Shown piece after piece: positions 1 to 64,000 of a stretch of 64,000 bases of DNA. The notes below the pieces were generated by a model. The model saw only the letters and a list, made by a program, of their open reading frames with translations, was not told the origin of the DNA and searched no databases. Origin of the DNA: Limnochordaceae bacterium (GTDB lineage: Bacteria > Bacillota > Limnochordia > Limnochordales > DUMU01); NCBI GenBank assembly GCA_014896305.1, contig JADBKQ010000006.1, forward strand, positions 78,850 to 142,849. Direction: 5' to 3'. The position numbers and the translations under genes are program-made. Positions within the stretch are counted from its first letter, which is position 1. The number at the start of each line of letters is the position of its first letter.

Positions 1-2
1 TT

Positions 3-851
3 TACACGATGCCATTCAACAAGAGTCTGTACGTGACCGTGTACAACAAGACGCTCTACGACCAGAAAGGGTTGGGTGAGCCCCGGACCTGGAACGACTT
101 GCTGCGGGCGGCCCAGGCCACGACGGAGCGGCAGGGTGACACGGTGGCCCGTTACGGTTTCGGCATCCGACCTAATGTTGACACCTTTGCCCTCTTCTTC
201 TTGACCAATGGCGGCGACTGGCTCAGCGATGATCTGCGGACCGCCCAGTTTAACAGTGTCGCCGGGCAGCAGGCATTGCAGTTGCTCGTTGATATGGTGC
301 ACAAATGGAAGGTGGCCTACATTCTCAGCGGCTACCTGGACCAGGACTTTGGCGCCGGCAAGGTAGCCACCTATACCACCTCGTCTCCCGGGCTGACCTA
401 TGCGGAACAGGCGGTAGGCAACAAGTTTACGATGGCGGTGTGCGGGTTGCCGTACAACAAGACCCAGGCCACGCCGGTCGCCGGCACGGATCTGGCCATC
501 ATGGCCCAGGCCGATCCTCGTGAACAGGAGGCCGCCTGGGCCTTCATCAAGTGGCTGACGGCCGCTCCGCAGACGGCTCGCTGGAGTGCAGAGACCTCCT
601 ACCTGCCGGTCCGCACGTCGGCGATCGAGTCCCCTGCCTATCAGGAGTTCCTCAAGACGCATCCCAATGACCGGGTCGTGGTCGCTCAGCTGAAGTATGC
701 GGTGTCCGATCCGCCCATCGCCGAGTGGAACAAGATTCGTGGCTGGGTGTCGGACGCGACCGACGAGGCGCTGCAACAAAAGAAGACCCCCAAGCAGGCG
801 CTGGATGAGGCCGCCGCCAAGTCCAATGAATTGCTGGCTAAGAGGAAGTAG
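3..851 (+). CDS. ABC transporter extracellular solute-binding protein (family 1, sugar type), 5' end cut by window edge
   Basis: Reading frame is open from base 3. The translation looks like the C-terminal two-thirds of sugar SBPs (GDWLSDD, WAFIKWLTAAPQTARWSAETSYLPVR). MalF/MalG-type permeases follow downstream. Confidence 0.85.
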   Translation, partial: YTMPFNKSLYVTVYNKTLYDQKGLGEPRTWNDLLRAAQATTERQGDTVARYGFGIRPNVDTFALFFLTNGGDWLSDDLRTAQFNSVAGQQALQLLVDMVHKWKVAYILSGYLDQDFGAGKVATYTTSSPGLTYAEQAVGNKFTMAVCGLPYNKTQATPVAGTDLAIMAQADPREQEAAWAFIKWLTAAPQTARWSAETSYLPVRTSAIESPAYQEFLKTHPNDRVVVAQLKYAVSDPPIAEWNKIRGWVSDATDEALQQKKTPKQALDEAAAKSNELLAKRK

Positions 852-936
852 CGGCTGGGGGAAGGTGAGACGAGCGGGGAGAGGGTGGCGCGGGTTGCCC
901 TTTCCCCGCTTGCGCGAAGGGTGAGGGGGAACGACG

Positions 937-3390
937 ATGCGGTCGGGGCACGTTAACGGGCTGGTCATACTGGCTCTTGCGCTCGGGATGATCGGCGTCA
1001 CCGGCGGGCCAGGCGTCCACTGGGCTGCCGCGCAAGAGCCACCACAGCAGCAACAGCGACGCCAGCAGGAACAAGCACCAGAACGGCAGCAGCCACCGGC
1101 CGCGGCGAGTCTCGCCAACCAATGGGTCGTTTCGTCGCTGGCAGGCCGTTTGGCCACGGACCGGCAAGGGCCGGCGGGGCTGTCGGTCTATTTTGGGGAT
1201 TTGCACTCCCATACGGGGTATTCCGACGGGGTGGGGACACCGGCGGATGCGTACGCGTACGCTCGGCAACAGGGAGGCCTCGATTTCCTGGCGTTGACCG
1301 ACCACGGCTACATGGTGACCCCCACTCCGGCCCATTGGCTGGATACCTTAAAAGAGGCGGACCGGTTCACGGAACCGGGGAAGTTCGTCGCCCTGACCGG
1401 CGTGGAATGGACCAATAGCTCGGATGGCCACATCAACGTCTTTACCTCTCGCCAGGAGCACCCGGATCGGGACCAGCAACCCACCTATTTGTCGCTTTAC
1501 CAGTATGTGAAGGACCGGCCGGACACGTTTGCCGAGTTCAACCATCCCGGTTTCGACATCCAGCGCAACTGGGATGCGTTTGCGTATTACCCATGGGCGG
1601 ACGGAGCGGTGGTTACCCTTGAGGTCGCCAGCGGCCCGTATCCCCACAATCTCAAGTATGAATCCAGCTACCAGCTGGCTCTGGCCCGGGGCTGGCATGT
1701 GGCGGCGGTGGGAGTTTCCGACGTTCACCAGTGGGCGTGGGGTACGGCGACGCCGTCCCGGACCGGGGTGTGGGCGACCGCTCTCACTCGCCCGGCGCTG
1801 GTGGAGGCGATTCGGGCCCGGCGGACCTACGCCAGCGAAGATGCGAATGTACGGGTTTGGTTCAGCGCCGATGGTCAGCCGTTGGGATCCGTTTTGTCCC
1901 TGCCGTACGGAGATCCCCGCTCGACGACCATCTCCTTCGATGCTCAGATTTGGGACCCGGATGCACAGGACCGTGTGCGCCAAGTGGAGCTGGTGGACCA
2001 GAGCGGCCAGGTGGTCTGTGCCTGGCGGGCCGGTGAACAAGATTCCCCGGCGCTGCAGCAGGCGCAGGGCCTGGAGTTGCAGGCGACGGTACATCCGACT
2101 TCCTCCTATGCATACTGGTACCTCCGGGTGGAGCAGGCGGATGGGGATCGGGTGGTCACCTCCCCCATCTGGGCACAAGCTCCCGGCCCGGTATTCGCCC
2201 ACGATCTGGAGAGCGGGCCTGCTCCGATGAAGGCGACGCAGCCAGCCTGGGTGCAGGGTTCGTTGGTCAATCTGGGCTCGGCGGATGCCCAGGTTCGCGT
2301 GGAGCTGGTAAGGGCAGGCGGGGTCCAGGGGGCTGGTGAAGAGCTGTTGGCCGCGAGTCCAACACCCCTGTCGGTCAAGGGTCAGGAGTCCGTGCCCTTC
2401 CGGTTGGAGTGGACTCCTCGGCTCACAGACATGGGGCGGCAGGATCTCTGGGTGCGGGTTGCGACCGCAGCAGCCAGCGCCGATGGGGCGGCGGGGACGG
2501 CCGCTGCGAAGCAGGAGGGCTGGTATCCCCTGACGGTGCAGGTCTACCCGGCTACGTTGCCGGAGTTGTGGATCGACGAGGGACACAACAACCGCGGGAC
2601 CGGGCAGAGCGCCCCCCTGCAAAAGGCCCTTCTACAAGCCGGCTGGGATAGCCAGGTGCTCAGCGAGGGCTGGCAGGTGGAGGGTCCAGCCGCCTGGGAC
2701 AGGGCAGCGGCAGTCTGGGTGGGTTATCCGGAGAGTGGCTTCTCCCTCTTACCCACCACATTTAGCCAGGCGGAGATGGAAGCTGTGGCCCGCTATGTGC
2801 AGGGCGGGGGGGTCCTCATCCTGGCCGGTGGGGCGGGAGACGAGGACGGTCTAGCGGAGCTCGATCGCCTGGGACAGGCGGTGGGCGCGCACGGGCGACT
2901 GAGCGCTCTGCCTGGAGTTCAGAGTGCGGGGGCGCTGGCGGTGTGGTATCGGGTAGACTCCGCGGGCAGTCTGGAGGCCTCCCCGGGGCCGCAGCCCGGG
3001 ACAACCTCCGCTGAACAGCTGGTGGCAGTTGAAAAGGGGCTGCTGATGGCTGTGGACGCTAGCGTGGTACAACTGCCCCGGGCAGACGGGTCGCCGGAGG
3101 CAGCGGAGCCGCGAACGCAGGTGCTGGCCGTGACGGAGCACGATCAGGTGTATGCAGCGGCCGAGCCGGTGGGGCGGGGCTGGGTGATCTGGCTGGGATC
3201 GGCCGGTTGGCTGGGGCCGGAGCAGAGTGCCGGACAAGAACGGGGGACGGATAATCTGCGATTCATCAAGGCTCTGAGCCAATGGATCGAACGACAGCGG
3301 CAGCGACTGCAGGAGCGACCCCAACACCAGCCAGAAGCGCCACCGCAGCAGCAGGCGGTGGCGCATAGCCAGGGGGTGGATCGCGGATGA
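937..3390 (+). CDS. Secreted PHP-domain metallophosphoesterase-like protein with a large C-terminal extension (817 aa)
   Basis: RBS gaggggga lies upstream of the ATG. The N-terminus is signal-peptide-like (LVILALALGMIGV). PHP motifs are present: YFGDLHSHTGYSDG, FLALTDHG, GVEWT..GHINVF, EFNHPG. The C-terminal part resembles GATase1-like/DUF4350-type modules (GGGVLILAGG). The stop overlaps the next start (ATGA). Confidence 0.75.
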   Translation: MRSGHVNGLVILALALGMIGVTGGPGVHWAAAQEPPQQQQRRQQEQAPERQQPPAAASLANQWVVSSLAGRLATDRQGPAGLSVYFGDLHSHTGYSDGVGTPADAYAYARQQGGLDFLALTDHGYMVTPTPAHWLDTLKEADRFTEPGKFVALTGVEWTNSSDGHINVFTSRQEHPDRDQQPTYLSLYQYVKDRPDTFAEFNHPGFDIQRNWDAFAYYPWADGAVVTLEVASGPYPHNLKYESSYQLALARGWHVAAVGVSDVHQWAWGTATPSRTGVWATALTRPALVEAIRARRTYASEDANVRVWFSADGQPLGSVLSLPYGDPRSTTISFDAQIWDPDAQDRVRQVELVDQSGQVVCAWRAGEQDSPALQQAQGLELQATVHPTSSYAYWYLRVEQADGDRVVTSPIWAQAPGPVFAHDLESGPAPMKATQPAWVQGSLVNLGSADAQVRVELVRAGGVQGAGEELLAASPTPLSVKGQESVPFRLEWTPRLTDMGRQDLWVRVATAAASADGAAGTAAAKQEGWYPLTVQVYPATLPELWIDEGHNNRGTGQSAPLQKALLQAGWDSQVLSEGWQVEGPAAWDRAAAVWVGYPESGFSLLPTTFSQAEMEAVARYVQGGGVLILAGGAGDEDGLAELDRLGQAVGAHGRLSALPGVQSAGALAVWYRVDSAGSLEASPGPQPGTTSAEQLVAVEKGLLMAVDASVVQLPRADGSPEAAEPRTQVLAVTEHDQVYAAAEPVGRGWVIWLGSAGWLGPEQSAGQERGTDNLRFIKALSQWIERQRQRLQERPQHQPEAPPQQQAVAHSQGVDRG

Positions 3391-4280
3391 GGGGCCACTC
3401 TCGGCGCTACTGGCGGCAGACGGCCCTGGCGTATCTTTTTATCTTGCCTGCAGCTTTGATATTGCTGGTCTTTCACATTCTACCGATGTTTTTGTCGTTG
3501 GGCGTGAGCTTCCTGGACTGGAACCTGATCAGCCGGCCGGAATGGGTGGGCTTGCGCAACTATACGAACGCCTTCGCCAATCCGGAGTTTCGTCATGCGC
3601 TCTGGATGACGGTCTACTATGTGGGCACGTCGGTACCTCTGACCCTGGCCCTGGCGCTGGCTTTGGCGGTGGCTTTCCAGAGCAGGCTGCGGGGAACAGG
3701 GCTATATCGGACCGCATACTTCATTCCGTACGTGACGGCAGCGAACGCCGCCGCCATCGTTTGGTTTTACATTTTCTATCCCCAGTCAGGGGGTCTGCTC
3801 AACGAAGCGTTGCACGCCATCCACCTGCCTCGCCTGCAGTGGCTGGAAGATCCGCGGTGGGCTATGCCGGCTGTGGTCATCTACAGCCTGTGGAAGTATG
3901 TCGGCTACGACGCCGTCATCTATTTGGCCGGGCTGCAGAACATCCCGCGGGAGTATTACGAAGCGGCGGCGATGGACGGGGCAACCGGCTGGACCGCGTT
4001 TCGCTATATCACCTGGCCGTTGGTCTCCCCGACCACGTACTTTTTGCTCATCATCTCCATCATCTCCTCGTTTCAGGTCTTTTCGCCCGTCTACATCATG
4101 ACGCCCGATGGCGGCCCGCTCAAGTCTACGACGGTGGTGGTCTACTACTTGTACCAGCAAGCCTTCAACTACTTTGACTTTGGATATGCATCCGCGCTGG
4201 CCTATATCCTGTTCGTGGTGCTCTTTGTCCTCACCTTGGTCCAGCGCCGGCTTGTGGGTAAGCGGGTGATATACGAATGA
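3387..4280 (+). CDS. Carbohydrate ABC transporter permease (MalF/UgpA type)
   Basis: Six-TM permease translation with EAA-loop-like region (EAAAMDGATGWTAFRYITWPL). ATGA coupling to the upstream gene. Confidence 0.9.
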   Translation: MRGHSRRYWRQTALAYLFILPAALILLVFHILPMFLSLGVSFLDWNLISRPEWVGLRNYTNAFANPEFRHALWMTVYYVGTSVPLTLALALALAVAFQSRLRGTGLYRTAYFIPYVTAANAAAIVWFYIFYPQSGGLLNEALHAIHLPRLQWLEDPRWAMPAVVIYSLWKYVGYDAVIYLAGLQNIPREYYEAAAMDGATGWTAFRYITWPLVSPTTYFLLIISIISSFQVFSPVYIMTPDGGPLKSTTVVVYYLYQQAFNYFDFGYASALAYILFVVLFVLTLVQRRLVGKRVIYE

Positions 4281-5167
4281 AGAGGATGGGGATGAACCCG
4301 AGCGGATCGGCCGCCTTCGGCCTGGCTCGACCGGGGCTCGTGGTCAACCGGCGCGCCCGCTGGACGGTTCCACTGTTGCATCTGGTATTGTTGGCAGGGG
4401 CAGCGGCCATGGTGCTCCCCTTTATATGGATGGTGCTCACCTCGTTCAAGCGGCCGGATGAAGTGTTTACGGTTCCGCTCAGCCTCTGGCCGCGGCACTG
4501 GGTCTGGTCAAACTATCCGGAAGCCTGGGCATCGGCGCCGTTCACCCGATACTTCCTGAATACGGTCTTCACCACGACGGCAACGACCCTGGGGCAGTTG
4601 GTGACCGGCATTCTGGCGGCGTACGCCTTTGCCCGCATGGAGTTTTGGGGGAGAGAGGTCATCTTTACGCTCTTCCTGGGGACGATGATGATCCCCGATA
4701 CGGTGGCTACCATCCCTAACTACCTGGTCATCAGCAAATTGGGATGGCTCGACACCTACCAGGCCTTGATCGTGCCCTGGACGGTCTCGGTCTTTGGTAT
4801 CTTCCTGCTCAGGCAGTTTTTCCTGACGATTCCCAAAGAACTGGAGGAGGCTGCGCTGATCGACGGGGCCTCCCGATTGACGTTTTTGTGGCGAGTGATG
4901 TTACCCCTGGCCCGCCCGGCTGTGCTGACGGTCACCTTGTTTAGCGTGGTGGGCGGCTGGAACAGCTTCTTTTGGCCCCTCATCGTCACCAACTCGGACG
5001 AGATGCGGACGGTGCAGGTGGGGGTGTCGGCCTTCTTCCAGGAGTATGGGACACAGCCTAACCTGGCCATGGCGGCCTCTACAGTGGCCGTGATTCCTGT
5101 GATCATCCTGTTTTTGTTCATCCAGCGGCAATTTGTGGAGGGGATTGCCCGGACTGGGATCCGGTGA
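4277..5167 (+). CDS. Carbohydrate ABC transporter permease (MalG/UgpE type)
   Basis: EAA loop EEAALIDGASRLTFLWRVMLPLARP. ATGA overlap with the preceding permease. The start could be a few codons downstream. Confidence 0.9.
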   Translation: MKRMGMNPSGSAAFGLARPGLVVNRRARWTVPLLHLVLLAGAAAMVLPFIWMVLTSFKRPDEVFTVPLSLWPRHWVWSNYPEAWASAPFTRYFLNTVFTTTATTLGQLVTGILAAYAFARMEFWGREVIFTLFLGTMMIPDTVATIPNYLVISKLGWLDTYQALIVPWTVSVFGIFLLRQFFLTIPKELEEAALIDGASRLTFLWRVMLPLARPAVLTVTLFSVVGGWNSFFWPLIVTNSDEMRTVQVGVSAFFQEYGTQPNLAMAASTVAVIPVIILFLFIQRQFVEGIARTGIR

Positions 5168-5525
5168 TAGAGACGCACAGAGCCGCAGAACGAGGCCAGT
5201 GAGGCGATCCCCGCACGGCGGGCCGTGCGCTTGGCGGCTGCGGGCTGTGGGCGGTGGATTTTCGCCCGGATGACCTGGATGACAATGTAACCGGACGGGA
5301 GAGTTTGCGGGGCAGGGGGATAGCTAGATGGAGCAGGGCCACGGACAAGATCAAGACAAGCAGGCGCGGACAGGCAGCGAGCCATCGGCGGGTGGTTGGC
5401 CGGGCAGGCGGATCGGGAGTGAACCGGACACGGGGCCTGGCTATGAGTCGGACCCGGGAAGAGGGGACGAACTGGGCCGCCGGGCAGGTAGCGAGCTGGG
5501 GAAGGGAGTGGCTGACATCGAGAGG

Positions 5526-6638
5526 ATGGGTGAGGTCGATATATACGAGTGGCCGTACACCCGTGTACAGACCCCCCGGGGGATGCGCGACCTCTTGCCG
5601 GACCAGGTGAAACGGCGTCGAGCCCTGGAGGCGGCGCTGCGAGAGGTTTTTGCCGAGGCAGGCTACCAGGAAGTGGAGACCCCCCTCCTCGAATACGCCG
5701 ACGTGGTGGCGGCCGGGAATCTACGGGCGGATGAGGCATCCGGCGCCACTACCGGAAGCTTCGACGTCTACCGGCTGTTTGATCCCGAACGAGAATCGCT
5801 GGTCTTGCGCCCGGACATGACCACCCCCATCGCCCGGCTGGCTGCCACTCGCCTGGCTCGCTGGCCGCGGCCGTTGCGCTTGTACTACCTGGCGGATGTC
5901 TTCCGTTTTGAAGAGGTTCACGCGGGGCGGTTGCGGCAGTTTCGCCAGGCAGGGGTGGAGCGGATCGGCGAAGAGGCCGACGCCAGGACGGGCGGGGCGG
6001 CGGAGTCCCGGCGGGATGCCGCCGATGCCGAGATTGTCGCTTTGGCCGTCCGCTTGTTGACCGCCGCAGGCTTACAGCGGTTTCGCATTGACATCGGCCA
6101 CGTCGGTCTGGTGCACGCCTTGCTGGACGCGGGGGGCTGGCAGCCCCGCCATCGCCGGGCCCTGCGGCAGGCCTTGATGGAGCGGAATCAGGTGGCTTTG
6201 CAGGCGGTACTGGCGGAAGCCGGGACGGAGAACGTATCGGCGGCCCAGCAGGCGGCACGCTGGCAATTGGTGGAGTTGCCGCAGTGGTGTGCTTCGGCGG
6301 AAATCCCTGCCCCTGCCGAGCGGGCACTCTCCGCCCTGCGGCTGCCGGCCGTCGACCGGGCCCTGCAGGAGTTGCACACCCTGCTACAGTGCGTAGCTGC
6401 GGCCAAGGTTCCGCTGGAGCGGGTGGGAATCGATTTGGGCCTCGTTCGCGACCTGAACTATTACACTGGCCCGGTGCTGGAGGGGTTCAGCCCCGACCTG
6501 GCGCTGCCACTGCTGACCGGTGGGCGCTACGATCACCTGGTAGAGCAGTTTGCTCCCCGGCCCGAGCCGGCGACGGGATTTGCGGTGGGATTGGATCGGT
6601 TGGAATTGGCGCTCGACCGGCAGGCAAACAGCAGGTAA
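5526..6638 (+). CDS. hisZ: ATP phosphoribosyltransferase regulatory subunit HisZ (HisRS paralogue)
   Basis: GMRDLLPDQV...AGYQEVETPLLEY...LRPDMTTPIARL is the class-II aaRS-like HisZ pattern. The ATG at 5526 gives a normal N-terminus. The ORF is open from 5328, but that extension is low complexity. Confidence 0.85.
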   Translation: MGEVDIYEWPYTRVQTPRGMRDLLPDQVKRRRALEAALREVFAEAGYQEVETPLLEYADVVAAGNLRADEASGATTGSFDVYRLFDPERESLVLRPDMTTPIARLAATRLARWPRPLRLYYLADVFRFEEVHAGRLRQFRQAGVERIGEEADARTGGAAESRRDAADAEIVALAVRLLTAAGLQRFRIDIGHVGLVHALLDAGGWQPRHRRALRQALMERNQVALQAVLAEAGTENVSAAQQAARWQLVELPQWCASAEIPAPAERALSALRLPAVDRALQELHTLLQCVAAAKVPLERVGIDLGLVRDLNYYTGPVLEGFSPDLALPLLTGGRYDHLVEQFAPRPEPATGFAVGLDRLELALDRQANSR

Positions 6639-6733
6639 TTGGCGTCGGATGGCGAGAAGGCGGCGTTGCCCTGGGCTGACCTGCACGGCCCGAACGAGGT
6701 CCCTGGTTGACTGTCCTTGCCTGCTATGGTAGC

Positions 6734-7585
6734 ATGGCGACAACCTTGCGAGGGGGCGGTCCGTTGCCGGCGTTGAGTATCGCGTTGCCCAAGGGACGGG
6801 TGCTGGAGAGCGCCGTCGAACTGCTCGAGCGGGCGGGTGTGGGCCCGCTCGATGGGCTTTTGCATTCCCGGCGGCTGATTTGGGACTTGCCGGCCGGTGC
6901 GGGAGGAACCCCTGGTTACGTTTTTCGCTTTGTACTGGCCAAGCCGTGGGATGTACCGACTTACGTGGAATATGGGGCAGCCGTGCTGGGACTAGCCGGC
7001 AAGGACGTTTTGGTGGAGCGGGAAAAGCCCGTGGCCGAGCTGATGGATCTGGGGGTGGGCCGTTGCCGGATGGTATTGGCCGTTCCTGCAGGCTCCCCGG
7101 TACGATCGTTGGAGGACATTCACTTTCCCTGGCGCGTCGCGACGAAATACCCTCATGTGGCCACCCGGTTTTGCCAACGCTGGGGCGTGCAAGCGGAGAT
7201 CATTAACCTGCAAGGCTCGATCGAAGTCGCACCCTTGGTGGGCCTGGCCGATGCGATCGTGGACATTACGGAAACCGGCACGACCTTGCGGGAGAATGGG
7301 TTACGGGTCATCGCAGAGGTCCTGCCTGTTTCGACTCGTTTGATTGCCAACCCAGTGCTTCATAAAGTTCATCGAGAGGCTGTAGAGCAACTGTCGGCGC
7401 AACTGCGGCAGGTGGTGCAGGTGGTTGACCCGAATGCCGGTCATGCGGCCGGGGGAATCACGACGTGGAGCAGGGGGGAAGCAGATGCGGGTCATTCGGT
7501 TGGCGGAACTGGGGGAGCGGCCGGAACGGGAGATTCGTCGCCTGGTGCGGCGGGACACCTGGCGGGAGTGGGGAGAGAACGCTGA
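6734..7585 (+). CDS. hisG: ATP phosphoribosyltransferase, short form HisG
   Basis: LSIALPKGRVLESAVELLERAG, DVPTYVEYGAA, DAIVDITETGTTLRENGL. The stop is late: about 50 aa of Gly/Ala-rich tail, and the gene overlaps hisD by 101 nt. Confidence 0.9.
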   Translation: MATTLRGGGPLPALSIALPKGRVLESAVELLERAGVGPLDGLLHSRRLIWDLPAGAGGTPGYVFRFVLAKPWDVPTYVEYGAAVLGLAGKDVLVEREKPVAELMDLGVGRCRMVLAVPAGSPVRSLEDIHFPWRVATKYPHVATRFCQRWGVQAEIINLQGSIEVAPLVGLADAIVDITETGTTLRENGLRVIAEVLPVSTRLIANPVLHKVHREAVEQLSAQLRQVVQVVDPNAGHAAGGITTWSRGEADAGHSVGGTGGAAGTGDSSPGAAGHLAGVGRER

Positions 7586-8960
7586 CGCCCAGGTATTGGC
7601 CCGGCTGAACCAGATTTTCGGACACCCTATCACGGTACGGGATGCTGTGCGCCAGATCGTGGCCGATGTGGCGGAGCGAGGCACGGAGGCCGTGCTGGAG
7701 TGGACCCGGCGCATCGACGGGGTGGAACTGGCCGCAGAGGACCTGTGGCTGGGGCCGAACGATTTCGAGCGAGCTCTGGCTTCCTTGAACGATACCATTC
7801 GCTCCGACCTGGAACTGGCAGCAGAGCGCATCCGGCGTTTTCACCGGGCGCAGATGCCCCGTTCCTTCTTTTTACAGGATGATACCGGCAATCTTCTGGG
7901 CCAGCGTTTCTTGCCGTTGGAACGGGTAGGTGCCTATGTGCCGGCGGGTCGAGCCCCACTGGTCTCCACGTTGCTCATGACCGTCGTGCCGGCCCGGGTG
8001 GCTGGCGTGGAAGAAGTGATCGTCGCTTCACCGCCCGGCCCGGGGGGCAGCATCCACCCGGCGATTTTGGCAGCGGCGCGCCTGGCGGGAGCGAGCGGTC
8101 TATTGCGGGCCGGCGGAGCGCAGGCCATCGCGGCCCTCGCCTTTGGTACGGACCAATCTCCGGCAGTGGACAAGATCGTTGGCCCGGGCAACATCTTCGT
8201 CACCCTGGCCAAGCAGATGGTGTTCGGTCAGGTCGGCATCGACATGCTGGCGGGCCCAAGCGAGGTGGCCGTGGTGGCTACCCAGGGCAAGCCCGAGTGG
8301 CTGGCCGCCGACCTGCTCTCCCAGGCAGAGCACGACCCGGATGCGGCGGTGATCTTGATAACGACCGACGGGAAGCTGGCGCAGGCCGTTCAGGAGCAGA
8401 TCGAGGCAGAGCGGGTACAGCTGCCGCGCCGGGAGATTGTTGCCCGTTCCCTGGAGCGGCACGGGTTCATCATCGAGGTACGGGATCTCGAAGAGGCGGC
8501 CATGGTGGTCAACGCGATCGGCCCGGAGCACCTGGAACTGCAGGTAGCCGAGCCGTGGGCGTTGCTCAGCCAGATCCGTCATGCGGGAGCGGTCTTCCTG
8601 GGGCCGTTTTCTTCTGAACCCGTCGGCGACTACCTGGCCGGCCCCAACCATGTACTGCCCACGGGCGGTACAGCCCGCTTCTCGTCCATGCTGGGCGTCG
8701 ACGACTTTCTGCGGCGCAGTTCAGTGTTGCAGATGAGCGAAGAGGGACTGCTGGACGTGGGGAGCGCAGCAGTACGGTTGGCCCGCCTGGAGGGGCTGGA
8801 GGCGCACGCCCGTTCCATTGAACGGCGGCTGGACGCCAGCGGGGACGGGGAGAGCCGCTCTGCCGAGGATGGGGGCGGCGGGCGGAGGAGGAGAAACGAT
8901 GGGCCGGCAGGCACGAGTCGAGCGGAAAACCGCGGAGACGGATATCACCGTCGAACTTGA
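7485..8960 (+). CDS. hisD: Histidinol dehydrogenase
   Basis: RBS ggggggaag precedes the ATG at 7485. Motifs include VPAGRAPLVSTLLMTVVPA..AGV, IVGPGNIFV, SQAEHDPDA and GDYLAGPNHVLPTGG. Confidence 0.9.
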   Translation: MRVIRLAELGERPEREIRRLVRRDTWREWGENADAQVLARLNQIFGHPITVRDAVRQIVADVAERGTEAVLEWTRRIDGVELAAEDLWLGPNDFERALASLNDTIRSDLELAAERIRRFHRAQMPRSFFLQDDTGNLLGQRFLPLERVGAYVPAGRAPLVSTLLMTVVPARVAGVEEVIVASPPGPGGSIHPAILAAARLAGASGLLRAGGAQAIAALAFGTDQSPAVDKIVGPGNIFVTLAKQMVFGQVGIDMLAGPSEVAVVATQGKPEWLAADLLSQAEHDPDAAVILITTDGKLAQAVQEQIEAERVQLPRREIVARSLERHGFIIEVRDLEEAAMVVNAIGPEHLELQVAEPWALLSQIRHAGAVFLGPFSSEPVGDYLAGPNHVLPTGGTARFSSMLGVDDFLRRSSVLQMSEEGLLDVGSAAVRLARLEGLEAHARSIERRLDASGDGESRSAEDGGGGRRRRNDGPAGTSRAENRGDGYHRRT

Positions 8961-9522
8961 CCTGGATGGGGTGGGCACGAGCCAGGTGCGGACCGGCATC
9001 GGCTTTTTCGATCACATGCTGGATGCCCTGGCCCGGCACAGCCTATTCAACCTCAAAGTCGAGGCGACCGGCGATCTCCAGGTGGACGGCCACCATCTCG
9101 TGGAGGATACGGCGATCTGTTTGGGACGGGCCCTGGAAGGGGCGCTGGGAGCAAAGGGGGGACTGGTCCGGTTTGGATGGGCGGCCGTGCCGATGGATGA
9201 CGCCTTTGTCTTGGCGGCCGTTGACTTGAGCGGCCGGCCGTACTTCGGCTGGGACGTGCCGCTGACCACCCCCCAGGTGGGGCAGCTGGATACGCAGTTG
9301 GTGGCGGAGTTTTTCCGTACGTTTAGCTGGGCGGGGCACTTCAACTTGCATGTTCGCAAGCTGGCGGGGAGCAATGACCACCATATCATCGAGGCGGCCT
9401 TCAAGGCGGTAGCCAGGGCGTTGAGCCAGGCGGTGGCGGTGGATGAACGTTTGGGCGGGCGGGTGCCTTCGACCAAAGGGATGCTGGGGGAGAACTTACC
9501 GGATGGCGACGGAGCGAAATAG
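8899..9522 (+). CDS. hisB: Imidazoleglycerol-phosphate dehydratase
   Basis: RBS ggaggaggag precedes the ATG at 8899. Motifs include RKTAETDITVELDLDG, FFDHMLDALARH, DGHHLVEDTAI and NDHHIIEAAFKA. Confidence 0.92.
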   Translation: MGRQARVERKTAETDITVELDLDGVGTSQVRTGIGFFDHMLDALARHSLFNLKVEATGDLQVDGHHLVEDTAICLGRALEGALGAKGGLVRFGWAAVPMDDAFVLAAVDLSGRPYFGWDVPLTTPQVGQLDTQLVAEFFRTFSWAGHFNLHVRKLAGSNDHHIIEAAFKAVARALSQAVAVDERLGGRVPSTKGMLGENLPDGDGAK

Positions 9523-9586
9523 GGATGCAGCCTTTAGGGAAAGCACCGGCGGGGCATGAGCACAGGCAAGGTAGAGGCGTAGTGGG

Positions 9587-11203
9587 ATGAAGTCGATGCA
9601 GCGGATCGCCATCGTGGATTACGGCATGGGCAACCTGCGCAGCGTGCAAAAGGCGTTGGAGCGAGCGTTGTCGCCTCAGGACGCCCGGCGTGTTCCAGGC
9701 AGCAAGGATGGCTGGAGCGTTGCAGATGGCAGGGAGGCGGGGCTGGCAGCGCCTGCCGGGGTTGTTGGGGAGGGCCAGTTTGCTGTCGAGGTCACGGATG
9801 ACCCGGTGCAGGTGGCACAGGCTGATGCGGTGGTTTTGCCGGGAGTGGGCGCGTTTGGCGCCGCGATGGCCAATTTGCGAACAGCGGGGTTGGACGAGGT
9901 CGTACGCCAGGCGATTGCCGAGGATCGCCCGTTTCTGGGGATTTGCCTGGGGCTGCAGCTGCTGTTTGACGAGAGCGAAGAACGGTTTGGCGAAGAGCAT
10001 GGCCCGAGAGGACTCGGAGTTTTGCCCGGACGGGTTCGACGCTTCCCGGCTGGCCGGAAGGTGCCACAGATCGGCTGGAATTCCCTGGAGTTAGTCCCCA
10101 GCCCCTTGTGGGCAGGGCTCGAGGGAGAGCCCTACGCGTATTTTGTTCACTCGTATTACGTGGATCCGCTGGACCAGGGGCTGGTTTCGGCCTGGGCAGA
10201 GTATGGGGTGCGGTTTGCGGCGGCGGTGCGCCGGGGGAATCTGTTTGCCGTTCAGTTTCACCCGGAAAAGAGCAGCCAGGTGGGGCAGACCATTTTGCGC
10301 AATTTCGGTGCGGTGGTGAAGCAAGCCGCGCGAGCGCCGCAGTTTTTTGTGCCTGCCATCGACCTGCGCCATGGCCATTGCGTCCGCCTGGTGCAGGGTG
10401 ATCCAGGCCGCCAGACCGAGTATGCGGACGATCCAGTGGCGGTGGCCCGGCGGTTGGCCCAGGCCGGAGCCGGGCGGTTGCACGTGGTGGACCTGGATGG
10501 GGCGCTGGCCGGTTCACCGCAGCAGCTGTCGCTGGTGGCGGAGATCACGCGGGCCTGCCCCGGAGTGGCGGTGGAGCTGGGTGGGGGTCTACGCACGCTG
10601 GAGCAGATGGAGGCGGCCCTGGCGGCCGGAGTTCACCAGGTGATTTTGGGGACGGTGGCGCTGGAGCAGCCAGAGCTATTGGCTCAGGCTGTGCGGCGCT
10701 TTCCGGGGCGGGTGGTGGTTGGGCTGGACGGCCGGGAGGGGCTGGTGGCGATACGCGGCTGGCAAGAGCCGTCCCGCCAGCGGATGGCGGACGCGCTGCG
10801 GCACGTGCTGACGACGGGCGTCCGGCGAGTGATCGTCACCGACATCCGGACCGATGGGAGCCTGACCGGCCCGAACTGGAGCTTGTTGCAGGAGCTGGCT
10901 GCCGTTGCGGCAGAGGCCATCGGGGCGCAAGAATCCCATGAAGGCCAGGGACCGGCGTCCCGGGTCGAACTGGTCGCTTCCGGTGGCGTCCGGGATGCGG
11001 CCGACGTGGAGGCGCTGGCCCGTTCTCCGCTGGAACTGGCGGGGGTCGTGGTAGGGAAGGCATTGTACGAGGGGCGGCTCAGTGCAGAGCAAGGGTTGGC
11101 GGCCGCTCGGCGTGGGCTGGTGGCTCGCCTGCCCATGTCGCCTGCCAGGGCCGAGTTGGAATCGGGCGATTCCCCGGCGGACCACTGCGGAGTGAGCGGG
11201 TAA
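9587..11203 (+). CDS. hisH-hisA: Fused imidazole glycerol phosphate synthase glutaminase subunit (HisH) and ProFAR isomerase (HisA), one 538-aa ORF
   Basis: The N-terminal half has HisH motifs: IAIVDYGMGNLRSVQKALE, LPGVGAFG, PFLGICLGLQLL, FVHSYY, QFHPEKS. This runs without a stop, through a linker near 10307-10346, into HisA: VPAIDLRHGHCVRLVQGD, LHVVDLDGA, VIVTDIRTDGSLTGPN, GVVVGKALYEG. Confidence 0.85.
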   Translation: MKSMQRIAIVDYGMGNLRSVQKALERALSPQDARRVPGSKDGWSVADGREAGLAAPAGVVGEGQFAVEVTDDPVQVAQADAVVLPGVGAFGAAMANLRTAGLDEVVRQAIAEDRPFLGICLGLQLLFDESEERFGEEHGPRGLGVLPGRVRRFPAGRKVPQIGWNSLELVPSPLWAGLEGEPYAYFVHSYYVDPLDQGLVSAWAEYGVRFAAAVRRGNLFAVQFHPEKSSQVGQTILRNFGAVVKQAARAPQFFVPAIDLRHGHCVRLVQGDPGRQTEYADDPVAVARRLAQAGAGRLHVVDLDGALAGSPQQLSLVAEITRACPGVAVELGGGLRTLEQMEAALAAGVHQVILGTVALEQPELLAQAVRRFPGRVVVGLDGREGLVAIRGWQEPSRQRMADALRHVLTTGVRRVIVTDIRTDGSLTGPNWSLLQELAAVAAEAIGAQESHEGQGPASRVELVASGGVRDAADVEALARSPLELAGVVVGKALYEGRLSAEQGLAAARRGLVARLPMSPARAELESGDSPADHCGVSG

Positions 11204-11295
11204 GGTGGGATCGGGGAGGCCGCGCAGGAGTAGCAGGAAGTCTGTGGACCTGAACAGACCCAGAGATCGGTAATGCAGTAGTGAGGAACGGAACG

Positions 11296-12063
11296 ATGCT
11301 GGCAAGACGGATTATTCCCTGCCTGGATGTAAAAGACGGCCGGGTGGTGAAGGGTACCCATTTCGTTGAGCTGCGGGATGCGGGTGATCCTGTGGAACTT
11401 GCCGCCTATTACGACCGTCAGGGCGCCGACGAGCTTGTCTTCCTGGACATCACCGCCTCGGCCGAGGGGCGGCGGACGACGGTGGAGATGGCCCGACGGG
11501 TGGCGGAGGAGGTCTTCATTCCGTTCACTGTGGGCGGGGGGATCTCCAGCGCCGAGCAGATGCGGGATCTGCTGTTGGCCGGAGCAGACAAGGTCTCCAT
11601 CAACACCGCGGCCGTGCAACAGCCGGCGCTGATTCGGCAGGGGGCGGAGCGGTTTGGCAGCCAGTGCATCGTGGTGGCGATCGACGCCCGGCGAACGGCC
11701 AGCGGTTCACCTGAGTACGAGGTGGTTATCCACGGGGGGCGGACACCGACCGGCCTCGATGCCGTCGCCTGGGCCAGGCAAGCGGAGGAGCTGGGGGCGG
11801 GGGAGATCCTGCTGACCAGCATGGATACAGACGGAGTGCAGCACGGGTATGACCTGGCGCTGACCCGGGCGGTGGCGCAGGCGGTGGGCATCCCGGTGAT
11901 CGCCTCGGGCGGCGCAGGCAGCCTGGAAGATCTACGGCAAGCGCTGACGGAGGGGAAGGCGGACGCGGCGCTGGCGGCTTCCATTTTCCACTACGGGAAG
12001 TTCACGATAGGAGAGGCGAAGCGCTTTTTGCGGGCGGCCGGCGTGCCGGTGCGGGTAGTGTAA
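11296..12063 (+). CDS. hisF: Imidazole glycerol phosphate synthase cyclase subunit
   Basis: [60 protein letters not shown]. Confidence 0.93.
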
Positions 12064-13002
12064 GTGAAAGACGAGTTGGCGGGGACGACGGGGGACAGCG
12101 GGAAAGGGCGAGGCTGGTTGGATAGCGAGCAGAGTCGCAACAGTGACCAGAACAGTAACAGCAACCAGAACAGCCACGAGCTCGGGAACAACGATGGTAG
12201 CAAGAGCGAGGGCCGTACGGGGCGGGTGGCGCCGGCCCTGCGTTTCCGGGACGGCCTGCTCCCTGCCATCGTGCAGGATGTCCGGACGGGTCAGGTATTG
12301 ATGCTGGCGTACATGAACGAAGAGTCGCTTCGCCGTACGCTGGCTGAGGGCCGGACCTGGTTTTGGAGCCGGACGCGGCGCTCGCTCTGGATGAAAGGCG
12401 AGACCAGCGGCAACGTGCAAAAGGTGGTTTCGGTCACGGAAGATTGCGATGGAGACGCTCTGCTGGTGCAAGTGGAACAGCAGGGGACCGGCGCCTGCCA
12501 CGAGGGCGATTTCTCATGCTTCCATTATCCCTTGAGCGAATTTTCCACGTTGAATCGGGGGGCGGGCAGCGTCGCGTTGTCCCCGTCGACTGCGGCGGTT
12601 GCGCCTACCGAGCCGGCTGCGGCGACGACGTCAGCCGTGTCAACGCCCACCCCTGCGATGACCCCGGCGAGCTCACCGGCGACATCTCTTGGACCTGGCG
12701 CGGCGGACGCCCCCTTTGCCGGGGCGGAGATCCTGGCAGAGCTGTGGCAGGTCATCGAAGAGCGGCGACGGCAACCACGGGAGGGCTCATATACTTCGAA
12801 GCTGTTCGCTCAGGGGATGGAACGGATCGCCAAGAAGGTGGGCGAAGAGGCGACCGAGGTGGTCATCGAGGCCCTGAAGAAGGACAACCGGGCCGCTTTT
12901 GTCTACGAGAACGCCGACCTCATCTACCACCTGTTGGTGATGCTGGCCGCCAAGGGTGTGACGCCTGCCGAGGTCTTTGCCGAGCTCAGCCGCAGGCGTT
13001 GA
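12064..13002 (+). CDS. hisIE: Bifunctional phosphoribosyl-AMP cyclohydrolase / phosphoribosyl-ATP pyrophosphatase
   Basis: The HisI core is [50 protein letters not shown]. After an Ala/Thr/Pro linker comes the HisE core [29 protein letters not shown]. The GTG start directly follows the hisF stop. The N-terminal roughly 55 aa are low complexity, so the true start is uncertain. Confidence 0.88.
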
Positions 13003-13122
13003 CAAGCCCAACCCTATGTCGAGGTCAACCAGCCGGAATACCCGATGCTGGTGTTGAGGACAACAGGCGGGCGGCCACACACATGTCACGTCCATGTCAG
13101 GTCAATAAGACGGAGGATGCTA

Positions 13123-13899
13123 ATGGAACCGGTGAAGCCATTGCGGCGCTTTCAGGTAGATCGACTTACTGTGCAGATATATGAGGACCGGGAGAGCCTG
13201 GGAAGGGCGGCGGCAGCTGCGGTCGGGCAGCTGTGGCGGCAGCTTCCTGGTTCTGGGCCGGTGCGGATGATCTTTGCCGCTGCTCCTTCGCAAAACGAGT
13301 TCCTGGCTCATTTGCAAAAGCAACCCGAGGTAGACTGGGGCCGGGTGGTCGCTTTCCACCTCGATGAGTATCTGGGGCTGCCCGCCTCTGCTCCTCAGAG
13401 CTTTCACACCTATCTGCGTTCGCATCTGTTTGACACCGTACACCCTGGAACCATTCACTGGCTGAACGGCGAGACGACCGTTCCGGCGGCAGAATGTGCC
13501 CGGTACGGTGCCTTGCTGGACGCGGCGCCCCTGGACATCGCTTGCGTGGGCGTGGGTGAGAACGGTCACCTGGCGTTTAACGATCCGCCGGTTGCCGACT
13601 TCGAGGACCCGTACACCGTGAAGGTGGTGGAACTTGACCCCAAAGATCGCCAGCAGCAGGTGAACGATGGCTGTTTTCCCAGTCTGGACGCAGTGCCCCG
13701 CCAGGCGCTGACGGTGACCATTCCTCCCTTGATCCGTAGCCGGGCGATCGTCTGTGTCGTGCCAGGGGAGCGGAAGGCGGTGGCGATTCGTTCGCTGCTC
13801 ACCGGTCCCATCGACACCAGCTGCCCGGCCTCTATCCTGCGTCGCCATCCCCAGGCGGTTCTGTTCCTGGACCAGGCATCGGCTTCGGCCTTGGCCTAG
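13123..13899 (+). CDS. Glucosamine-6-phosphate deaminase/isomerase family protein (NagB-like)
   Basis: GGAGG lies 6 nt upstream of the ATG at 13123. Motifs: MIFAAAPSQNEF, FHLDEYLGL, GVGENGHLAFNDPP. Confidence 0.8.
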   Translation: MEPVKPLRRFQVDRLTVQIYEDRESLGRAAAAAVGQLWRQLPGSGPVRMIFAAAPSQNEFLAHLQKQPEVDWGRVVAFHLDEYLGLPASAPQSFHTYLRSHLFDTVHPGTIHWLNGETTVPAAECARYGALLDAAPLDIACVGVGENGHLAFNDPPVADFEDPYTVKVVELDPKDRQQQVNDGCFPSLDAVPRQALTVTIPPLIRSRAIVCVVPGERKAVAIRSLLTGPIDTSCPASILRRHPQAVLFLDQASASALA

Positions 13900-13939
13900 G
13901 GCGAGCCCCCCCTCTTGCTCTCCTGGCAGGCGCAGCGGG

Positions 13940-14737
13940 TCAGACCTGCCGCACGGCGGCGAGGCGGTCCGGGCGATTGCTGATGAGGCCGTCCACACCC
14001 CAGTCAGCTAGAGTTTGCAGGCGGTGCGGATCGTCCACCGTCCAGGCGATCACGCCCAGGTCGGCGGTATGAGCAAGGGCGATCAGTTCCGGCGAGATGA
14101 AGAGTTCAAGGGGGTGCAGGAACTGGGCCTGTGCGAACTCGGTCATCGCCTGCCAGGCAGCCGGGCCGGGGTTGGCAGTGTACAGGACGCCGCGGGGAAT
14201 GGCCGGCGCCAGCTGAGCCATGCGACGCAGGGCGTAGTGTTCAAAAGAAGAGAATAGGAGTGGCTGGTCGAACTGGCTGGCCTCGATGACCTGCAACACA
14301 GCCTCTTCAAAGCCTGGCTGCAGCAGGTAGCTGCTTTTCAGCTCGATGTTGAGGCCGGCGCGGCCGCGGCACAGGTCGAGGACTTCGGCCAGGGTGGGGA
14401 TGCGGGTGCCGCGGTAATTCTCGCCAAAATGTGCGCCTGCATCCAGTCTCTGGACCTCGGCCAGAGTGAGCGAGGCCACCGGGCCATGGCCGTCGGTGGT
14501 GCGGTCTACCGTGGCGTCGTGCAGGACAACGATGTGGCCGTCCCGGGTCATCTGCACATCCAATTCGATGAGGTCGACACCGAACTCCAGCGCTTTGGCG
14601 AAGGACGGTAACGTGTTTTCGGGGGCGAGGGTCGGTGCACCACGGTGGGCGATGCGCCACGGGCGAGGGCGATGGAGCAGCAGCGGTAGGGTAGAGGACG
14701 GGGTCGGATGGGCGGGGGGATTGGGCGCATCAACCAT
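13940..14737 (-). CDS. Glycerophosphodiester phosphodiesterase (GlpQ/UgpQ family)
   Basis: IAHRGAPTLAPENTLPSFAKALEFGVDLIELDVQMTRDGHIVVLHD. The start is ambiguous: 14737, 14761 or the GTG at 14785. Confidence 0.8.
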   Translation of the reverse strand: MVDAPNPPAHPTPSSTLPLLLHRPRPWRIAHRGAPTLAPENTLPSFAKALEFGVDLIELDVQMTRDGHIVVLHDATVDRTTDGHGPVASLTLAEVQRLDAGAHFGENYRGTRIPTLAEVLDLCRGRAGLNIELKSSYLLQPGFEEAVLQVIEASQFDQPLLFSSFEHYALRRMAQLAPAIPRGVLYTANPGPAAWQAMTEFAQAQFLHPLELFISPELIALAHTADLGVIAWTVDDPHRLQTLADWGVDGLISNRPDRLAAVRQV

Positions 14738-15165
14738 ATGACCAGCCCTTTCTGTAGACATCGAGCCCAGGGCCAGCTCGTGCACTCTCGTTTGTCACCC
14801 AGGAAATTACAGGCTTGCCTTGCTTGCAGTCATTCGTTGTCTTGGTGTCACTGCATATTGGCCATAGCCCTGGCTTTTCCTTCTAGAGGTGTTGTACCTG
14901 TTGGTGACCTTTTTGAGCAGGGTGGGCTCTGGCTAGCCCTGTTATCGGCAGATCCGCTACTGTGGCGAGCTAGCCAGAGGGGGTGTCGTCGGAGTATAGA
15001 GTATATCGATATAAGAAACGACTATTCGGCAGGAGGTATACCTTGCCCGTCGAACATCCTTACCGCTGGTGAGCACACCATAACCAGGAAAAAAGAAAGC
15101 GATTTCACTCGGGGTGTCTCGCCAGCCTTCGGGATCAGCCATGGAAGAGAAGGAGGTAGGTTTGG

Positions 15166-16491
15166 GTGAAAGGACAAGGGCATTGGCACAGGAGGACGAG
15201 AGTTGCGTTCCTCGCTGGTATGCTGGCCGTCGCAATGGCTGCAGGCCTGGCCGGGGCACTGGCGGTGCCGACTCGAGCCGCGGGCAGCCCGGTGACGATC
15301 ACCTGGTGGAGCTGGTCGCATGATGCTGAGTTGGAGAACGTGAAGAAGTACGTCGCACAGTTCGAAAAGGCCAACCCGGACATCAAGGTCAACCTGGTCT
15401 ATGTCAACTGGACCGACATCCCGAAGAAGCTGCCGATCGCGGTAGCGGGGGGCAGCGCTCCCGACGTGGTCAACGTAGACCCATACTGGGCCTATGATCT
15501 GGCCGATGCTGGCGTCTACTACGATTTGACTGAACTGGCGCAAAGGGATCTCAAAGCGGACCCTGCTTACGACATTGCCGATATCTTCCCTGGAGCTCTG
15601 CAGATGTTCCAGACCATGGACGGAAGGCAGTTTGGCTGGCCTGACAACCTGGACATTCAGGGCTTCTTTTACAACACCGATCTCTACGATGCAGCCGGGC
15701 TTGTTAGCCCGAATGATCAGCCTTGGAATTGGCAGACTATGCTAGAAGATGCCATCAAGCTGACGCGGGATACCAACAATGATAACAAACCGGAACAATA
15801 CGGTTTCAGCGAGTGGTATTTCGACTGGTATCAGCTGGTTCTGGCCAACGGCGGCCAGATTATTACCAGTGACCTCAAGAACGCTCTCCGTTCCTCTGCT
15901 GCCCGGCAGGCTATGGAGTATTGGTACAAGTTTAATCAGGCCAAGGTTATTGCCCCCTATGTCACTGGCCAACCCAACCCTGCTCAGATGTTCAACCAGG
16001 GTAAGGTGGGCATTCAGCCTTGCGGCTATTACCTTAGCTTGACACTGAACAAACTCGAACGCCCGATTGGCTACGATGTCACGAACCATCCGCTCAGCCC
16101 CATCGGCAAGCGGGCGGCGACGGCGGGTGGCGGCGGGTACATCATCCCGAAGACCAGCAAGCATGTGGAAGAGGCCTGGCGGTTGATCAAGTTCCTGACG
16201 TCGAAGGAGACGTTGGCGCAGGTCTTGCAACAGCCTGGTGCTATGCCGCTACGTCGTTCGCAGGTGGGCATGGCCTTCAGCGCCACTTTCCCACCCAAGC
16301 ACAAGGCGGTGTTCGGCCAGATCCTGGGTTACACGGTTTCGTCGCCGCAAGTGCCCCACTGGAGCACAGTGCGCGAAAAGATCATGGGCGACATGGGGAA
16401 GTATTTCTCCGGCCAAGTCAGCATGGATCAGGCGCTGGACCAGCTGGACAAGGATTTGGCGGTCATCTACCGGGATCGGGCGACAAAGTAG
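15166..16491 (+). CDS. ABC transporter solute-binding protein (family 1), no adjacent permease genes
   Basis: RBS gaaggaggt lies 8 nt upstream of the GTG. Signal-like N-terminus (RRTRVAFLAGMLAVAMAAGLAGA). The body is typical of sugar SBPs. Confidence 0.8.
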   Translation: MKGQGHWHRRTRVAFLAGMLAVAMAAGLAGALAVPTRAAGSPVTITWWSWSHDAELENVKKYVAQFEKANPDIKVNLVYVNWTDIPKKLPIAVAGGSAPDVVNVDPYWAYDLADAGVYYDLTELAQRDLKADPAYDIADIFPGALQMFQTMDGRQFGWPDNLDIQGFFYNTDLYDAAGLVSPNDQPWNWQTMLEDAIKLTRDTNNDNKPEQYGFSEWYFDWYQLVLANGGQIITSDLKNALRSSAARQAMEYWYKFNQAKVIAPYVTGQPNPAQMFNQGKVGIQPCGYYLSLTLNKLERPIGYDVTNHPLSPIGKRAATAGGGGYIIPKTSKHVEEAWRLIKFLTSKETLAQVLQQPGAMPLRRSQVGMAFSATFPPKHKAVFGQILGYTVSSPQVPHWSTVREKIMGDMGKYFSGQVSMDQALDQLDKDLAVIYRDRATK

Positions 16492-16569
16492 GAGGATGGC
16501 GAAGCCGGAGTAGAAGGGGAGCGAAGCCGGAAGCAGGAAGGTAGCGAAACCCGAAGCAGGTAGGAAGAA

Positions 16570-16616
16570 GCGGAAGAAAACGGACGGGCGTGCCCTTTAC
16601 TCTCGGGGGCACGCCT
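16570..16616 (-). terminator. Rho-independent terminator candidate after the helicase gene
   Basis: A 9-10 bp GC stem (16586-16595 pairs with 16607-16616) is followed, on the minus strand, by GTCCGTTTTCTTCC. It lies between convergent genes. Confidence 0.6.
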
Positions 16617-16655
16617 GCCTACCAACCCATCTGCGCCTGTCAGAGCGGGAAAACG

Positions 16656-19445
16656 TCAGAGTCGGGCCTGTACGACATCCCGATCCAGCCCTGCTACCGC
16701 AGCGCGGACATTCTGCTGCAGTTGCCCATCGGTGGGCAGGGCCTGGCTCATCTGCCGCAATAGGTCGATGGCTTGGCGACAAACGGTCACCAGGTCCCCC
16801 GGTTCGAGCGGGTGTCTTTCCAAAAGTTCGCCCAGGCTGATGCCGGCTGCCCATTCTTCCAGCGGCTCGGCTGCCGCCATGGAAAGCCGCAGTTCCCGGC
16901 CGTGTTCTTTGTCGGAGTAGCCGGCTCGTTCCCAGCGACGGCGCAGCCGGTCGGCCACCGCTGCCGCCTCCTTCCACCAGGCGGGTGGCCGGGTCGGCAA
17001 CGGCCAGCGTACGCCGGTCTCCAGCGCTTCGTCACCGACGATCGCGCCCGCCAGGCCCGCCAATTGCGCGGGGGTGAGGCGCTGCGGTACCCCTTCATAA
17101 AGGAGTTCAGTCACCAAGAGCTCGTGAACATACAGCCGGCGGCAGATCTGGCCCCGCGGCAACAGGCGGAAGCCGCAGTACGGCCGTACGGTCGCACCAG
17201 GAGTGGACGCGATCGGTTCAATGTATTCAAGCTGCGTCAATGTGGCCAGACGCTGGTGATACTCGACCAGCAGTGGGGAGGGATTCTCCTCCAACACCAG
17301 GGTTGGCCGTGATTGTGACGTATTTTTGTCCTCGCCTTGGTGAGCAGAAGAAAGACGCGAAGCAGCCTGCTTCTGCGATTGTGACGTATTTTTGTCCTCG
17401 CCTTGGTAGGCCCTGAGGGAACGACGGAGTACCTCTTCGGCCTGGGCCACTCCCCGTTGCCAGGTCAAGTTGAGAACGAAGTTGTACGACAGATGCAGGT
17501 GGCTCACGATAGGCTCGGCCTGTACCTTTTCCCAGTCTATGGCGATGGGCAGCTCCGGCCAGCGGTTGGTGGCCAGCCAGCGTTGCAGGTCGTGGAACTC
17601 GATGCGGCTGATCACCATGCCTACCCGGTCGATCCCCCGCCGCCCCGCCCGTCCCGCCATCTGCAGATACTCCTGCCGAGTGAGGGGGCGCAGGTGCGCC
17701 CCGGCGTGCTTCTCCAGCGTGTCGAAGCAGACGGCCCGGACCGGCATATTCACGCCGACGGCAAAGGTCTCGGTGGCATAGAGAACCCGCAGTACTCGCC
17801 GCTCCAGCAGGCTTTCCACGATGCGCTTGACGGCCGGCAGCAGGCCCGCGTGATGGTAAGCGATGCCCCGCTGCCAAAGTTGCATCAGTTTGGGCAGGTC
17901 GGGGATCTGGGCTGCCACCAGCCCGAGTTGCTTCAGGGTCTGCTCCACCGTGATGCGCACAGTCTCCTTCTGCGCTCGCCGTAGGTAGTCGTGGTGGCGG
18001 GCGAGCTGGGAAGCATACTGTTCACAACTGCGACGACTGAACACGAAGTAGAGGGTGGGGAAGAGGAGCTCGTCTTGCGCATACTGCACGAGCTGCAGGT
18101 GGGTGGTGCGGGTGCGCAGGCTGCGGTTGAACCGGCCGCCCAGCGCCAGCGCGGCCAGCCTCGATCCCAGCTCCTGCCAGTCCAGGGTCCGCCCCTTGAG
18201 CTCGAGGTCATCCCGGTCAGGGTAGGCCCAGTGCGTGAACGAGGCGAGCAGGCCGGAGGCATCCTGGACACCCGACCGTTCATTGAAGAAGCGGTGTACC
18301 AAAGGCACGCTGCGCTTGTGAGACTGGACCAGCGCACACGGTTCACCGGTGGCCTGAGTGATCCAGGCAGCGAGCTGGGCGGCGTTGGCGATGGTCGCCG
18401 ACAGCCCGAGCAGGTGAACTCCCGGCGGCAGGAGCAGGATGGCTTCTTCCCAAACCGTGCCCCGCTCTGGGTGGTCCAGGTAGTGGATTTCATCGAAGAT
18501 GACCCATGAGACGCCAGCCAGTACAGACGGCCCGGGAGAAGGGATAGCGGGCGACCGGGCCGTGCCGGAGGGTGTGGCAGGTGGCTGGGGTGTGCCGGGC
18601 GGTGTGGCGGACGACTGGGGCATGCCAGAGGGTGTGACGCACGACTGGGCCGTACCAGGTGCGGCGGGCGACTGGGCCGTGCTGGGGGCGGCGGGCGAAT
18701 GAGGCATGCCGGAGGGTGGGATGGGCGACTGGGGCATGCCGGAGGGCGGGATGGGCGACTGGGCTGCGGGCAGCGGGGATGCTGTCAGTGCCAGCGGTTC
18801 ACCGGGCGGGGTTGCCCACGGCGAAGCGGCTATATCGTCGGTGTACAGCAGCATATTTCGCAAAACCTCGGTGGTCATGAGGAGCAGAGGAGCGCCGGAA
18901 TTGGAGGAGACATCGCCGGTGAGGATTCCCACCCGGTGCGCGCCAAAGTGGCGGGCAAACTCGCGGTACTTCTGGTTCACCAGGGCCTTGACGGGGCCTG
19001 TGTAGTTGATACGCTGGTTGACTTTGAGAGCAGTGTCGACCAGGTAATCAGCGATGAGAGTCTTGCCTGTGCCCGTGGGGGCGCACACCAGAGTGGAAGT
19101 CTGCTGGTTGAGATACATAATCGCCTCAGACTGGAATGGATCCAGGCTGAGGCCGTGATACTCCCGGACCAGTGCAGCGAAGGGGCGTTGGGACGACTTC
19201 TTCGCCGAGACTCCTGACGCCAGCCCCGCCAGACTACCGCTGGAACGTTGGGGCAGAGCTACTCCGGCGGAATGCTGGGGCGGAGCTATTGCCGTGTCCC
19301 CCGCCGAACCTTCGGTTGGCTCCTCTTGCTCGTCCGGACCGCCCGCTGAGGAGTTCGCCGGGGTATCGCCAGAGGTTCGGATTTTCCCCAGTTCGCCTAG
19401 GGGAATCGTCAGCCGGTGTTCGTCCATATCTGCCACTGCTGTCAT
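16656..19445 (-). CDS. Ski2/HelY-like DEAD/DEAH-box (SF2) helicase with DSHCT-like C-terminus and repeat insertions
   Basis: LDPFQSEAIMYL..LVCAPTGTGKTLIADY, PVKALVNQKYREF, MTTEVLRNML, FDEIHYL, GLSATI, HHAGLLP, MAGRAGRRG. The C-terminal EWAAGISLGELL..GDLVTVCRQAIDLLRQ resembles the HelY/Mtr4 DSHCT region. Confidence 0.85.
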   Translation of the reverse strand: MTAVADMDEHRLTIPLGELGKIRTSGDTPANSSAGGPDEQEEPTEGSAGDTAIAPPQHSAGVALPQRSSGSLAGLASGVSAKKSSQRPFAALVREYHGLSLDPFQSEAIMYLNQQTSTLVCAPTGTGKTLIADYLVDTALKVNQRINYTGPVKALVNQKYREFARHFGAHRVGILTGDVSSNSGAPLLLMTTEVLRNMLLYTDDIAASPWATPPGEPLALTASPLPAAQSPIPPSGMPQSPIPPSGMPHSPAAPSTAQSPAAPGTAQSCVTPSGMPQSSATPPGTPQPPATPSGTARSPAIPSPGPSVLAGVSWVIFDEIHYLDHPERGTVWEEAILLLPPGVHLLGLSATIANAAQLAAWITQATGEPCALVQSHKRSVPLVHRFFNERSGVQDASGLLASFTHWAYPDRDDLELKGRTLDWQELGSRLAALALGGRFNRSLRTRTTHLQLVQYAQDELLFPTLYFVFSRRSCEQYASQLARHHDYLRRAQKETVRITVEQTLKQLGLVAAQIPDLPKLMQLWQRGIAYHHAGLLPAVKRIVESLLERRVLRVLYATETFAVGVNMPVRAVCFDTLEKHAGAHLRPLTRQEYLQMAGRAGRRGIDRVGMVISRIEFHDLQRWLATNRWPELPIAIDWEKVQAEPIVSHLHLSYNFVLNLTWQRGVAQAEEVLRRSLRAYQGEDKNTSQSQKQAASRLSSAHQGEDKNTSQSRPTLVLEENPSPLLVEYHQRLATLTQLEYIEPIASTPGATVRPYCGFRLLPRGQICRRLYVHELLVTELLYEGVPQRLTPAQLAGLAGAIVGDEALETGVRWPLPTRPPAWWKEAAAVADRLRRRWERAGYSDKEHGRELRLSMAAAEPLEEWAAGISLGELLERHPLEPGDLVTVCRQAIDLLRQMSQALPTDGQLQQNVRAAVAGLDRDVVQARL

Positions 19446-19603
19446 TCCTGTACGATGATGTCTCAGGTTCGGCTGCGGGTCCGCTCGTACCTGCGAGAAC
19501 GCCCAGCGTTTGCAGAGCTTAAGCCTGTCTGTCTCTATGTGCCAGAGCGCGTACAGATTCGGCTGGCCCGTGTGCTCATGTTAGGTTTCTCTGTGACCTG
19601 GCG

Positions 19604-20404
19604 TCAAGCCCGCTTGTCTACCAGGCGGCCAACCTTCTTGCCTTCCAGTGGGTCCGCCTCATTGACAGTACACCGCTGGATGTATCGGTTCGAGATGGCT
19701 GTTAACTCGACTAGAACAGGATCGTCCGGATCCACCTGCCGGAGGGGGAGCAGAGATGCGACCTCTTTGAGCTTTTGCTGCATTTGCCGGGGGGTGAGGT
19801 CGGTGGCCGTAATGATGATCAGATGAATCTGGTGCTGCTGACTCATGCCCGATTTCGCGTAATCGTACAGGATCTGTCGCTTTGCCTGCTCCTCGTCGGG
19901 GTACTTGACGGTAGGCCCATAGTGCTGTGGGCCGTTGAACTCGAAAGCGACGAAGGGCGGATAGAACCGATCGAATTCTAGGATGCCCTCGGTGAGGGGA
20001 TTGCGTAAGAAACCAGGTCTGGCGTTATCGATGTAGTCGATTGTCCCAATAAGAAGGTTCAGCCACTCCCGCATCAGGGCCTCCCCCAGTTGCTCGGCCT
20101 GTTGCAGCCGCCGGTGCATCTTCTTAAGCTCTTCCAGGCGCTGCTCGCGCCATCGATCGTGCAGATGCCAGTGGGTTATCTTGCCAGAACGCCGTTCGAT
20201 TGACAGCCAGCCTGTCTCTAACAGCCGTCGTATGTAACGCCGCACGGCGGGGCGCGAAACCCCCAAGCACCTGGCCATCTGAGCATTGCTAATGGCGAGC
20301 TTACCGTCGCGGCCGGCCTGTCTGGTCATCCAAATGTAGAAATACTGGGCCATGACGGGGAGATCACCATCAAGCAGGTGGTAAGGCACTTTCACAGCAT
20401 CCAT
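19604..20404 (-). CDS. Hypothetical protein: N-terminal winged-HTH plus C-terminal Vsr/DUF559-like endonuclease-fold region
   Basis: Start chosen at the ATG at 20404, which has AGGAGGG 8 nt upstream and lies downstream of a canonical promoter. HTH: ISNAQMARCLGVSRPAVRRYIRRLLETGWL. The C-terminus LEFDRFYPPFVAFEFNGPQHYG...EEQAKRQILYDYAKSG...IHLIIIT resembles the DUF559 pattern D..(hydrophobic)3-E-x-D/N-G-x2-H. GC is visibly lower than in neighbouring genes. Confidence 0.6.
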   Translation of the reverse strand: MDAVKVPYHLLDGDLPVMAQYFYIWMTRQAGRDGKLAISNAQMARCLGVSRPAVRRYIRRLLETGWLSIERRSGKITHWHLHDRWREQRLEELKKMHRRLQQAEQLGEALMREWLNLLIGTIDYIDNARPGFLRNPLTEGILEFDRFYPPFVAFEFNGPQHYGPTVKYPDEEQAKRQILYDYAKSGMSQQHQIHLIIITATDLTPRQMQQKLKEVASLLPLRQVDPDDPVLVELTAISNRYIQRCTVNEADPLEGKKVGRLVDKRA

Positions 20405-20443
20405 GCACCTTGCCCTCCTCTGCATGTCATGCCATATTTGGAT

Positions 20444-20472
20444 ATTATAACCAATCATAGCATCTAAATCAA
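20444..20472 (-). promoter_or_regulatory. Sigma70-type promoter (TTGATT-17 nt-TATAAT) for the wHTH/nuclease-like gene
   Basis: The minus strand reads TTGATTtagatgctatgattggtTATAAT. The -35 is at 20472-20467 and the -10 at 20449-20444. Confidence 0.55.
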
Positions 20473-20487
20473 ACTCAGATCAAGCCC

Positions 20488-21040
20488 TTGCGGCCGGTGC
20501 GAGGACACAGAGTGCCGTGGCTGAAGCTATCGGCGGAGACCCCGCCTGCTGCACATTCGGCAGGATGCGAGGATACAGAGTGCTATGGCTGTAGGGCGAT
20601 TGTCTGGCACCCACCGGGTTCGGAGCGACGCGCCGTCCGTTGTTAGGCGTGACCGACCCAAACCCGGCAGATGGAAAAATAGTTGCCCGTCCAGAAGGCC
20701 AAAGACAGGAAATCAAATTGCCAGCACCCCCTCGAAGTCGGTCGGAGCGACCGAAGGGCTTTGCGCTTTGCAGCTAGGGCTGGCCGGAAGCAGGGGGAAT
20801 GCCTTGGGGGGGAGGAGGGCTGAGGTTCGCCCGGAAGAGAGACTCCTCGTCTAGCAGCAGCTAAGGTTTGCGCAGCTACAGCTCTGTCGCGTGCTAGCTG
20901 GGATTTTGGAGTCCGGCAGGTGGGAGCAGACGGCTGGTGGCAATATAATTGCCGACTAGTCCTCCGAGGGATGGGTATTATTTTTTCCACCTAATCTTTG
21001 GTCGCCCGGGTCAACGGTCTAGCCGGGCGATCGCGCATGG
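20488..21040. repeat. Conserved non-coding element, copy A (candidate structured RNA; family not recognised)
   Basis: Colinear with 36130-36612 through at least 8 near-identical blocks. Hairpins are conserved. No conserved ORF. The 5' part holds an internal direct repeat (20488-20523 / 20556-20591). Confidence 0.6.
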
Positions 21041-21378
21041 TGGCCGGCACCTTCTTTTGGCCGCCCGGCTGAACGACATCCTGCCCATCCACGCCGGTTG
21101 GTCAGGTCGAAATGCCCGTACGAACGGGCGCACACTGTATGCCTGTGCCTGCATCAGGACTGTGGGGTGCTCGAACTGGCTTTGGTCGGCAAGGGGGCAG
21201 GAACCCTGCCTTTGGGGGCTCGCTTCCAGTAGTCAAGGGCAGGGTGTGAGTAAAGTGTTTGTGGGTTCCAGTTGATCCCTCCCGCGGGAGGGGGAGGCCA
21301 GGGATTGGGCGCAGGTGTGGATCCCGCGCGGGGCGCAAAGCCCGGGGGTTCAGACCGAGCCCAGGGCAGGAGTGGTGA

Positions 21379-21407
21379 TTGACAGGGGCAGAAGAAGCGG
21401 GTATTAT
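21379..21407 (+). promoter_or_regulatory. Sigma70-type promoter candidate (TTGACA-17 nt-TATTAT) upstream of the T-box leader
   Basis: TTGACA at 21379-21384, a 17-nt spacer, then TATTAT at 21402-21407. Confidence 0.5.
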
Positions 21408-21519
21408 CACGGTTAATCTCTCCTCTGATATGGGCGGCTATTGCCGTCCTGGTCTGAGGGGATGTTTGAGCTTCGTCGGAGTCCAACGCCAGGGTTGACA
21501 ATGCCATCTCATAGAGACG

Positions 21520-22040
21520 TTGAAGGGGAGGAGTAGCTGGCCAACGGGCGTCCAGAGAGGCGGCGATCGGTGGGAAGCCGCTGCGCCAAGGGCTAGTGAA
21601 GTTCGCCCCGGAGTCGCAGGCTGAAGTCGCCGGCCAGCATGTGCATGATATGCAGGCCCAGCTTATACGGCTGGTGATGGGCTAGGGGGCGATGGGTAGG
21701 CCGAGCCGGACCTCTGCCGTTACACAGAGCAGATCTCGCCAGTAATATGTCCTGGCAGCACGTGTCTACGGGCACAGAGCCTGACAAAGCCTGATCAGCT
21801 TGTCAGCTTGATGGCTTTCGGAAACGGGTGGCCCAAGGGCATAGCGGGCGGTATCTGATAACAAGGCTGTACAAGAGAGCGGTCGACAGGCCCGTGACCT
21901 ATCGAGTGTGGCAAGAAAGCTCGAGCCTGGGCTGAACGCCGTTGCCAGTGTGCCTGGGTTGTACCTGGGTTGTACAGCGAAGTCGGGTGGTACCACGGGG
22001 AAGACCTCGTCCTGAAGCAAGGACGGGGTTTTCTTTTTTC
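21520..22040 (+). promoter_or_regulatory. T-box riboswitch leader (unusually long, possibly composite) controlling aroF
   Basis: Stem I elements: UGAAGGGGAGGAGUAG, an AGAGAG bulge (21554-21559), distal-loop GGUGGGAA (21569-21576), and specifier-loop GUGAAG-UUC-G (UUC at 21602-21604). F-box-like CCGTTA near 21713. Canonical T-box sequence GGGTGGTACCACGGGG at 21985-22000. Terminator hairpin plus T-run at 22005-22040. Confidence 0.8.
22005..22040 (+). terminator. T-box terminator hairpin
   Basis: CCTCGTCCT-gaagca-AGGACGGGG (9 bp) is followed by TTTTCTTTTTTC. Confidence 0.75.
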
Positions 22041-22347
22041 GGCTTGTGTTTCGCACCGTGGCCTGGCTACCACGATGGCGGCGGCGGCAGTGGCAGTTAC
22101 GGTGGCGATGGCGGTAGGGTAGTAGCTCCGGCGACGATGGCGGAGATGGCGGTGGTGGCAGTTCTGGCCGTGTGACGCGGCGCGGGCAGTGCAGGGGGAC
22201 TGGGACGTTGTCGTGGGCTGGGACGATGATGCCTGCTGGGGCGATGACATCTCCCTCGAACGATGGCCGATGACGTCCGGGGACGTCGGGCAGTGGATGG
22301 ACGGACGACAGATCAGTCTTGCTGACGACAGCGAGGAGGCGGTGGCT

Positions 22348-23391
22348 GTGATCATCGTGATGCGGCCGGGGGCGTCGCAAGAGCAAGTAGAGGCGGTGCA
22401 ACAGCGGTTGGCGGCGCTGGGGTTTGCGGGGCATCCGATTTATGGTGACCATCAAGTCGTGATCGGCGCTATCGGGGCTAAGCCCCTGCCGGACCTGGAG
22501 GTCTTGGAGGAGCTACCAGGAGTGGAACGGGTCGTACGAGTCATGCACCCGTTCAAGCTGGTGAGTCGTGAGGTGAACCCGGCCGGCAGCGTGGTCATGG
22601 TTGGGGATGTGCCCGTCGGGGGCCGGCAACTGGCGGTCATCGCTGGCCCGTGTGCGGTGGAAAGCGAAGCGCAGCTGATGGAGACCGTCACTGCGGTCCG
22701 GGCGGCGGGCGCAAACCTATTACGGGGCGGGGCGTTCAAGCCGCGCAGTTCGCCCTACAGCTTCCAGGGAATGGGCGAAGAGGCGCTCAAGCTGCTGGCA
22801 GCGGCACGGGAGAAGACCGGTCTTCCCGTAGTGACGGAAGTGCTGGCCGTGCGCCAGGTGGAGCTGGTGGCGCAATATGCGGATGCGCTGCAGATCGGCG
22901 CCCGCAACATGCAGAACTTTGAATTGCTGCGTGAGGTGGGCCGCCAGAGCAAGCCGGTGTTGCTCAAGCGAGGAATGTCGGCCACGATCGAAGAGTGGCT
23001 GATGGCGGCAGAGTACATCGTCAACGAAGGCAATCAGAACGTAATTCTGGTGGAGCGAGGCATTCGCACGTTCGAGCCGGCCACCCGCAGCACGCTGGAT
23101 GTTAGTGCGGTCGTGGTTGCACGTGGGCTGACGCACTTGCCGATCCTGGTCGATCCCAGCCACGCGGCCGGCAAGTGGCAGTGGGTGTCGGGACTGGCCC
23201 GAGCCGGGGTGGCGGCCGGAGCGGATGGTCTCATGGTCGAGGTTCATCCCCATCCGGAACAGGCGCTCTCTGACGGACCACAGGCCCTTACCCCGCCCGT
23301 TTTCACTGAACTGATGCGCAGCCTCGCCCCCCTGGCGCAGGCGGTGGGGCGTTCGTTGCCCCAGAGGCATCCGGTGGCGGCGGCTGTCTGA
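22348..23391 (+). CDS. aroF: 3-deoxy-7-phosphoheptulonate (DAHP) synthase, type I-beta with N-terminal ferredoxin-like regulatory domain
   Basis: GAGGAGG lies 8 nt upstream of the GTG at 22348, giving VIIVMRPG..., which parallels the Thermotoga-type N-terminus. Core motifs: IAGPCAVES, LRGGAFKPRSSPYSFQG, IGARNMQNF, KPVLLKRG, LVDPSH. The ORF is open from 22189, but that extension has no support. Confidence 0.9.
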   Translation: MIIVMRPGASQEQVEAVQQRLAALGFAGHPIYGDHQVVIGAIGAKPLPDLEVLEELPGVERVVRVMHPFKLVSREVNPAGSVVMVGDVPVGGRQLAVIAGPCAVESEAQLMETVTAVRAAGANLLRGGAFKPRSSPYSFQGMGEEALKLLAAAREKTGLPVVTEVLAVRQVELVAQYADALQIGARNMQNFELLREVGRQSKPVLLKRGMSATIEEWLMAAEYIVNEGNQNVILVERGIRTFEPATRSTLDVSAVVVARGLTHLPILVDPSHAAGKWQWVSGLARAGVAAGADGLMVEVHPHPEQALSDGPQALTPPVFTELMRSLAPLAQAVGRSLPQRHPVAAAV

Positions 23392-23470
23392 GGTTGTCTC
23401 CAGCTGTCCAGGGCCGGTTGGGTTGCCTCGCGTTGTTGACCGGCCTAAGCCCATCCAGGTCTGCCTGGGG

Positions 23471-25390
23471 CTATTCAGTGGCCTGATCTGAGTGAGAGTG
23501 AGTGTGCAGGTGTGCCAGCTGTGTTTTCACCGCTCGGTAGCGGCGCTGGGCGTGGGGTGGGCGATACGAGTCATCGAGCAGCTCCAGCAGGTGAACCGCC
23601 TGCCCTCCTGTCTTGCCCTGCACCAACCCGTCCTCCAGCTGCATCATGCAGGCTGGGCAGGCCGTGGAGAGCAGCTGAGCCCCGCTTTCGCGAAAATGGT
23701 CGACCTTCCGCTGACGGATGCGATCGGACAGCTGGGGATGTTCCAGGAAGTAGATGCCGGCGCCGCCGCAGCACCGATCGGCTTCAGCCATTTCGACGAA
23801 GGTCACCCCAGGGATGCGCTGCAACAGCTCACGGGGCTGGCGGCGCACCCCCTGGCTACGGGCTAGATGGCAGGGGTCATGATACGTGACCGTGGCCGGG
23901 CGGGCCAGCCGATACGGCCCGGCCTGAACGTGGAGTTCATCCACCAGGTACTCGCTGGCGTCCCGTACTCGCGCCGCGGCCTGCTCCAGCCGGGCGCGGA
24001 TCTCCGGCTCGTTGCGGAAGAGCGCAGTGGCGTGATGGCGTAACTGCGCACCGCACGAACCGCAAGCGGTCAAAATGCGTTCCATGCCGGCCTTCTGCAA
24101 ATCCTCCATGATCTGCAGGTTGTGCAGGACCTGGCGGCGGGCCTGCACCCACGCCCCATGCACTTGCGCCGGCATTCCGCAACAAGACCACTTGGCGGGC
24201 GTCACCATCTCCACCTGGTTTTCGGCCAGGATGTGGTGTAAGGCGATTCCTACGTCGGTGTACGCCTGCGAGATGAGGCAGCCCGGGAAGAAGGCGACCC
24301 GTTGCTGCGGATGAACCGGCTTCTTCTCCCGCGCCAGCTGGGCGATGAGCGAACGTTTGGCCAGCTTCGGGAAAACCCTCCGCCCGACCCATGGCAACGG
24401 AAAGCGGGGCTGCTGCGCACCGGGCTCTGTCGGCTGAACCCCGCCGCCGGTGGCCACCGAGTTGGCGGCCGAGCGGGGGGCAGAGGCGGCAGCCCAGACC
24501 GGCGGAGCGGCAGAGGCGACGGCCGACGCATCGGCATCGGCGGAGGCAGACGCCTCAATGTCGGTGGGGGCCGGTGCATCGGCAGCGGTGGAGTCCGACG
24601 CATCGATGTTGGCGGCGGCAGGCGTATCGGCATCGGCGGCGGCCGGCGCCGCGGCAGCAGTTGAATCAGAGGCAGAACCGATAGAACGCATGATCAGACC
24701 CTGGCCCAGAGCGCCAAGGCGCGCCCCCACTCGCAAGACCGTGGGATGGCCCAGTACCCCCTGGATCGCAATCCGCTTGACCCACGGCAGTCCAAACAAC
24801 CGTTGCCAATCGGCCCGCGCTGCGCTAATCACTTCAGTCACCGGCACACCCGCCGGGCAGGCGGCGACGCACGCCCCGCACTCCAGGCAGGCGAAGAGAG
24901 CCTCGAAATACTGCCGGCGAGCGGGTCCATCGATGGGTTCGGGAGAGGCTTCAAACAGGCCCGAAAAGGGAGCGGGCACTGGCGCATATCGTTGCTGAAT
25001 CAGGTTGAGGCGGCCACGGGCCGCATCCGTCTCGAGCCCGCTCTCCGCGTACGTCGGGCAGGGGCCCATGCAGAACCCGCACTTGAGACACCGATCCAGG
25101 TCCGTTATGAACGGAGACACTTCGGAGCGCCTCAAGGTTGGTGCCGGTGTTGATATTGGTGTCGGTGCTGGCGTTGATGTAGACGTCGGTACTGGCGTCG
25201 ATGTTGGTGCCAGTGTTGATGTCGGTGACGGTGTGGGCGTCGATGTAGACGTCGGGGCTGATGGTGATGTTGGTGCGGGTGTCGCTCCAACCCCCGAGGG
25301 CACTGGGGTGGCCACGCTTATCGCCTCCAGGTAGGAGTTCGCCTCCGGGTACGAGTCACGAGTCCTTCGGGTGCAGGAGGTGCAGTACAA
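23471..25390 (-). CDS. glcF: (Fe-S)-binding oxidoreductase subunit, GlcF / heterodisulfide-reductase-like (two CCG domains) with low-complexity insertions
   Basis: Ferredoxin-type clusters CLKCGFCMGPCP and CLECGACVAACP. CCG-type motifs: FFPGC, CCGMP, HDPCHL, CCGGAG. The N-terminal T/S/P-rich 90 aa may be non-coding, so the true start is possibly near 25130. Confidence 0.8.
   Translation of the reverse strand: MYCTSCTRRTRDSYPEANSYLEAISVATPVPSGVGATPAPTSPSAPTSTSTPTPSPTSTLAPTSTPVPTSTSTPAPTPISTPAPTLRRSEVSPFITDLDRCLKCGFCMGPCPTYAESGLETDAARGRLNLIQQRYAPVPAPFSGLFEASPEPIDGPARRQYFEALFACLECGACVAACPAGVPVTEVISAARADWQRLFGLPWVKRIAIQGVLGHPTVLRVGARLGALGQGLIMRSIGSASDSTAAAAPAAADADTPAAANIDASDSTAADAPAPTDIEASASADADASAVASAAPPVWAAASAPRSAANSVATGGGVQPTEPGAQQPRFPLPWVGRRVFPKLAKRSLIAQLAREKKPVHPQQRVAFFPGCLISQAYTDVGIALHHILAENQVEMVTPAKWSCCGMPAQVHGAWVQARRQVLHNLQIMEDLQKAGMERILTACGSCGAQLRHHATALFRNEPEIRARLEQAAARVRDASEYLVDELHVQAGPYRLARPATVTYHDPCHLARSQGVRRQPRELLQRIPGVTFVEMAEADRCCGGAGIYFLEHPQLSDRIRQRKVDHFRESGAQLLSTACPACMMQLEDGLVQGKTGGQAVHLLELLDDSYRPPHAQRRYRAVKTQLAHLHTHSHSDQATE
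25135..25300. repeat. Degenerate short tandem repeat (GGTGNCGGTGTTGATRT-like units)
   Basis: Repeated ggtgccggtgttgat / gtcggtactggcgtcgat units lie between the glcD stop and the first conserved Cys cluster of glcF. Read on the minus strand they encode (T/S)(S/T)TP repeats. Confidence 0.6.
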
Positions 25391-25399
25391 GACTCAAGA

Positions 25400-26812
25400 C
25401 TAAGGAATGACCCCCAGCGCTTTTCCAGGGTTCAGCAGCCCCTTGGGGTCGAACACTTCTTTGATCCGGCGCTGCAGCTGCACCCCGGCTTCCCCCAGCT
25501 GCAGATGCAGGAAACGGTTTTTCGCCAGCCCAATACCGTGCTCGCCCGAGAGCGTGCCCCCCAGCGCCAGGGCGGCGTGAAACAGGGCGTCTACCGCGGC
25601 TTCGACCCGGCGAACCTCGTCCGCATCCCGCAGATCGCACAAAATGGTGGGGTGGAGGTTGCCGTCTCCCGCGTGTCCAAACGTGCCAATGGGAAGCTGG
25701 TACTGCTGGGCCACCCGATGGATCTGTTTGAACATCTCCGGCAGTTGCCGCCTCGGCACGGTCGCATCCTCGATCACGGTGGTCGGCCGCCGTCGCGACA
25801 AGGCGGCCAGGGCAGCCCGCCGTGCAGCCCAAGCCCGGTCCCGCTCTTGTTCATCCCGGGCGGCGTGCCATTCCGTGATGTGCGGCTGCTTTTGCAGCAC
25901 CGCTTCGACCTGGGCGGCTTCTGCCTGAACCTGGGCCGGCTGCCCGTCGACCTCGATCAGAAGAAGGGCGGCGCTATCGGTCGGCAGCCCGAGGTGGGCA
26001 TACTCCTCCACACATTGGAGAGTGATCTGGTCCATGATCTCCAGCGTGGCTGGCAAGACTCCGCCGGCAATCAGCGTGGGCACTGTCTGCGCCGCGGCAC
26101 TCAGGTCATTGTAGAACGCCAGGAAGCTCCGGCGGTCGGCCGGCTTCGGCACCAATCGCAAAACCAGCCGCGTAAACAGGGCTAATGTCCCTTCCGACCC
26201 TGTCAACAACTGGGTAACGCTATAGCCGGCCACATTCTTGAGCGTCTCGCCTCCGACGGAGAGCACGGTGCCATCCGCCAGCACGGCTTCCATCCCCAGC
26301 ACATAATCCCGGGTGACCCCGTATTTGAGTCCACGCAACCCGCCGGCGTTTTCTGCGACGTTGCCGCCCAGCGTGGAGACGGACTGGCTGCTGGGATCAG
26401 GAGGATAAAACAGCCCTTGCGCTTCGACGGCCTGATGAAACCGATCGGTGATCACCCCTGGCTCCGCCTGCGCGGTCTGGTTGGCCAGGTCAATGTGATG
26501 GATGCGTTGCATGCGGCTGAACCCGATGACGACGCCGGCCTCTACAGGAATTGTCCCGCCGCTGAGGTTCGTCCCTGCGCCCCGCGGGGTGATCGGCACC
26601 CCTTCCTCATAACAGAGGCGGGCAACCGCCACCACCTCTTCCGTTCGCTCCGGCAGCACGACCACCTGCGGCAACGCCCGATACCCTGCCGTGCCATCGT
26701 ATCCGTAGCTTTGCAGAACGGCCCAATCCGTGTAGACCCGCTCCGGAGCGACCCTCTGGCGCAACTCCTGAACAAAGCGGGCCGACACCTCTTGCCTGGT
26801 GCGGACAGCCAT
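25400..26812 (-). CDS. glcD: FAD-linked oxidase, glycolate oxidase subunit GlcD / D-lactate dehydrogenase family
   Basis: FAD-binding PCMH pattern PRGAGTNLSGG, plus GGNVAENAGG and GTLSGEHGIGLAK. Confidence 0.9.
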   Translation of the reverse strand: MAVRTRQEVSARFVQELRQRVAPERVYTDWAVLQSYGYDGTAGYRALPQVVVLPERTEEVVAVARLCYEEGVPITPRGAGTNLSGGTIPVEAGVVIGFSRMQRIHHIDLANQTAQAEPGVITDRFHQAVEAQGLFYPPDPSSQSVSTLGGNVAENAGGLRGLKYGVTRDYVLGMEAVLADGTVLSVGGETLKNVAGYSVTQLLTGSEGTLALFTRLVLRLVPKPADRRSFLAFYNDLSAAAQTVPTLIAGGVLPATLEIMDQITLQCVEEYAHLGLPTDSAALLLIEVDGQPAQVQAEAAQVEAVLQKQPHITEWHAARDEQERDRAWAARRAALAALSRRRPTTVIEDATVPRRQLPEMFKQIHRVAQQYQLPIGTFGHAGDGNLHPTILCDLRDADEVRRVEAAVDALFHAALALGGTLSGEHGIGLAKNRFLHLQLGEAGVQLQRRIKEVFDPKGLLNPGKALGVIP

Positions 26813-27064
26813 GTTGCTGCCTCCCCTTCCCCGCCGTCTCTGGGCTCCCGTTGGGCAGGGCTGAGCTGGCTTTTCTGCCTTTCCACCGCCGTTACATTTT
26901 ATACTACGTTTCGCTGTCCACCCCGTGCTTCCTGCGATGATGAGAGCACGGAGAGGCAGGCGACGGCCAGGGGATTTGCCTCACTGCCGCGCCTGCCCAT
27001 CACTAGACTTAAATGCTTGTTAGGCCATCTCTTGAACTGCCTGCTCACCACAGACCCAGCGCCG

Positions 27065-27415
27065 TTACTCTCCGGCTGGTGGCGAGGCCGGCCGGCCGTT
27101 GGCGGTTGTGGTGGCGGCGGAGACCGGCGAGGCCTGGGCTGCCTGCCGTAGGAGCTGGATTACCGCATCCAGCAGGCTGTCGGGAATGCTGATTCCTTTC
27201 CCGGGACGGAGCTCCCCATCATCGCCCGGGTAGAAAGTGCGGAGGTCGACGTAGGCGCGCCCCCGCTTGGTGACCCGCTTGACCCGAATCACCTCTCCTC
27301 GGGCATTCTTGGACACATCACCGACCAGTGTTTCTGCATCCCAGAAGTCGTTCGTGGCTCGGCCGTTGTTGCGGCCAACCATCCCGTTGCCGGCGCTTCC
27401 TTGTGCTGCTACCAT
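27065..27415 (-). CDS. PC4/p15-like single-stranded DNA-binding protein (YdbC-like)
   Basis: EVIRVKRVTKRGRAYVDLRTFYPGDDGELRPGKGISIP matches the bacterial PC4-family core. Confidence 0.7.
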   Translation of the reverse strand: MVAAQGSAGNGMVGRNNGRATNDFWDAETLVGDVSKNARGEVIRVKRVTKRGRAYVDLRTFYPGDDGELRPGKGISIPDSLLDAVIQLLRQAAQASPVSAATTTANGRPASPPAGE

Positions 27416-27697
27416 TCAATCGCTCCTTTCTTTTAGACTCTTAGTGCCGGTCTTTGTGCTTACGTTACCCGTATGTCTCAAGGTCTGATCCTAGGATACA
27501 ACCCAGAGGTTGGGAAGACTGTCGAAGGGAGCCGAGACGCTAAAATTTTCCTGTCCGGCAGGCGAATGGTCCCTGGGCAAGAATGTACGTACGCGATGGC
27601 CCGTACGGCGCAACACCGTGCGCCAAGTGGCTGCAATTACTTCCGTACCAAGAGCAGCCCAGGGACGGACCGATAGCGATGCGAGGAGGCTCGCAAC

Positions 27698-29152
27698 ATG
27701 GACGATGCTCACAACCTGAATAATACTCGCAACCTGGACGACGCCCGCAATATGGGCCATACCCGCAGCACGGAGGGGGACGACCCCCGGCCCACGGACA
27801 ACGCCCGCAACACGGACAGCCCACGACCCCCGAACGACGCTCGCGATACGGACAAAAACGGAACGCCGAACCTGCCGTCTTCACAGGTCCTCTTGACGGA
27901 ATCCGTAGCGGACAAACTCATCCGGTATGCTCAGGTGGAAAGCACCTCCAGTGACGAAGGGGAAGGGGTGCCCAGCACACCGCAGCAGTGGCAGATGGCC
28001 CGCCTGCTGTCGGCCGAACTCCAGGCGATGGGCCTGGAAAAAGTGGAGGTCGACCGCTACGGCATCGTAATGGCGACCCTGCCGGCCAATCCTGCAGATT
28101 TGAAAGCGCCCGTGGTGGGGCTGATTGCCCACTATGATACCGTACCTCGGGTGCCGGGGGCGGGAGTACGACCCATCATGCACCATCACTACGATGGTGG
28201 CGAAATCCAGCTGTCCGGCAGTGGCACGGTGCTCAGTCCGCAGGATTGCCCGCTGCTCAACGAAGTGGTGGGGCATGACATTATCACGTCGGACGGTACG
28301 ACCCTGCTGGGGGCGGACGACAAGGCAGGCGTGGCGGATATCATGGCTGCGCTTTGCCAGTTTCTGACCCATCCGGAATGGCGGCACGGGACGATCAAGG
28401 TGGCGTTCACGCCAGATGAGGAGACCGGCCGGGGCGTGGAGTTTTTCGATGTTGCCCGCTTTGGTGCCGACTTTGCCTATACCGTAGATGGCGGAGAGCT
28501 GGGCGAATTGGAAGCGGAGAGCTTCGAGGCGGAGAACCTCGAGATCCGCCTCACCGGTCGCAGTGCTCACACCGGTTCTGCCCGTGGGGTGATGATCAAC
28601 GCCCTGCACCTGGCATCTACCCTGATTGCCGCCATTCCCGCCACGCAGCGGCCGGAGACCACCGACGGGCGACTGGGGTTTCTCCATCCCGAACGCCTCG
28701 ACGGGAATGTGGAGCAAGCCCGCCTGTTAGTGCTGGTGCGAGACTTTACCGTGGCCGGCCTGGAAGCCAAGAAGGAGTACCTGCGAACCAGCCTGGACGC
28801 ACTGATGGCGGCGTACCCTGGCGCAACGTACGAGATCCGCCGGGTAGGGGGCTATCACAACATGGCCTCCGAGTTGGCGAAGGAACCACGGCTGGTGGAG
28901 CTGGCTGCCCAGGCCATGCAGGAGCTGGGCATCCCCGTGAAACGCCGCGCCATTCGGGGAGGTACGGATGGGGCGCGCCTAACCTGCGAAGGGCTACTGA
29001 CACCGAACCTGTTCACCGGCGGGGCCAATTTCCACAGCCGGCAGGAATGGGCCTCGGTGCAGTGGATGGAACAGGCTGTGGCCGTGCTGGTACGCCTGCT
29101 GCAGCTGTGGGCGGATCAGGAGCTTCCGGTAGGACGGGCGTCCCGCCGGTAG
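27698..29152 (+). CDS. pepT: Peptidase T (M20B tripeptide aminopeptidase) with repeat-rich N-terminal extension
   Basis: GAGGAGG lies 8 nt upstream of the ATG. Motifs: LIRYAQVESTS, GLIAHYDTVP, LGADDKAGVADIM, FTPDEETGRG, GGTDGARL. The first roughly 60 aa are DDARN-like repeats. Confidence 0.85.
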   Translation: MDDAHNLNNTRNLDDARNMGHTRSTEGDDPRPTDNARNTDSPRPPNDARDTDKNGTPNLPSSQVLLTESVADKLIRYAQVESTSSDEGEGVPSTPQQWQMARLLSAELQAMGLEKVEVDRYGIVMATLPANPADLKAPVVGLIAHYDTVPRVPGAGVRPIMHHHYDGGEIQLSGSGTVLSPQDCPLLNEVVGHDIITSDGTTLLGADDKAGVADIMAALCQFLTHPEWRHGTIKVAFTPDEETGRGVEFFDVARFGADFAYTVDGGELGELEAESFEAENLEIRLTGRSAHTGSARGVMINALHLASTLIAAIPATQRPETTDGRLGFLHPERLDGNVEQARLLVLVRDFTVAGLEAKKEYLRTSLDALMAAYPGATYEIRRVGGYHNMASELAKEPRLVELAAQAMQELGIPVKRRAIRGGTDGARLTCEGLLTPNLFTGGANFHSRQEWASVQWMEQAVAVLVRLLQLWADQELPVGRASRR

Positions 29153-30087
29153 AAGAACGGCCCGGCGGGGCTCAAGCCAAACTGAGCGGGCGAAAGAATG
29201 GCCTCGGTGGCACCGACGAACAAGATGCCGCCGGGCCGCAAACTCTGGGCCAGGCGGCGGTAGACTCGTTGCTTGGCCTCTTCATTGAAATAGATGATCA
29301 CGTTGCGGCAGACGATCAGGTTCAGGCCGATGGGGTAGGGGTCTTGCAGAAGGTCGTGCCGCCGCAGCTGCACGCGGCGACGCACCTCTTCCTTCACCTG
29401 CCAGCGGTCGGGGCCGGCGGGCGTGAAGAACCGTTGCAGCCGTGCAGGCGAAACTTCATGGAGCAGGGAGGACGGATAGATGGCCGTCCTGGCCTCGGCC
29501 AATGCCTTCTCGTCGACGTCGGTGGCGATGATGTGGGCGGTGGCCGGAGCCATGGCCTCCTCCAACAGGATGGCCAGGCTGTAGGGCTCAGCTCCGATCG
29601 AGCAACCGGCGCTCCATATCCGGGTGTTCCCGGCAGCGAGCAGTTCAGGAAGGATGCGGTCGGCCAACGTGCGCCAGAACGGAGCGTTGCGGAAGAATTC
29701 TGAGACGTTGATAGTGAGGAAGTCCCGTAGCGCTTCCACCTGTTCGGGTGAACGGCGCAGCAGCAACCCATACTCCTCCAGTGAACGGCACCCTACTCGT
29801 TCCAGCTGCCCCCGCAGGCGGCGGTAGAGCTGGCGGGGGTTGTACGCCGTCAGATCCAACCCGATCAGCTGCTGAACCAGGCGGGCGAACGCGGCAAACC
29901 CTGGTAAAGGCTCCACAGCCGGTCGCTCACTCGAGGCCAGAGGACCGGCGTCAGGCTGCCCAGCGGAAGCCGGGGGCGCTGCCGCCGGTCGTTCAGCGGG
30001 GGCCGACGACTCTGGGGCCGCTCGTCCGGACCAAACTGGAGGTAAAGCCGGAGCTTGGGGCTGGCGCGATTCCTTCTGGGTGGGCAT
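29116..30087 (-). CDS. cheR: Chemotaxis protein methyltransferase CheR
   Basis: NVSEFFRNAPFW, RIWSAGCSIGAEPYSLAILL, IVCRNVIIYF. The ATG at 30087 sits just after the cheB stop. The 3' end overlaps pepT convergently by 37 nt. Confidence 0.85.
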   Translation of the reverse strand: MPTQKESRQPQAPALPPVWSGRAAPESSAPAERPAAAPPASAGQPDAGPLASSERPAVEPLPGFAAFARLVQQLIGLDLTAYNPRQLYRRLRGQLERVGCRSLEEYGLLLRRSPEQVEALRDFLTINVSEFFRNAPFWRTLADRILPELLAAGNTRIWSAGCSIGAEPYSLAILLEEAMAPATAHIIATDVDEKALAEARTAIYPSSLLHEVSPARLQRFFTPAGPDRWQVKEEVRRRVQLRRHDLLQDPYPIGLNLIVCRNVIIYFNEEAKQRVYRRLAQSLRPGGILFVGATEAILSPAQFGLSPAGPFFYRRDARPTGSS

Positions 30088-30095
30088 GGTCCGGA

Positions 30096-31331
30096 TCACC
30101 GTCCCGTCTGGCTGGGCGCACGAGTGAGCAGCTGGTTCACCAGCTCGCTGAGGGTGGCCGGGATCTCCGGCAGCGGGCAGATGCGATCGGCCTCGCCCCA
30201 CTCCGCCACGACCTTGGGCATTCCGTAGACTACGCTAGTTGCCTCGTCCTGGGCAATCACCTTTGCCCCGTGCCGGCGGACCTGACGGGCTCCTGCCGCA
30301 CCATCCGCACCCATACCGGTCAAGATCGCTGCCACGACCGGGCCGTGGAACTCCGCAGCGACGGATTCGAGAGTCGTATCGATCGCGGGCCGCACGCCAT
30401 GTCGAGGGGGAGTGTCCACGAGAGCGATGCGCCGGCCGGAGGGGCGCAAGACCATGTGTCGCCCACCAGGCGCGACCAGGGCGACGCCGGCCTCGAGGGG
30501 AGCGCCGTCATACGCCTCCATCACCCGAAAGCGGGACAGGCGGTCGAGTCGCTGGGCCAGGCTGTGGGTAAAACCGGGGGGCATGTGCTGAACCACCAGC
30601 ACGGCGGCGGGCAAGTCGGTGGGCGAAAGCCCAGCGAAGATCTCGCTCAATGTACCTGGACCGCCGGTGGATGCACCGATTACGACCAGCGGCAGTTCAC
30701 CGCCCGGGGTGGCCGAGGCAGCGGGCGGGGGGTTGCCAGAGGCGGTGGTCGGGAGCGCGGGAGGGGCGGTGGAGGGTGGCAAGCCGGGGGCGGTCGGTAC
30801 TGCCGAGGCTGTTGAGAGTGTCGAAGCTGGGGAGGAGTACAGCTGCCGGAAGCTTCGGGGGCGGGCATGGCTGGCGAGGCGGACTTTGCGGACGAGCTCT
30901 TCTTCCCAGGCGGCCAGGGATCGGAAGACGGATCCAGTCCACAACCCTGCTCCTGATTCCGCTCCCAACCCTGTTCCCGGTACTGCGGGGCCTGCTCCAA
31001 AGCCTGCCCCATACCCGGGCTTGAGGACCACATCCACTGCCCCCCGCGCCAGGGCTTCCACCGTGGCCGGGGCTTCCCGGGCCGTGAGGTGCGAGACCAT
31101 CAGCACAGGAACGGGCGCGAGGTGCATAATCTCGGTCAGCGCCTGGAGCCCATCTTTGACGGGCATCTCAACGTCGAGGGTGACTACGTCGGGACGAAGG
31201 CGCAGGACACCGTCGACGGCTTCCTGGCCGTTGCGGGCAATCCCGACGACAGTAAATCCGTGCTCGGTCAGAATCCGCCGGATCATTTGGCGCATGAGCG
31301 CTGAATCGTCGCAGACCAGACAACGGACCAC
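30096..31331 (-). CDS. cheB: Protein-glutamate methylesterase/glutaminase CheB (receiver plus methylesterase, long Pro/Ala linker)
   Basis: GGGAGGAG lies 5 nt upstream of the GTG at 31331. Receiver domain: VRCLVCDDSALMR..DVVTLDVEMP. Esterase domain: VVIGASTGGP, HMPPGFT, DGAAG. Confidence 0.88.
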   Translation of the reverse strand: MVRCLVCDDSALMRQMIRRILTEHGFTVVGIARNGQEAVDGVLRLRPDVVTLDVEMPVKDGLQALTEIMHLAPVPVLMVSHLTAREAPATVEALARGAVDVVLKPGYGAGFGAGPAVPGTGLGAESGAGLWTGSVFRSLAAWEEELVRKVRLASHARPRSFRQLYSSPASTLSTASAVPTAPGLPPSTAPPALPTTASGNPPPAASATPGGELPLVVIGASTGGPGTLSEIFAGLSPTDLPAAVLVVQHMPPGFTHSLAQRLDRLSRFRVMEAYDGAPLEAGVALVAPGGRHMVLRPSGRRIALVDTPPRHGVRPAIDTTLESVAAEFHGPVVAAILTGMGADGAAGARQVRRHGAKVIAQDEATSVVYGMPKVVAEWGEADRICPLPEIPATLSELVNQLLTRAPSQTGR

Positions 31332-31372
31332 GGCCTCTCCTCCCTTCGCTGCGGCAACTGACACGGAGGTGG

Positions 31373-31939
31373 CTACGCTCGTATCTCCCAGGTGGTGCTG
31401 GCGTTGCCCGTCTCCCGGACCTCCAACCGCCGCTTGGCCGGCCAGCACCGCAGCGTTCGCCCCAAGTGGCCGCCAGTGGCCTGTCCGGCAATGGGAATGT
31501 GAAAGCGTCGCAGACTCTCGCTCAACACGCTAACATTGTGCGGCCCCACCGCTGGGTTCATCTGCAGGGGCAGGAGCTGGGCCCCGCCGGCCAGCCACGC
31601 CTGCAAGAGGTGGGCGTCGTCTGGCTTTATTTGCATTTGGTTCAGCAGAAAGGGGACGACCGTTTGAGCGTAACGAGCGGCGTTAGGAATCGTGGCCAGC
31701 GACGTTGCATCCGGCTCGAGTTCGTTGGTCACTCCGAGGGACGGATATGGGGAGGGCAGCACGACGTGGGCGATGCCAACTCGACTCCAACTCGCATCGG
31801 CTAAAACCAGGGCTACGCAACTTCCCAAACCATAGCAGACCACTTCATCGGGAGCAGGCTCGGAATCACCAGGACGATTTTGACGAAACACAATCCAATC
31901 TCCCAGACCCAGAGACAGGCTACGACGGGCAACAAACAC
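31373..31939 (-). CDS. cheD: Chemoreceptor glutamine deamidase CheD
   Basis: CYGLGSCVALVL, GIAHVVLP, ARYAQTVVPFLL, GGAQL, GGHLGRTL. Confidence 0.85.
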   Translation of the reverse strand: MFVARRSLSLGLGDWIVFRQNRPGDSEPAPDEVVCYGLGSCVALVLADASWSRVGIAHVVLPSPYPSLGVTNELEPDATSLATIPNAARYAQTVVPFLLNQMQIKPDDAHLLQAWLAGGAQLLPLQMNPAVGPHNVSVLSESLRRFHIPIAGQATGGHLGRTLRCWPAKRRLEVRETGNASTTWEIRA

Positions 31940-32000
31940 ACAAATCCTCCTAAATACATAGGAAATCTGGTCAGAGAATTATTGAACTGGGATAAGCAGG

Positions 32001-32891
32001 CTAAACAGGACGGACCGGCAAGGGGCCGCTGCCATCCGAAGCGCTGGCGTCCGCGCTGGCTGCTGCTGCTGCGGCCGCCGCCGCAGCCAGCATTTCGGCG
32101 GAGGTGGCAGCGGACAGCCAGATCAGCATCGCTTCCACTTGCCCGTCCGGCGTGCCAAAGCTCGTATGAACCACCGAGACGGTCTCTGCCACCCGCCCGG
32201 CCCTCTCGAGGGTGGAAACCAGGGCGGTCGAAAGGAGCGCTCCCGCCATGTCCGCCACCACGGACGGCGGAGATGGAATTAGGCGTCCGGCGATGGAATC
32301 GGCCATCACGTTGAGAAAAGCCGAGCCGACGACATTGTCGACCTCCGCCAGCACTGACAAGGCCATTTCGTCCTCGAGAAGGTGACTGGCCTCAGCCAGG
32401 GAGGTGAGATCTGCCTCCTGGGCGGAGACTGCCCCTGGGGCGGGGAGATCTGTTCCTTGGGCACAGGTATCTTTGCTAGCAGCGGCTTCGTCGGCAGTCA
32501 AGGTGGCGTCCGTGGTAACGGGTTCATCCAGATAAGGGCTGAGCATCATCTGGACGAGCCGGGAAGCGGCTTCCGCCGGGAAGAGAAGGAGTAAGAGACC
32601 AGGAATGCTGCCGGAGATCTCTTGCAGGCCGGCGATCATGGGACTCTCTTCGGGTCCCGCCAGTTGCGGAAAGCGATCGAGAGGGATGAACTCCTCGGCG
32701 GTCTCCTTCACGGTGACGTCTTGGTTCGTCAAACCCGACAGCGCCTGGCCAGCTTGTGCCAGCGCCCGTTGAACCGAGGCTTGCCATATAGCGGTGGAAA
32801 CGGCCACTGCCGGGTGAACCCCGGCGGCAGGGGGGTTAGACGGTGAGGTAACTGGCATTGGTACGCACCTCCGCGAATAGCCCGGGAACAT
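32001..32891 (-). CDS. cheC: CheC-family chemotaxis phosphatase
   Basis: Two CheC-like halves. LAEVDNVVGSAFLNVMADSIAGRLIPSPP fits the E-x2-N-x(about 22)-P phosphatase motif. The start is uncertain (32891 or 32858) and overlaps the cheA 3' end. Confidence 0.75.
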   Translation of the reverse strand: MFPGYSRRCVPMPVTSPSNPPAAGVHPAVAVSTAIWQASVQRALAQAGQALSGLTNQDVTVKETAEEFIPLDRFPQLAGPEESPMIAGLQEISGSIPGLLLLLFPAEAASRLVQMMLSPYLDEPVTTDATLTADEAAASKDTCAQGTDLPAPGAVSAQEADLTSLAEASHLLEDEMALSVLAEVDNVVGSAFLNVMADSIAGRLIPSPPSVVADMAGALLSTALVSTLERAGRVAETVSVVHTSFGTPDGQVEAMLIWLSAATSAEMLAAAAAAAAAASADASASDGSGPLPVRPV

Positions 32892-35406
32892 CTAGGATGA
32901 GGGCAACGCGGCCGTCCCCCAGGAGGGTTGTGCCGGCCAATCCTGGGATCTGGCCCAGGAACTTCCCAAACGGCTTGACCACGACTTCTTCCTCTCCCAA
33001 CAGGGCATCGACTTGCAGTGCGAGTTGCTCGTCACCGATCTGCACGATGACAGTGGGAACCTGATAGAGGGACGAACGTACCTGGTGTTCGGCCGGGGGG
33101 GTGGTTTCCCAGAGGCCGTGCAACGCAAAAAGAGGCAGGATGTCGTCCCGGTGGCGCAAGACCGGCCGGCCGTTCACCATTTGCAAAGCGGACACTTCCG
33201 GCTCGACGGCCTCCATGACGCTGTTGAGAGGAATCGCACACACGACTCCGCCAACGGAGACCAGCAACGCTCGGACGATCGCCAACGTCAGCGGCAGGCG
33301 GATGCGAAACGTGGTACCTTTTCCTTCCTCACTGTGAACGTCGACCGTGCCTCCCAGATGCTCCACGGCCCGGCCCACGACGTCCAGCCCCACTCCCCGG
33401 CCGGACACCTCAGTCACCTTGGTGCGCGTGCTGAAGCCTGGCCGGAAGAGCAAGCGCAGAAGGTCAGCGTCACTCCACTGTTGGGCCGCCTCGGGGCTCA
33501 GATCTCCCCGGGCGATAGCGACTTGGCGGATCTTCTCCCGGGAGATTCCACCGCCGTCATCGCTCACTTCCAGGTAGAAGTGGCCTTCCCGGTGATACGC
33601 GCCGACGTGAACCAGACCCTCGGCCGGCTTGCCGGCCGCCAGGCGGGTCGCTTCGTCCTCGATCCCGTGGTCCACGGCGTTACGCAGGAGGTGGAGCACG
33701 GGGTCATGCAGTTCCTCGATGAGGGACCGGTCCAGTTGGGTGTCGTTGCCGGTGATCTCCAGCCGTATCTTCTTACCCAGCAAGCGGGCGGTCTCCCGGA
33801 CAACCCGGGGGAGCTTGCGGAACAGGGAGTCGATGGGTACCATCCGCAACTGCATGACGGCATCTTGCAGGTCACCGGTCAGGCGAGACAGGTGGGCGGC
33901 GAGCTGGGAGATCTCATCGTCGCCCGTCGCATTGGCATGGTTCCAGTGGCCCTGCCCGTTCCCCTCTTCGTGTTTGTGCCCCTGTTGGCTACTGAGCAGC
34001 AAAAGCCGGTTGCGGTCAATGACGAGCTCGCCCACGAGGTTCATGAGCAGATCCAGCCACTGTACATTGACCCGAATGGTGCTCGCTTCCACGGCCGCCG
34101 CCGACCGGGAGCCGGACCCGGACGAGGAAGGGGCTCGGGGCTGCGAAGGTGCGATGTCGCTGACGCCAGCGGCGGATGGAGTTGTGCCTGAGGTGGCTGC
34201 GGGGAGGGCGTCCGGAGCGGCGGGAGGGGCCGAACCGGCCTGGCCGGCCTGAGTGGCCTGGGTGGCTGAGGTAGCTGAGGTAGCTGAGGTGGCTGAGGTG
34301 GGCGGGGTAGCGATCGGCGCCGCGCTCGGTTCAACCTGGACGGAGGCGATCTCCGGGATCTCCTGAACCGCTTGCTGCAACCTTGCAGGGGGCAGCGAAG
34401 TGCGCAGCCATACGTGCACCGGCTGTTGCCGCCAGACGGCATCACGGTCGTCATTGTCGTCACTGGCAATGAGCTGTTCCACGGTGTCGGCGGTGGGGTC
34501 GGTAGCAAGCACCTGCCCCCACTCGACGGCCCGGGTGAACAGCTGATAAATCCTCACCGCCGGAAGTCCACAATCTGGCCGTAGTTGAACTTGGAGTTTC
34601 CAGTCGGCTCTGGCGGCGTTGGAATCGTCGGTAGAGTCGGGCGTTTGCGCAGGACCGCTGGGGGCGGCCATTCCAGCGGGGTCGGTCTCGGCTGCTCCCG
34701 TACCACTGGCCGTGCCTGGCCCAAGGGTCTGAGCGGTTGTTGCTGCCTTCAGCTCCAGTTCCAGCTGAGCGACGGACGGGTCGGGGACTTCCCGCCCTCC
34801 TTGCTGGACGCCCGTGTCAAGTAGACCACGCAGGGTATCGAGGGTGCGCAGCAACAGGTCCATGACCTCTTTGTTGCCCTGCAAAAGCAGCTGCCCTTTA
34901 CGCGCTTGATCGAAGAGGGATTCGAGAGCGTGGGTGAGTGAGGCCATCTGGTGGAAACCCACCGTGGCGGAGTTTCCTTTGAGGGTATGAGCAGCCCGAA
35001 ACAGACGGTTGATGCCGTCGGGACTGGACTGCCCGGCCTCCAAGGACAACAAGAGGTCTTCGATATCCTGTAACTGCTCTTCACCCTCCTCGACGAACAG
35101 CTGAAACTCTTCTGGCGTGATCTCCAGTTGGTCGGAGGTGGTGCTGCCCTGGGCATCACTGCTGGCGGCACTCGCCCCTGACGGCGACGGGGGCCGGAGT
35201 GGCGAGGGCGATGACGGCGTCGAGGGCGTCGAAGGGGATGATGACGCCGAAGGTGAGGAAGTCGATGAAGCCGATGAAGAGGAAGGGAGATCCCGATCGA
35301 TTGGCGTTCCCACTGGGTTACGCCCCTTCCTGGGCGTTTTCAACGCCGGTCGTCTGGTCCTGGGCGAACTGTTGCAGGCTCTCCTCTTCGCCAGGGTTGA
35401 GCACAC
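32836..35406 (-). CDS. cheA: Chemotaxis histidine kinase CheA
   Basis: HPt domain RAAHTLKGNSATVGF. Dimerisation and HATPase regions: HLLRNAVDHGIE, DDGGGI, GRGVGLDVV. C-terminal CheW-like domain. There are long Ser/Pro/Ala insertions. The N-terminal start is uncertain. Confidence 0.9.
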   Translation of the reverse strand: MCSTLAKRRACNSSPRTRRPALKTPRKGRNPVGTPIDRDLPSSSSASSTSSPSASSSPSTPSTPSSPSPLRPPSPSGASAASSDAQGSTTSDQLEITPEEFQLFVEEGEEQLQDIEDLLLSLEAGQSSPDGINRLFRAAHTLKGNSATVGFHQMASLTHALESLFDQARKGQLLLQGNKEVMDLLLRTLDTLRGLLDTGVQQGGREVPDPSVAQLELELKAATTAQTLGPGTASGTGAAETDPAGMAAPSGPAQTPDSTDDSNAARADWKLQVQLRPDCGLPAVRIYQLFTRAVEWGQVLATDPTADTVEQLIASDDNDDRDAVWRQQPVHVWLRTSLPPARLQQAVQEIPEIASVQVEPSAAPIATPPTSATSATSATSATQATQAGQAGSAPPAAPDALPAATSGTTPSAAGVSDIAPSQPRAPSSSGSGSRSAAAVEASTIRVNVQWLDLLMNLVGELVIDRNRLLLLSSQQGHKHEEGNGQGHWNHANATGDDEISQLAAHLSRLTGDLQDAVMQLRMVPIDSLFRKLPRVVRETARLLGKKIRLEITGNDTQLDRSLIEELHDPVLHLLRNAVDHGIEDEATRLAAGKPAEGLVHVGAYHREGHFYLEVSDDGGGISREKIRQVAIARGDLSPEAAQQWSDADLLRLLFRPGFSTRTKVTEVSGRGVGLDVVGRAVEHLGGTVDVHSEEGKGTTFRIRLPLTLAIVRALLVSVGGVVCAIPLNSVMEAVEPEVSALQMVNGRPVLRHRDDILPLFALHGLWETTPPAEHQVRSSLYQVPTVIVQIGDEQLALQVDALLGEEEVVVKPFGKFLGQIPGLAGTTLLGDGRVALILDVPGLFAEVRTNASYLTV

Positions 35407-35872
35407 GGGTCAGGTCCAGCAGGATCACCAGGCGGTCCTCCAGTTTGAGTATCCCGGTGATGTACTCGGTGTCTACGCTGACCACGTAAGGCGACGGCGG
35501 CTCAACGGCGGCCGGGTCCACCGTCAAGACCTCGGAGACCGCGTCGACGATCATTCCGATCGTTTCTTGCCGATGTTCCACCACCATGATGCGCGTATCC
35601 CGGCCGTTTTCTGCCGGCAGGCCGAGGCGTTTGCGCAGGTCGAGGACGGGAATCACTTTGCCGCGCAGGTTGGTGACGCCTTCGATGAAGTCAGGGGTGT
35701 GCGGCACAGAAGTGATCGGCTGGAGGGCGTTGATCTCCCGCACCAGGTGGATGCTCACGCCGTATGACTCGTCTGCCAGCTTGAAAACAACGATCTGAGA
35801 CAGCCCGCCTCCTACCTTGCCCGTGCCCTTGCGGACCCCAGTTCCGGCGGCCGCTGTTTCAAAACCCGCCAT
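35318..35872 (-). CDS. cheW: Chemotaxis coupling protein CheW
   Basis: GGGGAG lies 8 nt upstream of the ATG at 35872. Core: QIVVFKLADESYGVSIHLVREI..VTNLRGKVIPVLDLRKRLGL. Confidence 0.88.
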   Translation of the reverse strand: MAGFETAAAGTGVRKGTGKVGGGLSQIVVFKLADESYGVSIHLVREINALQPITSVPHTPDFIEGVTNLRGKVIPVLDLRKRLGLPAENGRDTRIMVVEHRQETIGMIVDAVSEVLTVDPAAVEPPSPYVVSVDTEYITGILKLEDRLVILLDLTRVLNPGEEESLQQFAQDQTTGVENAQEGA

Positions 35873-36129
35873 ATGGTCATCTCCCCGAGCCGTTCTCATC
35901 TGTCTGTTGACATATTCGGCACGGCGAGGCCCGGTCTTTATGGAACGCTGCGTGGCCTGCTGGGACGGGGGCACTGCACTAAGGTTCAAAGGGAGGGATG
36001 TGAAGCTTGACCTTTGCTGAGCAAGCCTTGTTGTCCTTGGGGGGCACTGACTGAGGTGAGGCGGCTGTACGCCGAATGCCCGATACCGTCTGTTGCCCGG
36101 CATGGCAGAGGACTATGTGCGGAGCGCTG

Positions 36130-36612
36130 CCGGCTCCCACAGGTTATGCCATGGCTAAGGATTGCAGGTGGTTTGTCTACACCCGAGTTCCGAGCGAAAC
36201 CGTCACCCGACTCCCAGGAGGGTAGTCTTGGGGATGCCGATGTAGACTGATGTAGACTCCAGGAAGGTGGAAAAAAAGTTGCCCACCCAAAGAGGCGGAG
36301 GTAGGAAATTTAATTGCCAGCAGCTGCTCCGAAGTCGTCTGGACAGACCGAACGGCCTTGGTCCCCCTGATCAGAGGTGGCTGTGAGCAGGGAAAACGAA
36401 CGGGAAGGCAACGGACGGCGCAGCTGAGGTTCATCCTGGATTGCTAAGGCTTGGGCAGCTAGATTGCACTAGCTGGTCTTTTGGTGTGGGGGCGGTGGGT
36501 TCAGGTGTGTGGTGGCAATATAGTTACCACCAGGTTCAGGAAAAACCGGGCAATTCTTTTGCCACCTTGACTGGGTTGCGCGGGGGTCCAGGTCTGACGG
36601 GAGAGTTTGAGC
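36130..36612. repeat. Conserved non-coding element, copy B (same family as 20488-21040)
   Basis: Colinear blocks shared with copy A, as listed in the findings. It occupies the intergenic region between the cheW start and the hydrolase stop. Confidence 0.6.
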
Positions 36613-36769
36613 ATACCCACGCCCACCTGCAGCCATCAGGCCCGCAGAGCGGTCGACGCCCGGGCGCAGGGTGATTGCGCGAGCGACATCCGCCGGCGTC
36701 GCGAAGTCTTGCAGGCCCACCTATAGCAACAGTCAGGCCCGCAGAGTTGAAGGTTCACCAGCCGGACGG

Positions 36770-37927
36770 TCAGGGCGTGGAGGCGGCTAAGAGCGGTGTT
36801 ACGGCCTGAGCGAAGGCTTCCGGCTGCTCGAGGGCGGTCAGGTGGCCTGCTTGCGGGATGCGCACCAGGCGGGCGGTGGGAATGTTGGCAGCCATGGCCG
36901 CGGCCTCGGCCGGGGGCGAGAACTGGTCTTCTTCGCCTACGATGACCACGGAAGGTACATTGATCGTGGGAAGCAGGAGGGTGGAATCGGCGCGTTGGGC
37001 CATGGCTCGGGCTGCGGCCACCAGGCCGTCGACGGAGTTTTGCAGGATCCAGGTGCGAAGCTGACCTATGAGTTCGGGACGGGCGGATCGGGTGGTGGGG
37101 CCGATTAGCCCGGGCACGAACTGGTCCACGGCAGCAGCAGCTCCCTCCGCGTGCAGGCGTTCAATGAGACGGAAGCGGTTGTCACGAGCGGACGGCGAGT
37201 CGGCGCTGGCCCTGGTGTCGGCCAGAACGAGGCCGGCAACATGCTCACGATGAAGACGCCAGAGGGCCAGGGCGATGTACCCCCCCATCGACAGCCCGGC
37301 AAAGATGGCGCGGCGGACACCAAGGCCATCCAGGAAGCGGACGATCGCGTCAGCATAGGCGTCGATAGAAGCCAGGGCGTCGATGGAAGGCAGGGCGTCG
37401 CTGGAAGCCAGCTCAACCCCATCGCTAGCTGGGTTCTCTACTTGGTCAGTACCAGGTAGAGAGCACCCATTTTTGTTGGCGTCGGACGTGCCGGCAGTTT
37501 GACTCTTGTCCGCCATGAAATCACCTCCAGGCACCGTTAGGTTGGTGTCGGACGTGCCAGCAGTTTGACTGCTGCGACTTTTGCCAAACCCAGGCAGATC
37601 GGGGGCTATCACCCGCGTTGCCTTTCCGAGCAGTTCTAGTTGTTTCGTCCACATCGCGCTATGGAGGGGGTAAGCGTGAAGCAGGACGAGGGGGGCGGAA
37701 TGGCTGCTTGTCCCCGAGTCAAGGTAAGACCAATGAATCGGGCCAAGGTCTAAGGATTTCAACGAGTACTGGGGCCATACACCAGCCTCAGGGTTACTTC
37801 CCGGATGTCTGGATGGTGATACACCGGCTTCCCGGTTGCTCTCCAGCCGCCCATGTGGTAACAAACTACTGGCCACAGGGTCACTTCCTGGCTGTCTGTG
37901 CAGCATCCGAATGGTACAAGCCTCCAT
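36770..37927 (-). CDS. Alpha/beta hydrolase with internal duplicated low-complexity insertion
   Basis: AAAGGAGG RBS lies upstream of the ATG at 37927. Motifs: LVLLHAYPLHSAMW, APDLPGFGKS, GLSMGGYIAL, QAGHL. The inserted segment SQTAGTSD..SQTAGTSD comes from a DNA duplication at about 37470-37580. Confidence 0.78.
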   Translation of the reverse strand: MEACTIRMLHRQPGSDPVASSLLPHGRLESNREAGVSPSRHPGSNPEAGVWPQYSLKSLDLGPIHWSYLDSGTSSHSAPLVLLHAYPLHSAMWTKQLELLGKATRVIAPDLPGFGKSRSSQTAGTSDTNLTVPGGDFMADKSQTAGTSDANKNGCSLPGTDQVENPASDGVELASSDALPSIDALASIDAYADAIVRFLDGLGVRRAIFAGLSMGGYIALALWRLHREHVAGLVLADTRASADSPSARDNRFRLIERLHAEGAAAAVDQFVPGLIGPTTRSARPELIGQLRTWILQNSVDGLVAAARAMAQRADSTLLLPTINVPSVVIVGEEDQFSPPAEAAAMAANIPTARLVRIPQAGHLTALEQPEAFAQAVTPLLAASTP

Positions 37928-38657
37928 AGCAAGACAAGCCTCCTTTTACTCGAGGCCTCCTTTTTCCTTCCTTCGGCCTTCCGTATCTTGCCCTGGCGAA
38001 CTGCTCACCGACGTAGCCGGTGAAGAGGGTTTTCCACTCCGACTGCCGTCCGTATCTTACCCTCGCAAACTGCTGGGCTCAACCCGGCCCCGACAGCAAC
38101 CACGCCTTCACACCCTCCAGCCACACTGTCATACGCCACTCCACTGCCTCGCAAGCATCGCCCCGAGCAGCCGACGCGCGGGATGGCGCGCTTGGCTGGA
38201 TGTCGCGTTGGGCCGGATGGTGCGCCGCACACCTTTGGCTTGTCCGAGCAGGGGCGCACGATTGACCTTTCGCTCCCCAGACACTTTCCCGACGAGGCTC
38301 GGAAGTTCGCCCCCGCTCCGGGCCGAGCGCAGGCAGCCTGGTCCGGGAAAGTGGACATGAAGTGTGAACCCCAGGCATAGATGCGGGACGACGACGCCAT
38401 TCGGAGCACCACCCCGTCTCGCATGTGTGCCGGAAGCGCTGGTAGGGGGTGTTTCGACGAAAACTCGGCCCCGGCGGCAATCCCCTGTATGATAGAATGA
38501 TGCGTCGTTGCATTGCCGGGGTACAGGGGGCGCAGGCCATCATGCCCGCCTGGGCAGTACGTGATCGGTGGTGCGTTGCCCGGGGTACAGGGGGCGCAGG
38601 GCGATACGGAGCACAGGGGGCACTCGGATCGCAGGCGTCGGAAGAAGGTGAACGTGA

Positions 38658-40661
38658 TTGAGCGAGAGGGAGCAAGCTGGCCGGCTCAACCGTACCATCC
38701 CGTCTCCGTGGGTGGCCTGGCGCGCCTATCTGCGGGCAATGGCCGTGGCCAAGCGCCACTGGCTGCGCATGGTCCTGGCCTTCGCGGGCATGCTCATCGA
38801 CAGCGTGACCATCTTGGTAGTGCCTCTGCTCTTGCGCTGGGCCATTGATATTTTGACTCATCCCGATGCTGCCGGTGGCGCGGCCGTGTCGCTGGGCGTG
38901 GGCGGGTGGCGTCTGTCTCCGGCCAGCTGGCAGCTGGCGCGCATCGCCTTGTTCAGCCTGGGGCTGGCTCTGGTACGGGCCGCCGGAATCTACCTGGAGA
39001 TTTTCATGCAGGAGTCGGTGGGCAACTGGATCGCCAGGGATCTCCGCAGCCTGCTATTCCAGAAGATGCTGCGTTTACCCTTCGCGTTCTTCGACCGTCG
39101 TCAAACCGGCGACATCATGTCCCGGCTGACGAAGGATGTCAGCGCGGTACAGGATGGCACCGGCTTCGTGGTTCTCATTACCATCGTGAACATCTTCCAG
39201 GTGGCGGGTGCCGTCGCCGCCATGCTCCTGATGGACCCCACCCTGACGCTGGTGGTACTGTTGATCGCACCCCCGGTGGCTTTGATCACGCTGGCATACA
39301 CGAAGGCCGTCAGTCCCTTGTACCGGGAGGTGGAGGCCCGTTCCGGTACGTTGCACACCGTGGCGCAGGAGAACATCTCCGGAATACGCGTGGTTAAAGC
39401 GTTTACTCGTGCCCCAGAGGAGATCGAGAAGTTCGAGAAGGAGAACGAAGCGCTCTTCACCGCCAACCTGCGCATCGCCCGGCTCAGCAGCCTCGTGGGC
39501 CCGGCTCTCGATCTGATGAGCGTTTTGCTGTCGCTGGTGATCCTGGGGTATGGGGGATACCGTGCCGCCACCGGAACGCTTGAGCTGGGGACCCTCATGG
39601 CGTTCAGTAGCTATGCGGCCTTTCTGTACTGGCCGCTGCGGCAGACGGGCTGGCTGGCCGACTTGATTAGTAAGGCCCTTGCGGGCGCAGTCCGCATCTT
39701 CGATCTTCTGGACGAGCAAGAACAGCCGCTGGGCGGTCCCGTCGCACCTGTGAACGAGGTTCGGGGACAGCTGGAGTTCCGGAATGTTTCTTTTGCCTAC
39801 AAGGACGCAGACTTCAGCGGAGTCTCTGCAGCGGCGGTGGGCGGGGCGGAAGGGACTTCTGCCTGGCAACGGCGGAACGGCGACGATGACGGGTATGCCC
39901 TGCGCGGGTTCAACCTGATCATCCGCCCTGGTGAGCGCGTGGCGATCATCGGTGGCACCGGTTCAGGCAAGACCACCGTGGCCAACCTGATTGCCCGCTT
40001 CTATGACCCTACGGCCGGCCAGGTCCTGCTGGACGGGCGAGATCTGCGGGAGTGGCCTTTGGAGCAACTGCGACGTGCCGTGGGCTTCGTCTTTCAGGAC
40101 AACTTCCTGTTTTCGCTCTCGGTGCGGGACAACATCTGCCTTGGCCTGCCGGGAGCGGATCCGGCCAAGGTGCAGGAGGCAGCCGAGGCGGCCCAGATTG
40201 CGGCTACCATTGAACGGCTGCCCCACGGCTACGACACCGTCGTAGGGGAACGGGGCATAGGGCTGTCGGGAGGGGAGCGGCAGCGCATCGCGCTGGCGAG
40301 GGCACTGCTCGTCAACCCGCCCATCCTGGTGCTGGATGATTCCACCGCCAGCCTGGATGCGCATACAGAGAACGCCGTTCAGGCGGCGCTAGACCGGCGG
40401 GCGGCGGGGCGCACTGTTGTGATCATCGCCCAGCGGGTTGCCACTGCAATGCGGGCGGACCGGATCGTGGTCATGGACAAAGGGGTTATCGTGCAGGAAG
40501 GCACCCATGCTGAGCTGGTCGCACAGGAGGGCATCTATCGTCAGCTATACCGGGAGCAGATGGCGTTGCGGGCGTCCAGGCCGGTAGGTTTGGATTCGGA
40601 TGTGGATGGGAATCTCGCTGGGGATGTGGACGCGGTCCAGGCAGCGGAGGCCGGCTGCTGA
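38658..40661 (+). CDS. ABC exporter, fused permease/ATPase (type I exporter, subunit 1 of a heterodimer)
   Basis: Six-TM domain followed by an NBD: GGTGSGKTT (Walker A), LSGGERQRIALARAL (signature), ILVLDDSTASLD (Walker B). TTG start, not verified. Confidence 0.88.
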   Translation: MSEREQAGRLNRTIPSPWVAWRAYLRAMAVAKRHWLRMVLAFAGMLIDSVTILVVPLLLRWAIDILTHPDAAGGAAVSLGVGGWRLSPASWQLARIALFSLGLALVRAAGIYLEIFMQESVGNWIARDLRSLLFQKMLRLPFAFFDRRQTGDIMSRLTKDVSAVQDGTGFVVLITIVNIFQVAGAVAAMLLMDPTLTLVVLLIAPPVALITLAYTKAVSPLYREVEARSGTLHTVAQENISGIRVVKAFTRAPEEIEKFEKENEALFTANLRIARLSSLVGPALDLMSVLLSLVILGYGGYRAATGTLELGTLMAFSSYAAFLYWPLRQTGWLADLISKALAGAVRIFDLLDEQEQPLGGPVAPVNEVRGQLEFRNVSFAYKDADFSGVSAAAVGGAEGTSAWQRRNGDDDGYALRGFNLIIRPGERVAIIGGTGSGKTTVANLIARFYDPTAGQVLLDGRDLREWPLEQLRRAVGFVFQDNFLFSLSVRDNICLGLPGADPAKVQEAAEAAQIAATIERLPHGYDTVVGERGIGLSGGERQRIALARALLVNPPILVLDDSTASLDAHTENAVQAALDRRAAGRTVVIIAQRVATAMRADRIVVMDKGVIVQEGTHAELVAQEGIYRQLYREQMALRASRPVGLDSDVDGNLAGDVDAVQAAEAGC

Positions 40662-40694
40662 GCCTGAGCGGCGTGTAAAAGGGGGTGAACAGAA

Positions 40695-42587
40695 TTGCCC
40701 GAGAACCATGATGAGCTAGAAGCAGTGGAGTCATCGGAAGCCCAGAGTGGCAGAAAGTTCACCGCCCTTTGGGCCTTCGCCCCGTACTTGCGACCACACC
40801 AGGCACACTTGGTGGGCGCAGCGACGTTGATGCTGGTCAGTGCGGCCAGTACCATGTTCTTGCCGTATGCCAGCCGAATTGCTCTTGACCAGTACATTAT
40901 TCCGCATCACCCCGAGGGCTTGCTGCAGTTCATTGTCCTGGTGGTGGCGGTGGCCGTGGTGGGGGCACTGGCAGGGACTGTGCGTGCCCGCCTGATGGCC
41001 TACGTGGGTCAGGAGTCGATTCGGAGCATCCGGCGGGACCTATTCACCCACCTTCAGCAGCTCCCGGTGGCCTTCTTTGACCGTATCCCCGTGGGGAAAG
41101 TGATGACCCGCCTTACCAGCGATGTGGATGCGTTGGCCGACCTGCTCAGTGGTACGATCATCCAGATGTTTGGCGATGCGCTGACCTTGGTAGGCTTTTT
41201 GGCCATTATGTTCGCCGTCGACTGGCGGCTGGCTCTGGTGACGGTGCTGGGTGTGCCTCCCCTGGTATTCGCCTTTTCCGTCCTGAGCGGGCGGATCCAT
41301 CGGGCTGAGGATGTTGCCCGGGAGCGAGCCTCCGCCGTTAACGCCACGTTGCAAGAGAATGTGTCCGGCATCCGGGTGATCCAGGCCTTCTGGGCCCACC
41401 GCCAGTTTGGCGAGCGTTTCGAAAGGGCCAACGAGAGCCTGTTTGCCGCGAACTTGCGGGCGCTCTTTGTGTTCGCCTTCTTCTGGCCGACGGTCGATTT
41501 CACCTGGATCAGCAGTACAGGCCTGCTCCTTTTCGCCGGTGGATACTGGGTCTTGCAGGGAACCCTCACCATCGGTACCCTATCGGCCTTCATGGGTTAC
41601 GGCGGGCAGTTTTTCGGCCCACTGCACGGGCTGTCGCAGGCGTATCGAGTGATCCAGCGGGCACTGGCGGGGGCGGTGCGAATCCAGCGGATCCTAGAGA
41701 CTCCGAATGAACGCACTGCCGGCTTGCCCAGCATGCCACCGATTCGAGGCGAGGTAGAGTTTGACCACGTTACGTTCGGATACGAGGCAGGCCGTCCGGT
41801 GTTGGCCGATGTCAACCTCCGGGCACAGCCAGGCGAGACAATCGCTCTGGTAGGGCACACCGGGGCCGGTAAGACGTCGGTGATCAATCTGCTGTGCCGG
41901 TTTTATGAACCGCAGGCCGGCACGATCCGGGTGGATGGCCAGGACATCCGCCAGGTGGATCTGGAGTCCTATCGCCGGCAGATCGCTCTGGTCTTACAGG
42001 AACCATTCCTGTTCTCCGGCACGGTACGGGAGAACCTTCGCTACGGAAACACGGAAGCGACCGACGAGCAGATGCGGGCGGCGTTGGCCGCTGCCGGCCT
42101 GGAGGACTTGCCGCTGGACCTGGTCTTGCACGAGCGGGGCGGCAACCTGTCCTCCGGCCAGCGCCAACTCCTGTCCTTCGCTCGGGCGATCCTGGCGGAT
42201 CCACGCATTCTCATCCTGGACGAGGCGACGGCGCACGTGGACACGTTGACCGAGCGCCAGGTGCAGGCGGCGATGGAACGGTTGCTGCAGGGACGGACCG
42301 CCTTCGTCATCGCTCACCGGCTTTCGACCATCCAGTCGGCCAGCCAGATCCTGGTCGTCGAGGACGGCCGGGTAGTGGAACGGGGCACCCATGCGCAGCT
42401 GCTGGCCGCCCGCGGCCGCTACTGGCGCTTCTGCCAGGAGCAAAACCTGCTGCTGAGCGAGGGCGATAACAACGGGCTGCCCGCCGAGGGCGAACGGGAT
42501 GGACGGCAGGGCGAGGGTGGCGCCGTAGGCGACCGGGTCACAGGCAAGGGGATCGCAGGCGACGTCTCTGCTGCTGCCTTCGCCTAG
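40695..42587 (+). CDS. ABC exporter, fused permease/ATPase (subunit 2)
   Basis: RBS aagggggtg. GHTGAGKTS, LSSGQRQLLSFARAIL, ILILDEATAHVD. Confidence 0.9.
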   Translation: MPENHDELEAVESSEAQSGRKFTALWAFAPYLRPHQAHLVGAATLMLVSAASTMFLPYASRIALDQYIIPHHPEGLLQFIVLVVAVAVVGALAGTVRARLMAYVGQESIRSIRRDLFTHLQQLPVAFFDRIPVGKVMTRLTSDVDALADLLSGTIIQMFGDALTLVGFLAIMFAVDWRLALVTVLGVPPLVFAFSVLSGRIHRAEDVARERASAVNATLQENVSGIRVIQAFWAHRQFGERFERANESLFAANLRALFVFAFFWPTVDFTWISSTGLLLFAGGYWVLQGTLTIGTLSAFMGYGGQFFGPLHGLSQAYRVIQRALAGAVRIQRILETPNERTAGLPSMPPIRGEVEFDHVTFGYEAGRPVLADVNLRAQPGETIALVGHTGAGKTSVINLLCRFYEPQAGTIRVDGQDIRQVDLESYRRQIALVLQEPFLFSGTVRENLRYGNTEATDEQMRAALAAAGLEDLPLDLVLHERGGNLSSGQRQLLSFARAILADPRILILDEATAHVDTLTERQVQAAMERLLQGRTAFVIAHRLSTIQSASQILVVEDGRVVERGTHAQLLAARGRYWRFCQEQNLLLSEGDNNGLPAEGERDGRQGEGGAVGDRVTGKGIAGDVSAAAFA

Positions 42588-42673
42588 ACGACAGGATGCA
42601 AGGAGTGTGCGGCGAACTTCCCAATGCCTTGGAATCGGAACCGGGTGCAGCCCTGGCAAAGGGAGGGTTCGAA

Positions 42674-44050
42674 GTGAAGCTCCGGTGCAAAGTGACGTCC
42701 GTTGTTGTGGCGAATCTGCTCATGGTAGCGACGGTAGCTGGGTTCTGCTTGAACGTGTTCCCTCCGGCAACAAGTACAGGGATGGCTCTAGCGGCTGCGC
42801 ACAAGCCAGTGACCATTCGCTTTTGGAACTGGTGGGACGCTTCCCGTGAACCCCTGATGAACGAAGTGATCCGGCGCTTCCAGGAAAAGTACCCGTGGAT
42901 CACGGTCAAAAGTCAGGTGGACGGCTGGTCGGGACGGACCGCCAAGGTGCTGGCAGCTTACGCCGCCGGCGCCCCGGCAGACCTGACGATGGTCACCCGG
43001 GCTGAACTGGCTTCCCTGGCCGACCTGGGGGCAATCACGCCGATCACCGACTGGGTGAAGCGGGATAAGCTTGACCTGACACAGTTTTTTGCGGCCGAGG
43101 TCGAGGCTTTCTACTGGGACGGGCAGCTTTGGAGTCTGCCCTTGCCGACGGTATCAGGCGAAGGCAGCATGTACTACTACAACAAAGATCTGTTCGAAAG
43201 AGCGGGGCTGGATCCGGATCACCCTCCGCTCACGTGGCGGGCCTTCGCCGAGACCGCGCGCAAGCTGACGTTGCGCGACGACACCGGTCGTATCCGTCAA
43301 CTGGGAATGGACACGTTTCCGCAGCTGTGGGTTCATCTGTTGTACTCGAACGGCGGTGAACTCCTTTCGTCGGATCGGCGGCACGTTCAAGCCGACACCG
43401 AGCGGGGGCGTGAGGCATTGCGTTACGCGGTCGATTTGACCCAAAAGTTATTGGGAGGATCGGCCGCGATGGGCCAGTTTCTGGCCGGGACGACACCGGC
43501 CATTGCCTTTGCCCAGGGACGTCAGGCGATCGTCCAGGGGCATCCCAGTGTGATGGCGGTGATTCTGCAGAACGCGCCCGCCGGCTTTCGGTGGGGGGTC
43601 ATGCCGGCGCCGTACAACGACCAGCGGCCGGAGGCAAAGTCGCGAGGCATTGCCGGATTCCAGTGGGGCTGGGGATACGCCATTCCCAAAGGACTTCCGC
43701 CAGAACGGGAAGAGGCAGCCTGGCTCTTTCTGAAATTCATCACCGCGGATGAGCAAGGCGCTGGCTATTTCCTGGTCAAGCAAGGTCGACCGGCCTCGGT
43801 GATTCGGTTCAACCTCAACCCGGAGTATTCCAAGATTGTGGGGCCGAATTGGCCCCTCATCATCAAATACCTCGGCAATGACGTGGCGTTTCCAGCACTG
43901 CCCGTGATGGGGGATATCTTTAACAAGCTAGTGGAGCGTTCTTACGCCCCCATGGGCGGGACGGTGGAGCCCGATAACGCTTTGCAGGGGATCCAGACGG
44001 ACCTGCAGCGCATCGTCGACGACTACTGGGCCAAGCGTAACAAGAGTTAA
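42674..44050 (+). CDS. ABC transporter solute-binding protein (family 1), no adjacent permeases
   Basis: AAGGGAGGG lies 6 nt upstream of the GTG at 42674. Signal/anchor-like VVVANLLMVATVAGFCL. The body is typical of sugar SBPs. Confidence 0.8.
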   Translation: MKLRCKVTSVVVANLLMVATVAGFCLNVFPPATSTGMALAAAHKPVTIRFWNWWDASREPLMNEVIRRFQEKYPWITVKSQVDGWSGRTAKVLAAYAAGAPADLTMVTRAELASLADLGAITPITDWVKRDKLDLTQFFAAEVEAFYWDGQLWSLPLPTVSGEGSMYYYNKDLFERAGLDPDHPPLTWRAFAETARKLTLRDDTGRIRQLGMDTFPQLWVHLLYSNGGELLSSDRRHVQADTERGREALRYAVDLTQKLLGGSAAMGQFLAGTTPAIAFAQGRQAIVQGHPSVMAVILQNAPAGFRWGVMPAPYNDQRPEAKSRGIAGFQWGWGYAIPKGLPPEREEAAWLFLKFITADEQGAGYFLVKQGRPASVIRFNLNPEYSKIVGPNWPLIIKYLGNDVAFPALPVMGDIFNKLVERSYAPMGGTVEPDNALQGIQTDLQRIVDDYWAKRNKS

Positions 44051-45774
44051 TTCGCCGGGGGGCGGTGCGCTGGCCCCGACGCTACGTCCTCGGCGAGCAG
44101 TCGCTGATAAAGCTGATGAAAGGCGGGGTCTGGTTGCAGCGTGACTCCGGGTGGGGGTGGCAGGCACTGAAGATCGGTCAAAGAGGGCAGGAGGCCGGCC
44201 GCCCAGAGCGCCAGACGGGCTGCCCCGCGCAGGGAGGACTCGGCGCTGGAGGCGAGCGCCAGCGGTTCACCAAAAACGTTGGCGATGATCTGCGCCCACA
44301 CCGGCCAGTTGACCAGCGCCCCGCCGCCAGCTTGCCAGGTGACTGGGCCTGGGATGAGGCGGGCGGACTGGAGTTGGTGGCGGATGGCGTGCAGCTGGAA
44401 AGCGACGGCCTCCAGCATCGCCTGAACCACCTCCACCGGCCTGGTCTCCAGGCACAAGCCGGCGACGGTACCGCCGGCCACTGGGGCTGTGGCAGGCCAG
44501 TCTGGACTGCGGCGACCGGCCAGGTCAGGGCTGACCTGCAAGTGGGCGGAGGCTGGCGGCAGGGCGGCCAGCTCGGCCTGGAGTGCTGCAGGGTCATCCG
44601 GGAGCAGGAACGTGTGCCGGCACCAGTCGAGGAGATTCCCGCCGTTGCTGAGGGCGCCGCCCACCACGACCAGGTCGCGCAAGAGCCGATAGGAAAAGAG
44701 CGAGGGGGCGGGGGTGGACAAGGCGGCCAACGGCAGCAGGATGCGGGCGGCGGCGCTGGTAGCGACCATGACGGCGGGGTGCTGCGAGTCGAGGGCGTGC
44801 TGACCCAGGTTGTCACAGGCGCCGTCGCCGGCGGGTAGCAGGAAGGGGACGCGGGCCAGGCGAGGCAGCCGTTCACGATAGGGGGAACGAAGGCCGGCCC
44901 GTACCCATTCGATCTCGGCTGGGCGGGGAAGCTGTTCACGTTCGAGGTGGAGGTAGCGGAGCACGTCGTCGTCCCAGTCGGCGGTAGCGTATGAGAGCAG
45001 GCCCGTGCCGGAGGCTAGCGAGAAGCTGGTGAGGACGGGTGGGCCGAAGAGCTGCAAGTACAGGTAATCGGGTAGCGACATCCAGGTTTGAACCGAGCGG
45101 CAGAGGGCAGCGTCCTGTTCCTGCCACCAGCGCAGTTGAACGGCGGGGAAGCTGGGGTGGATGAACGCCCCGGTGCGTCGATGGTACTCGTCCTGCCCCC
45201 ACTCTGCTTGCACGGACTTGGCCTGCGGGGCGGACCGCCGGTCGCCCCAGAGCAGGGCTGGGGTCAGCGGGCGACCCTCGACGTCGACCGCCAATAGGCT
45301 GTGCCAGAGGGCGCTCACACCGACGGCGGCGATGGGCAACCGGCTGGGGGGCAGGGATGGGTTGATCAGAGCCAGCAGTTCCTCGAGCGTCTCCAACAAG
45401 CTGGCCAGGACGATGTCGGGGTCGACCTCCATGCGGCCGTCCTCCGGGCTATAGTGAATCGCCTGCGGGCGGCTGGCCACAAAGCCCGGCAAAGGAGTGA
45501 GGTAGCGGTCAAAGAGGCGGGCTCGTATACGGCTCGTGCCGATGTCGATGGACAGGACGAGGGGGGTGGCAAACTCCTCCGGCGACGCCCCTTCTGCTTC
45601 GTCGTGCACGTTCAGTGCGTTTGGCACAGCAGTGGCGCTGTGCAATCCCTGCACGGTCTGCAGGTTAGCGCCGCGTAGCTCGTTCAGCGAGCGTTCACGC
45701 CACTCCAACCCACCTGCCTCCCCCCTGCAAGTGCCGATCCAAGTAGTCGTCAGCGTCCTACGATAGCCCAACAT
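44047..45774 (-). CDS. FGGY-family carbohydrate kinase
   Basis: LSIDIGTSRIRARLFD (N-terminal ATPase motif). The FGGY C-terminal region includes GGALSNGGN. The start is uncertain, since the N-terminal 60 aa lack support. Confidence 0.78.
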   Translation of the reverse strand: MLGYRRTLTTTWIGTCRGEAGGLEWRERSLNELRGANLQTVQGLHSATAVPNALNVHDEAEGASPEEFATPLVLSIDIGTSRIRARLFDRYLTPLPGFVASRPQAIHYSPEDGRMEVDPDIVLASLLETLEELLALINPSLPPSRLPIAAVGVSALWHSLLAVDVEGRPLTPALLWGDRRSAPQAKSVQAEWGQDEYHRRTGAFIHPSFPAVQLRWWQEQDAALCRSVQTWMSLPDYLYLQLFGPPVLTSFSLASGTGLLSYATADWDDDVLRYLHLEREQLPRPAEIEWVRAGLRSPYRERLPRLARVPFLLPAGDGACDNLGQHALDSQHPAVMVATSAAARILLPLAALSTPAPSLFSYRLLRDLVVVGGALSNGGNLLDWCRHTFLLPDDPAALQAELAALPPASAHLQVSPDLAGRRSPDWPATAPVAGGTVAGLCLETRPVEVVQAMLEAVAFQLHAIRHQLQSARLIPGPVTWQAGGGALVNWPVWAQIIANVFGEPLALASSAESSLRGAARLALWAAGLLPSLTDLQCLPPPPGVTLQPDPAFHQLYQRLLAEDVASGPAHRPPAN

Positions 45775-45822
45775 GGCGAGGGCTTGGTCTTACCACAACT
45801 CTGGGGGCGCTAAAGCCTAGCC

Positions 45823-46950
45823 TCACGACAATCCCAGGTGAGCGAAGGCTTCGGCCAGCGAGGTCTCGGCCACGGCCGTGCTCTCATCCGCAGCCCCGTA
45901 GTAAAGGAAGATACGACCGTCGTCTTGGGCGACCCACCCACAACTAAACACCACGTTGCCAAAGAAGCCGCTCTTCTCGTAAGGCGCGCTGGGAGCGAGG
46001 AATGGTTCTTTGCTCCTGGCCAGTACCCGGTGGGGCTCGGTACGGTCGAGCAGGAGCAAGCCCAGGCAGTAGGTGTTCGTTTCGTTCGCACCGTGGTAAA
46101 GCTCAAGCCAGCCGTCCGGCGTCAGCAGCGGGGGTGCCCCTGCTCCGATGCGAACACTGTCCCACTGTCTGGGCCGGACACCTGCCACGTGGTAGTGTTC
46201 ACCCCAGTGAACCAGGTCTGGCGAGTACGCCAGCCAGATGTCGGGGGTGCTGCCCAAACTCTGCGTGTACGGCCGGTGCAGCATGGCGTATCGGTGGGCC
46301 GACGAGCCAACGCCGGTTGATGCCGCAGCCTCCAGAATGCCGGGGATGATGGCAACGTCCTTGTTCTCGGGTGGCAGGCAGACGCCTCGACGCTGGAAGT
46401 TCACCCAGTCTTGCGTGGTGATGGCGGAGACAGTGATTCCCAGCTCGGAGACGGACGTATAGGTGATCCAGTAGGTGTCGCCGATTTGACTGATGCGAGG
46501 ATCTTCGATACCGTAGCGTTCATACAAGCCGGATGGCAAGATCGTGGGCTTTGGGTCAATGGTGAAATGATAACCGTCGTGGCTGCGGGCCAGACGCAGG
46601 TGGGAGATGGAGCTCAGGTAGGTGCAGCCTTTGTACACCACGGCCCGGGGATCGGACGCGTCGACGTCCGGGTCGGTACGGCGCACCTCCACCCGGCGCA
46701 GGACCGATCGTCCGTCTTTCTCCTCGATCAGAGGGAAAGCCACCGAGTCGGGGTCGGTTGTGATCGGTCGTTCGGCCACCCGCAGGAGGAGCAGGATCTC
46801 GTCGCGGAAGCGGGTGGCGGCCGCGTTGAACGCTCCCACGACCTCCATACCAGGCGCGGAGGGGGTGATATCAGCAGGGGTGATGATCGGGTTTCCGGAA
46901 TAGCGCTGCATGTATCCATCAGCCAGCCTTTCCTCGAGCTTCGATGTCAT
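45823..46950 (-). CDS. Glycoside hydrolase family 130-like (mannoside phosphorylase/glycosidase-related)
   Basis: NPIITP..., GIEDPRISQIGDTYWITYT, LLTPDGWLELYHGA, YCLGLLLLD, IFLYYGAADESTAVA. The start is uncertain (46950 versus 47088). Confidence 0.78.
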   Translation of the reverse strand: MTSKLEERLADGYMQRYSGNPIITPADITPSAPGMEVVGAFNAAATRFRDEILLLLRVAERPITTDPDSVAFPLIEEKDGRSVLRRVEVRRTDPDVDASDPRAVVYKGCTYLSSISHLRLARSHDGYHFTIDPKPTILPSGLYERYGIEDPRISQIGDTYWITYTSVSELGITVSAITTQDWVNFQRRGVCLPPENKDVAIIPGILEAAASTGVGSSAHRYAMLHRPYTQSLGSTPDIWLAYSPDLVHWGEHYHVAGVRPRQWDSVRIGAGAPPLLTPDGWLELYHGANETNTYCLGLLLLDRTEPHRVLARSKEPFLAPSAPYEKSGFFGNVVFSCGWVAQDDGRIFLYYGAADESTAVAETSLAEAFAHLGLS

Positions 46951-47065
46951 TCTCCCCTGCAGGGGCGGCTGGGTCAAGCACCGGCCGGGCACTTTTGCCA
47001 CGCGCCGGGTGAGGGCGGAGCTAGGCAACATGTGCCTGGCTGACGCGGCGTGAACTCGCAAAAAG

Positions 47066-47758
47066 GTGCTTACCACGGACCTTGGCAAGAGCTACGAGGG
47101 GGGATCGGGATTGGAACTACTCCTTGTCCTGTTTTTGCTTCTGTTTGGGTTACCTGTGCTGTTTGTCCTGTTCTACGCCAACGTCGCTACGCTATCATTT
47201 GCCCGCCTGGGCTTGTCTCCGGAGGGGGCGTTCTGGCTGTTTGCGCTTTCCCTGGTGGGCGGTATGGTCAATATCCCAGTCTCACGACGCCAAATGTGGG
47301 TGCACCCGCGCCCAACACTTTGGGATTTCTTTTACTACTTCCCCCCTCGGGTTGAGCAGCAAGTGATTGCAGTGAACGTGGGCGGCTGCCTCATTCCCCT
47401 CGCGTTCAGCCTCGCCTTGTTGTTGCTGCAGCGTGCGCCGCTCTCCACGACTCTGATCGCCACAGTGATCGTCACCCTGGTCACCAACCGGATTGCCCGA
47501 CCCGTACCAGGGCGGGGAATCGTGATGCCGGCGTTCCTGCCCCCGCTGGTCACGCTGGCCACGGCTCTCCTCCTCGCCCCGCGTGGGGCGGCGGCGCCCG
47601 TCGCGTACGTTAGCGGTACGGTCGGGACTTTGATCGGGGCAGACCTGCTCCACCTACCGTCGCTGCGGCGGATGGGGCCGGGGGTACTGAGCATCGGCGG
47701 GGCCGGGGTATTCGACGGCATCTTCCTCGTCGGGATCGCCGCTGCCATTTTGGCGTAG
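47066..47758 (+). CDS. Polytopic membrane protein (DUF1614-like)
   Basis: Highly hydrophobic 230 aa with GGMVNIPV and VNVGGCLIPL motifs. The family assignment is from memory only. Confidence 0.5.
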   Translation: MLTTDLGKSYEGGSGLELLLVLFLLLFGLPVLFVLFYANVATLSFARLGLSPEGAFWLFALSLVGGMVNIPVSRRQMWVHPRPTLWDFFYYFPPRVEQQVIAVNVGGCLIPLAFSLALLLLQRAPLSTTLIATVIVTLVTNRIARPVPGRGIVMPAFLPPLVTLATALLLAPRGAAAPVAYVSGTVGTLIGADLLHLPSLRRMGPGVLSIGGAGVFDGIFLVGIAAAILA

Positions 47759-48012
47759 CCCGCGGTCAGCACGCTCGCAACACGTTCGGTGGGGCGAAGG
47801 CGGGGGAGGGGGACCGGTGACCTACCGCAGGGTCATCTTGTTGCTGAAAGCCGGTGAGAGCAGGCGGATCTCGGCAGCAGGGGTTGCATTTTCACAGCCC
47901 TCAACCGTATAATTATGCATCAGCTCGGGCGGCGAGGGGAGCGGCAGTGCAAGACGGGGTGCAAGAGCCATCGCAGTTGCCCGGGACATCGGGCGTACGA
48001 GGGGTGCAGGAC

Positions 48013-49368
48013 GTGGCACACGCACACACACACGGAGCGCAAAAGGTCAACAAGGTTGTACTGGCCTACTCAGGAGGGCTGGATACATCCATCATCATTC
48101 CCTGGTTGAAGGAAAACTACGGCGGCTGCCAGGTGATCGCCATGGTCGGGGATGTCGGCCAGGGCGACGACATGGCGGCGGTGAAGGCGAAGGCATTAGC
48201 CAGCGGGGCGGACGAGGTCTATGTCGAAGACTTGCGCACGCCGTTTCTGACCGACTACGTCTTTCCGATGCTGCGATCCGGGGCAGTGTACGAACGCAAA
48301 TACCTGCTCGGAACGTCCATCGCCCGTCCCATCATTGCTAAGCGCCAGGCGGAACTGGCGTTGCAGCTGGGGGCGGATGCGGTGGCCCACGGCTGCACGG
48401 GCAAGGGCAACGACCAGGTGCGGTTCGAACTCACCTACAAGGCCTTTGCGCCTCACCTGCGTGTCATTGCCCCGTGGCGGGAGTGGTCGCTTCGTTCACG
48501 GGAAGAGGAGATCGACTACGCTCAGGCACGGGGGATTCCGGTGCCGGTGACCAAGGCCAAACCGTACTCCATGGATCAAAACCTCTGGCACACGAGTTAC
48601 GAAGGTGGCGTGTTGGAGGATCCGTGGCAGACGCCGCCCGAAGATATGTTCACCCGGACGGTGGACCCGCGGAAGGCGCCGGATACGCCACTCGATGTTG
48701 AGATCCGGTTCGAGAACGGCTGCCCGGTGGCGGTGGATGGGGTGGCCTTGGCACCCGTGCCCCTTCTTGAGCGGTTGAACGACCTAGCCGGCGCGCACGG
48801 GGTGGGCCGGGTAGACATCGTGGAGAACCGGCTAGTGGGGATGAAGAGCCGGGGGGTGTACGAGACGCCGGGCGGGACGCTGTTGTACACTGCCTGGCGG
48901 GAGTTGGAGGAGCTTACGCTCGACCGGGAGTCGCTTCATTACAAGGACCTGGTGGCGCTCAAGTATGCAGAGCTGGTCTACTACGGCCAGTGGTGGACGC
49001 CGTTGCGGCAGGCGCTGGATGCGTTCATCAGCAGTTTGACGGGAACGATCAGCGGCACGGTGCGGCTGCGGCTGTTCAAGGGAAGCTGCACGGTGGTGGG
49101 GCGCAAGGCGGAGCATTCGCTCTACCAGCAGGATTTGGCTACGTTCGGCGCGGATGAGGTGTACCGGCAGGCGGACGCGGCTGGGTTTATCAATCTGTTT
49201 GGCCTGCCGTTGGCGGTACAGGCCCGGGTGTGGCAGGGGCAACCACCGCACCAGCAGCCACCGCAGCAACCAGCGGCGCAACCGTCACAGCCACAGCAAC
49301 CGGCCCAAGCCCAGGCGTCGGCGTTGGCACGAGCCACGGCAGCGGACGAGGTGGCAGCCTCGCATTGA
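48013..49368 (+). CDS. argG: Argininosuccinate synthase with Gln/Pro-rich C-terminal tail
   Basis: [53 protein letters not shown]. The GTG start was chosen 9 nt after GAGGGG. The ORF is open from 47854. Confidence 0.9.
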
Positions 49369-49401
49369 GCGGAGGCCAGAAGACAGCAGGGAGTGGGATC
49401 G

Positions 49402-50973
49402 GTGAAGTTGTGGGGAGGGCGGTTCAGCCAGCAGACGGCGGCCACGTTGGCCCGCTTCCAGAACTCGCTTCCGTTTGACCAGCGCCTCTGGCGGCAGGAC
49501 ATCGCCGGGAGTTTGGCCCACGCCCGGATGCTGGGGCGGCAGGGGATCATTCCTGCGTCGGAGGCGGAACAGATCTGCCGCGGGCTCGAGGAGATCCGGG
49601 CCGACCTGGAGGCGGGGCGGCTGGCTTTCCCCGAGGATGTGACGGCGGCGGAAGACGTTCACACGGTCATCGAGGGGTGGCTGGTGCAACGGATCGGCGA
49701 GGCGGGCAAGCGGCTACACACGGCCCGCAGCCGCAACGACCAGGTTGCGACGGATCTGCGCCTCTTCCTGCGGGAGGCGCTGGTAGGGCGAAAGGCGGTA
49801 GGGCCAGGGGTAAAGCAAGGGGTCGGTCAAGGGAGCGCGCAGAAGGTCGGGCTCAGGGCTGGGCAGGAGGCGGCCGGTGCGACGGGTGTGACCGGCGACG
49901 GACGGCCGGGCGGCAATGGGGGCGATGTTCAACAGGGCTCGGTCGACGATGACATCGCCAGCTTGCAGCGTGTTCTCGTTGAACTGGCTGAGCGAGACGG
50001 TGAACTGATCCTGCCCGGATACACCCACCTGCAACGAGCGCAGCCGATCCTGCTGGGCCATCACCTGCTCGCCTACTTCTGGATGCTGCAGCGCGATCGG
50101 GGGCGGCTGGCGGACTGCGTGCGGCGGTTCAACGTGTCACCGTTGGGAAGCGGCGCGCTGGCGGGCGTGCCGTACCCGATCGATCGGGAGGGCATCGCCC
50201 GGGAGCTGGGTTTTGAACGGGTGAGCGAGAACAGCCTGGACGCGGTAGCCGACCGGGATTTCGTGGTCGAGGCGCTGGCGGCGCTGGCCATCGTGATGGT
50301 TCACCTGAGCCGCCTGGCCGAGGAGATCGTCTTGTGGGCCAGCGCCGAGTTCGGGTTTATCGAGTTGGCGGACGCTTATGCCACCGGGTCGAGCATCATG
50401 CCGCAGAAAAAGAACCCGGACGGGGCGGAACTGGTGCGGGGCAAGAGTGGGCGGGTTTTCGGCGATCTCATGGCGTTGCTGACGGTTTGCAAGGGCCTGC
50501 CGCTGGCGTACAACAAGGACCTGCAAGAGGACAAAGAGGCGCTGTTCGACGCGCTGGACACGGTGCGAGGAAGTCTGCAGCTGCTCGCTCCCATGCTGGC
50601 TACTGCCCGCTTTCAGGGTGAACGGATGGCTGCTGCCGCCCAGGACGGCTTCCTCAACGCCACCGATCTGGCGGACTATTTGGTGCGGCGGGGTGTGCCG
50701 TTCCGGCAGGCGCACGCCATGGTGGGGCGGGCGGTCCGCTGGTGCATCGACAAAGGCTGCCGGCTGGAGGAACTGACCCTGGACGAGATGAGGACGGCGA
50801 TGCGAGGCGGTCAGGGTCTACCTGCCGCTGTGCCCATCGCCGAGGATGTCTACCAGGCCCTTGACTTGCGTCAGGTTGTTGCTGCTCGCCAGAGTCCAGG
50901 GGGTACAGGGTACAGTGCTTTGGCACAGGAACTGGAGGCGGCTCGTCGCCTGTTGGCCGTGGTTCGCGAGTAG
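49402..50973 (+). CDS. argH: Argininosuccinate lyase with a roughly 55-aa Gly-rich insertion
   Basis: GGGAG lies 8 nt upstream of the GTG at 49402, giving VKLWGGRF. Motifs: [38 protein letters not shown]. The insertion maps to about 49783-49953. Confidence 0.9.
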
Positions 50974-51116
50974 AACCGGTTATACGCTGCTTTCCTCGGG
51001 TTGGTCACCCAACCCCAACCCCGCGGGGCTCGCACCCTGGCTCGTACCCTCCTCTTCCATGACGTCCGGGCGGCAATCCTCTTGCGGATTGACGGGGTTC
51101 TGAACCCAATTTTCAT
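50871..51116 (-). CDS. Possible small basic protein (conserved-hypothetical type), convergently overlapping the argH 3' end
   Basis: The N-terminal 50 aa, [52 protein letters not shown], resemble a recurrent small basic bacterial or phage hypothetical family (recalled from memory). The remainder overlaps argH. Confidence 0.35.
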   Translation of the reverse strand: MKIGFRTPSIRKRIAARTSWKRRVRARVRAPRGWGWVTNPRKAAYNRFYSRTTANRRRAASSSCAKALYPVPPGLWRAATT

Positions 51117-51184
51117 CTATTAGTATCTCCTACGGATGTGCCACGTCCTGGGTCTCCGTACCATACGGTAAAAGGGATTAGGTA

Positions 51185-51277
51185 CGAGGTCAAGCCCATC
51201 TCGGTAAGAGCTGGATTACTGATCCCCCTCCGCATCCCGCACGCTAAGTGCGAGGTCAAGCCCGTCTCGGCAAGAGC
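51185..51277. repeat. Direct repeat pair, 66-nt period (cgaggtcaagcccRtctcggYaagagc)
   Basis: Copies start at 51185 and 51251. Confidence 0.6.
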
Positions 51278-51366
51278 CGCTGCCGTCATCTCGGTCAACA
51301 GGGGCGCGATGACCGCGAAGGGAGCCAGGGCGCGGCCCAGAGGTAGGTAGCAGCGCCCTGTGAGGC

Positions 51367-51635
51367 AAAGTGGGGCGCCGGTGTCCCAAGCTAGGGGCGA
51401 AAAGTGGAGCGAGAGTGGGCCAGGTTTCAAGGCGAGAGTGGGGCGCCGGTGCCCCTGCGCTGGGGCCACGGCGGCGGGTGAGGGTGAAACCGCAGCGTGC
51501 AAGGGTCGGATCGCGGGAGGGATAGGGCGAAAAGTGGCAAGCGGGGGCTGTGATTGGGGCAAAGGCGGGGACTGAGCGCAAAAGTGGAGCACGGGTGCCC
51601 CGCGTCTGGCGGTGAACGTGGGGTGCCGGTGCCCC
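51367..51635. repeat. Cluster of six REP-like about 21-nt motifs (AAAGTGGGGCGCCGGTGCCCC-like, GC palindrome core)
   Basis: Copies start at 51367, 51401, 51435, 51531, 51581 and 51615. Three adjacent spacings are 34 nt. Confidence 0.65.
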
Positions 51636-51860
51636 AGGTTGCGGTGCGCGAGAGGGCGACCAGGGCGTGTAAATGACTATGCCGGGGCTGGCGACGATAG
51701 CGATGCCGTTGCCACAAGAAGAGTGGCCCATCGGGCGATGATGGAGGACGGGGGGACGTCACCGTTGGTGATTCACCTCCAGCCCAAGCTACAGGTCCGC
51801 GCTTCGAGCGGCCCCGTACCCGGTGGCGGGCCGAGAGATTGAGAAAGGAAGAGCGAGGCC

Positions 51861-52316
51861 GTGCGGATGGTGGTTCAACGAGTCACCCAGGCGAAGGTGG
51901 AAGTCGGCGGACTGGTAGTGGGATCGATTGGACAGGGACTCTGCGTCTTTTTGGGGGTGGGGGCCGGCGATACAGAGGCGGATGCGGGCTACCTGGCCCA
52001 AAAGCTGGTGGGGCTGCGCATTTTCGCCGATGAGGCGGGGCGCTTTGACCGCAGCATCCGCGACGCAAAAGGAGAGGTGCTGGTGGTGTCGCAGTTCACC
52101 CTGTACGGCGATGTACGGCACGGACGGCGACCCAGTTTCAGCGAAGCAGCGCCGCCCGCACAGGCTCGGGAGCTGTACGAGCGTTTCGTGGAGGAAGTGC
52201 GGGCGCAGGGGGTTCCAGTGCAGACGGGCGAGTTCGGTGCACACATGACCGTATCCCTGGTCAACGACGGGCCGGTGACGATCCTGGCAGAAAGCGTGCC
52301 GACGAAGAGTTCGTGA
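51861..52316 (+). CDS. dtd: D-aminoacyl-tRNA deacylase
   Basis: [49 protein letters not shown]. The start is the GTG at 51861 or the ATG at 51867. Confidence 0.9.
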
Positions 52317-52510
52317 CGTGAGATGGGGTGGTGCAGAGAGGTAGAGATATGATGGGATGTTGATGTAGAGGTGATGTAGAGATGTAGAATGGGGCGGAAT
52401 AGAGCGGAACTCCGGGACGTCTGGCACGTGGTGGGGAGGAAGGCGGTCGCGTGGCGGAAGGGCGGGCGAAGGAGCAAGCGACAGGGCAGGGGCTGCCACC
52501 CAGTCAGGGG

Positions 52511-53990
52511 ATGGAGCAAAGATTGGAGCGGGGCGAAGCTCCAGGGGTGCAAGAAAGGTCACGCCAGGAAACGGTTCAACAGTCGGACACGCATACCGGC
52601 AGCGGAGTCTCCCGCCGGCAAGCGATCCGCTTCATTGTGCTACTCGGCTTCGTCAGCCTGTTCTCCGACATGGTGTATGAGGGGGCACGCAGTTCGACTG
52701 GACCGTTTCTGCTCTCGTTGGGAGCGAGCGCAGGTGTGGTTGGCCTGGTCTCCGGCGCTGGCGAGCTCCTGGGCTACGCACTTCGCCTTGTCTCCGGGGA
52801 GGTGGCAGACCGTTCCCGCCGGTACTGGCTCCTCACGGGCCTGGGATATGCCATCAACCTGCTGTCCGTACCGTTTCTGGCGCTAACAGGGCGCTGGCAG
52901 TGGGCGGCTCTTGGTCTTGCTGGAACGGACCGGCAAGGGCATCCGCACGCCTTCGCGCGACGTCCTGTTGTCCTATGCCACACAGACGGTGGGTCGTGGG
53001 TATGGCTTCGGCTTGCACGAGGCCCTGGATCAGATCGGCGCGATTGCAGGGCCATTAGTGGTGGCCTCAGCCGCCTTTGCCGGAGAGGGATACCGCACGG
53101 GTTTTGCCTGGCTGGCCGTCCCCGCGGTTGTGGCCCTGGCGGTGCTGGCTGGGGCAAGAATCTTCTACCCTGCCCCGCAGGCGTTGGAGAGTGAACAGAG
53201 CGACGGCGGCCAGCAGGCGCCGGCGTCGTCGCAGACCCAGCGCCGCCGTCCAGCTTCTGCCACGGCGGGTACGCTCGCTTCGGGAACTGCGGCTCCGTCC
53301 GATTTCGCCTCGGCAGCAAGTTCCGGCACCACCACTGCAGGTGTTTCTGATTCCGCCAATAATACAGGTACAGCCAATACAGGTACAGACGAACCGGGCC
53401 AGGCTTCGGCCGAGCCCGTGCGGTTTGGGCGGGCTCTTTGGCTGTACATTGCCTTCTCCAGCTTGGCGGTGCTGGGCTTTGCCAACTTCCAGCTCTTGTC
53501 CTACCACTTCAAAGCGGCCCATCTGATGGCGGACGCCTGGATCCCCGTGGCCTTTGCTGTTGCCATGGCGGTGGATGCGGCGGCCGCGCTGGTGGTGGGA
53601 AAGCTTTACGACCGGGTCGGTCTCCGGGTGCTTCTCGCACTCCCCTTGGGGACATTGCTCGCCGTCCTCTTGGTGTTTAGTTTCCGCCCGCTCCTGGCCT
53701 GGGCCGGAGTGCTAGTTTGGGGCATCGTCATGGGGGTGCAGGAGACCATCATGCGGGCAGCGATCGCCGATCTTTCGCCCCTGGCCATACGAGGGCGGGC
53801 CTACGGGGTGTTTAACACGGCTTTCGGAGTTGCCTGGTTTGCTGGTAGCGCCATCATGGGCGCTCTGTACGATATATCCGTCGTGGGCGTGGTCGCCTTT
53901 GCCACGGCTGCTCAACTGTTGGCGTTGCCGATCTTTGTTATACTGCGCCGGCAGGTTGGCCGCCCGGCCTCAGACCGAGGAGCTGTTTGA
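52511..53990 (+). pseudogene. MFS transporter interrupted by a +1 frameshift near 52910 (or a sequencing error)
   Basis: Frame A carries ...FLALTGRWQWAA up to 52909. The continuation (L)VLLERTGKGIRTPSRDVLLS... is in the frame starting at 52911. Together they make a normal 12-TM MFS with a long low-complexity central loop. Confidence 0.7.
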
Positions 53991-54217
53991 GCCGGGCTTT
54001 AATGGTCGCAAGGAGAGTGGTAACGCCCAGAGAGGGCAGTGCCAACGCCCAGAGCAGAGTGCGCAGAGCCAATGCGGGGCCAGCGCAGAGTAAGTGCAGA
54101 GACCACGCAGAGCCAATGCAGGGACCACGCCGAGCCAGTGCAGGGACAAAACAAGCACGAAGCCGAGACGGTAAAAGAAAGCCAGGAAAGACAGGAAAGA
54201 GTGGAGGCCACCGGAAC

Positions 54218-55120
54218 ATGCAGGACCGACAAGGCCAAGGAGAAAGACAAGGTCAAGGAGAAGGACGAGGCCGAGGAGAAGGACAAGGACATCCAGGACT
54301 GCAGAATCCCCAGCGGCCGACCGAGCAGCGAGAGCCGACGAGCTCTTCCCAACCCGTGGTGAACCGTCAGGCCATCGTGGACGGTCTACGGGCCCTAGGC
54401 GTTCGGGAAGGCGACCGGATCCTGGTCCACTCGTCCCTCAGTCGCTTTGGATACGTCGAGGGGGGCGCGCCCACCGTCATTCAGGCGCTGCTGAAGGCGG
54501 TAGGGGACAGTGGAACAGTGCTGGTGCCGACGCTCACGGGCAAGCCCACCGACGGACCCGAGCACCCGCCGGAGTTTGATGTGCTCCGAACGCCCTGCTG
54601 GACGGGGCGGATTCCGGAGACCTTCCGCCAATGGCCGGGAGCGGTTCGAAGCCTCCATCCCACCCACTCCGTGGCCGCCCTGGGGGCGGATGCTGTCCGC
54701 CTGACAACCGGCCATGAGGATTGCCGCCTGCCTTGCGGAGAGGGTTCACCCTGGGTGAACCTGGCTCGTCTGGGCGGAAAGCTGATCTTCTTTGGCGTTA
54801 CGCTGGACTGCAACACCACGTTCCACGCAGCCGAGGAACTGGCAGGCGTTGCCTACCATCTCCAGCCGCAGCCGACCCGCTGCCGGCTGACGGACGCCGA
54901 GGGGCACACGCTGGAACGGGAGTACGTCCTGCACCAGTGGGGGACCCCCCGTCGCTTTGCGGCGATGACGCCCGTGTTAGAGAGGGAGGGGATGCTGCGG
55001 CAGGGGCAGATCGGCGCCGCCACGGTCCTCGTTGTGGATGACGGGCCGATGTTAGAGTTCACGGTGAACTTACTTCGCCGTGACCCCTGGGCGTTGGCCT
55101 GCAAACCAACCTCTCCTTAA
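54218..55120 (+). CDS. AAC(3)-family aminoglycoside N3-acetyltransferase-like protein
   Basis: LGVREGDRILVHSSLSRFGYVEGG, TVLVPTLTG, SLHPTHSVAALG, GEGSPW, FFGVTLDCNTTFHAAEE. The ORF is open from 53987 with a basic, Gly-rich repeat extension, so the start is uncertain. Confidence 0.75.
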   Translation: MQDRQGQGERQGQGEGRGRGEGQGHPGLQNPQRPTEQREPTSSSQPVVNRQAIVDGLRALGVREGDRILVHSSLSRFGYVEGGAPTVIQALLKAVGDSGTVLVPTLTGKPTDGPEHPPEFDVLRTPCWTGRIPETFRQWPGAVRSLHPTHSVAALGADAVRLTTGHEDCRLPCGEGSPWVNLARLGGKLIFFGVTLDCNTTFHAAEELAGVAYHLQPQPTRCRLTDAEGHTLEREYVLHQWGTPRRFAAMTPVLEREGMLRQGQIGAATVLVVDDGPMLEFTVNLLRRDPWALACKPTSP

Positions 55121-56148
55121 GCTTGCTGGACTCCCAATGTCTCCTGCAACCAGGCCACGGCGTCGCGCATGACCCGGCGGTCGTTATAGAGGAAGTGGCC
55201 TGCTTCGGGGTAGGTGATCCGCTGGGCGGGTTTTGCGGCTACCAGTGCGGCCGATTCTTCGGGCGGAATGGCCCGGTCGTCCTCGCCGTGCAGGATCAAG
55301 ACGGGGATATGCACCTGCGGCAGGACTGCTGCCGGGTCAAAGCGGCTGTTTTGCAGGAAGCGGGCCAGGTTGATCACCGTCTTCTGGTTGCCCACTTCCA
55401 CCGTCGTCGTCTGCTCGCCCCGAGCCACCTGCTGGGCGACGCTGTCCATCTGCCGCTGCCACTGACTGAGGCGAATCTGCACTACTCGTTCCGACAAGCC
55501 CCGGCTGGCCGCCAACCGCCGGATCTCCCGGGTAAACCGCTCTTGTGCCGTGTAAAACGGCGGTGCCATCAGCACCAGGGCGTGCACCTTGCCTGCTGCT
55601 GCCAACTGCAGGGCGAAACCACAGCCTTCGTCCCAGGCGATGGCGGCCAGGGCATGCTGGTTCACTTCCGGCTGGGCAGCCAACATGTCGACGGTCGCCT
55701 CAGCGTCATGGTACAGGGCGTCGCGATCGGCATCGAAATAGTGGCCTGTGCTCTGTCCACTCCCCCGCTGATCGTAGCAGAGCGCGACAAGGCCAGCCTC
55801 GGCTAGCTCCTGCGCCCACAACAACGGCCATTGCTTGCCGCCCGTTGCATTCGAGCGGCTCAAAGGACCAGGCCCTGGCCCCCCGATGATCGCGGCTCCG
55901 GGCTGGGGTTCGGCAGTGCTGGCTGTGTCCGGCAAAAACAAGCTCGCGGCCAGAACGTAGCCCGCCGCACTCTCGCTCGTGGGGGAGGCCAGGGTGTGAT
56001 CCACGCCCACAGCACCAGCCGTCTGTTTCTCAGCACTGCCGGCACTGCCGCCATTGCCAACACCGCCGACGCTGTTGCCGACATGGCTGGCCGCTGCCTC
56101 TGGAGAGATGGGGATGGCAATCGAGTGAACCCGCACGCTATGACTCAT
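55117..56148 (-). CDS. Alpha/beta hydrolase family protein
   Basis: LCYDQRGSGQSTG, PVLILHGEDDRAIPPEES, EAGHFLY. The N-terminal 100 aa are low complexity. Confidence 0.7.
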   Translation of the reverse strand: MSHSVRVHSIAIPISPEAAASHVGNSVGGVGNGGSAGSAEKQTAGAVGVDHTLASPTSESAAGYVLAASLFLPDTASTAEPQPGAAIIGGPGPGPLSRSNATGGKQWPLLWAQELAEAGLVALCYDQRGSGQSTGHYFDADRDALYHDAEATVDMLAAQPEVNQHALAAIAWDEGCGFALQLAAAGKVHALVLMAPPFYTAQERFTREIRRLAASRGLSERVVQIRLSQWQRQMDSVAQQVARGEQTTTVEVGNQKTVINLARFLQNSRFDPAAVLPQVHIPVLILHGEDDRAIPPEESAALVAAKPAQRITYPEAGHFLYNDRRVMRDAVAWLQETLGVQQA

Positions 56149-56494
56149 CGAACTACTCCTTGCCTTGGCGTCTGAGCTTCGCTTCCGAAAGTCCGCAAGA
56201 CGGAGTCGACCATCCTGTGAAAGCGAGGTGAATCACCCTGGCGACGCGAGGTCAACTCTCCTGCCACCTCCTGCAAAGGCGGGCCCGGCCATCCTTTCGA
56301 AAAGAAAGACCGATCATCAGTATACCAAAGGGGGACGGTGGTCCGCACACCCGCGCCTGTCCCCAGGAGTGCACCGCTGCGCCAGGAAGTACTAAGCGCC
56401 GTGCGGTCCGGCTGAGCGGCGGCGGCGCGGCTGGGCGCTTGTGGGGGGCAACACGGGACTCGCAGGGCCGACGGTTGACCCCCTCGAATCCGGG

Positions 56495-56884
56495 TCAGCG
56501 GAGTACCCGCAGGCTGATGCCAAGGCTCAAGTTCGCCCAAGCGTGGTCGGTGGTTAGCGCGGTCGCCCCGGTTTGTTGGGCTAGTGCCAGACAGGCACGA
56601 TCTCCGAGCGATAGCCCTGCAGTGTGTGTCGCTTGCCGGAGCATGCCCGCACGGTAAGCCAACTCCTCACCGAAAGCGACAATCGTGAAGGGTAGTGCTT
56701 CGAGCACCTGGCGGATGGCTTGTTCAGGCATCCCCGCATCACTAAGCTTAGCTACCACCTCAGAGACGTTGACTGCCGTTACTAGGGCCCCTTCACCAAG
56801 GACCTGTTCTACCTGGCCGCTGCCAGGTTCGTGGTTGAGGAGCGCCAGAAGGGCCGAAGCGTCTAGCACCCATCTACTACTCAT
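56495..56884 (-). CDS. vapC: PIN-domain ribonuclease toxin VapC
   Basis: WVLDASALLALL (first acidic PIN residue), NVSEVVAKL, LSLGDRACLALA, LTTDHAW. Its start overlaps the antitoxin stop by 8 nt. Confidence 0.85.
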   Translation of the reverse strand: MSSRWVLDASALLALLNHEPGSGQVEQVLGEGALVTAVNVSEVVAKLSDAGMPEQAIRQVLEALPFTIVAFGEELAYRAGMLRQATHTAGLSLGDRACLALAQQTGATALTTDHAWANLSLGISLRVLR

Positions 56885-57125
56885 CGACGGTCTCCTGGTG
56901 GCGCTCGCGCACCAGTTCATCAGCTAGCGATCGATCGGACTTCACGTACTGGCGCACGATACCTTGTGCGTAATGCACAGCCTGGCGTAGGGTGAATACT
57001 TGCAGGCGGTCACCGTCCAACTGCACTACCACCTGGTCTCCTGCCCGCAGGCCCAGCACTTTGCGGTAATCAGCGGGAATAACCAGTCGGCCCGCTTTGC
57101 CGAGCTTCACTTGCATGACTCTCAT
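56877..57125 (-). CDS. vapB: AbrB/SpoVT/MazE-fold antitoxin VapB
   Basis: GGAGG lies 7 nt upstream of the ATG at 57125. Core: MQVKLGKAGRLVIPADYRKVLGLRAGDQVVV. Confidence 0.8.
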   Translation of the reverse strand: MRVMQVKLGKAGRLVIPADYRKVLGLRAGDQVVVQLDGDRLQVFTLRQAVHYAQGIVRQYVKSDRSLADELVRERHQETVDE

Positions 57126-57342
57126 ATGACTTCCTCCAGGATGAAGGACACAACGAGCCAAGCTGTCAACGGGGCAGATTCACGTCAAGCCGCTATAAGT
57201 ATACCATGACGCGCATTGTATGTCATGAATGTCCGTGGCAGCGCACCCTTCGGCAGTGGTGTCCGTTTTCATTCCGGCGACTTGGAAAACGCCAGGAAAA
57301 CGGTAGAATAGGGGATGAAGTTGGCGGGAAAGGACGAGTGTG

Positions 57343-58350
57343 ATGGCGGGGATCCGTGAAGTAGCAGAAGCAGCCGGAGTCGCAGTCAGCACGGTGTCGA
57401 AGGTGCTCAACAGACCAGAGTTTGGCAGCCCGGAGACCCGTCAGCGGGTGATCGAGGCGGCCCGACGCCTCAACTATCGGCCGCATGCGATTGCCCGCAG
57501 CCTGGTCAGCCGGCATACGGAAAGCTTGGGGCTGGTCATCCCTGATCTGATGAACCCCGTCTTCCCAACCGTGGCCCGTGCGGTAGAGCGGGCAGCCCGG
57601 GAGGAAGGGTACAGCCTGGTGTTGGGAGCGACGGATCGCACTCCAGCTGTGGAACGTCAGTATCAACAGCTGTTTTTGGAAAACAAAGCGGATGGAGTCA
57701 TCTTCTTTGCGGCTCTGGAAGCAGGGAACGTCCGTGCCCTGCGAGAACAGGGCGTGCCGATCGTGGTGATCGAGCGTCCTTCGAGCCTGGCCGAGGTAGA
57801 TTATGTGGGCGTGGACAATCGCTTGGGCGGCTATCTGGCCACTCGTCATCTCCTGGAGCAGGGATGCCGCCGTGTGGGCCTGATCGTCGGCCCGCTGCCG
57901 GGTGAAGTGGAAGAACAGCGCTTGGCCGGTTACCGCCAGGCGTTGGCCGAGGCAGGCATCGAGTTTCGCGACCAACACGTCGTGACCGCCGACTACACCG
58001 TTGAGGCTGGCCGGGAGGCAACGGCGCGCTTGCTCGACCAGTGGCCCGGCCCGGGCCCGCGGCCGGATGGCCTTTTCGTGGGCTGTGACATCCTGGCCAT
58101 CGGAGCGTTGCGGGAGCTGGCGGCGCGGGGGATCGATGTTCCTGGGCAGATGATGGTAATCGGGTTTGACGACACACTGTCGCAGTTCACGACGCCGGCC
58201 TTGAGCACGGTGGCCCAGCCTTTCGAGGAGCTGGGGCGGCAAGCGGTCCGGCTGCTGCTCGACCGTATCCGCCACCCGGAGCACCGCTGTGGCGAACACA
58301 TGAACTTTGAACCCCGGTTGGTCATACGGGAATCTACGCAGCGGCGGTAA
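57343..58350 (+). CDS. LacI-family transcriptional regulator
   Basis: HTH: IREVAEAAGVAVSTVSKVLN. Periplasmic-binding-protein-like core. Confidence 0.88.
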   Translation: MAGIREVAEAAGVAVSTVSKVLNRPEFGSPETRQRVIEAARRLNYRPHAIARSLVSRHTESLGLVIPDLMNPVFPTVARAVERAAREEGYSLVLGATDRTPAVERQYQQLFLENKADGVIFFAALEAGNVRALREQGVPIVVIERPSSLAEVDYVGVDNRLGGYLATRHLLEQGCRRVGLIVGPLPGEVEEQRLAGYRQALAEAGIEFRDQHVVTADYTVEAGREATARLLDQWPGPGPRPDGLFVGCDILAIGALRELAARGIDVPGQMMVIGFDDTLSQFTTPALSTVAQPFEELGRQAVRLLLDRIRHPEHRCGEHMNFEPRLVIRESTQRR

Positions 58351-58372
58351 GACACGAAGGGGGGCGGATCCG

Positions 58373-59437
58373 TTGAAACTGAAGGAAGTAGCCAAGCAGC
58401 TGGGACTGGCACCGTCCACTGTCTCCCGGGCGCTCAACCATCCCGAAATGGTCTCCGCCGAGACAAGGGTCCGGGTCGAGGAGGCCGTCAGACGAGTTCG
58501 GTACCAGCCGGACCGGATTGCCCGCAGCCTGAGGGTGCGGCAGACCTCCACCATTGGTCTGGTCGTCTCCGACATTCTTAACCCCTTCCATGCGGCCCTG
58601 GCCTCGGCCATTGAAGAAGCGGCGCAACAGCACGGGTTCACCGTGATTTTGGGGAACAGTAACGAAGACATCCAGCGGGAGCAAGCCTACCTGGAGGTGC
58701 TGGTGGCCAGTCGGGTGCGGGGCGTGATCCTCGTGCCCAGCGGGGTCAACACCAAAGGAGTGCAATGGGTTGTCGGCCAGGGAGTGCCTCTGGTCCAGGT
58801 CGATCGACTGACTCCCGGGGTCAAGACCGATGCCGTCCTGTTGGACAACCAACGAGGGGCGGCGCTCGCCGTCGAGCACCTGGTCGGCCTGGGCCATCGC
58901 CGGATCGCCATGATTGCCGGCCCGCCGCACCTCACCACGGGTGAACAGCGCCTGCAAGGCTACTGGGCCGCCCTGGAGCGGGCGCAGATCCGCCCGGATG
59001 AACGGTGGGTGTTTCCGGGCAACTTCCGGGAATCCGGTGGTTACAACGGCGCCCGTAGTCTGTTGTCGCTACCGCCCGACGTTCGCCCCACCGCCCTGAT
59101 TACTGCCAACAACGAGATGGCTGCCGGCGCGGTGAAGGCCTTGGGGGAACTGGGTCTCGCACTGGGACGCGACGTCTCGCTAGTAACGTTTGATGACGCC
59201 CGCTGGGCCCAATACATCTTGCCCCCCCTCACGGTCGTGGCTCAGCCGGTCGAAGAGATCGGCCAGACCGCCGTGGATGTGCTCTTTCGTCATTTTGCCG
59301 GAGGCAGCGGACTTCCGGCCCGCCCCACAGTCTATACGTTGCAGCCATACCTGGTGGCCCGTGCGTCCACACGCCCGCCAGCGGTAGGTGCAAGCAAGGA
59401 GGAGGTGGAAGCCCGGTTGCCGAACCTGGAGTCGTAA
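58373..59437 (+). CDS. LacI-family transcriptional regulator (tandem paralogue)
   Basis: TTG start after gaagggggg. HTH: LKEVAKQLGLAPSTVSRALN. Confidence 0.86.
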   Translation: MKLKEVAKQLGLAPSTVSRALNHPEMVSAETRVRVEEAVRRVRYQPDRIARSLRVRQTSTIGLVVSDILNPFHAALASAIEEAAQQHGFTVILGNSNEDIQREQAYLEVLVASRVRGVILVPSGVNTKGVQWVVGQGVPLVQVDRLTPGVKTDAVLLDNQRGAALAVEHLVGLGHRRIAMIAGPPHLTTGEQRLQGYWAALERAQIRPDERWVFPGNFRESGGYNGARSLLSLPPDVRPTALITANNEMAAGAVKALGELGLALGRDVSLVTFDDARWAQYILPPLTVVAQPVEEIGQTAVDVLFRHFAGGSGLPARPTVYTLQPYLVARASTRPPAVGASKEEVEARLPNLES

Positions 59438-59561
59438 ATGGCGTGACCCAGGACGGAGTCGTAAAGGGCGTAGCCGAAGACCGAGTCGCAAACTGCGTGA
59501 CCAACGACTAGAATGGGTTACGGCAATCGATTGCTACCATGTTGCAAGGAGGATATCTCGC

Positions 59562-60644
59562 ATGAGCACAGTGCCGGGGTTCGCTGGAGAGCAGGGCGGA
59601 ATTCCGCTTTGGGGAGGAATTGGCTCGCTGCCGTTTCTGGGCGATTTTGAGACTCGTTCGATCAGTGCGGAGAACCCGGATGGCAGCAAGGCAGGCGGCG
59701 CACGGGCCGTGCCTGAGGGGGGACCCGCTCGAGAACTGGGAAAAGGATGGAAGGTACGGCCTGCCATTTCGTTGCCGGCCGGCTCGACCACCACTCTGGC
59801 CGAGATCACGGGTCCGGGCATGATCCGTCACATTTGGCTCACCGTTTCGCCCATCGCCTATCGTGACTGCGTGCTCCGTTTTTACTGGGACGGCGAGGAA
59901 ACCCCGTCGGTCGAAGTGCCGCTGGGGGACTTTTTTGCCAATGGCCATGGCTTGCGCTACAACGTCAACTCCTTGATGGTGGCGGTCAACCCCAGTGGCG
60001 GCTTCAACTGCTACTGGCCCATGCCTTTCTACCGCTCGGCCCGGATTACCCTCGAGAACCAACGGGATGAAGACATCCACGGTTTCTACTACCAGATCTC
60101 TTACCTCCTCGGCCAATTGCCGGCAAACCTGGCCACCTTCCACGCCCAGTGGCGGATCAGCCAGACCCGCCGGGAGCACCCGGAACACACCATCCTGGAC
60201 GGTGTGCGGGGCGACGGGCAGTATGTGGGTACGCACCTGGCCTGGGTGCAGATGTCGGACGGCTGGTGGGGCGAGGGCGAGATCAAGTTCTACATCGACG
60301 GAGACAGCGAGTATCCCACCATCTGCGGCACCGGCACCGAAGACTACTTCGGCGGAGCGTGGAACTTCGGCGACACGCCGTTCACCTCGATCTATAGTGG
60401 TTACCCGCTCTATCAGCGGGAAGACGTGCGGGTGCCCAAGCACGGGATGTACCGTTGGCACGTGCTCGACCCGATCCGCTTCCGCCATGACCTGCGGGTG
60501 ACTATTCAGGCGCTGGGCTGGTGGCCGGGCGGCAAGTTCCAGCCGCTTACTGATGAGATTGCGTCCATCGGCTACTGGTATCAGCGTGAACCGCACGCCC
60601 CCTTCCCACCACTGCCCGGGCGCAACGCCCGCCTGCCCCGGTAG
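59562..60644 (+). CDS. DUF2961 / glycoside hydrolase family 172-like protein
   Basis: AGGAGG RBS precedes the ATG at 59562. Motifs: SISAENPDG, GPGMIRHIWLT, LRFYWDGEETPSVEVPLGDFF, YWPMPF, WWGEGEIKFYIDGD, GTGTEDYFGGAW. Confidence 0.8.
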   Translation: MSTVPGFAGEQGGIPLWGGIGSLPFLGDFETRSISAENPDGSKAGGARAVPEGGPARELGKGWKVRPAISLPAGSTTTLAEITGPGMIRHIWLTVSPIAYRDCVLRFYWDGEETPSVEVPLGDFFANGHGLRYNVNSLMVAVNPSGGFNCYWPMPFYRSARITLENQRDEDIHGFYYQISYLLGQLPANLATFHAQWRISQTRREHPEHTILDGVRGDGQYVGTHLAWVQMSDGWWGEGEIKFYIDGDSEYPTICGTGTEDYFGGAWNFGDTPFTSIYSGYPLYQREDVRVPKHGMYRWHVLDPIRFRHDLRVTIQALGWWPGGKFQPLTDEIASIGYWYQREPHAPFPPLPGRNARLPR

Positions 60645-60681
60645 CCCGCCTGGTCGGCACGACGGCGAGCAGACCCTCGGT

Positions 60682-60730
60682 GGCTTCGTCAGGTGGCCCC
60701 ATTCGGTCGCCTGACGAAGCCTGTTCTTTG
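60682..60730 (+). terminator. Rho-independent terminator candidate
   Basis: A 12-bp stem, GGCTTCGTCAGG (60682-60693) pairing with CCTGACGAAGCC (60710-60721), is followed by tgttctttg. It lies between convergent genes. Confidence 0.6.
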
Positions 60731-60846
60731 CCGGCGCTAAGCTGGGGAGGGGTTCACGCGCACATTTCGGCCTGGCACATGGAGGTAAAAGGTGCCTACT
60801 ATTTTGCGCCCCCGGGTCGAGGAGACACCTCGATGCTGCGCGCCTC

Positions 60847-63576
60847 CTAGCTTGTGGGGCTTAGGGAGATCTCAAGCAGGGCAGCCCCGCGGCATGAGGG
60901 AAGGGTGAACTGGTAGCGGTGCGGCCCCACCCGCTCCCAGGAAGCCAGCGAGCGGGCGGGCGACGCGTCGGCTGACCACCAGGCAGCCTGCGGCGGGGCA
61001 GGGAGCTGCAGCGTAATGCTGCCACGGGGCAGGGGGGGGACGCCTCGCCACGGCCGCCGTGCAAAGGCGAAGTCGCCGTCCATAACGTAGGCCCGGACCA
61101 TGGCCAAGGCGGCATCCGGTATCTGTTCGCTCTGCGCATCGGCCGGCACCCTGGCCAGCGTCAGACCTGCTGGCTCTGCCGGGCGCGCTGACTCGGCCAA
61201 CCTTGCCGCATCTGTTGACGCCGCCGGCCCTGCCGCACCTGCATGCTGCTCTGCGCCCTGGGCCGCCTGGACGGGGACGAGCTGGCTGACCCGGCACAGC
61301 AGCGGCCGCTCGGCATCGACGGCTAGCGGGGCGGGCTGCTGGGCCGCCCACTCGGCAGCCGAGCGCAGCAGCTGTTCTAGCGCCACGTCCGGAAATTGGC
61401 GGTAGAGCGCGCCGAGGGGGAACGGGAAGCAGACGGTGCGCCCCTTACCTTTCTGATGCGCCAGTATAGCGGGGGAACGGGTTTGCGCCATGCCGCCCCA
61501 GGCACTTTCCTGAGATAGCAGCCAGCCCCAGGTCTGGGCCCGGTCGGGTTCCAGGGCGAACCAGCGGGGGTAGGCAGGCAGCAGGTCAGCGCCATGGGAG
61601 GCCGCACTGGACAGCATTTGAACATAGGCAGCTTCCGCTTGCCGGGGCCCGGTCGCCCGGGCCACACCCAGAAGCTCCTGGAGCACCGGCGCGGCCTGCG
61701 CCTGGCGATCCGCCAGGACCCCCGGGTAGGTGGCGATGACGCCGCCACCCTGTTCCACGAAGTCGGTCAGCCATTCCGCGAGGGGCAAGGGCAGGTGGTT
61801 CAACCCGGGAAGGACAATGACCCTGAATGCCTGTAACGCTTTCAATTGGGCCGGGTCATGGGCCGCTTGTTCCAGGCTGATCACCTGGAAGGGTAGATTG
61901 GCTCGACTGAGCGCGTCGTACAACCCATGAAAACAGGCTGCGTGGCTGGGCATGGCGTTCCGGCCGTGTTCGGTGTACCAGTCCTGCTCAGAGTAGACAA
62001 GGGCGAGGTAATCCCAAAGCGGGCGGCGGGTGGGCTGCAACAAGTATCTCTGACTGGCAACCTCCACCGGCTCTTCGGGGGCAAACCGACCCAGGTCCAG
62101 ACAGGCGACCGTCTGTCCGGCCGCGGCCAGTCCGGCCACCGCCTGTTGCAGGCAGGAGGCGGGCACAGGGTAGTGCGTCCAGGGCGCATACGAAGCGGAC
62201 AATGAGGCGGCAAACGCGCCGGGCGAAGTTAGGGCTGCCCCCCGGTCCCAGCGGTTGAACGTCTCCAATAAAGGAGCCGAACTGCGTTCTTTCGGCTCAC
62301 CGGCACAGATGACGGCGTCGCTCACGGTTGCCAGTTGAGATAGCTCCAGGCCGTACGCCTGGGGCTTTTCTGCGAGGGCCTGGTCGCTCATGACCAGAAG
62401 TTGGCGGTCGGCGGCCCCGGCGTGCACCAGCCGGGCCAAGCTGGCCACCAGGCCACTCACCGACTCTACCTTCCAGTCCAGCCAGCGGGCGGAGGTGGGG
62501 TAGTCGGTGCGCCCGTTGCCAGCTGGAGGTTGCACCCCGCGACGGGCACGAAAGCCTTCCTGGCAGGTTTCGCAATAGCAGCCGTCCGGGTCGTACTCCG
62601 GGTTCAGCAGGACAAGCCCTTGTAAGGAGTACGTTTCCAGTAGCTCCTTGGCCACCGACCGGATCCATTCCTGCCAGCCGGTCCGGTAGCAGCCGCGGTA
62701 GAACGGGCCATAGGCCACACTTGCCTCGCCGGAAGGATGGCGCTGCAGCCAGCGGGGGTGTTCGGCGGCTAGAACAGGAGGAAGGGCTCGGCACTCGATG
62801 GCTGCCAGGATGGAGACAGCCTGTTGCTCGGCGGCCGCACAAAACGCTCCTAGAAGGTCCTGCCCGTGACAATGAGGCGCAAGCGGAGCTTGGCGGGTAG
62901 GGTAGTACGCCCCCCAGGGGTTGACCGCGTCTACCACGAGCGTGGTGTACCCGGCGGCGGCCAGCTTGCGGACGAGTTCGGCAGGGGCGAGCCTCTCCGG
63001 GTCGAGCTCGGTCAGGCTGACGAAGTACAGGCGTGAACCTGGGACCAGACGCCGCAGATCCGTCGCAGGCAAGAGCGCTGGCTGGGTGGCAACGTCGGGT
63101 CGCCCGGGTGTCGGCGGGGTGAGTTCAGGGGAAGGCAGTAGTTCAGAAAGAATCACGGCATCGACATGACCATTCTCTGAACGGCGGGCGATGGCGATGG
63201 CCCGGTCCAGGTGGTCGATGCTGGGAGCAACCACCCGACAGACATACTCGGCACTGCCCAGCGTGCGGTAGACCTCGGTGACTTGCACCCCGCTCTCTTG
63301 AAGTTCATGCACCACCCGTTCCAGGTCGACGGCGAGAGGGGTTGTGAGGGTGACCAGGGCTTCCACGCCGGCGACGGAGAAGCGCGGGTCGACCACGAGG
63401 CGATAGCCCTGAACGACCCCGGCTTCGGTTAAACGTTTGATCCGATTGGAGACCGTGCTCATGGCGACGCCCAACTGCAGGGCGATGTCTGCCAGCGGCA
63501 TGCGGCCGTTTTGTCGAAGGAGTTTCAGAATTTGTCCATCCAATTGGTCCCACTGCGGGGTTGCCGGGTTGTGCAT
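60847..63576 (-). CDS. Lrp/AsnC-family regulator (HTH plus RAM domain) fused to a roughly 750-aa glycoside-hydrolase-like region (GHL6/GH42M-like by eye)
   Basis: The N-terminal 150 aa, LDGQILKLLRQNGRMPLADIALQLGVAMSTVSNRIKRLTEAGVV..., plus an alpha-beta sandwich make a full Lrp/AsnC. The rest has TIM-barrel-like GH features (TTLVVDAVNPWGAYYPT, GCYCETCQEGF) and a GATase1-like module (FRVIVLPGLNHL..GGGVIATYP). Confidence 0.8.
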   Translation of the reverse strand: MHNPATPQWDQLDGQILKLLRQNGRMPLADIALQLGVAMSTVSNRIKRLTEAGVVQGYRLVVDPRFSVAGVEALVTLTTPLAVDLERVVHELQESGVQVTEVYRTLGSAEYVCRVVAPSIDHLDRAIAIARRSENGHVDAVILSELLPSPELTPPTPGRPDVATQPALLPATDLRRLVPGSRLYFVSLTELDPERLAPAELVRKLAAAGYTTLVVDAVNPWGAYYPTRQAPLAPHCHGQDLLGAFCAAAEQQAVSILAAIECRALPPVLAAEHPRWLQRHPSGEASVAYGPFYRGCYRTGWQEWIRSVAKELLETYSLQGLVLLNPEYDPDGCYCETCQEGFRARRGVQPPAGNGRTDYPTSARWLDWKVESVSGLVASLARLVHAGAADRQLLVMSDQALAEKPQAYGLELSQLATVSDAVICAGEPKERSSAPLLETFNRWDRGAALTSPGAFAASLSASYAPWTHYPVPASCLQQAVAGLAAAGQTVACLDLGRFAPEEPVEVASQRYLLQPTRRPLWDYLALVYSEQDWYTEHGRNAMPSHAACFHGLYDALSRANLPFQVISLEQAAHDPAQLKALQAFRVIVLPGLNHLPLPLAEWLTDFVEQGGGVIATYPGVLADRQAQAAPVLQELLGVARATGPRQAEAAYVQMLSSAASHGADLLPAYPRWFALEPDRAQTWGWLLSQESAWGGMAQTRSPAILAHQKGKGRTVCFPFPLGALYRQFPDVALEQLLRSAAEWAAQQPAPLAVDAERPLLCRVSQLVPVQAAQGAEQHAGAAGPAASTDAARLAESARPAEPAGLTLARVPADAQSEQIPDAALAMVRAYVMDGDFAFARRPWRGVPPLPRGSITLQLPAPPQAAWWSADASPARSLASWERVGPHRYQFTLPSCRGAALLEISLSPTS

Positions 63577-64000
63577 GAAATAATTTCACCTCATCCTCAC
63601 TCTACCTTCCTTGTTGCTGACTGGCAAGAGCATACCGTTGTAGTCGCAGTTGTGCTGGTGACAGGGGGAAGCCGTTTGGACCGTCAGAAGTGCACAGGCC
63701 CATGGGTCGGCGTGTGGATGGAGATCCTCTTGGTCGAAAGCCAAAGTAACCGAAGAAATTCTACCAAACTGCAGGAGTGTGACAGCCTTTGGAGAAGGTA
63801 GTGAACGCAGTGCAATAGCTCCTGGGACGGTTAAATAAGTGAGCGTGGCATGCAGCTTGGCTCGGGGGAACGCGACCTGCACGTTTTTCACGAAGAAAGC
63901 GTTTCTTAACAGGGGGGGTGGGATGGTCATCCGGCTTTGAGTAGGCTCGCCCTGAAAACGACCTTGGCGGATCCGAAGCGAGGGTTCACTCCAGGAGCCA

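Follow-up and report, generated by a model that had tools for sequence, protein, structure and literature searches.

Two copies of a non-coding element are found on the same strand of the 64-kb stretch of DNA analysed here (the window). Each carries four 15-bp palindromes, GGCAA-N5-TTGCC, as two pairs. Copy A spaces them at 35/231/35 bp and copy B at 35/210/35 bp, the left and right pairs being in inverted orientation to each other. Between the pairs is a conserved core of ~200 bp, in which two small hairpins are found. The gene for a protein with winged-helix and nuclease domains (the wHTH-nuclease protein) is ~270 bp downstream of copy A. Many homologues of this gene elsewhere are tied to phased arrays of their own, and the gene and element are missing from two syntenic relatives. 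The explanation that we favour, with somewhat more confidence than doubt, is that each copy acts in cis at the DNA level as a binding target of the wHTH-nuclease protein (gene at 19604-20404), copy B being an orphan.

Each copy would then be a double-stranded DNA platform for this protein. Winged-helix dimers would bind the four palindromes, whose half-sites lie one helical turn apart, and the 35-bp distance within a pair would favour cooperative binding. With the inverted pairs bracketing the core and its hairpins, the restriction-endonuclease-fold domain (with its invariant acidic, histidine, and lysine residues) would be positioned beside the core, which would be the most likely place of DNA nicking, cutting, or remodelling. 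The gene and copy A would form one compact module of at most 1.9 kb, missing at that position in related genomes, and copy B would be served in trans. We infer both the binding of these sites and the role of the complex; gene adjacency and family-wide co-occurrence are circumstantial support for binding. As candidate roles, the complex might regulate its own gene, process DNA or mobilise the module, or serve as a mark at the chromosome level.

The initial annotation described two colinear copies on the same strand, and this was borne out. The solid core of similarity is 20663-20995 in copy A and 36259-36570 in copy B. When 20600-21040 is compared with the window by BLASTN, it matches 36259-36604 on the same strand with 62.6% identity over 374 columns (E 2.5e-23), and all eight blocks listed earlier as shared are at the positions given for them. 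A repeat search of the window gives the same pairs, as families D4 and D6. Counting copies with nhmmer and BLASTN returned the second copy, and nhmmer found no third in the 64 kb, where there are two copies at 62% identity. At only 62% identity the copies are old and not recently mobilised, which counts against our preferred reading. The limits first proposed for copy A, 20488-21040, proved somewhat generous. To the left of the solid core the similarity is weak (20582-20628 against 36154-36197, z = 2.6 against shuffles), and to the right of 20995 and 36570 the copies share none (z = -0.2 against shuffles). The features are as follows.

19604..20404, minus strand: gene for the wHTH and PD-(D/E)xK protein (266 aa), ATG at 20404 assumed as start, with GGAGG before it; proposed site binder
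20444..20472, minus strand: sigma-70-like promoter of the wHTH-nuclease gene, TTGATT-17-TATAAT, 10 of 12 consensus positions, predicted by consensus match only
20498..20594, plus strand: two 29-nt direct repeats TGCGAGGAYACAGAGTGCYRTGGCTGWAG (family D1, 86% identity), 68 nt apart, between promoter and element
20582..20662, plus strand: left extension of copy A, weakly conserved, aligning with 36154-36258 (z = 2.6)
20673..20687, unstranded: site M1 of copy A, GGAAAAATAGTTGCC
20708..20722, unstranded: site M2 of copy A, GGAAATCAAATTGCC, 35 bp from M1
20727..20938, plus strand: conserved core of copy A, aligning with the core of copy B (z = 10 against shuffles); hairpin 1 (TCGGTCG-gag-CGACCGA, 20738-20754), GCTGAGGTTC (20819-20828), and hairpin 2 (CAGCTA...TAGCTG within 20860-20909), then TTTTGG
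20939..20953, unstranded: site M3 of copy A, GGCAATATAATTGCC, 0 mismatches to the palindrome consensus
20974..20988, unstranded: site M4 of copy A, GGTATTATTTTTTCC, degenerate, 35 bp from M3; inverted partner of M1 (pair I1), aligning with M4 of copy B
36154..36258, plus strand: left extension of copy B, weakly conserved, shuffle-tested alignment with copy A
36269..36283, unstranded: site M1 of copy B, GGAAAAAAAGTTGCC
36304..36318, unstranded: site M2 of copy B, GGAAATTTAATTGCC
36323..36513, plus strand: conserved core of copy B, shuffle-tested alignment with the core of copy A; hairpin 1 (36336-36351), GCTGAGGTTC (36423-36432), and hairpin 2 (CAGCTAG-attgca-CTAGCTG, 36456-36475), then a TTTT run
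36514..36528, unstranded: site M3 of copy B, GGCAATATAGTTACC
36549..36563, unstranded: site M4 of copy B, GGCAATTCTTTTGCC, 0 mismatches to the palindrome consensus

Conservation between the copies is block-wise and not uniform. Of the 40 half-site positions 4 are different, as are 6 of the 20 spacer positions, compared with ~38% of positions in the element as a whole. Conservation is highest in blocks 1, 2, 7, and 8, which repeat one 15-bp palindrome four times with a spacing of exactly 35 bp. The element ends are mutual inverted repeats (20669-20729 with 20932-20992 in copy A, 36264-36322 with 36510-36568 in copy B), whose arms of ~60 nt are imperfect, with 71-86% complementarity. TGGNANNNNNNTTGCC has 6 occurrences against 0.56 expected, five of them inside the elements. 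When one mismatch is allowed, GGCAA-N5-TTGCC is found 14 times in the 64 kb; seven of these, including both perfect matches, are inside the two elements, which together span ~660 bp. GC is 0.57-0.61 across both elements and no AT-rich stretch is present. Indels of 1, 7, 21, and 8 nt interrupt the alignment of the copies, and the frame-breaking ones have conserved blocks to either side, in agreement with the earlier view that the element is non-coding. A small ORF with a TTG start after M1 in both copies was considered and rejected, because the two copies do not share a reading frame over the conserved block CGAAGTCG.

The wHTH-nuclease protein combines an N-terminal winged helix with a C-terminal nuclease fold of the PD-(D/E)xK (DUF559 or homing-endonuclease-like) type. 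In Pfam, only generic HTH matches are found (residues 33-95). PHROGs gives a replication-initiator wHTH (E 1.9e-8, residues 12-83) and a homing endonuclease (E 1.6e-7, residues 87-217). The AF2 model has a pLDDT of 91.8; its Foldseek matches in BFVD are restriction endonuclease, homing endonuclease, DUF559, and DUF2726 proteins, and matches of the wHTH include AspA and a Rep-DUE complex. D145, E155-F-N-G-P-Q-H-Y162, D181, and K184 show no variation among 39 homologues and are putative catalytic residues. The family is unannotated; public data contain ~400 clusters of it at 50% identity. NCBIfam and PADLOC models gave no match to the family above noise. No tblastn match was found in 72,556 plasmids, and phage genomes gave only weak matches to the nuclease domain. 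IMG/VR has two partial matches. Neighbours of the homologues are housekeeping genes, and the family is chromosomal and solitary. Among 72 neighbouring ORFs there is no conserved partner gene and no coupling protein, T4SS, integrase, plasmid, or cas gene. Since the promoter at 20444..20472 is predicted between gene and element, the element would be upstream of the promoter and not in the 5' UTR. The four sites sit ~200 bp upstream of this predicted promoter. This is not the position of a simple repressor and runs counter to our preferred reading.

Many metagenomic homologues have arrays of short palindromes upstream of the gene. The site sequence is lineage-specific, each motif clustering only in loci of its own lineage, and the phasing is 31-35 bp as in the window. 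One locus has 7 sites at 35 bp (L026), others have 10-14 sites at 34-36 bp (L049, L050, L054, L055, L056, and L065), and at least 8 are present in L067, where the contig ends within the array. Pairs 35 bp apart recur every 149 or 170 bp in L038 and L085. The spacing is 34/158/34 in L007, and two-plus-two layouts are found in L046, L019, and L075. The spacing in L010 is 23-24 bp, and L028 and L057 have no obvious upstream array. Arrays are present in 14 of 41 windows upstream of the gene but in only 17 of 273 controls (Fisher p 2.6e-6); by the array criterion, clear 30-38-bp phased arrays occur in about one third of upstream regions, so that the association is not universal. Arrays are mainly on one side of the gene. 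Their palindromes are unrelated in sequence (GGAAT-N4-ATTCC, GGTGCA-N4-TGCACC, and TTGCATTTTTGCAA), and the 35-bp phasing that is fixed across them points to a specific higher-order protein-DNA assembly. The sites are mostly direct repeats at this phasing. Direct repeats are unable to form RNA helices, which argues for protein-binding DNA sites.

The possibility that these are CRISPR arrays, which have repeats of 23-47 nt, unique spacers, and cas genes nearby, was rejected: the sites are 13-15 bp with a 35-bp period, spacers are often duplicated, no cas genes are neighbours, and PADLOC gave only noise. Relatives of the element itself were sought with nhmmer (a two-copy profile and a core-only profile), and none was found among 96 fetched loci. 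Thus, no additional sequences for covariation were obtained. In a contig pattern scan with TTGCCN{15,25}GGAAATNNAATTGCCAGC, the six matches were in unrelated phyla and all due to chance; the one checked is coding sequence.

Both copies have the same orientation and, as noted earlier, each is upstream of a minus-strand gene (the wHTH gene for copy A, the cheW-cheA operon for copy B). The gene order of the window, from helicase and DAHP synthase through CheR-B-D-C-A-W, is found in a Limnochordales genome assembly (L012) and in L014, and both the wHTH gene and the element are missing from these two syntenic contigs. The relatives' cheW operon is without the element, and a 97-bp gap follows the FGGY kinase gene there. 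No remnant of a second wHTH-nuclease gene was found near copy B. In the protein collection, the best match of the wHTH protein is 46% identical and that of CheA 49%.

The core contains conserved blocks with hairpins that the palindromes do not account for. Hairpin 1 is as first described (TCGGTCG/CGACCGA in copy A, TCG-TCT/AGA(C)CGA in copy B), with one compensatory G-C to U-A change that keeps the pairing. Hairpin 2 keeps its stem with a loop of 17 nt in copy A and 6 nt in copy B. Variable loops together with a compensatory change bear the signature of nucleic-acid structure, either RNA or single-stranded DNA, and speak against our preferred reading. It is conceivable, and in our estimate unlikely, that each copy encodes, on one strand or the other, a structured non-coding RNA of ~330 nt, in which M1 with M4 and M2 with M3 form the closing helices and the core hairpins are functional, or that the core alone is a small RNA ending at hairpin 2 and its U-run. 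The same nested long-range helices appear in the folds of both copies. The fold of copy B beats shuffled sequences on both the plus (z = -2.6) and the minus strand (z = -3.4), and on the plus strand its hairpin 2 with TTTT is called terminator-like. However, no gain over shuffled sequences is seen for copy A (z = -0.26 and -0.98 on the two strands), and any DNA inverted repeat folds on both strands. RNAalifold reports nine 'compensatory' pairs on either strand, which is expected from fitting to two sequences. Every long helix is invariant and therefore uninformative on RNA structure, and from two sequences covariation cannot be established by the single compensatory pair of hairpin 1. Internal palindromy is needed by a dimeric protein and not by a long-range RNA helix, so the internally palindromic arms would be superfluous for the latter. 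A consensus scan of both copies found no sigma-70-like promoter on either strand, neither within the element nor in the sequence immediately before it. The initial annotation could match the element to no Rfam family, and none was found: the whole window has 0 matches at gathering score, and at E <= 10 both copies gave only noise (best E-value 0.47), whereas the same kind of scan found the neighbouring T-box leader (E 1.1e-14). At homologous loci, the 35-bp-phased direct repeats permit no RNA stems. The initial annotation took the conservation pattern to suggest RNA or DNA structure. A reading mainly as RNA structure is not sustained, since the top blocks are phased palindromes, the ends are inverted repeats, and the homologues' own arrays are often direct repeats.

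The inverted repeats at the ends would also suit a decayed miniature transposable element (a MITE or REPIN-like doublet) with imperfect terminal inverted repeats of ~60 bp and a transposase in trans. There are two dispersed copies, one of them beside a nuclease gene; the positions of both differ from related genomes; and in several homologous loci the site pairs are REPIN-like inverted doublets of 20-26 nt. We consider this improbable. The initial annotation could match the element to no IS end, and no IS or MITE is recognisable: inverted repeats are present but no target-site duplication was found, and by inspection no direct repeat abuts the arms of either copy. Weak homology runs ~80 nt past the left inverted repeat, the 62% identity is distributed block-wise, a third copy is lacking in 64 kb, the gene is outside the inverted repeats, and the neighbouring protein has no match above noise to known transposase families. 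Alternatively, the copies might be ordinary transcriptional control regions of the minus-strand wHTH gene and the cheW-cheA operon, with sigma-54-type promoters or enhancer sites. A sigma-54 promoter has TGGCAC-N5-TTGCW at -24/-12 spacing, with GG and GC 12 nt apart. The sites fit TGG-N9-TTGC (GG-N10-GC in 8 of 8, TTGC in 7 of 8), both copies are oriented alike upstream of a minus-strand gene, and sigma-54 activators are present in related genomes. Yet four sites per element that face both ways are not what a promoter would have. M1 and M2 are directed away from the genes downstream, and on the plus strand there is nothing for copy B to drive; the gene that follows, a hydrolase (36770-37927), is convergent. 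The palindromes of the homologous arrays do not fit the motif, and the relatives' cheW operon works without the element. This explanation seems very doubtful to us.

Binding by the wHTH-nuclease protein, the reading we prefer, can be compared with known systems. In iteron origins and centromere-like arrays (plasmid or phage Rep, pNOB8 AspA, TubR/tubC, and ParR/parC), winged-helix proteins bind phased arrays of short repeats upstream of their own gene. Here too, phased, iteron-like sites are upstream of the gene of the proposed binder, whose N-terminal domain resembles a phage replication-initiator wHTH (PHROGs). Unlike these systems, the element has no AT-rich unwinding region, and the family is chromosomal, solitary, absent from plasmids, and without a partner ATPase or GTPase. 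The protein also carries a nuclease domain.

Another comparison is the RTP/Ter fork trap of Bacillus subtilis, in which a winged-helix dimer occupies composite sites of two adjacent dimer sites; one site is in RTP's own promoter region (autoregulation), others are elsewhere on the chromosome, and orientation matters (PMC10331603). A winged-helix protein, paired sites, a site near its own gene plus a distant copy, and orientation appear to be shared. However, RTP lacks a nuclease domain and has abutting A and B sites, while the sites in the window are 35 bp apart, and the homologues carry up to 14 sites. The two copies are oriented alike and not opposed. GC skew is positive throughout the 64-kb window with no switch, indicating that the window is not a replication terminus.

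TraX of pAD1, a MOBC-type relaxase acting with oriT2, has an N-terminal winged helix and a C-terminal catalytic domain of restriction-endonuclease fold (Francia et al. 2013, as presented in PMC12857230). According to the same presentation, its wHTH binds a set of short repeats (5 direct repeats) 70-120 bp from the cut place, which is in an inverted repeat. As far as that presentation goes, the protein architecture is the same and the cis site adjoins the gene; in the window, putative binding sites flank a core with hairpins. By contrast, the window family has no match in the plasmid set and no conjugation, integrase, or plasmid gene among its neighbours, and its sites are palindromes at 35-bp phasing, versus the 5 direct repeats described for TraX. 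RAYTs are HUH/Y1 transposases acting on single-stranded hairpins, and their REPs exist in hundreds of near-identical copies (PMC3337134, PMC3116915). As in RAYT-REP systems, a single-copy chromosomal nuclease gene, not plasmid- or phage-borne, is adjacent to palindromic repeats of its own with a lineage-specific sequence, and doublets and clusters are also found away from the gene. In contrast, the window protein is wHTH plus PD-(D/E)xK and not HUH/Y1 (TnpA_REP), only two copies (62% identical) are visible in 64 kb, and the family's arrays are mainly on one side of the gene.

We tentatively suggest, as a possibility that we hold to be rather less than likely, that wHTH plus PD-(D/E)xK proteins and their lineage-specific arrays of ~35-bp phasing form an undescribed class of chromosomal nuclease-repeat systems in Limnochordia, Symbiobacteriia, and related Bacillota. 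Their logic would be like that of RAYT-REPIN or relaxase-oriT with different chemistry: the nuclease would act on its own cis element by processing or copying it, and orphans such as copy B would be dispersed, trans-dependent progeny. If our preferred reading of the two copies holds, an unannotated protein family would be tied to a defined and readily testable DNA target, and a new nuclease/cognate-repeat pairing would stand beside RAYT-REP, relaxase-oriT, and RTP-Ter. For genome annotation, it would account for tandem arrays and long 'empty' stretches between genes in Limnochordia-type genomes. Note that inverted repeats alone are insufficient to call RNAs.

In one homologous locus (L061), a second array of its 64-bp unit is found ~1.1 kb beyond the gene, across another ORF; it parallels the orphan copy B, in favour of our preferred reading. 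Between L081 and L083, a breakpoint is located at the 3' end of the wHTH gene, which might hint at a rearrangement.

The eight blocks that the initial annotation had reported as shared by copies A and B are all present in both, at the coordinates given. When 20600-21040 was searched against the window by BLASTN, 36259-36604 was matched on the same strand (62.6% identity over 374 columns, E 2.5e-23), bearing out two colinear copies. No third copy was found within the 64 kb by nhmmer with a two-copy profile.

Copies A and B and the gene beside copy A
19604-20404, minus strand: wHTH-nuclease gene (winged helix and restriction-endonuclease fold), start ~270 bp from M1
20472-20444, minus strand: sigma-70-like promoter TTGATT-17-TATAAT, preceding the ATG together with GGAGG
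20663-20995: solid part of copy A
20673, 20708, 20939, 20974: starts of palindromic sites M1, M2, M3, M4 in copy A (spacing 35/231/35 bp)
36259-36570: solid part of copy B
36269, 36304, 36514, 36549: starts of M1, M2, M3, M4 in copy B (spacing 35/210/35 bp)
Core (M2 to M3), hairpin 1: TCGGTCG/CGACCGA
Core (M2 to M3), hairpin 2: CAGCTA/TAGCTG, then TTTTGG

To the left of the solid part there is a weak extension of ~80 nt (20582-20628 versus 36154-36197, z = 2.6), and to the right no similarity is common to both copies. The ~200-nt stretch separating the outer blocks is significantly conserved in its own right (z = 10). Indels of 1, 7, 21, and 8 nt interrupt the alignment, flanked on either side by blocks that are perfectly conserved. 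A small TTG-started ORF beginning after the first block was rejected, as the conserved CGAAGTCG block falls in different frames in the two copies. These indels and the frame difference indicate that the element is non-coding, as first proposed. It also matches no Rfam family: the whole window gave nothing at gathering score, and either copy gave only noise at E <= 10. Note that a similar scan recovered a T-box leader 500 nt away (E 1.1e-14), so Rfam scanning works in this region. Short direct repeats not common to the two copies lie just to their right, TTTGGYCGCCCGGSTSAACG beside copy A (20997-21016 and 21056-21075, 59 nt apart) and a duplication of ~95 nt beside copy B (36618-36650 and 36712-36746). 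Between the wHTH promoter and copy A are 29-nt direct repeats (20498-20526 and 20566-20594, 86% identical, 68 nt apart), and a weakly similar stretch exists at the equivalent place of copy B (~36110-36200).

The initial annotation did not describe the inverted organization of the element. In the two-copy profile search, the right end of one copy also matched the reverse complement of the other copy's left end, and a repeat search found imperfect inverted arms of ~60 nt in each copy (pairs I1 and I2). Blocks 1, 2, 7, and 8 each represent a version of a single 15-bp palindrome, GGCAA-N5-TTGCC, which lies inside these arms and has an A/T-rich spacer. With at most one mismatch it occurs 14 times in the window; seven of these, including both perfect ones, fall inside the two elements, which together span ~660 bp. 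TGGNANNNNNNTTGCC is found six times against 0.56 expected, five of them inside the elements. The half-sites are the best-conserved positions, differing between copies at 4 of 40 positions, compared with 6 of 20 in the spacers and ~38% over the whole element. Two small hairpins lie in the core; their stems are conserved and their loops vary.

The window comes from a Limnochordia-like Bacillota without a close relative in the databases, where the best CheA matches are 49% and 47% identical. Two loci, L012 (a Limnochordales genome assembly) and L014, have the gene order of the window: DEAD/DSHCT helicase, DAHP synthase, ..., CCG/Fer4, ..., CheR-B-D-C-A-W. The helicase and DAHP synthase genes lie near each other in these two contigs (535 bp apart in L012), and no wHTH gene exists between them. 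Therefore, 19446 to ~21378, comprising the wHTH-nuclease gene, copy A, and flanks, is extra in the window. Likewise, in both relatives the FGGY kinase gene is followed by cheW after ~100 bp (97 bp in L012), and the position of copy B is the exact synteny break upstream of cheW. The 535-bp gap of L012 holds a terminator-type leader, at the same place as the T-box leader of the window. The latter (21511-22017, plus strand; RF00230, 68.7 bits) precedes the DAHP synthase gene (22189-23391); a promoter-like site lies at 21379-21407, and the leader is followed by a terminator (~22005-22040). It was missed by the default scan since its score is below the gathering score of 93.

Given the position of its sigma-70-like promoter, the wHTH-nuclease gene has copy A upstream of that promoter and outside the 5' UTR. 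Pfam finds only HTH domains in the 266-aa protein, within the first 95 residues. In PHROGs, the N-terminus hits phage replication-initiator winged helices (E 1.9e-8), and a homing-endonuclease family aligns with residues 87-217 (E 1.6e-7). Searches of NCBIfam and PADLOC yielded no meaningful match. The AlphaFold2 model is confident (pLDDT 91.8, 39 homologues in the alignment). In the PDB it matched only winged-helix regulators, e.g., MarR/AdcR, AspA, and Rep. Matches to viral models include restriction-endonuclease, homing-endonuclease, DUF559, and DUF2726 proteins (2.5-3.4 A over ~120 residues), assigned to the C-terminal half from the PHROG domain boundaries. D145, E155-F-N-G-P-Q-H-Y162, D181, and K184 are invariant in the family, which suggests that the active site is live. 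At E <= 1e-30, an exhaustive profile search recovered 394 clusters (50% identity). Few members are named; those that are go by 'hypothetical' or 'ArsR family' and come from Bacillota, Symbiobacteriaceae, and similar metagenome-assembled genomes. No match was found by tblastn in 72,556 plasmids, phages gave only weak nuclease-domain matches, and IMG/VR gave two partial ones. The window holds no second copy or remnant of the gene. Many family members, 320-450 aa long, show two matched stretches and carry a further winged-helix domain at the N-terminus, whereas the window protein has one.

Some 90 loci encoding homologues were fetched for comparison. None contains a sequence relative of the window element, and many have a long non-coding upstream stretch with arrays of short palindromes. 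The site sequence depends on the lineage, each motif clustering in loci of its own lineage only, and the phasing recurs.

Palindrome arrays at homologue loci
L007: GGTGCA-N4-TGCACC, spacing 34/158/34
L049, L050, L054, L055, L056, L065: GGAAT-N3/4-ATTCC, 10-14 copies, period 34-36 bp
L067: same group, 8 sites visible, array cut at contig end
L026: site contains GAAAAATTC, 7 sites, period 35 bp
L038: pairs 35 bp apart, period 149 bp
L085: pairs 35 bp apart, period 170 bp
L046, L019, L075: pairs in two-plus-two layouts
L048: ~15 sites, mostly 31-32 bp period
L010: pairs 23-24 bp apart, repeated after 202 bp

A stretch was scored as carrying an array when its best repeat family contained two or more spacings of 30-38 bp. 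By this rule, 14 of 41 upstream windows qualified, and among control windows drawn from these loci the figure was 17 of 273 (Fisher p 2.6e-6). Not every homologue fits the pattern: some loci (L028, L057) have no obvious array. In L061 (also L063 and L064), one 64-bp unit with the site AATCAAATCTTG forms two arrays (2188-2560 and 4776-5227 in L061), one upstream of the homologue and the other ~1.1 kb downstream of the gene, past another ORF. The second is an independent parallel to the orphan copy B. Of the 72 ORFs closest to the homologues, one is a transposase and the others are unrelated housekeeping genes; integrase, T4SS, partition, and cas genes are absent. Near-identical contigs L049, L050, and L065 differ in unit number; across these and L067 (95-99% identical), the number of 35-bp (and 69-70-bp) units varies, so GGAAT-N3/4-ATTCC arrays, here ~125-540 bp upstream of the gene, expand and contract fast. 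L081 (4631) and L083 (2052) share 99.8% identity across the upstream region and the gene and diverge wholly from the stop codon on, a pattern that either a rearrangement boundary or an assembly artefact could produce.

The element is a genuine and non-trivial finding; the function given to it here is a proposal. On balance, the element is probably a DNA platform for the neighbouring wHTH-nuclease protein. Judging from co-occurrence, winged-helix dimers would occupy the four palindromes, sites 35 bp apart would be bound cooperatively, and the two inverted pairs would bracket the core. The nuclease domain might thereby be placed on the core and nick, cut, or otherwise process the DNA. Alternatively, the complex may merely mark or regulate the locus. 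The same protein would act on copy B in trans.

A structured RNA, toward which the initial annotation leaned, is unlikely. Folding gives nested long-range helices on either strand of each copy, an unavoidable result with inverted repeats; because they are invariant between copies, they are uninformative. Folding is no better than shuffles for copy A (z = -0.26, -0.98) and moderately better for copy B (z = -2.6, -3.4). RNAalifold reports nine 'compensatory' pairs on either strand, but its structure comes from these same two sequences, which makes the controls circular. What stands of that reading is the two core hairpins, whose variable loops and one compensatory change are unexplained by protein-DNA binding and are the best argument for nucleic-acid structure (RNA or single-stranded DNA) within the element. 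Against it, internally palindromic sites, best-conserved half-sites, and the common 35-bp spacing favour putative double-stranded DNA sites for a dimeric protein. Homologue arrays with this spacing are built from unrelated sequences, mostly as direct repeats; such repeats cannot pair and hence argue for DNA sites. The evidence thus speaks more for a DNA element that binds protein, linked to an uncharacterised family of wHTH-nucleases and their phased palindrome arrays, than for RNA. An ordinary sigma-54-type control region has the slimmest chance. The sites resemble sigma-54 promoters in carrying GG-N10-GC, but they point in both directions, copy B lacks a gene to drive on the plus strand, and the palindromes of homologue arrays do not fit sigma-54; the likeness most plausibly follows from the palindrome itself.

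Among known systems, TraX/oriT2 of pAD1 (MOBC relaxases) comes closest to the proposed platform, both in the architecture of the protein and in the logic of the cis site. In TraX, a winged helix at the N-terminus is joined to a C-terminal restriction-endonuclease fold, and the binding repeats lie 70-120 bp from the nic site (PMC12857230). MOBC membership fails on sequence, with no match in the plasmids, and on the context of neighbouring ORFs. In B. subtilis RTP/Ter, winged-helix dimers bind composite sites, one beside their own gene and more elsewhere (PMC10331603), an arrangement like that proposed here. However, RTP lacks a nuclease domain and, unlike at the RTP/Ter terminus, no GC-skew switch is seen in the window. 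In RAYT-REPIN, one chromosomal nuclease gene goes with palindromes specific to the lineage and with doublets dispersed elsewhere (PMC3337134, PMC3116915). The logic is similar here, and in several homologue loci the site pairs are 20-26-nt inverted doublets, but the enzyme class differs. That the element is a decayed MITE or REPIN-like element is very doubtful. CRISPR, iteron origins, and parC-type centromeres each lack at least one defining feature. A limited literature check aimed at the known analogues gave no description of a wHTH-nuclease/phased-palindrome pairing.

Other repeats exist in the window. Three unrelated pairs are exactly 66 nt (22 codons) start to start, at 17311-17407, 37475-37570, and 51179-51277 (100%, 93%, and 88% identity), the first two inside helicase and hydrolase ORFs. 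A tandem repeat at 18548-18763 (period 30 nt, 7.4 copies, 75% matches) is in the DEAD/DSHCT helicase ORF, between helicase motifs. Further in-frame coding repeats are found in the CCG/Fer4 gene (24508-24656 and 25137-25276).

Follow-up and report, generated by a model that had tools for sequence, protein, structure and literature searches.

Arrays of sites that are bound by winged-helix proteins and located upstream of the proteins' own genes are known from several systems, among them autoregulated repressors with looping operator pairs, plasmid Rep iterons, centromere-operators of the parC/ParR type, and the C-boxes of restriction-modification controllers. Elements with multi-site ends include MITEs, IS630/Tc1 elements of the IR-DR type, IS21 and Tn7. 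The EDxHD/Vsr-like homing endonuclease I-Bth0305I combines an N-terminal DNA-binding region of the HTH type with a C-terminal Vsr-like nuclease (PMC3239194); the portion of that report drawn on here describes no upstream site array for this family of homing endonucleases. The flagellar switch of C. difficile is an invertible element located upstream of flgB, as described in the portion of PMC5386303 drawn on here.

The 64-kb window, that is, the whole stretch of DNA analysed here, contains two copies of a non-coding element. Copy A is located upstream of a gene that encodes a winged-helix protein with a Vsr-like nuclease domain (19604-20404), and copy B is located in front of cheW, the first gene of the cheW-cheA-cheC-cheD-cheB-cheR operon. 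On balance, comparison of the sequences suggests that the element is a protein-binding DNA array, native at copy A and present a second time, as an orphan, at copy B.

Two copies of a non-coding element

The earlier note proposed an element at 36130-36612 and a second copy of it elsewhere in the window. The second copy is indeed present at about 20560-21030 on the same strand, and nhmmer finds exactly two copies in the 64-kb window (E=1e-132 for copy B). The proposed boundaries held in part: homology is firm over 36259-36604, whereas 36130-36258 reaches only a marginal alignment score against copy A, 49 as compared with 39.5 +/- 5.4 for shuffled sequences, some of which scored above 49. The two cores are 69% identical over aligned columns, and the copies are collinear throughout in the MAFFT alignment. 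The start codon of cheW lies 386 nt downstream of the end of the copy B core. The following features define the two copies.

20663..21030, no strand assigned: copy A core (local alignment to 36259-36604)
36259..36604, no strand assigned: copy B core, a putative orphan 2+2 site array (local alignment to 20663-21030)
36130..36258, no strand assigned: left flank of copy B, with GTCTACA at 36175 (7-mer scan) and tandem GATGTAGACT x2 at 36239-36258 (TRF)

The tandem unit had been described as an insertion in copy B that is absent from copy A. The repeat itself is real, but it sits in the weakly aligned flank abutting the core and not inside a well-aligned stretch, and the length difference between copies A and B around it is only 4 nt in the window-wide MAFFT alignment.

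The sample for the exact element is these two copies, and the source lineage is represented by one sequencing run. In contigs of 185,579 genomes, a two-site pattern gave 48 matches, none of which was confirmed by nhmmer; in metagenome contigs (241 million records), a tighter pattern gave four chance matches and no true copy, and one stray match to the two-site pattern was found in viral contigs. Since the probe was a two-site pattern, copies lacking it would escape these large scans. A blastn search of the element against plasmids and phages gave no match.

The genes on both sides of copy B are as follows.

35318..35872, minus strand: cheW, 184 aa (Pfam CheW; exact protein on record with the same start; alignment with relatives)
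36770..37927, minus strand: gene for an alpha/beta hydrolase, across copy B from cheW (Pfam Abhydrolase_1/6)

The gap of 666 nt reported between the end of the hydrolase ORF at 36770 and the start of the longest cheW ORF at 36103 was reproduced in both coordinates. The alternative cheW start at 35872, from which a gap of about 900 nt had been calculated, matches the protein record in the public assembly, and in the alignment the CheW proteins of relatives (65-73% identical) are devoid of the 77-aa N-terminal extension of the long ORF; hence the non-coding stretch is about 900 nt long. The gap contains no convincing ORF, in agreement with the earlier note: stops are found in every frame of copy B and no frame is common to both copies. 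A protein-coding element was ruled out by tblastx and six-frame translations, which revealed no open frame kept between the copies.

Anatomy of the site array

Each copy contains four sites of roughly 20 bp, with GGNAA-N5-TTNCC as their cores, that are arranged in two pairs, hereinafter the 2+2 layout, with a spacing of 35 bp within the pairs and 210-231 bp between the pairs in copies A and B. As matches to TGGMAA-N5-TTGCC, the sites start at positions 36268, 36303, 36513 and 36548 in copy B, and at positions 20672, 20707, 20938 and about 20973 in copy A. A search with TGGMAA-N5-TTGCC (at most one mismatch) yielded 14 matches in 64 kb, 12 of them within copies A and B; the chance expectation for this pattern is 2.4 matches in 64 kb, and no shuffle reached 14. 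The sites, identified by pattern match and by alignment of the modules (a four-way module alignment in the case of S1), are listed below.

36265..36284, plus strand: S1 of copy B, outer left site, AGGTGGAAAAAAAGTTGCCC
36303..36322, plus strand: S2 of copy B, inner left site, 35 bp from S1, AGGAAATTTAATTGCCAGCA
36510..36530, no strand assigned: S3 of copy B, inner right site, a near-palindrome, TGGTGGCAATATAGTTACCAC
36548..36568, minus strand: S4 of copy B, outer right site, 35 bp from S3, AAGGTGGCAAAAGAATTGCCC (minus-strand reading)
20669-20688, 20707-20726, 20935-20954 and 20973-20992: S1-S4 of copy A

In both copies the left module (S1 and S2) matches the right module (S4 and S3) in reverse complement, gap-free over about 60 nt, and the outer sites S1 and S4 of copy B form an inverted repeat that is 86% complementary. 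The site sequence is what all four modules have in common; the 20-nt spacers are neither conserved nor mutually complementary. Such conservation, confined to the sites and leaving the spacers free, points to the recognition of double-stranded DNA and not to an RNA rod. The half-sites of copies A and B differ by mismatches at 4 of 40 positions, as compared with 34% of the 300 remaining aligned positions of the core (p=5e-4, binomial). This deficit of mismatches suggests that the sites of the putative orphan, copy B, are still constrained. The array of copy B occupies the region 390-690 bp upstream of the cheW ATG.

The winged-helix/Vsr-like nuclease gene at copy A

Copy A is located upstream of the following gene and its predicted promoter.

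19604..20404, minus strand: gene for a protein of 266 aa with a winged-helix (HTH_36/MarR-like) N-terminus and a Vsr/DUF559-like nuclease C-terminus (Pfam; copy A upstream)
20444..20472, minus strand: sigma-70-like promoter TTGATT-17-TATAAT of this gene, between copy A and the start codon

The AF2 model of the protein has a pLDDT of 92, and the winged helix of the N-terminus is assigned with confidence. In a Foldseek search against the PDB, which was dominated by the winged helix, the N-terminus matched MarR/ArsR repressors, the AspA centromere binder and a Rep protein; the PHROGs matches of the protein are replication-initiator-like (N-terminus) and homing-endonuclease-like. The C-terminal domain carries the motif GEALMREWL...NARPGFL.NP...E[YF]DR.Y..VAFEFNGPQHYGPT...D..K. 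Its nuclease-fold matches, all of them predicted viral models from BFVD, are annotated as VSR, homing/restriction endonuclease, DUF559 and DUF2726 (rmsd 2.5-3.5 Å over about 120 columns). At the sequence level the C-terminal part has no match to solved structures, which distinguishes it from EDxHD enzymes. The invariant residues of the family that are present in the protein are D145, E155, N157, Q160, H161, D181 and K184.

The protein resembles I-Bth0305I in joining an N-terminal HTH-type region to a Vsr-like C-terminus, in the invariance of D145, N157, H161 and D181, and in the D-to-N spacing of 12, which equals that of D196-N208 in I-Bth0305I, as far as the portion of PMC3239194 drawn on here describes that enzyme. 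It differs from EDxHD homing endonucleases in its N-terminus, which is a MarR/HTH_36-like winged helix and not NUMOD, and in the absence of a literal EDxHD motif (ExDR...FEFNGPQH here). The gene is also free-standing in intergenic DNA and not in an intron or intein; the same holds for other members of the family, which are found between ordinary metabolic genes.

The family comprises 385 clusters at 50% identity (E<=1e-30), and its named members come from MAGs of Bacillota and Symbiobacteriaceae. Family genes are often found on short contigs. In viral contigs, two related loci match the nuclease domain only. PADLOC gave only weak HTH matches for the neighbouring gene. A nuclease gene or pseudogene adjoining copy B was looked for and not found.

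Arrays upstream of homologous genes

The 2+2 layout was found upstream of six homologues of the nuclease gene in other genomes and metagenome contigs. These arrays contain four, sometimes five sites, and their sequence varies by locus. They are listed below with the spacing within the first pair, between the pairs, and within the second pair.

L060 (P0131): TGGTGCA-N4-TGCACCA, 34/158/34 bp
L068 (P0132): GGCGA-N5-TCACC, 34/154/35 bp
L070 (P0152): GGTTCCA-N5-TGGAACC, 35/about 250/35-39 bp
L073 (P0121): AGGTGGC-type, nearest to the sites of the window, 35/146/44 bp
L074 (P0124): TTTTTGAMG-type, 24/178/24 bp
L066 (P0130): TTTTTGAMG-type, 24/209/24 bp

Three of these sites, at 2838 in L068 and at 2890 and 2964 in L070, were read by eye outside the output of the pattern scan. 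A generic finder of repeated 13-mers was swamped by GC-rich low complexity in the upstream regions, and spacing-restricted scans and explicit patterns were used. The array sites are the sole or nearly sole pattern matches in each of the six loci; the shuffle expectations for these patterns are optimistic because the patterns were written after seeing the loci. An unbiased spacing-restricted scan for pairs gave 15 pairs versus 0.9 in L060 and 13 versus 0.5 in L070. One further homologue, at L063, has no clear 2+2 array.

Across the seven loci five site types are observed, all of them in the 2+2 layout, and the homologous arrays share this layout but not sequence or helices. The orientation of the sites differs between the subfamilies: L074 and L066 have direct sites, L060 has palindromic ones, and L073 has a mixture. 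P0124 and P0130 agree with each other in recognition-helix motif as well as in site type, whereas other members differ in both, and two paralogues in GCA_030018155.1 have different site types. Judging from these comparisons, the site type appears to track the protein while the layout stays. The locus L060 is situated on the same 106-kb contig as the che operon of a relative, and in the 28 kb around that operon the sole array adjoins the nuclease gene.

The occurrence of the 2+2 layout upstream of six homologues, each with a different site sequence, is the reason why we read the element as the cognate array of the protein. From adjacency and co-variation only, we infer that the protein encoded at 19604-20404 is the putative binder of S1-S4.

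In several respects these arrays are similar to operator and iteron arrays. They consist of repeated, partly palindromic sites at helical-scale spacing; in the case of copy A and the six homologues they are positioned directly upstream of the gene of a DNA-binding protein; the layout is kept while the site sequence differs among homologues; and the N-terminal fold of the protein matches the repressors, centromere binder and Rep protein named above. In contrast to such systems, the putative binder carries a Vsr-like nuclease domain as a fusion, the 2+2 layout has 146-250 bp between the pairs, and copy B is an array without a gene. Moreover, about 200 nt separate the end of the copy A array from the predicted sigma-70-like promoter downstream of it, a long distance for simple operator occlusion.

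Regulation of the che operon

A candidate promoter was found between copy B and cheW.

35940-35913, minus strand: sigma-28/FliA-type promoter-like site, TAAA-N16-GCCGAATA (only pattern match in the 64-kb window)

This site is located 41 nt upstream of the cheW ATG. Related che loci were identified via CheA homologues; they are L053 and the near-identical contigs L054 and L055, three loci of two relative lineages. A relaxed sigma-28 pattern has one match each in the window, L053, L054 and L055, and the match is always directly upstream of cheW. The syntenic block in the relatives comprises genes for FGGY kinase, cheW, cheA ... cheR, PC4, FAD oxidase, Fer4/CCG ... DAHP synthase. The distance between the FGGY kinase gene and cheW in L053, L054 and L055 is about 75-107 nt, and nhmmer finds no element upstream of cheW in any of them; by synteny, the related che operons (three loci from two lineages) do without it. 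In the window, the interval between the FGGY kinase gene and cheW contains an SBP-ABC-ABC-hydrolase block and copy B. Copies A and B flank the conserved block, which has the DAHP synthase gene (22189-23391) at one end and cheW at the opposite end.

Most likely, the che operon is driven by its own sigma-28-type promoter at 35940-35913, downstream of the element, as predicted from its sequence. The earlier note had suggested that the element, if transcribed on the minus strand, makes up a very long conserved 5' leader in front of the che genes, and had named a cheW start downstream of 36130, combined with an absence of transcription across the element, as evidence to the contrary. The first of these two points, such a start, is suggested at the level of a promoter-like sequence by the site at 35940-35913. 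The leader is not supported, given a predicted sigma-28-type promoter between the element and cheW, the short upstream regions without the element in the relatives, and the lack of any Rfam match.

Alternative explanations

Several readings place the element in RNA or in transcription initiation. A long che leader would have to be read from a promoter upstream of the element, and the position of the element on the upstream side of cheW, with no ORF between them, agrees with that; against it are the conserved sigma-28-type promoter near the cheW ATG, the relatives' short upstream regions, and the presence of the same element at copy A, in front of an unrelated gene for which a separate sigma-70-like promoter is predicted. 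Taking the sites instead for sigma-54 promoters (GG-N10-GC) accounts for their spacing, and S4 of copy B, TGGCAAAAGAATTGCC, points toward cheW. Yet every copy has four such boxes, which face both ways, the -12 GC is missing from S4 of copy A, the sites read TTGCC and not the TTGCW of TGGCAC-N5-TTGCW, and the homologous arrays do not fit GG-N10-GC (e.g. TTTTTGAAGGAC). A cluster of sigma-54 promoters is unlikely, and we regard the leader and sigma-54 readings taken together as very improbable. We give somewhat more weight, while still considering it doubtful, to a separate gene for a structured or small RNA, or else an RNA that acts in cis, either on the minus strand and ending at a hairpin with a T-run that overlaps S1, or on the plus strand and ending at CAGCTAG...CTAGCTG followed by TTTT. 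Pairing in the minus-strand hairpin CCTRYCT/GGRYGGG, located between S1 and S2, is kept through two double substitutions and includes two G-U pairs, which are C-A on the other strand; the hairpin is followed by CAACT(T)7, and the whole gives a hint of an RNA feature. The plus-strand hairpin with TTTT is kept in copies A and B, and copy B folds on the minus strand with z = -2.7. On the other hand, the fold z of the other three strand and copy combinations is weak (-1.3, -1.0 and -0.35), and alifold counts are alike on both strands (13 vs 15), covariation in two sequences being inseparable from chance. Rfam 15 yields no matches at the gathering score in the whole window, and at E<=10 only chance-level miRNA and lncRNA models on both copies. 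The strongest conservation belongs to the site sequence in both orientations and not to pairing, and common helices are missing from the homologous arrays elsewhere. A T-box was considered on the basis of GGUGGUAAC in S3 of copy B and rejected, as this lead is missing from copy A and there is no Rfam T-box match.

Two further readings involve DNA rearrangement. The element could be a decayed non-autonomous MITE-like element, with the inverted modules of about 60 bp serving as transposase-binding ends in the style of IS630/Tc1, IS21 or Tn7, and with the two copies resulting from independent insertions. It is non-coding and about 350 bp long, both copies have nested inverted repeats with two repeated sites per end module at a fixed internal spacing of 35 bp, and both are located before unrelated genes at synteny breaks relative to the relatives. 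Presumably, the right end of copy B, CAGTCAAGGTGGCAAAAG, resembles the termini of Tc1/IS630 elements. Nevertheless, none of the plausible boundaries shows a target-site duplication, and the homology of copies A and B extends about 40 nt past S4, which suggests that the element does not end at the inverted modules. Among about 20 flanking ORFs scanned, none was recognised as a transposase gene. There is no further copy in the window and none, nor any parent element, emerged from the genome and metagenome pattern scans or among plasmids and phages. Within one gene family the layout is found again as a constant feature of the upstream region, with the sites co-varying, which a MITE would not predict; such an origin seems unlikely to us. 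An invertible switch for phase variation, in which the inverted modules would act as recombination sites around a promoter or terminator segment of roughly 200 bp, is suggested by the inverted repeats around about 190-260 bp upstream of the chemotaxis operon and by terminator-like features pointing outward on both sides. It would be analogous to the C. difficile flagellar switch, which, in the portion of PMC5386303 drawn on here, is likewise a short segment flanked by inverted repeats upstream of motility genes. Here, in contrast, no tyrosine or serine recombinase was recognised among roughly 20 flanking ORFs scanned, the predicted che promoter is outside the segment, and copies A and B have the same orientation throughout; in addition, all four sites are direct in two subfamilies of the homologous arrays. 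A switch at this locus is highly unlikely.

Possible role of the array

A protein-binding DNA module is better supported than either an sRNA or a classical MITE. The suggestion of the earlier note that the element is a portable module, other than a riboswitch, placed before unrelated genes was right in spirit, in that the array of a winged-helix/nuclease gene appears to have been duplicated elsewhere; its sRNA and MITE versions are less favoured.

For the protein-binding array, operator and iteron systems suggest a possible mechanism. Dimers of the winged-helix protein would occupy the sites, binding cooperatively at the two sites of one pair, and the two pairs would perhaps be bridged by looping, which at copy A could keep a potentially toxic nuclease under tight autoregulatory control. 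In that case copy B would offer the protein another binding locus in the genome, and might serve to titrate it or affect the genes nearby. With no nuclease gene beside it, copy B either is kept up for some other reason or stems from a duplication that is recent on the scale of the constraint test.

Alternatively, the array may be a cis site for nuclease-driven spread. The nuclease gene and the 2+2 array would then constitute a previously undescribed selfish or mobile cassette, in which the nuclease recognises the array as the cis module for its own spread by homing or nuclease-driven copying. We consider this a speculative and rather improbable scenario; if it is true, orphan arrays like copy B would be footprints or landing pads able to rewire nearby operons.

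For the che operon the result is deflationary, as an ordinary FliA-type promoter is probable and an exotic leader is not needed. For the family, it reveals a sizeable, uncharacterised group of winged-helix/Vsr-like nucleases with a conserved 2+2 array of putative cognate sites. Since the site sequence appears to vary with the protein, the family may offer a ready-made set of orthogonal protein-DNA pairs, and the putative orphan array beside cheW would be a natural test case for the action of such an array away from its gene.

Surroundings of copy B and the chemotaxis operon

In the window, cheW is immediately preceded by a promoter-like site of the sigma-28/FliA type (T[AC]AA-N16-GCCGA..), and so is cheW in three related che loci from two lineages, L053 and the near-identical contigs L054 and L055. 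The pattern matches only once in each of these sequences:

window 35913-35940, minus strand: sigma-28/FliA-type promoter-like site (pattern match)
L053 9394-9421: the same type of site (pattern match)
L054 9396-9423: the same type of site (pattern match)
L055 7343-7370: the same type of site (pattern match)

Next to copy B there are three occurrences of the 7-mer GTCTACA/TGTAGAC (36175, 36241 and 36251), in an inverted arrangement. It is also present once in each of two homologous upstream regions (L063, position 232; L068, about position 2746), the background rate being 0.03 per 500 nt, and was not found in copy A or in four other arrays.

The hydrolase stop codon is closely followed by two direct repeats of ~32 nt, CA[C/G]GCCCACCT..AGC..TCAGGCCCGCAGAG. 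Both are able to fold into a GC-rich hairpin and could represent either terminators or a REP-like unit:

window 36618-36649: ~32-nt direct repeat
window 36712-36746: ~32-nt direct repeat

Compared with L053 and L054, the interval from the FGGY kinase gene to cheW contains inserted genes for an SBP, two ABC exporter-type proteins and the hydrolase (36770-44050). An M20 peptidase gene (27698-29152, plus strand) is likewise extra in the interval between cheR and the PC4-like gene.

Surroundings of copy A and the nuclease gene family

The right edge of copy A carries TTTGG[T/C]CGCCCGG[G/C]T[C/G]AACG twice as a direct repeat, with units 59 nt apart; the first unit forms a GC-rich hairpin with 8 perfect base pairs, TCGCCCGG...CCGGGCGA (21003-21030). 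The ~1.2 kb from copy A to the DAHP synthase gene (21030-22270) has no convincing ORF. A predicted promoter in this region would give rise to a DAHP synthase leader of roughly 800 nt, for which no Rfam match was found.

20997-21016: direct repeat, first unit
21056-21075: direct repeat, second unit
21379-21407, plus strand: predicted sigma-70 promoter, near-consensus TTGACA-17-TATTAT, directed towards DAHP synthase

The gene at 19604-20404 (minus strand) belongs to an uncharacterised family of winged-helix + Vsr/DUF559-like nucleases comprising 385 clusters (E<=1e-30). Upstream of the family genes in the window and in L060, L066-L070, L073 and L074 lies a 2+2 array, four repeated, putatively protein-binding sites in two pairs, whose repeat type is particular to each gene. 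At least two paralogues with differing repeat types coexist in one genome, GCA_030018155.1. The G+C content of the region with the nuclease gene and copy A (19000-21000) drops to 57-59%, compared with ~64% for the window, a drop consistent with acquired DNA.
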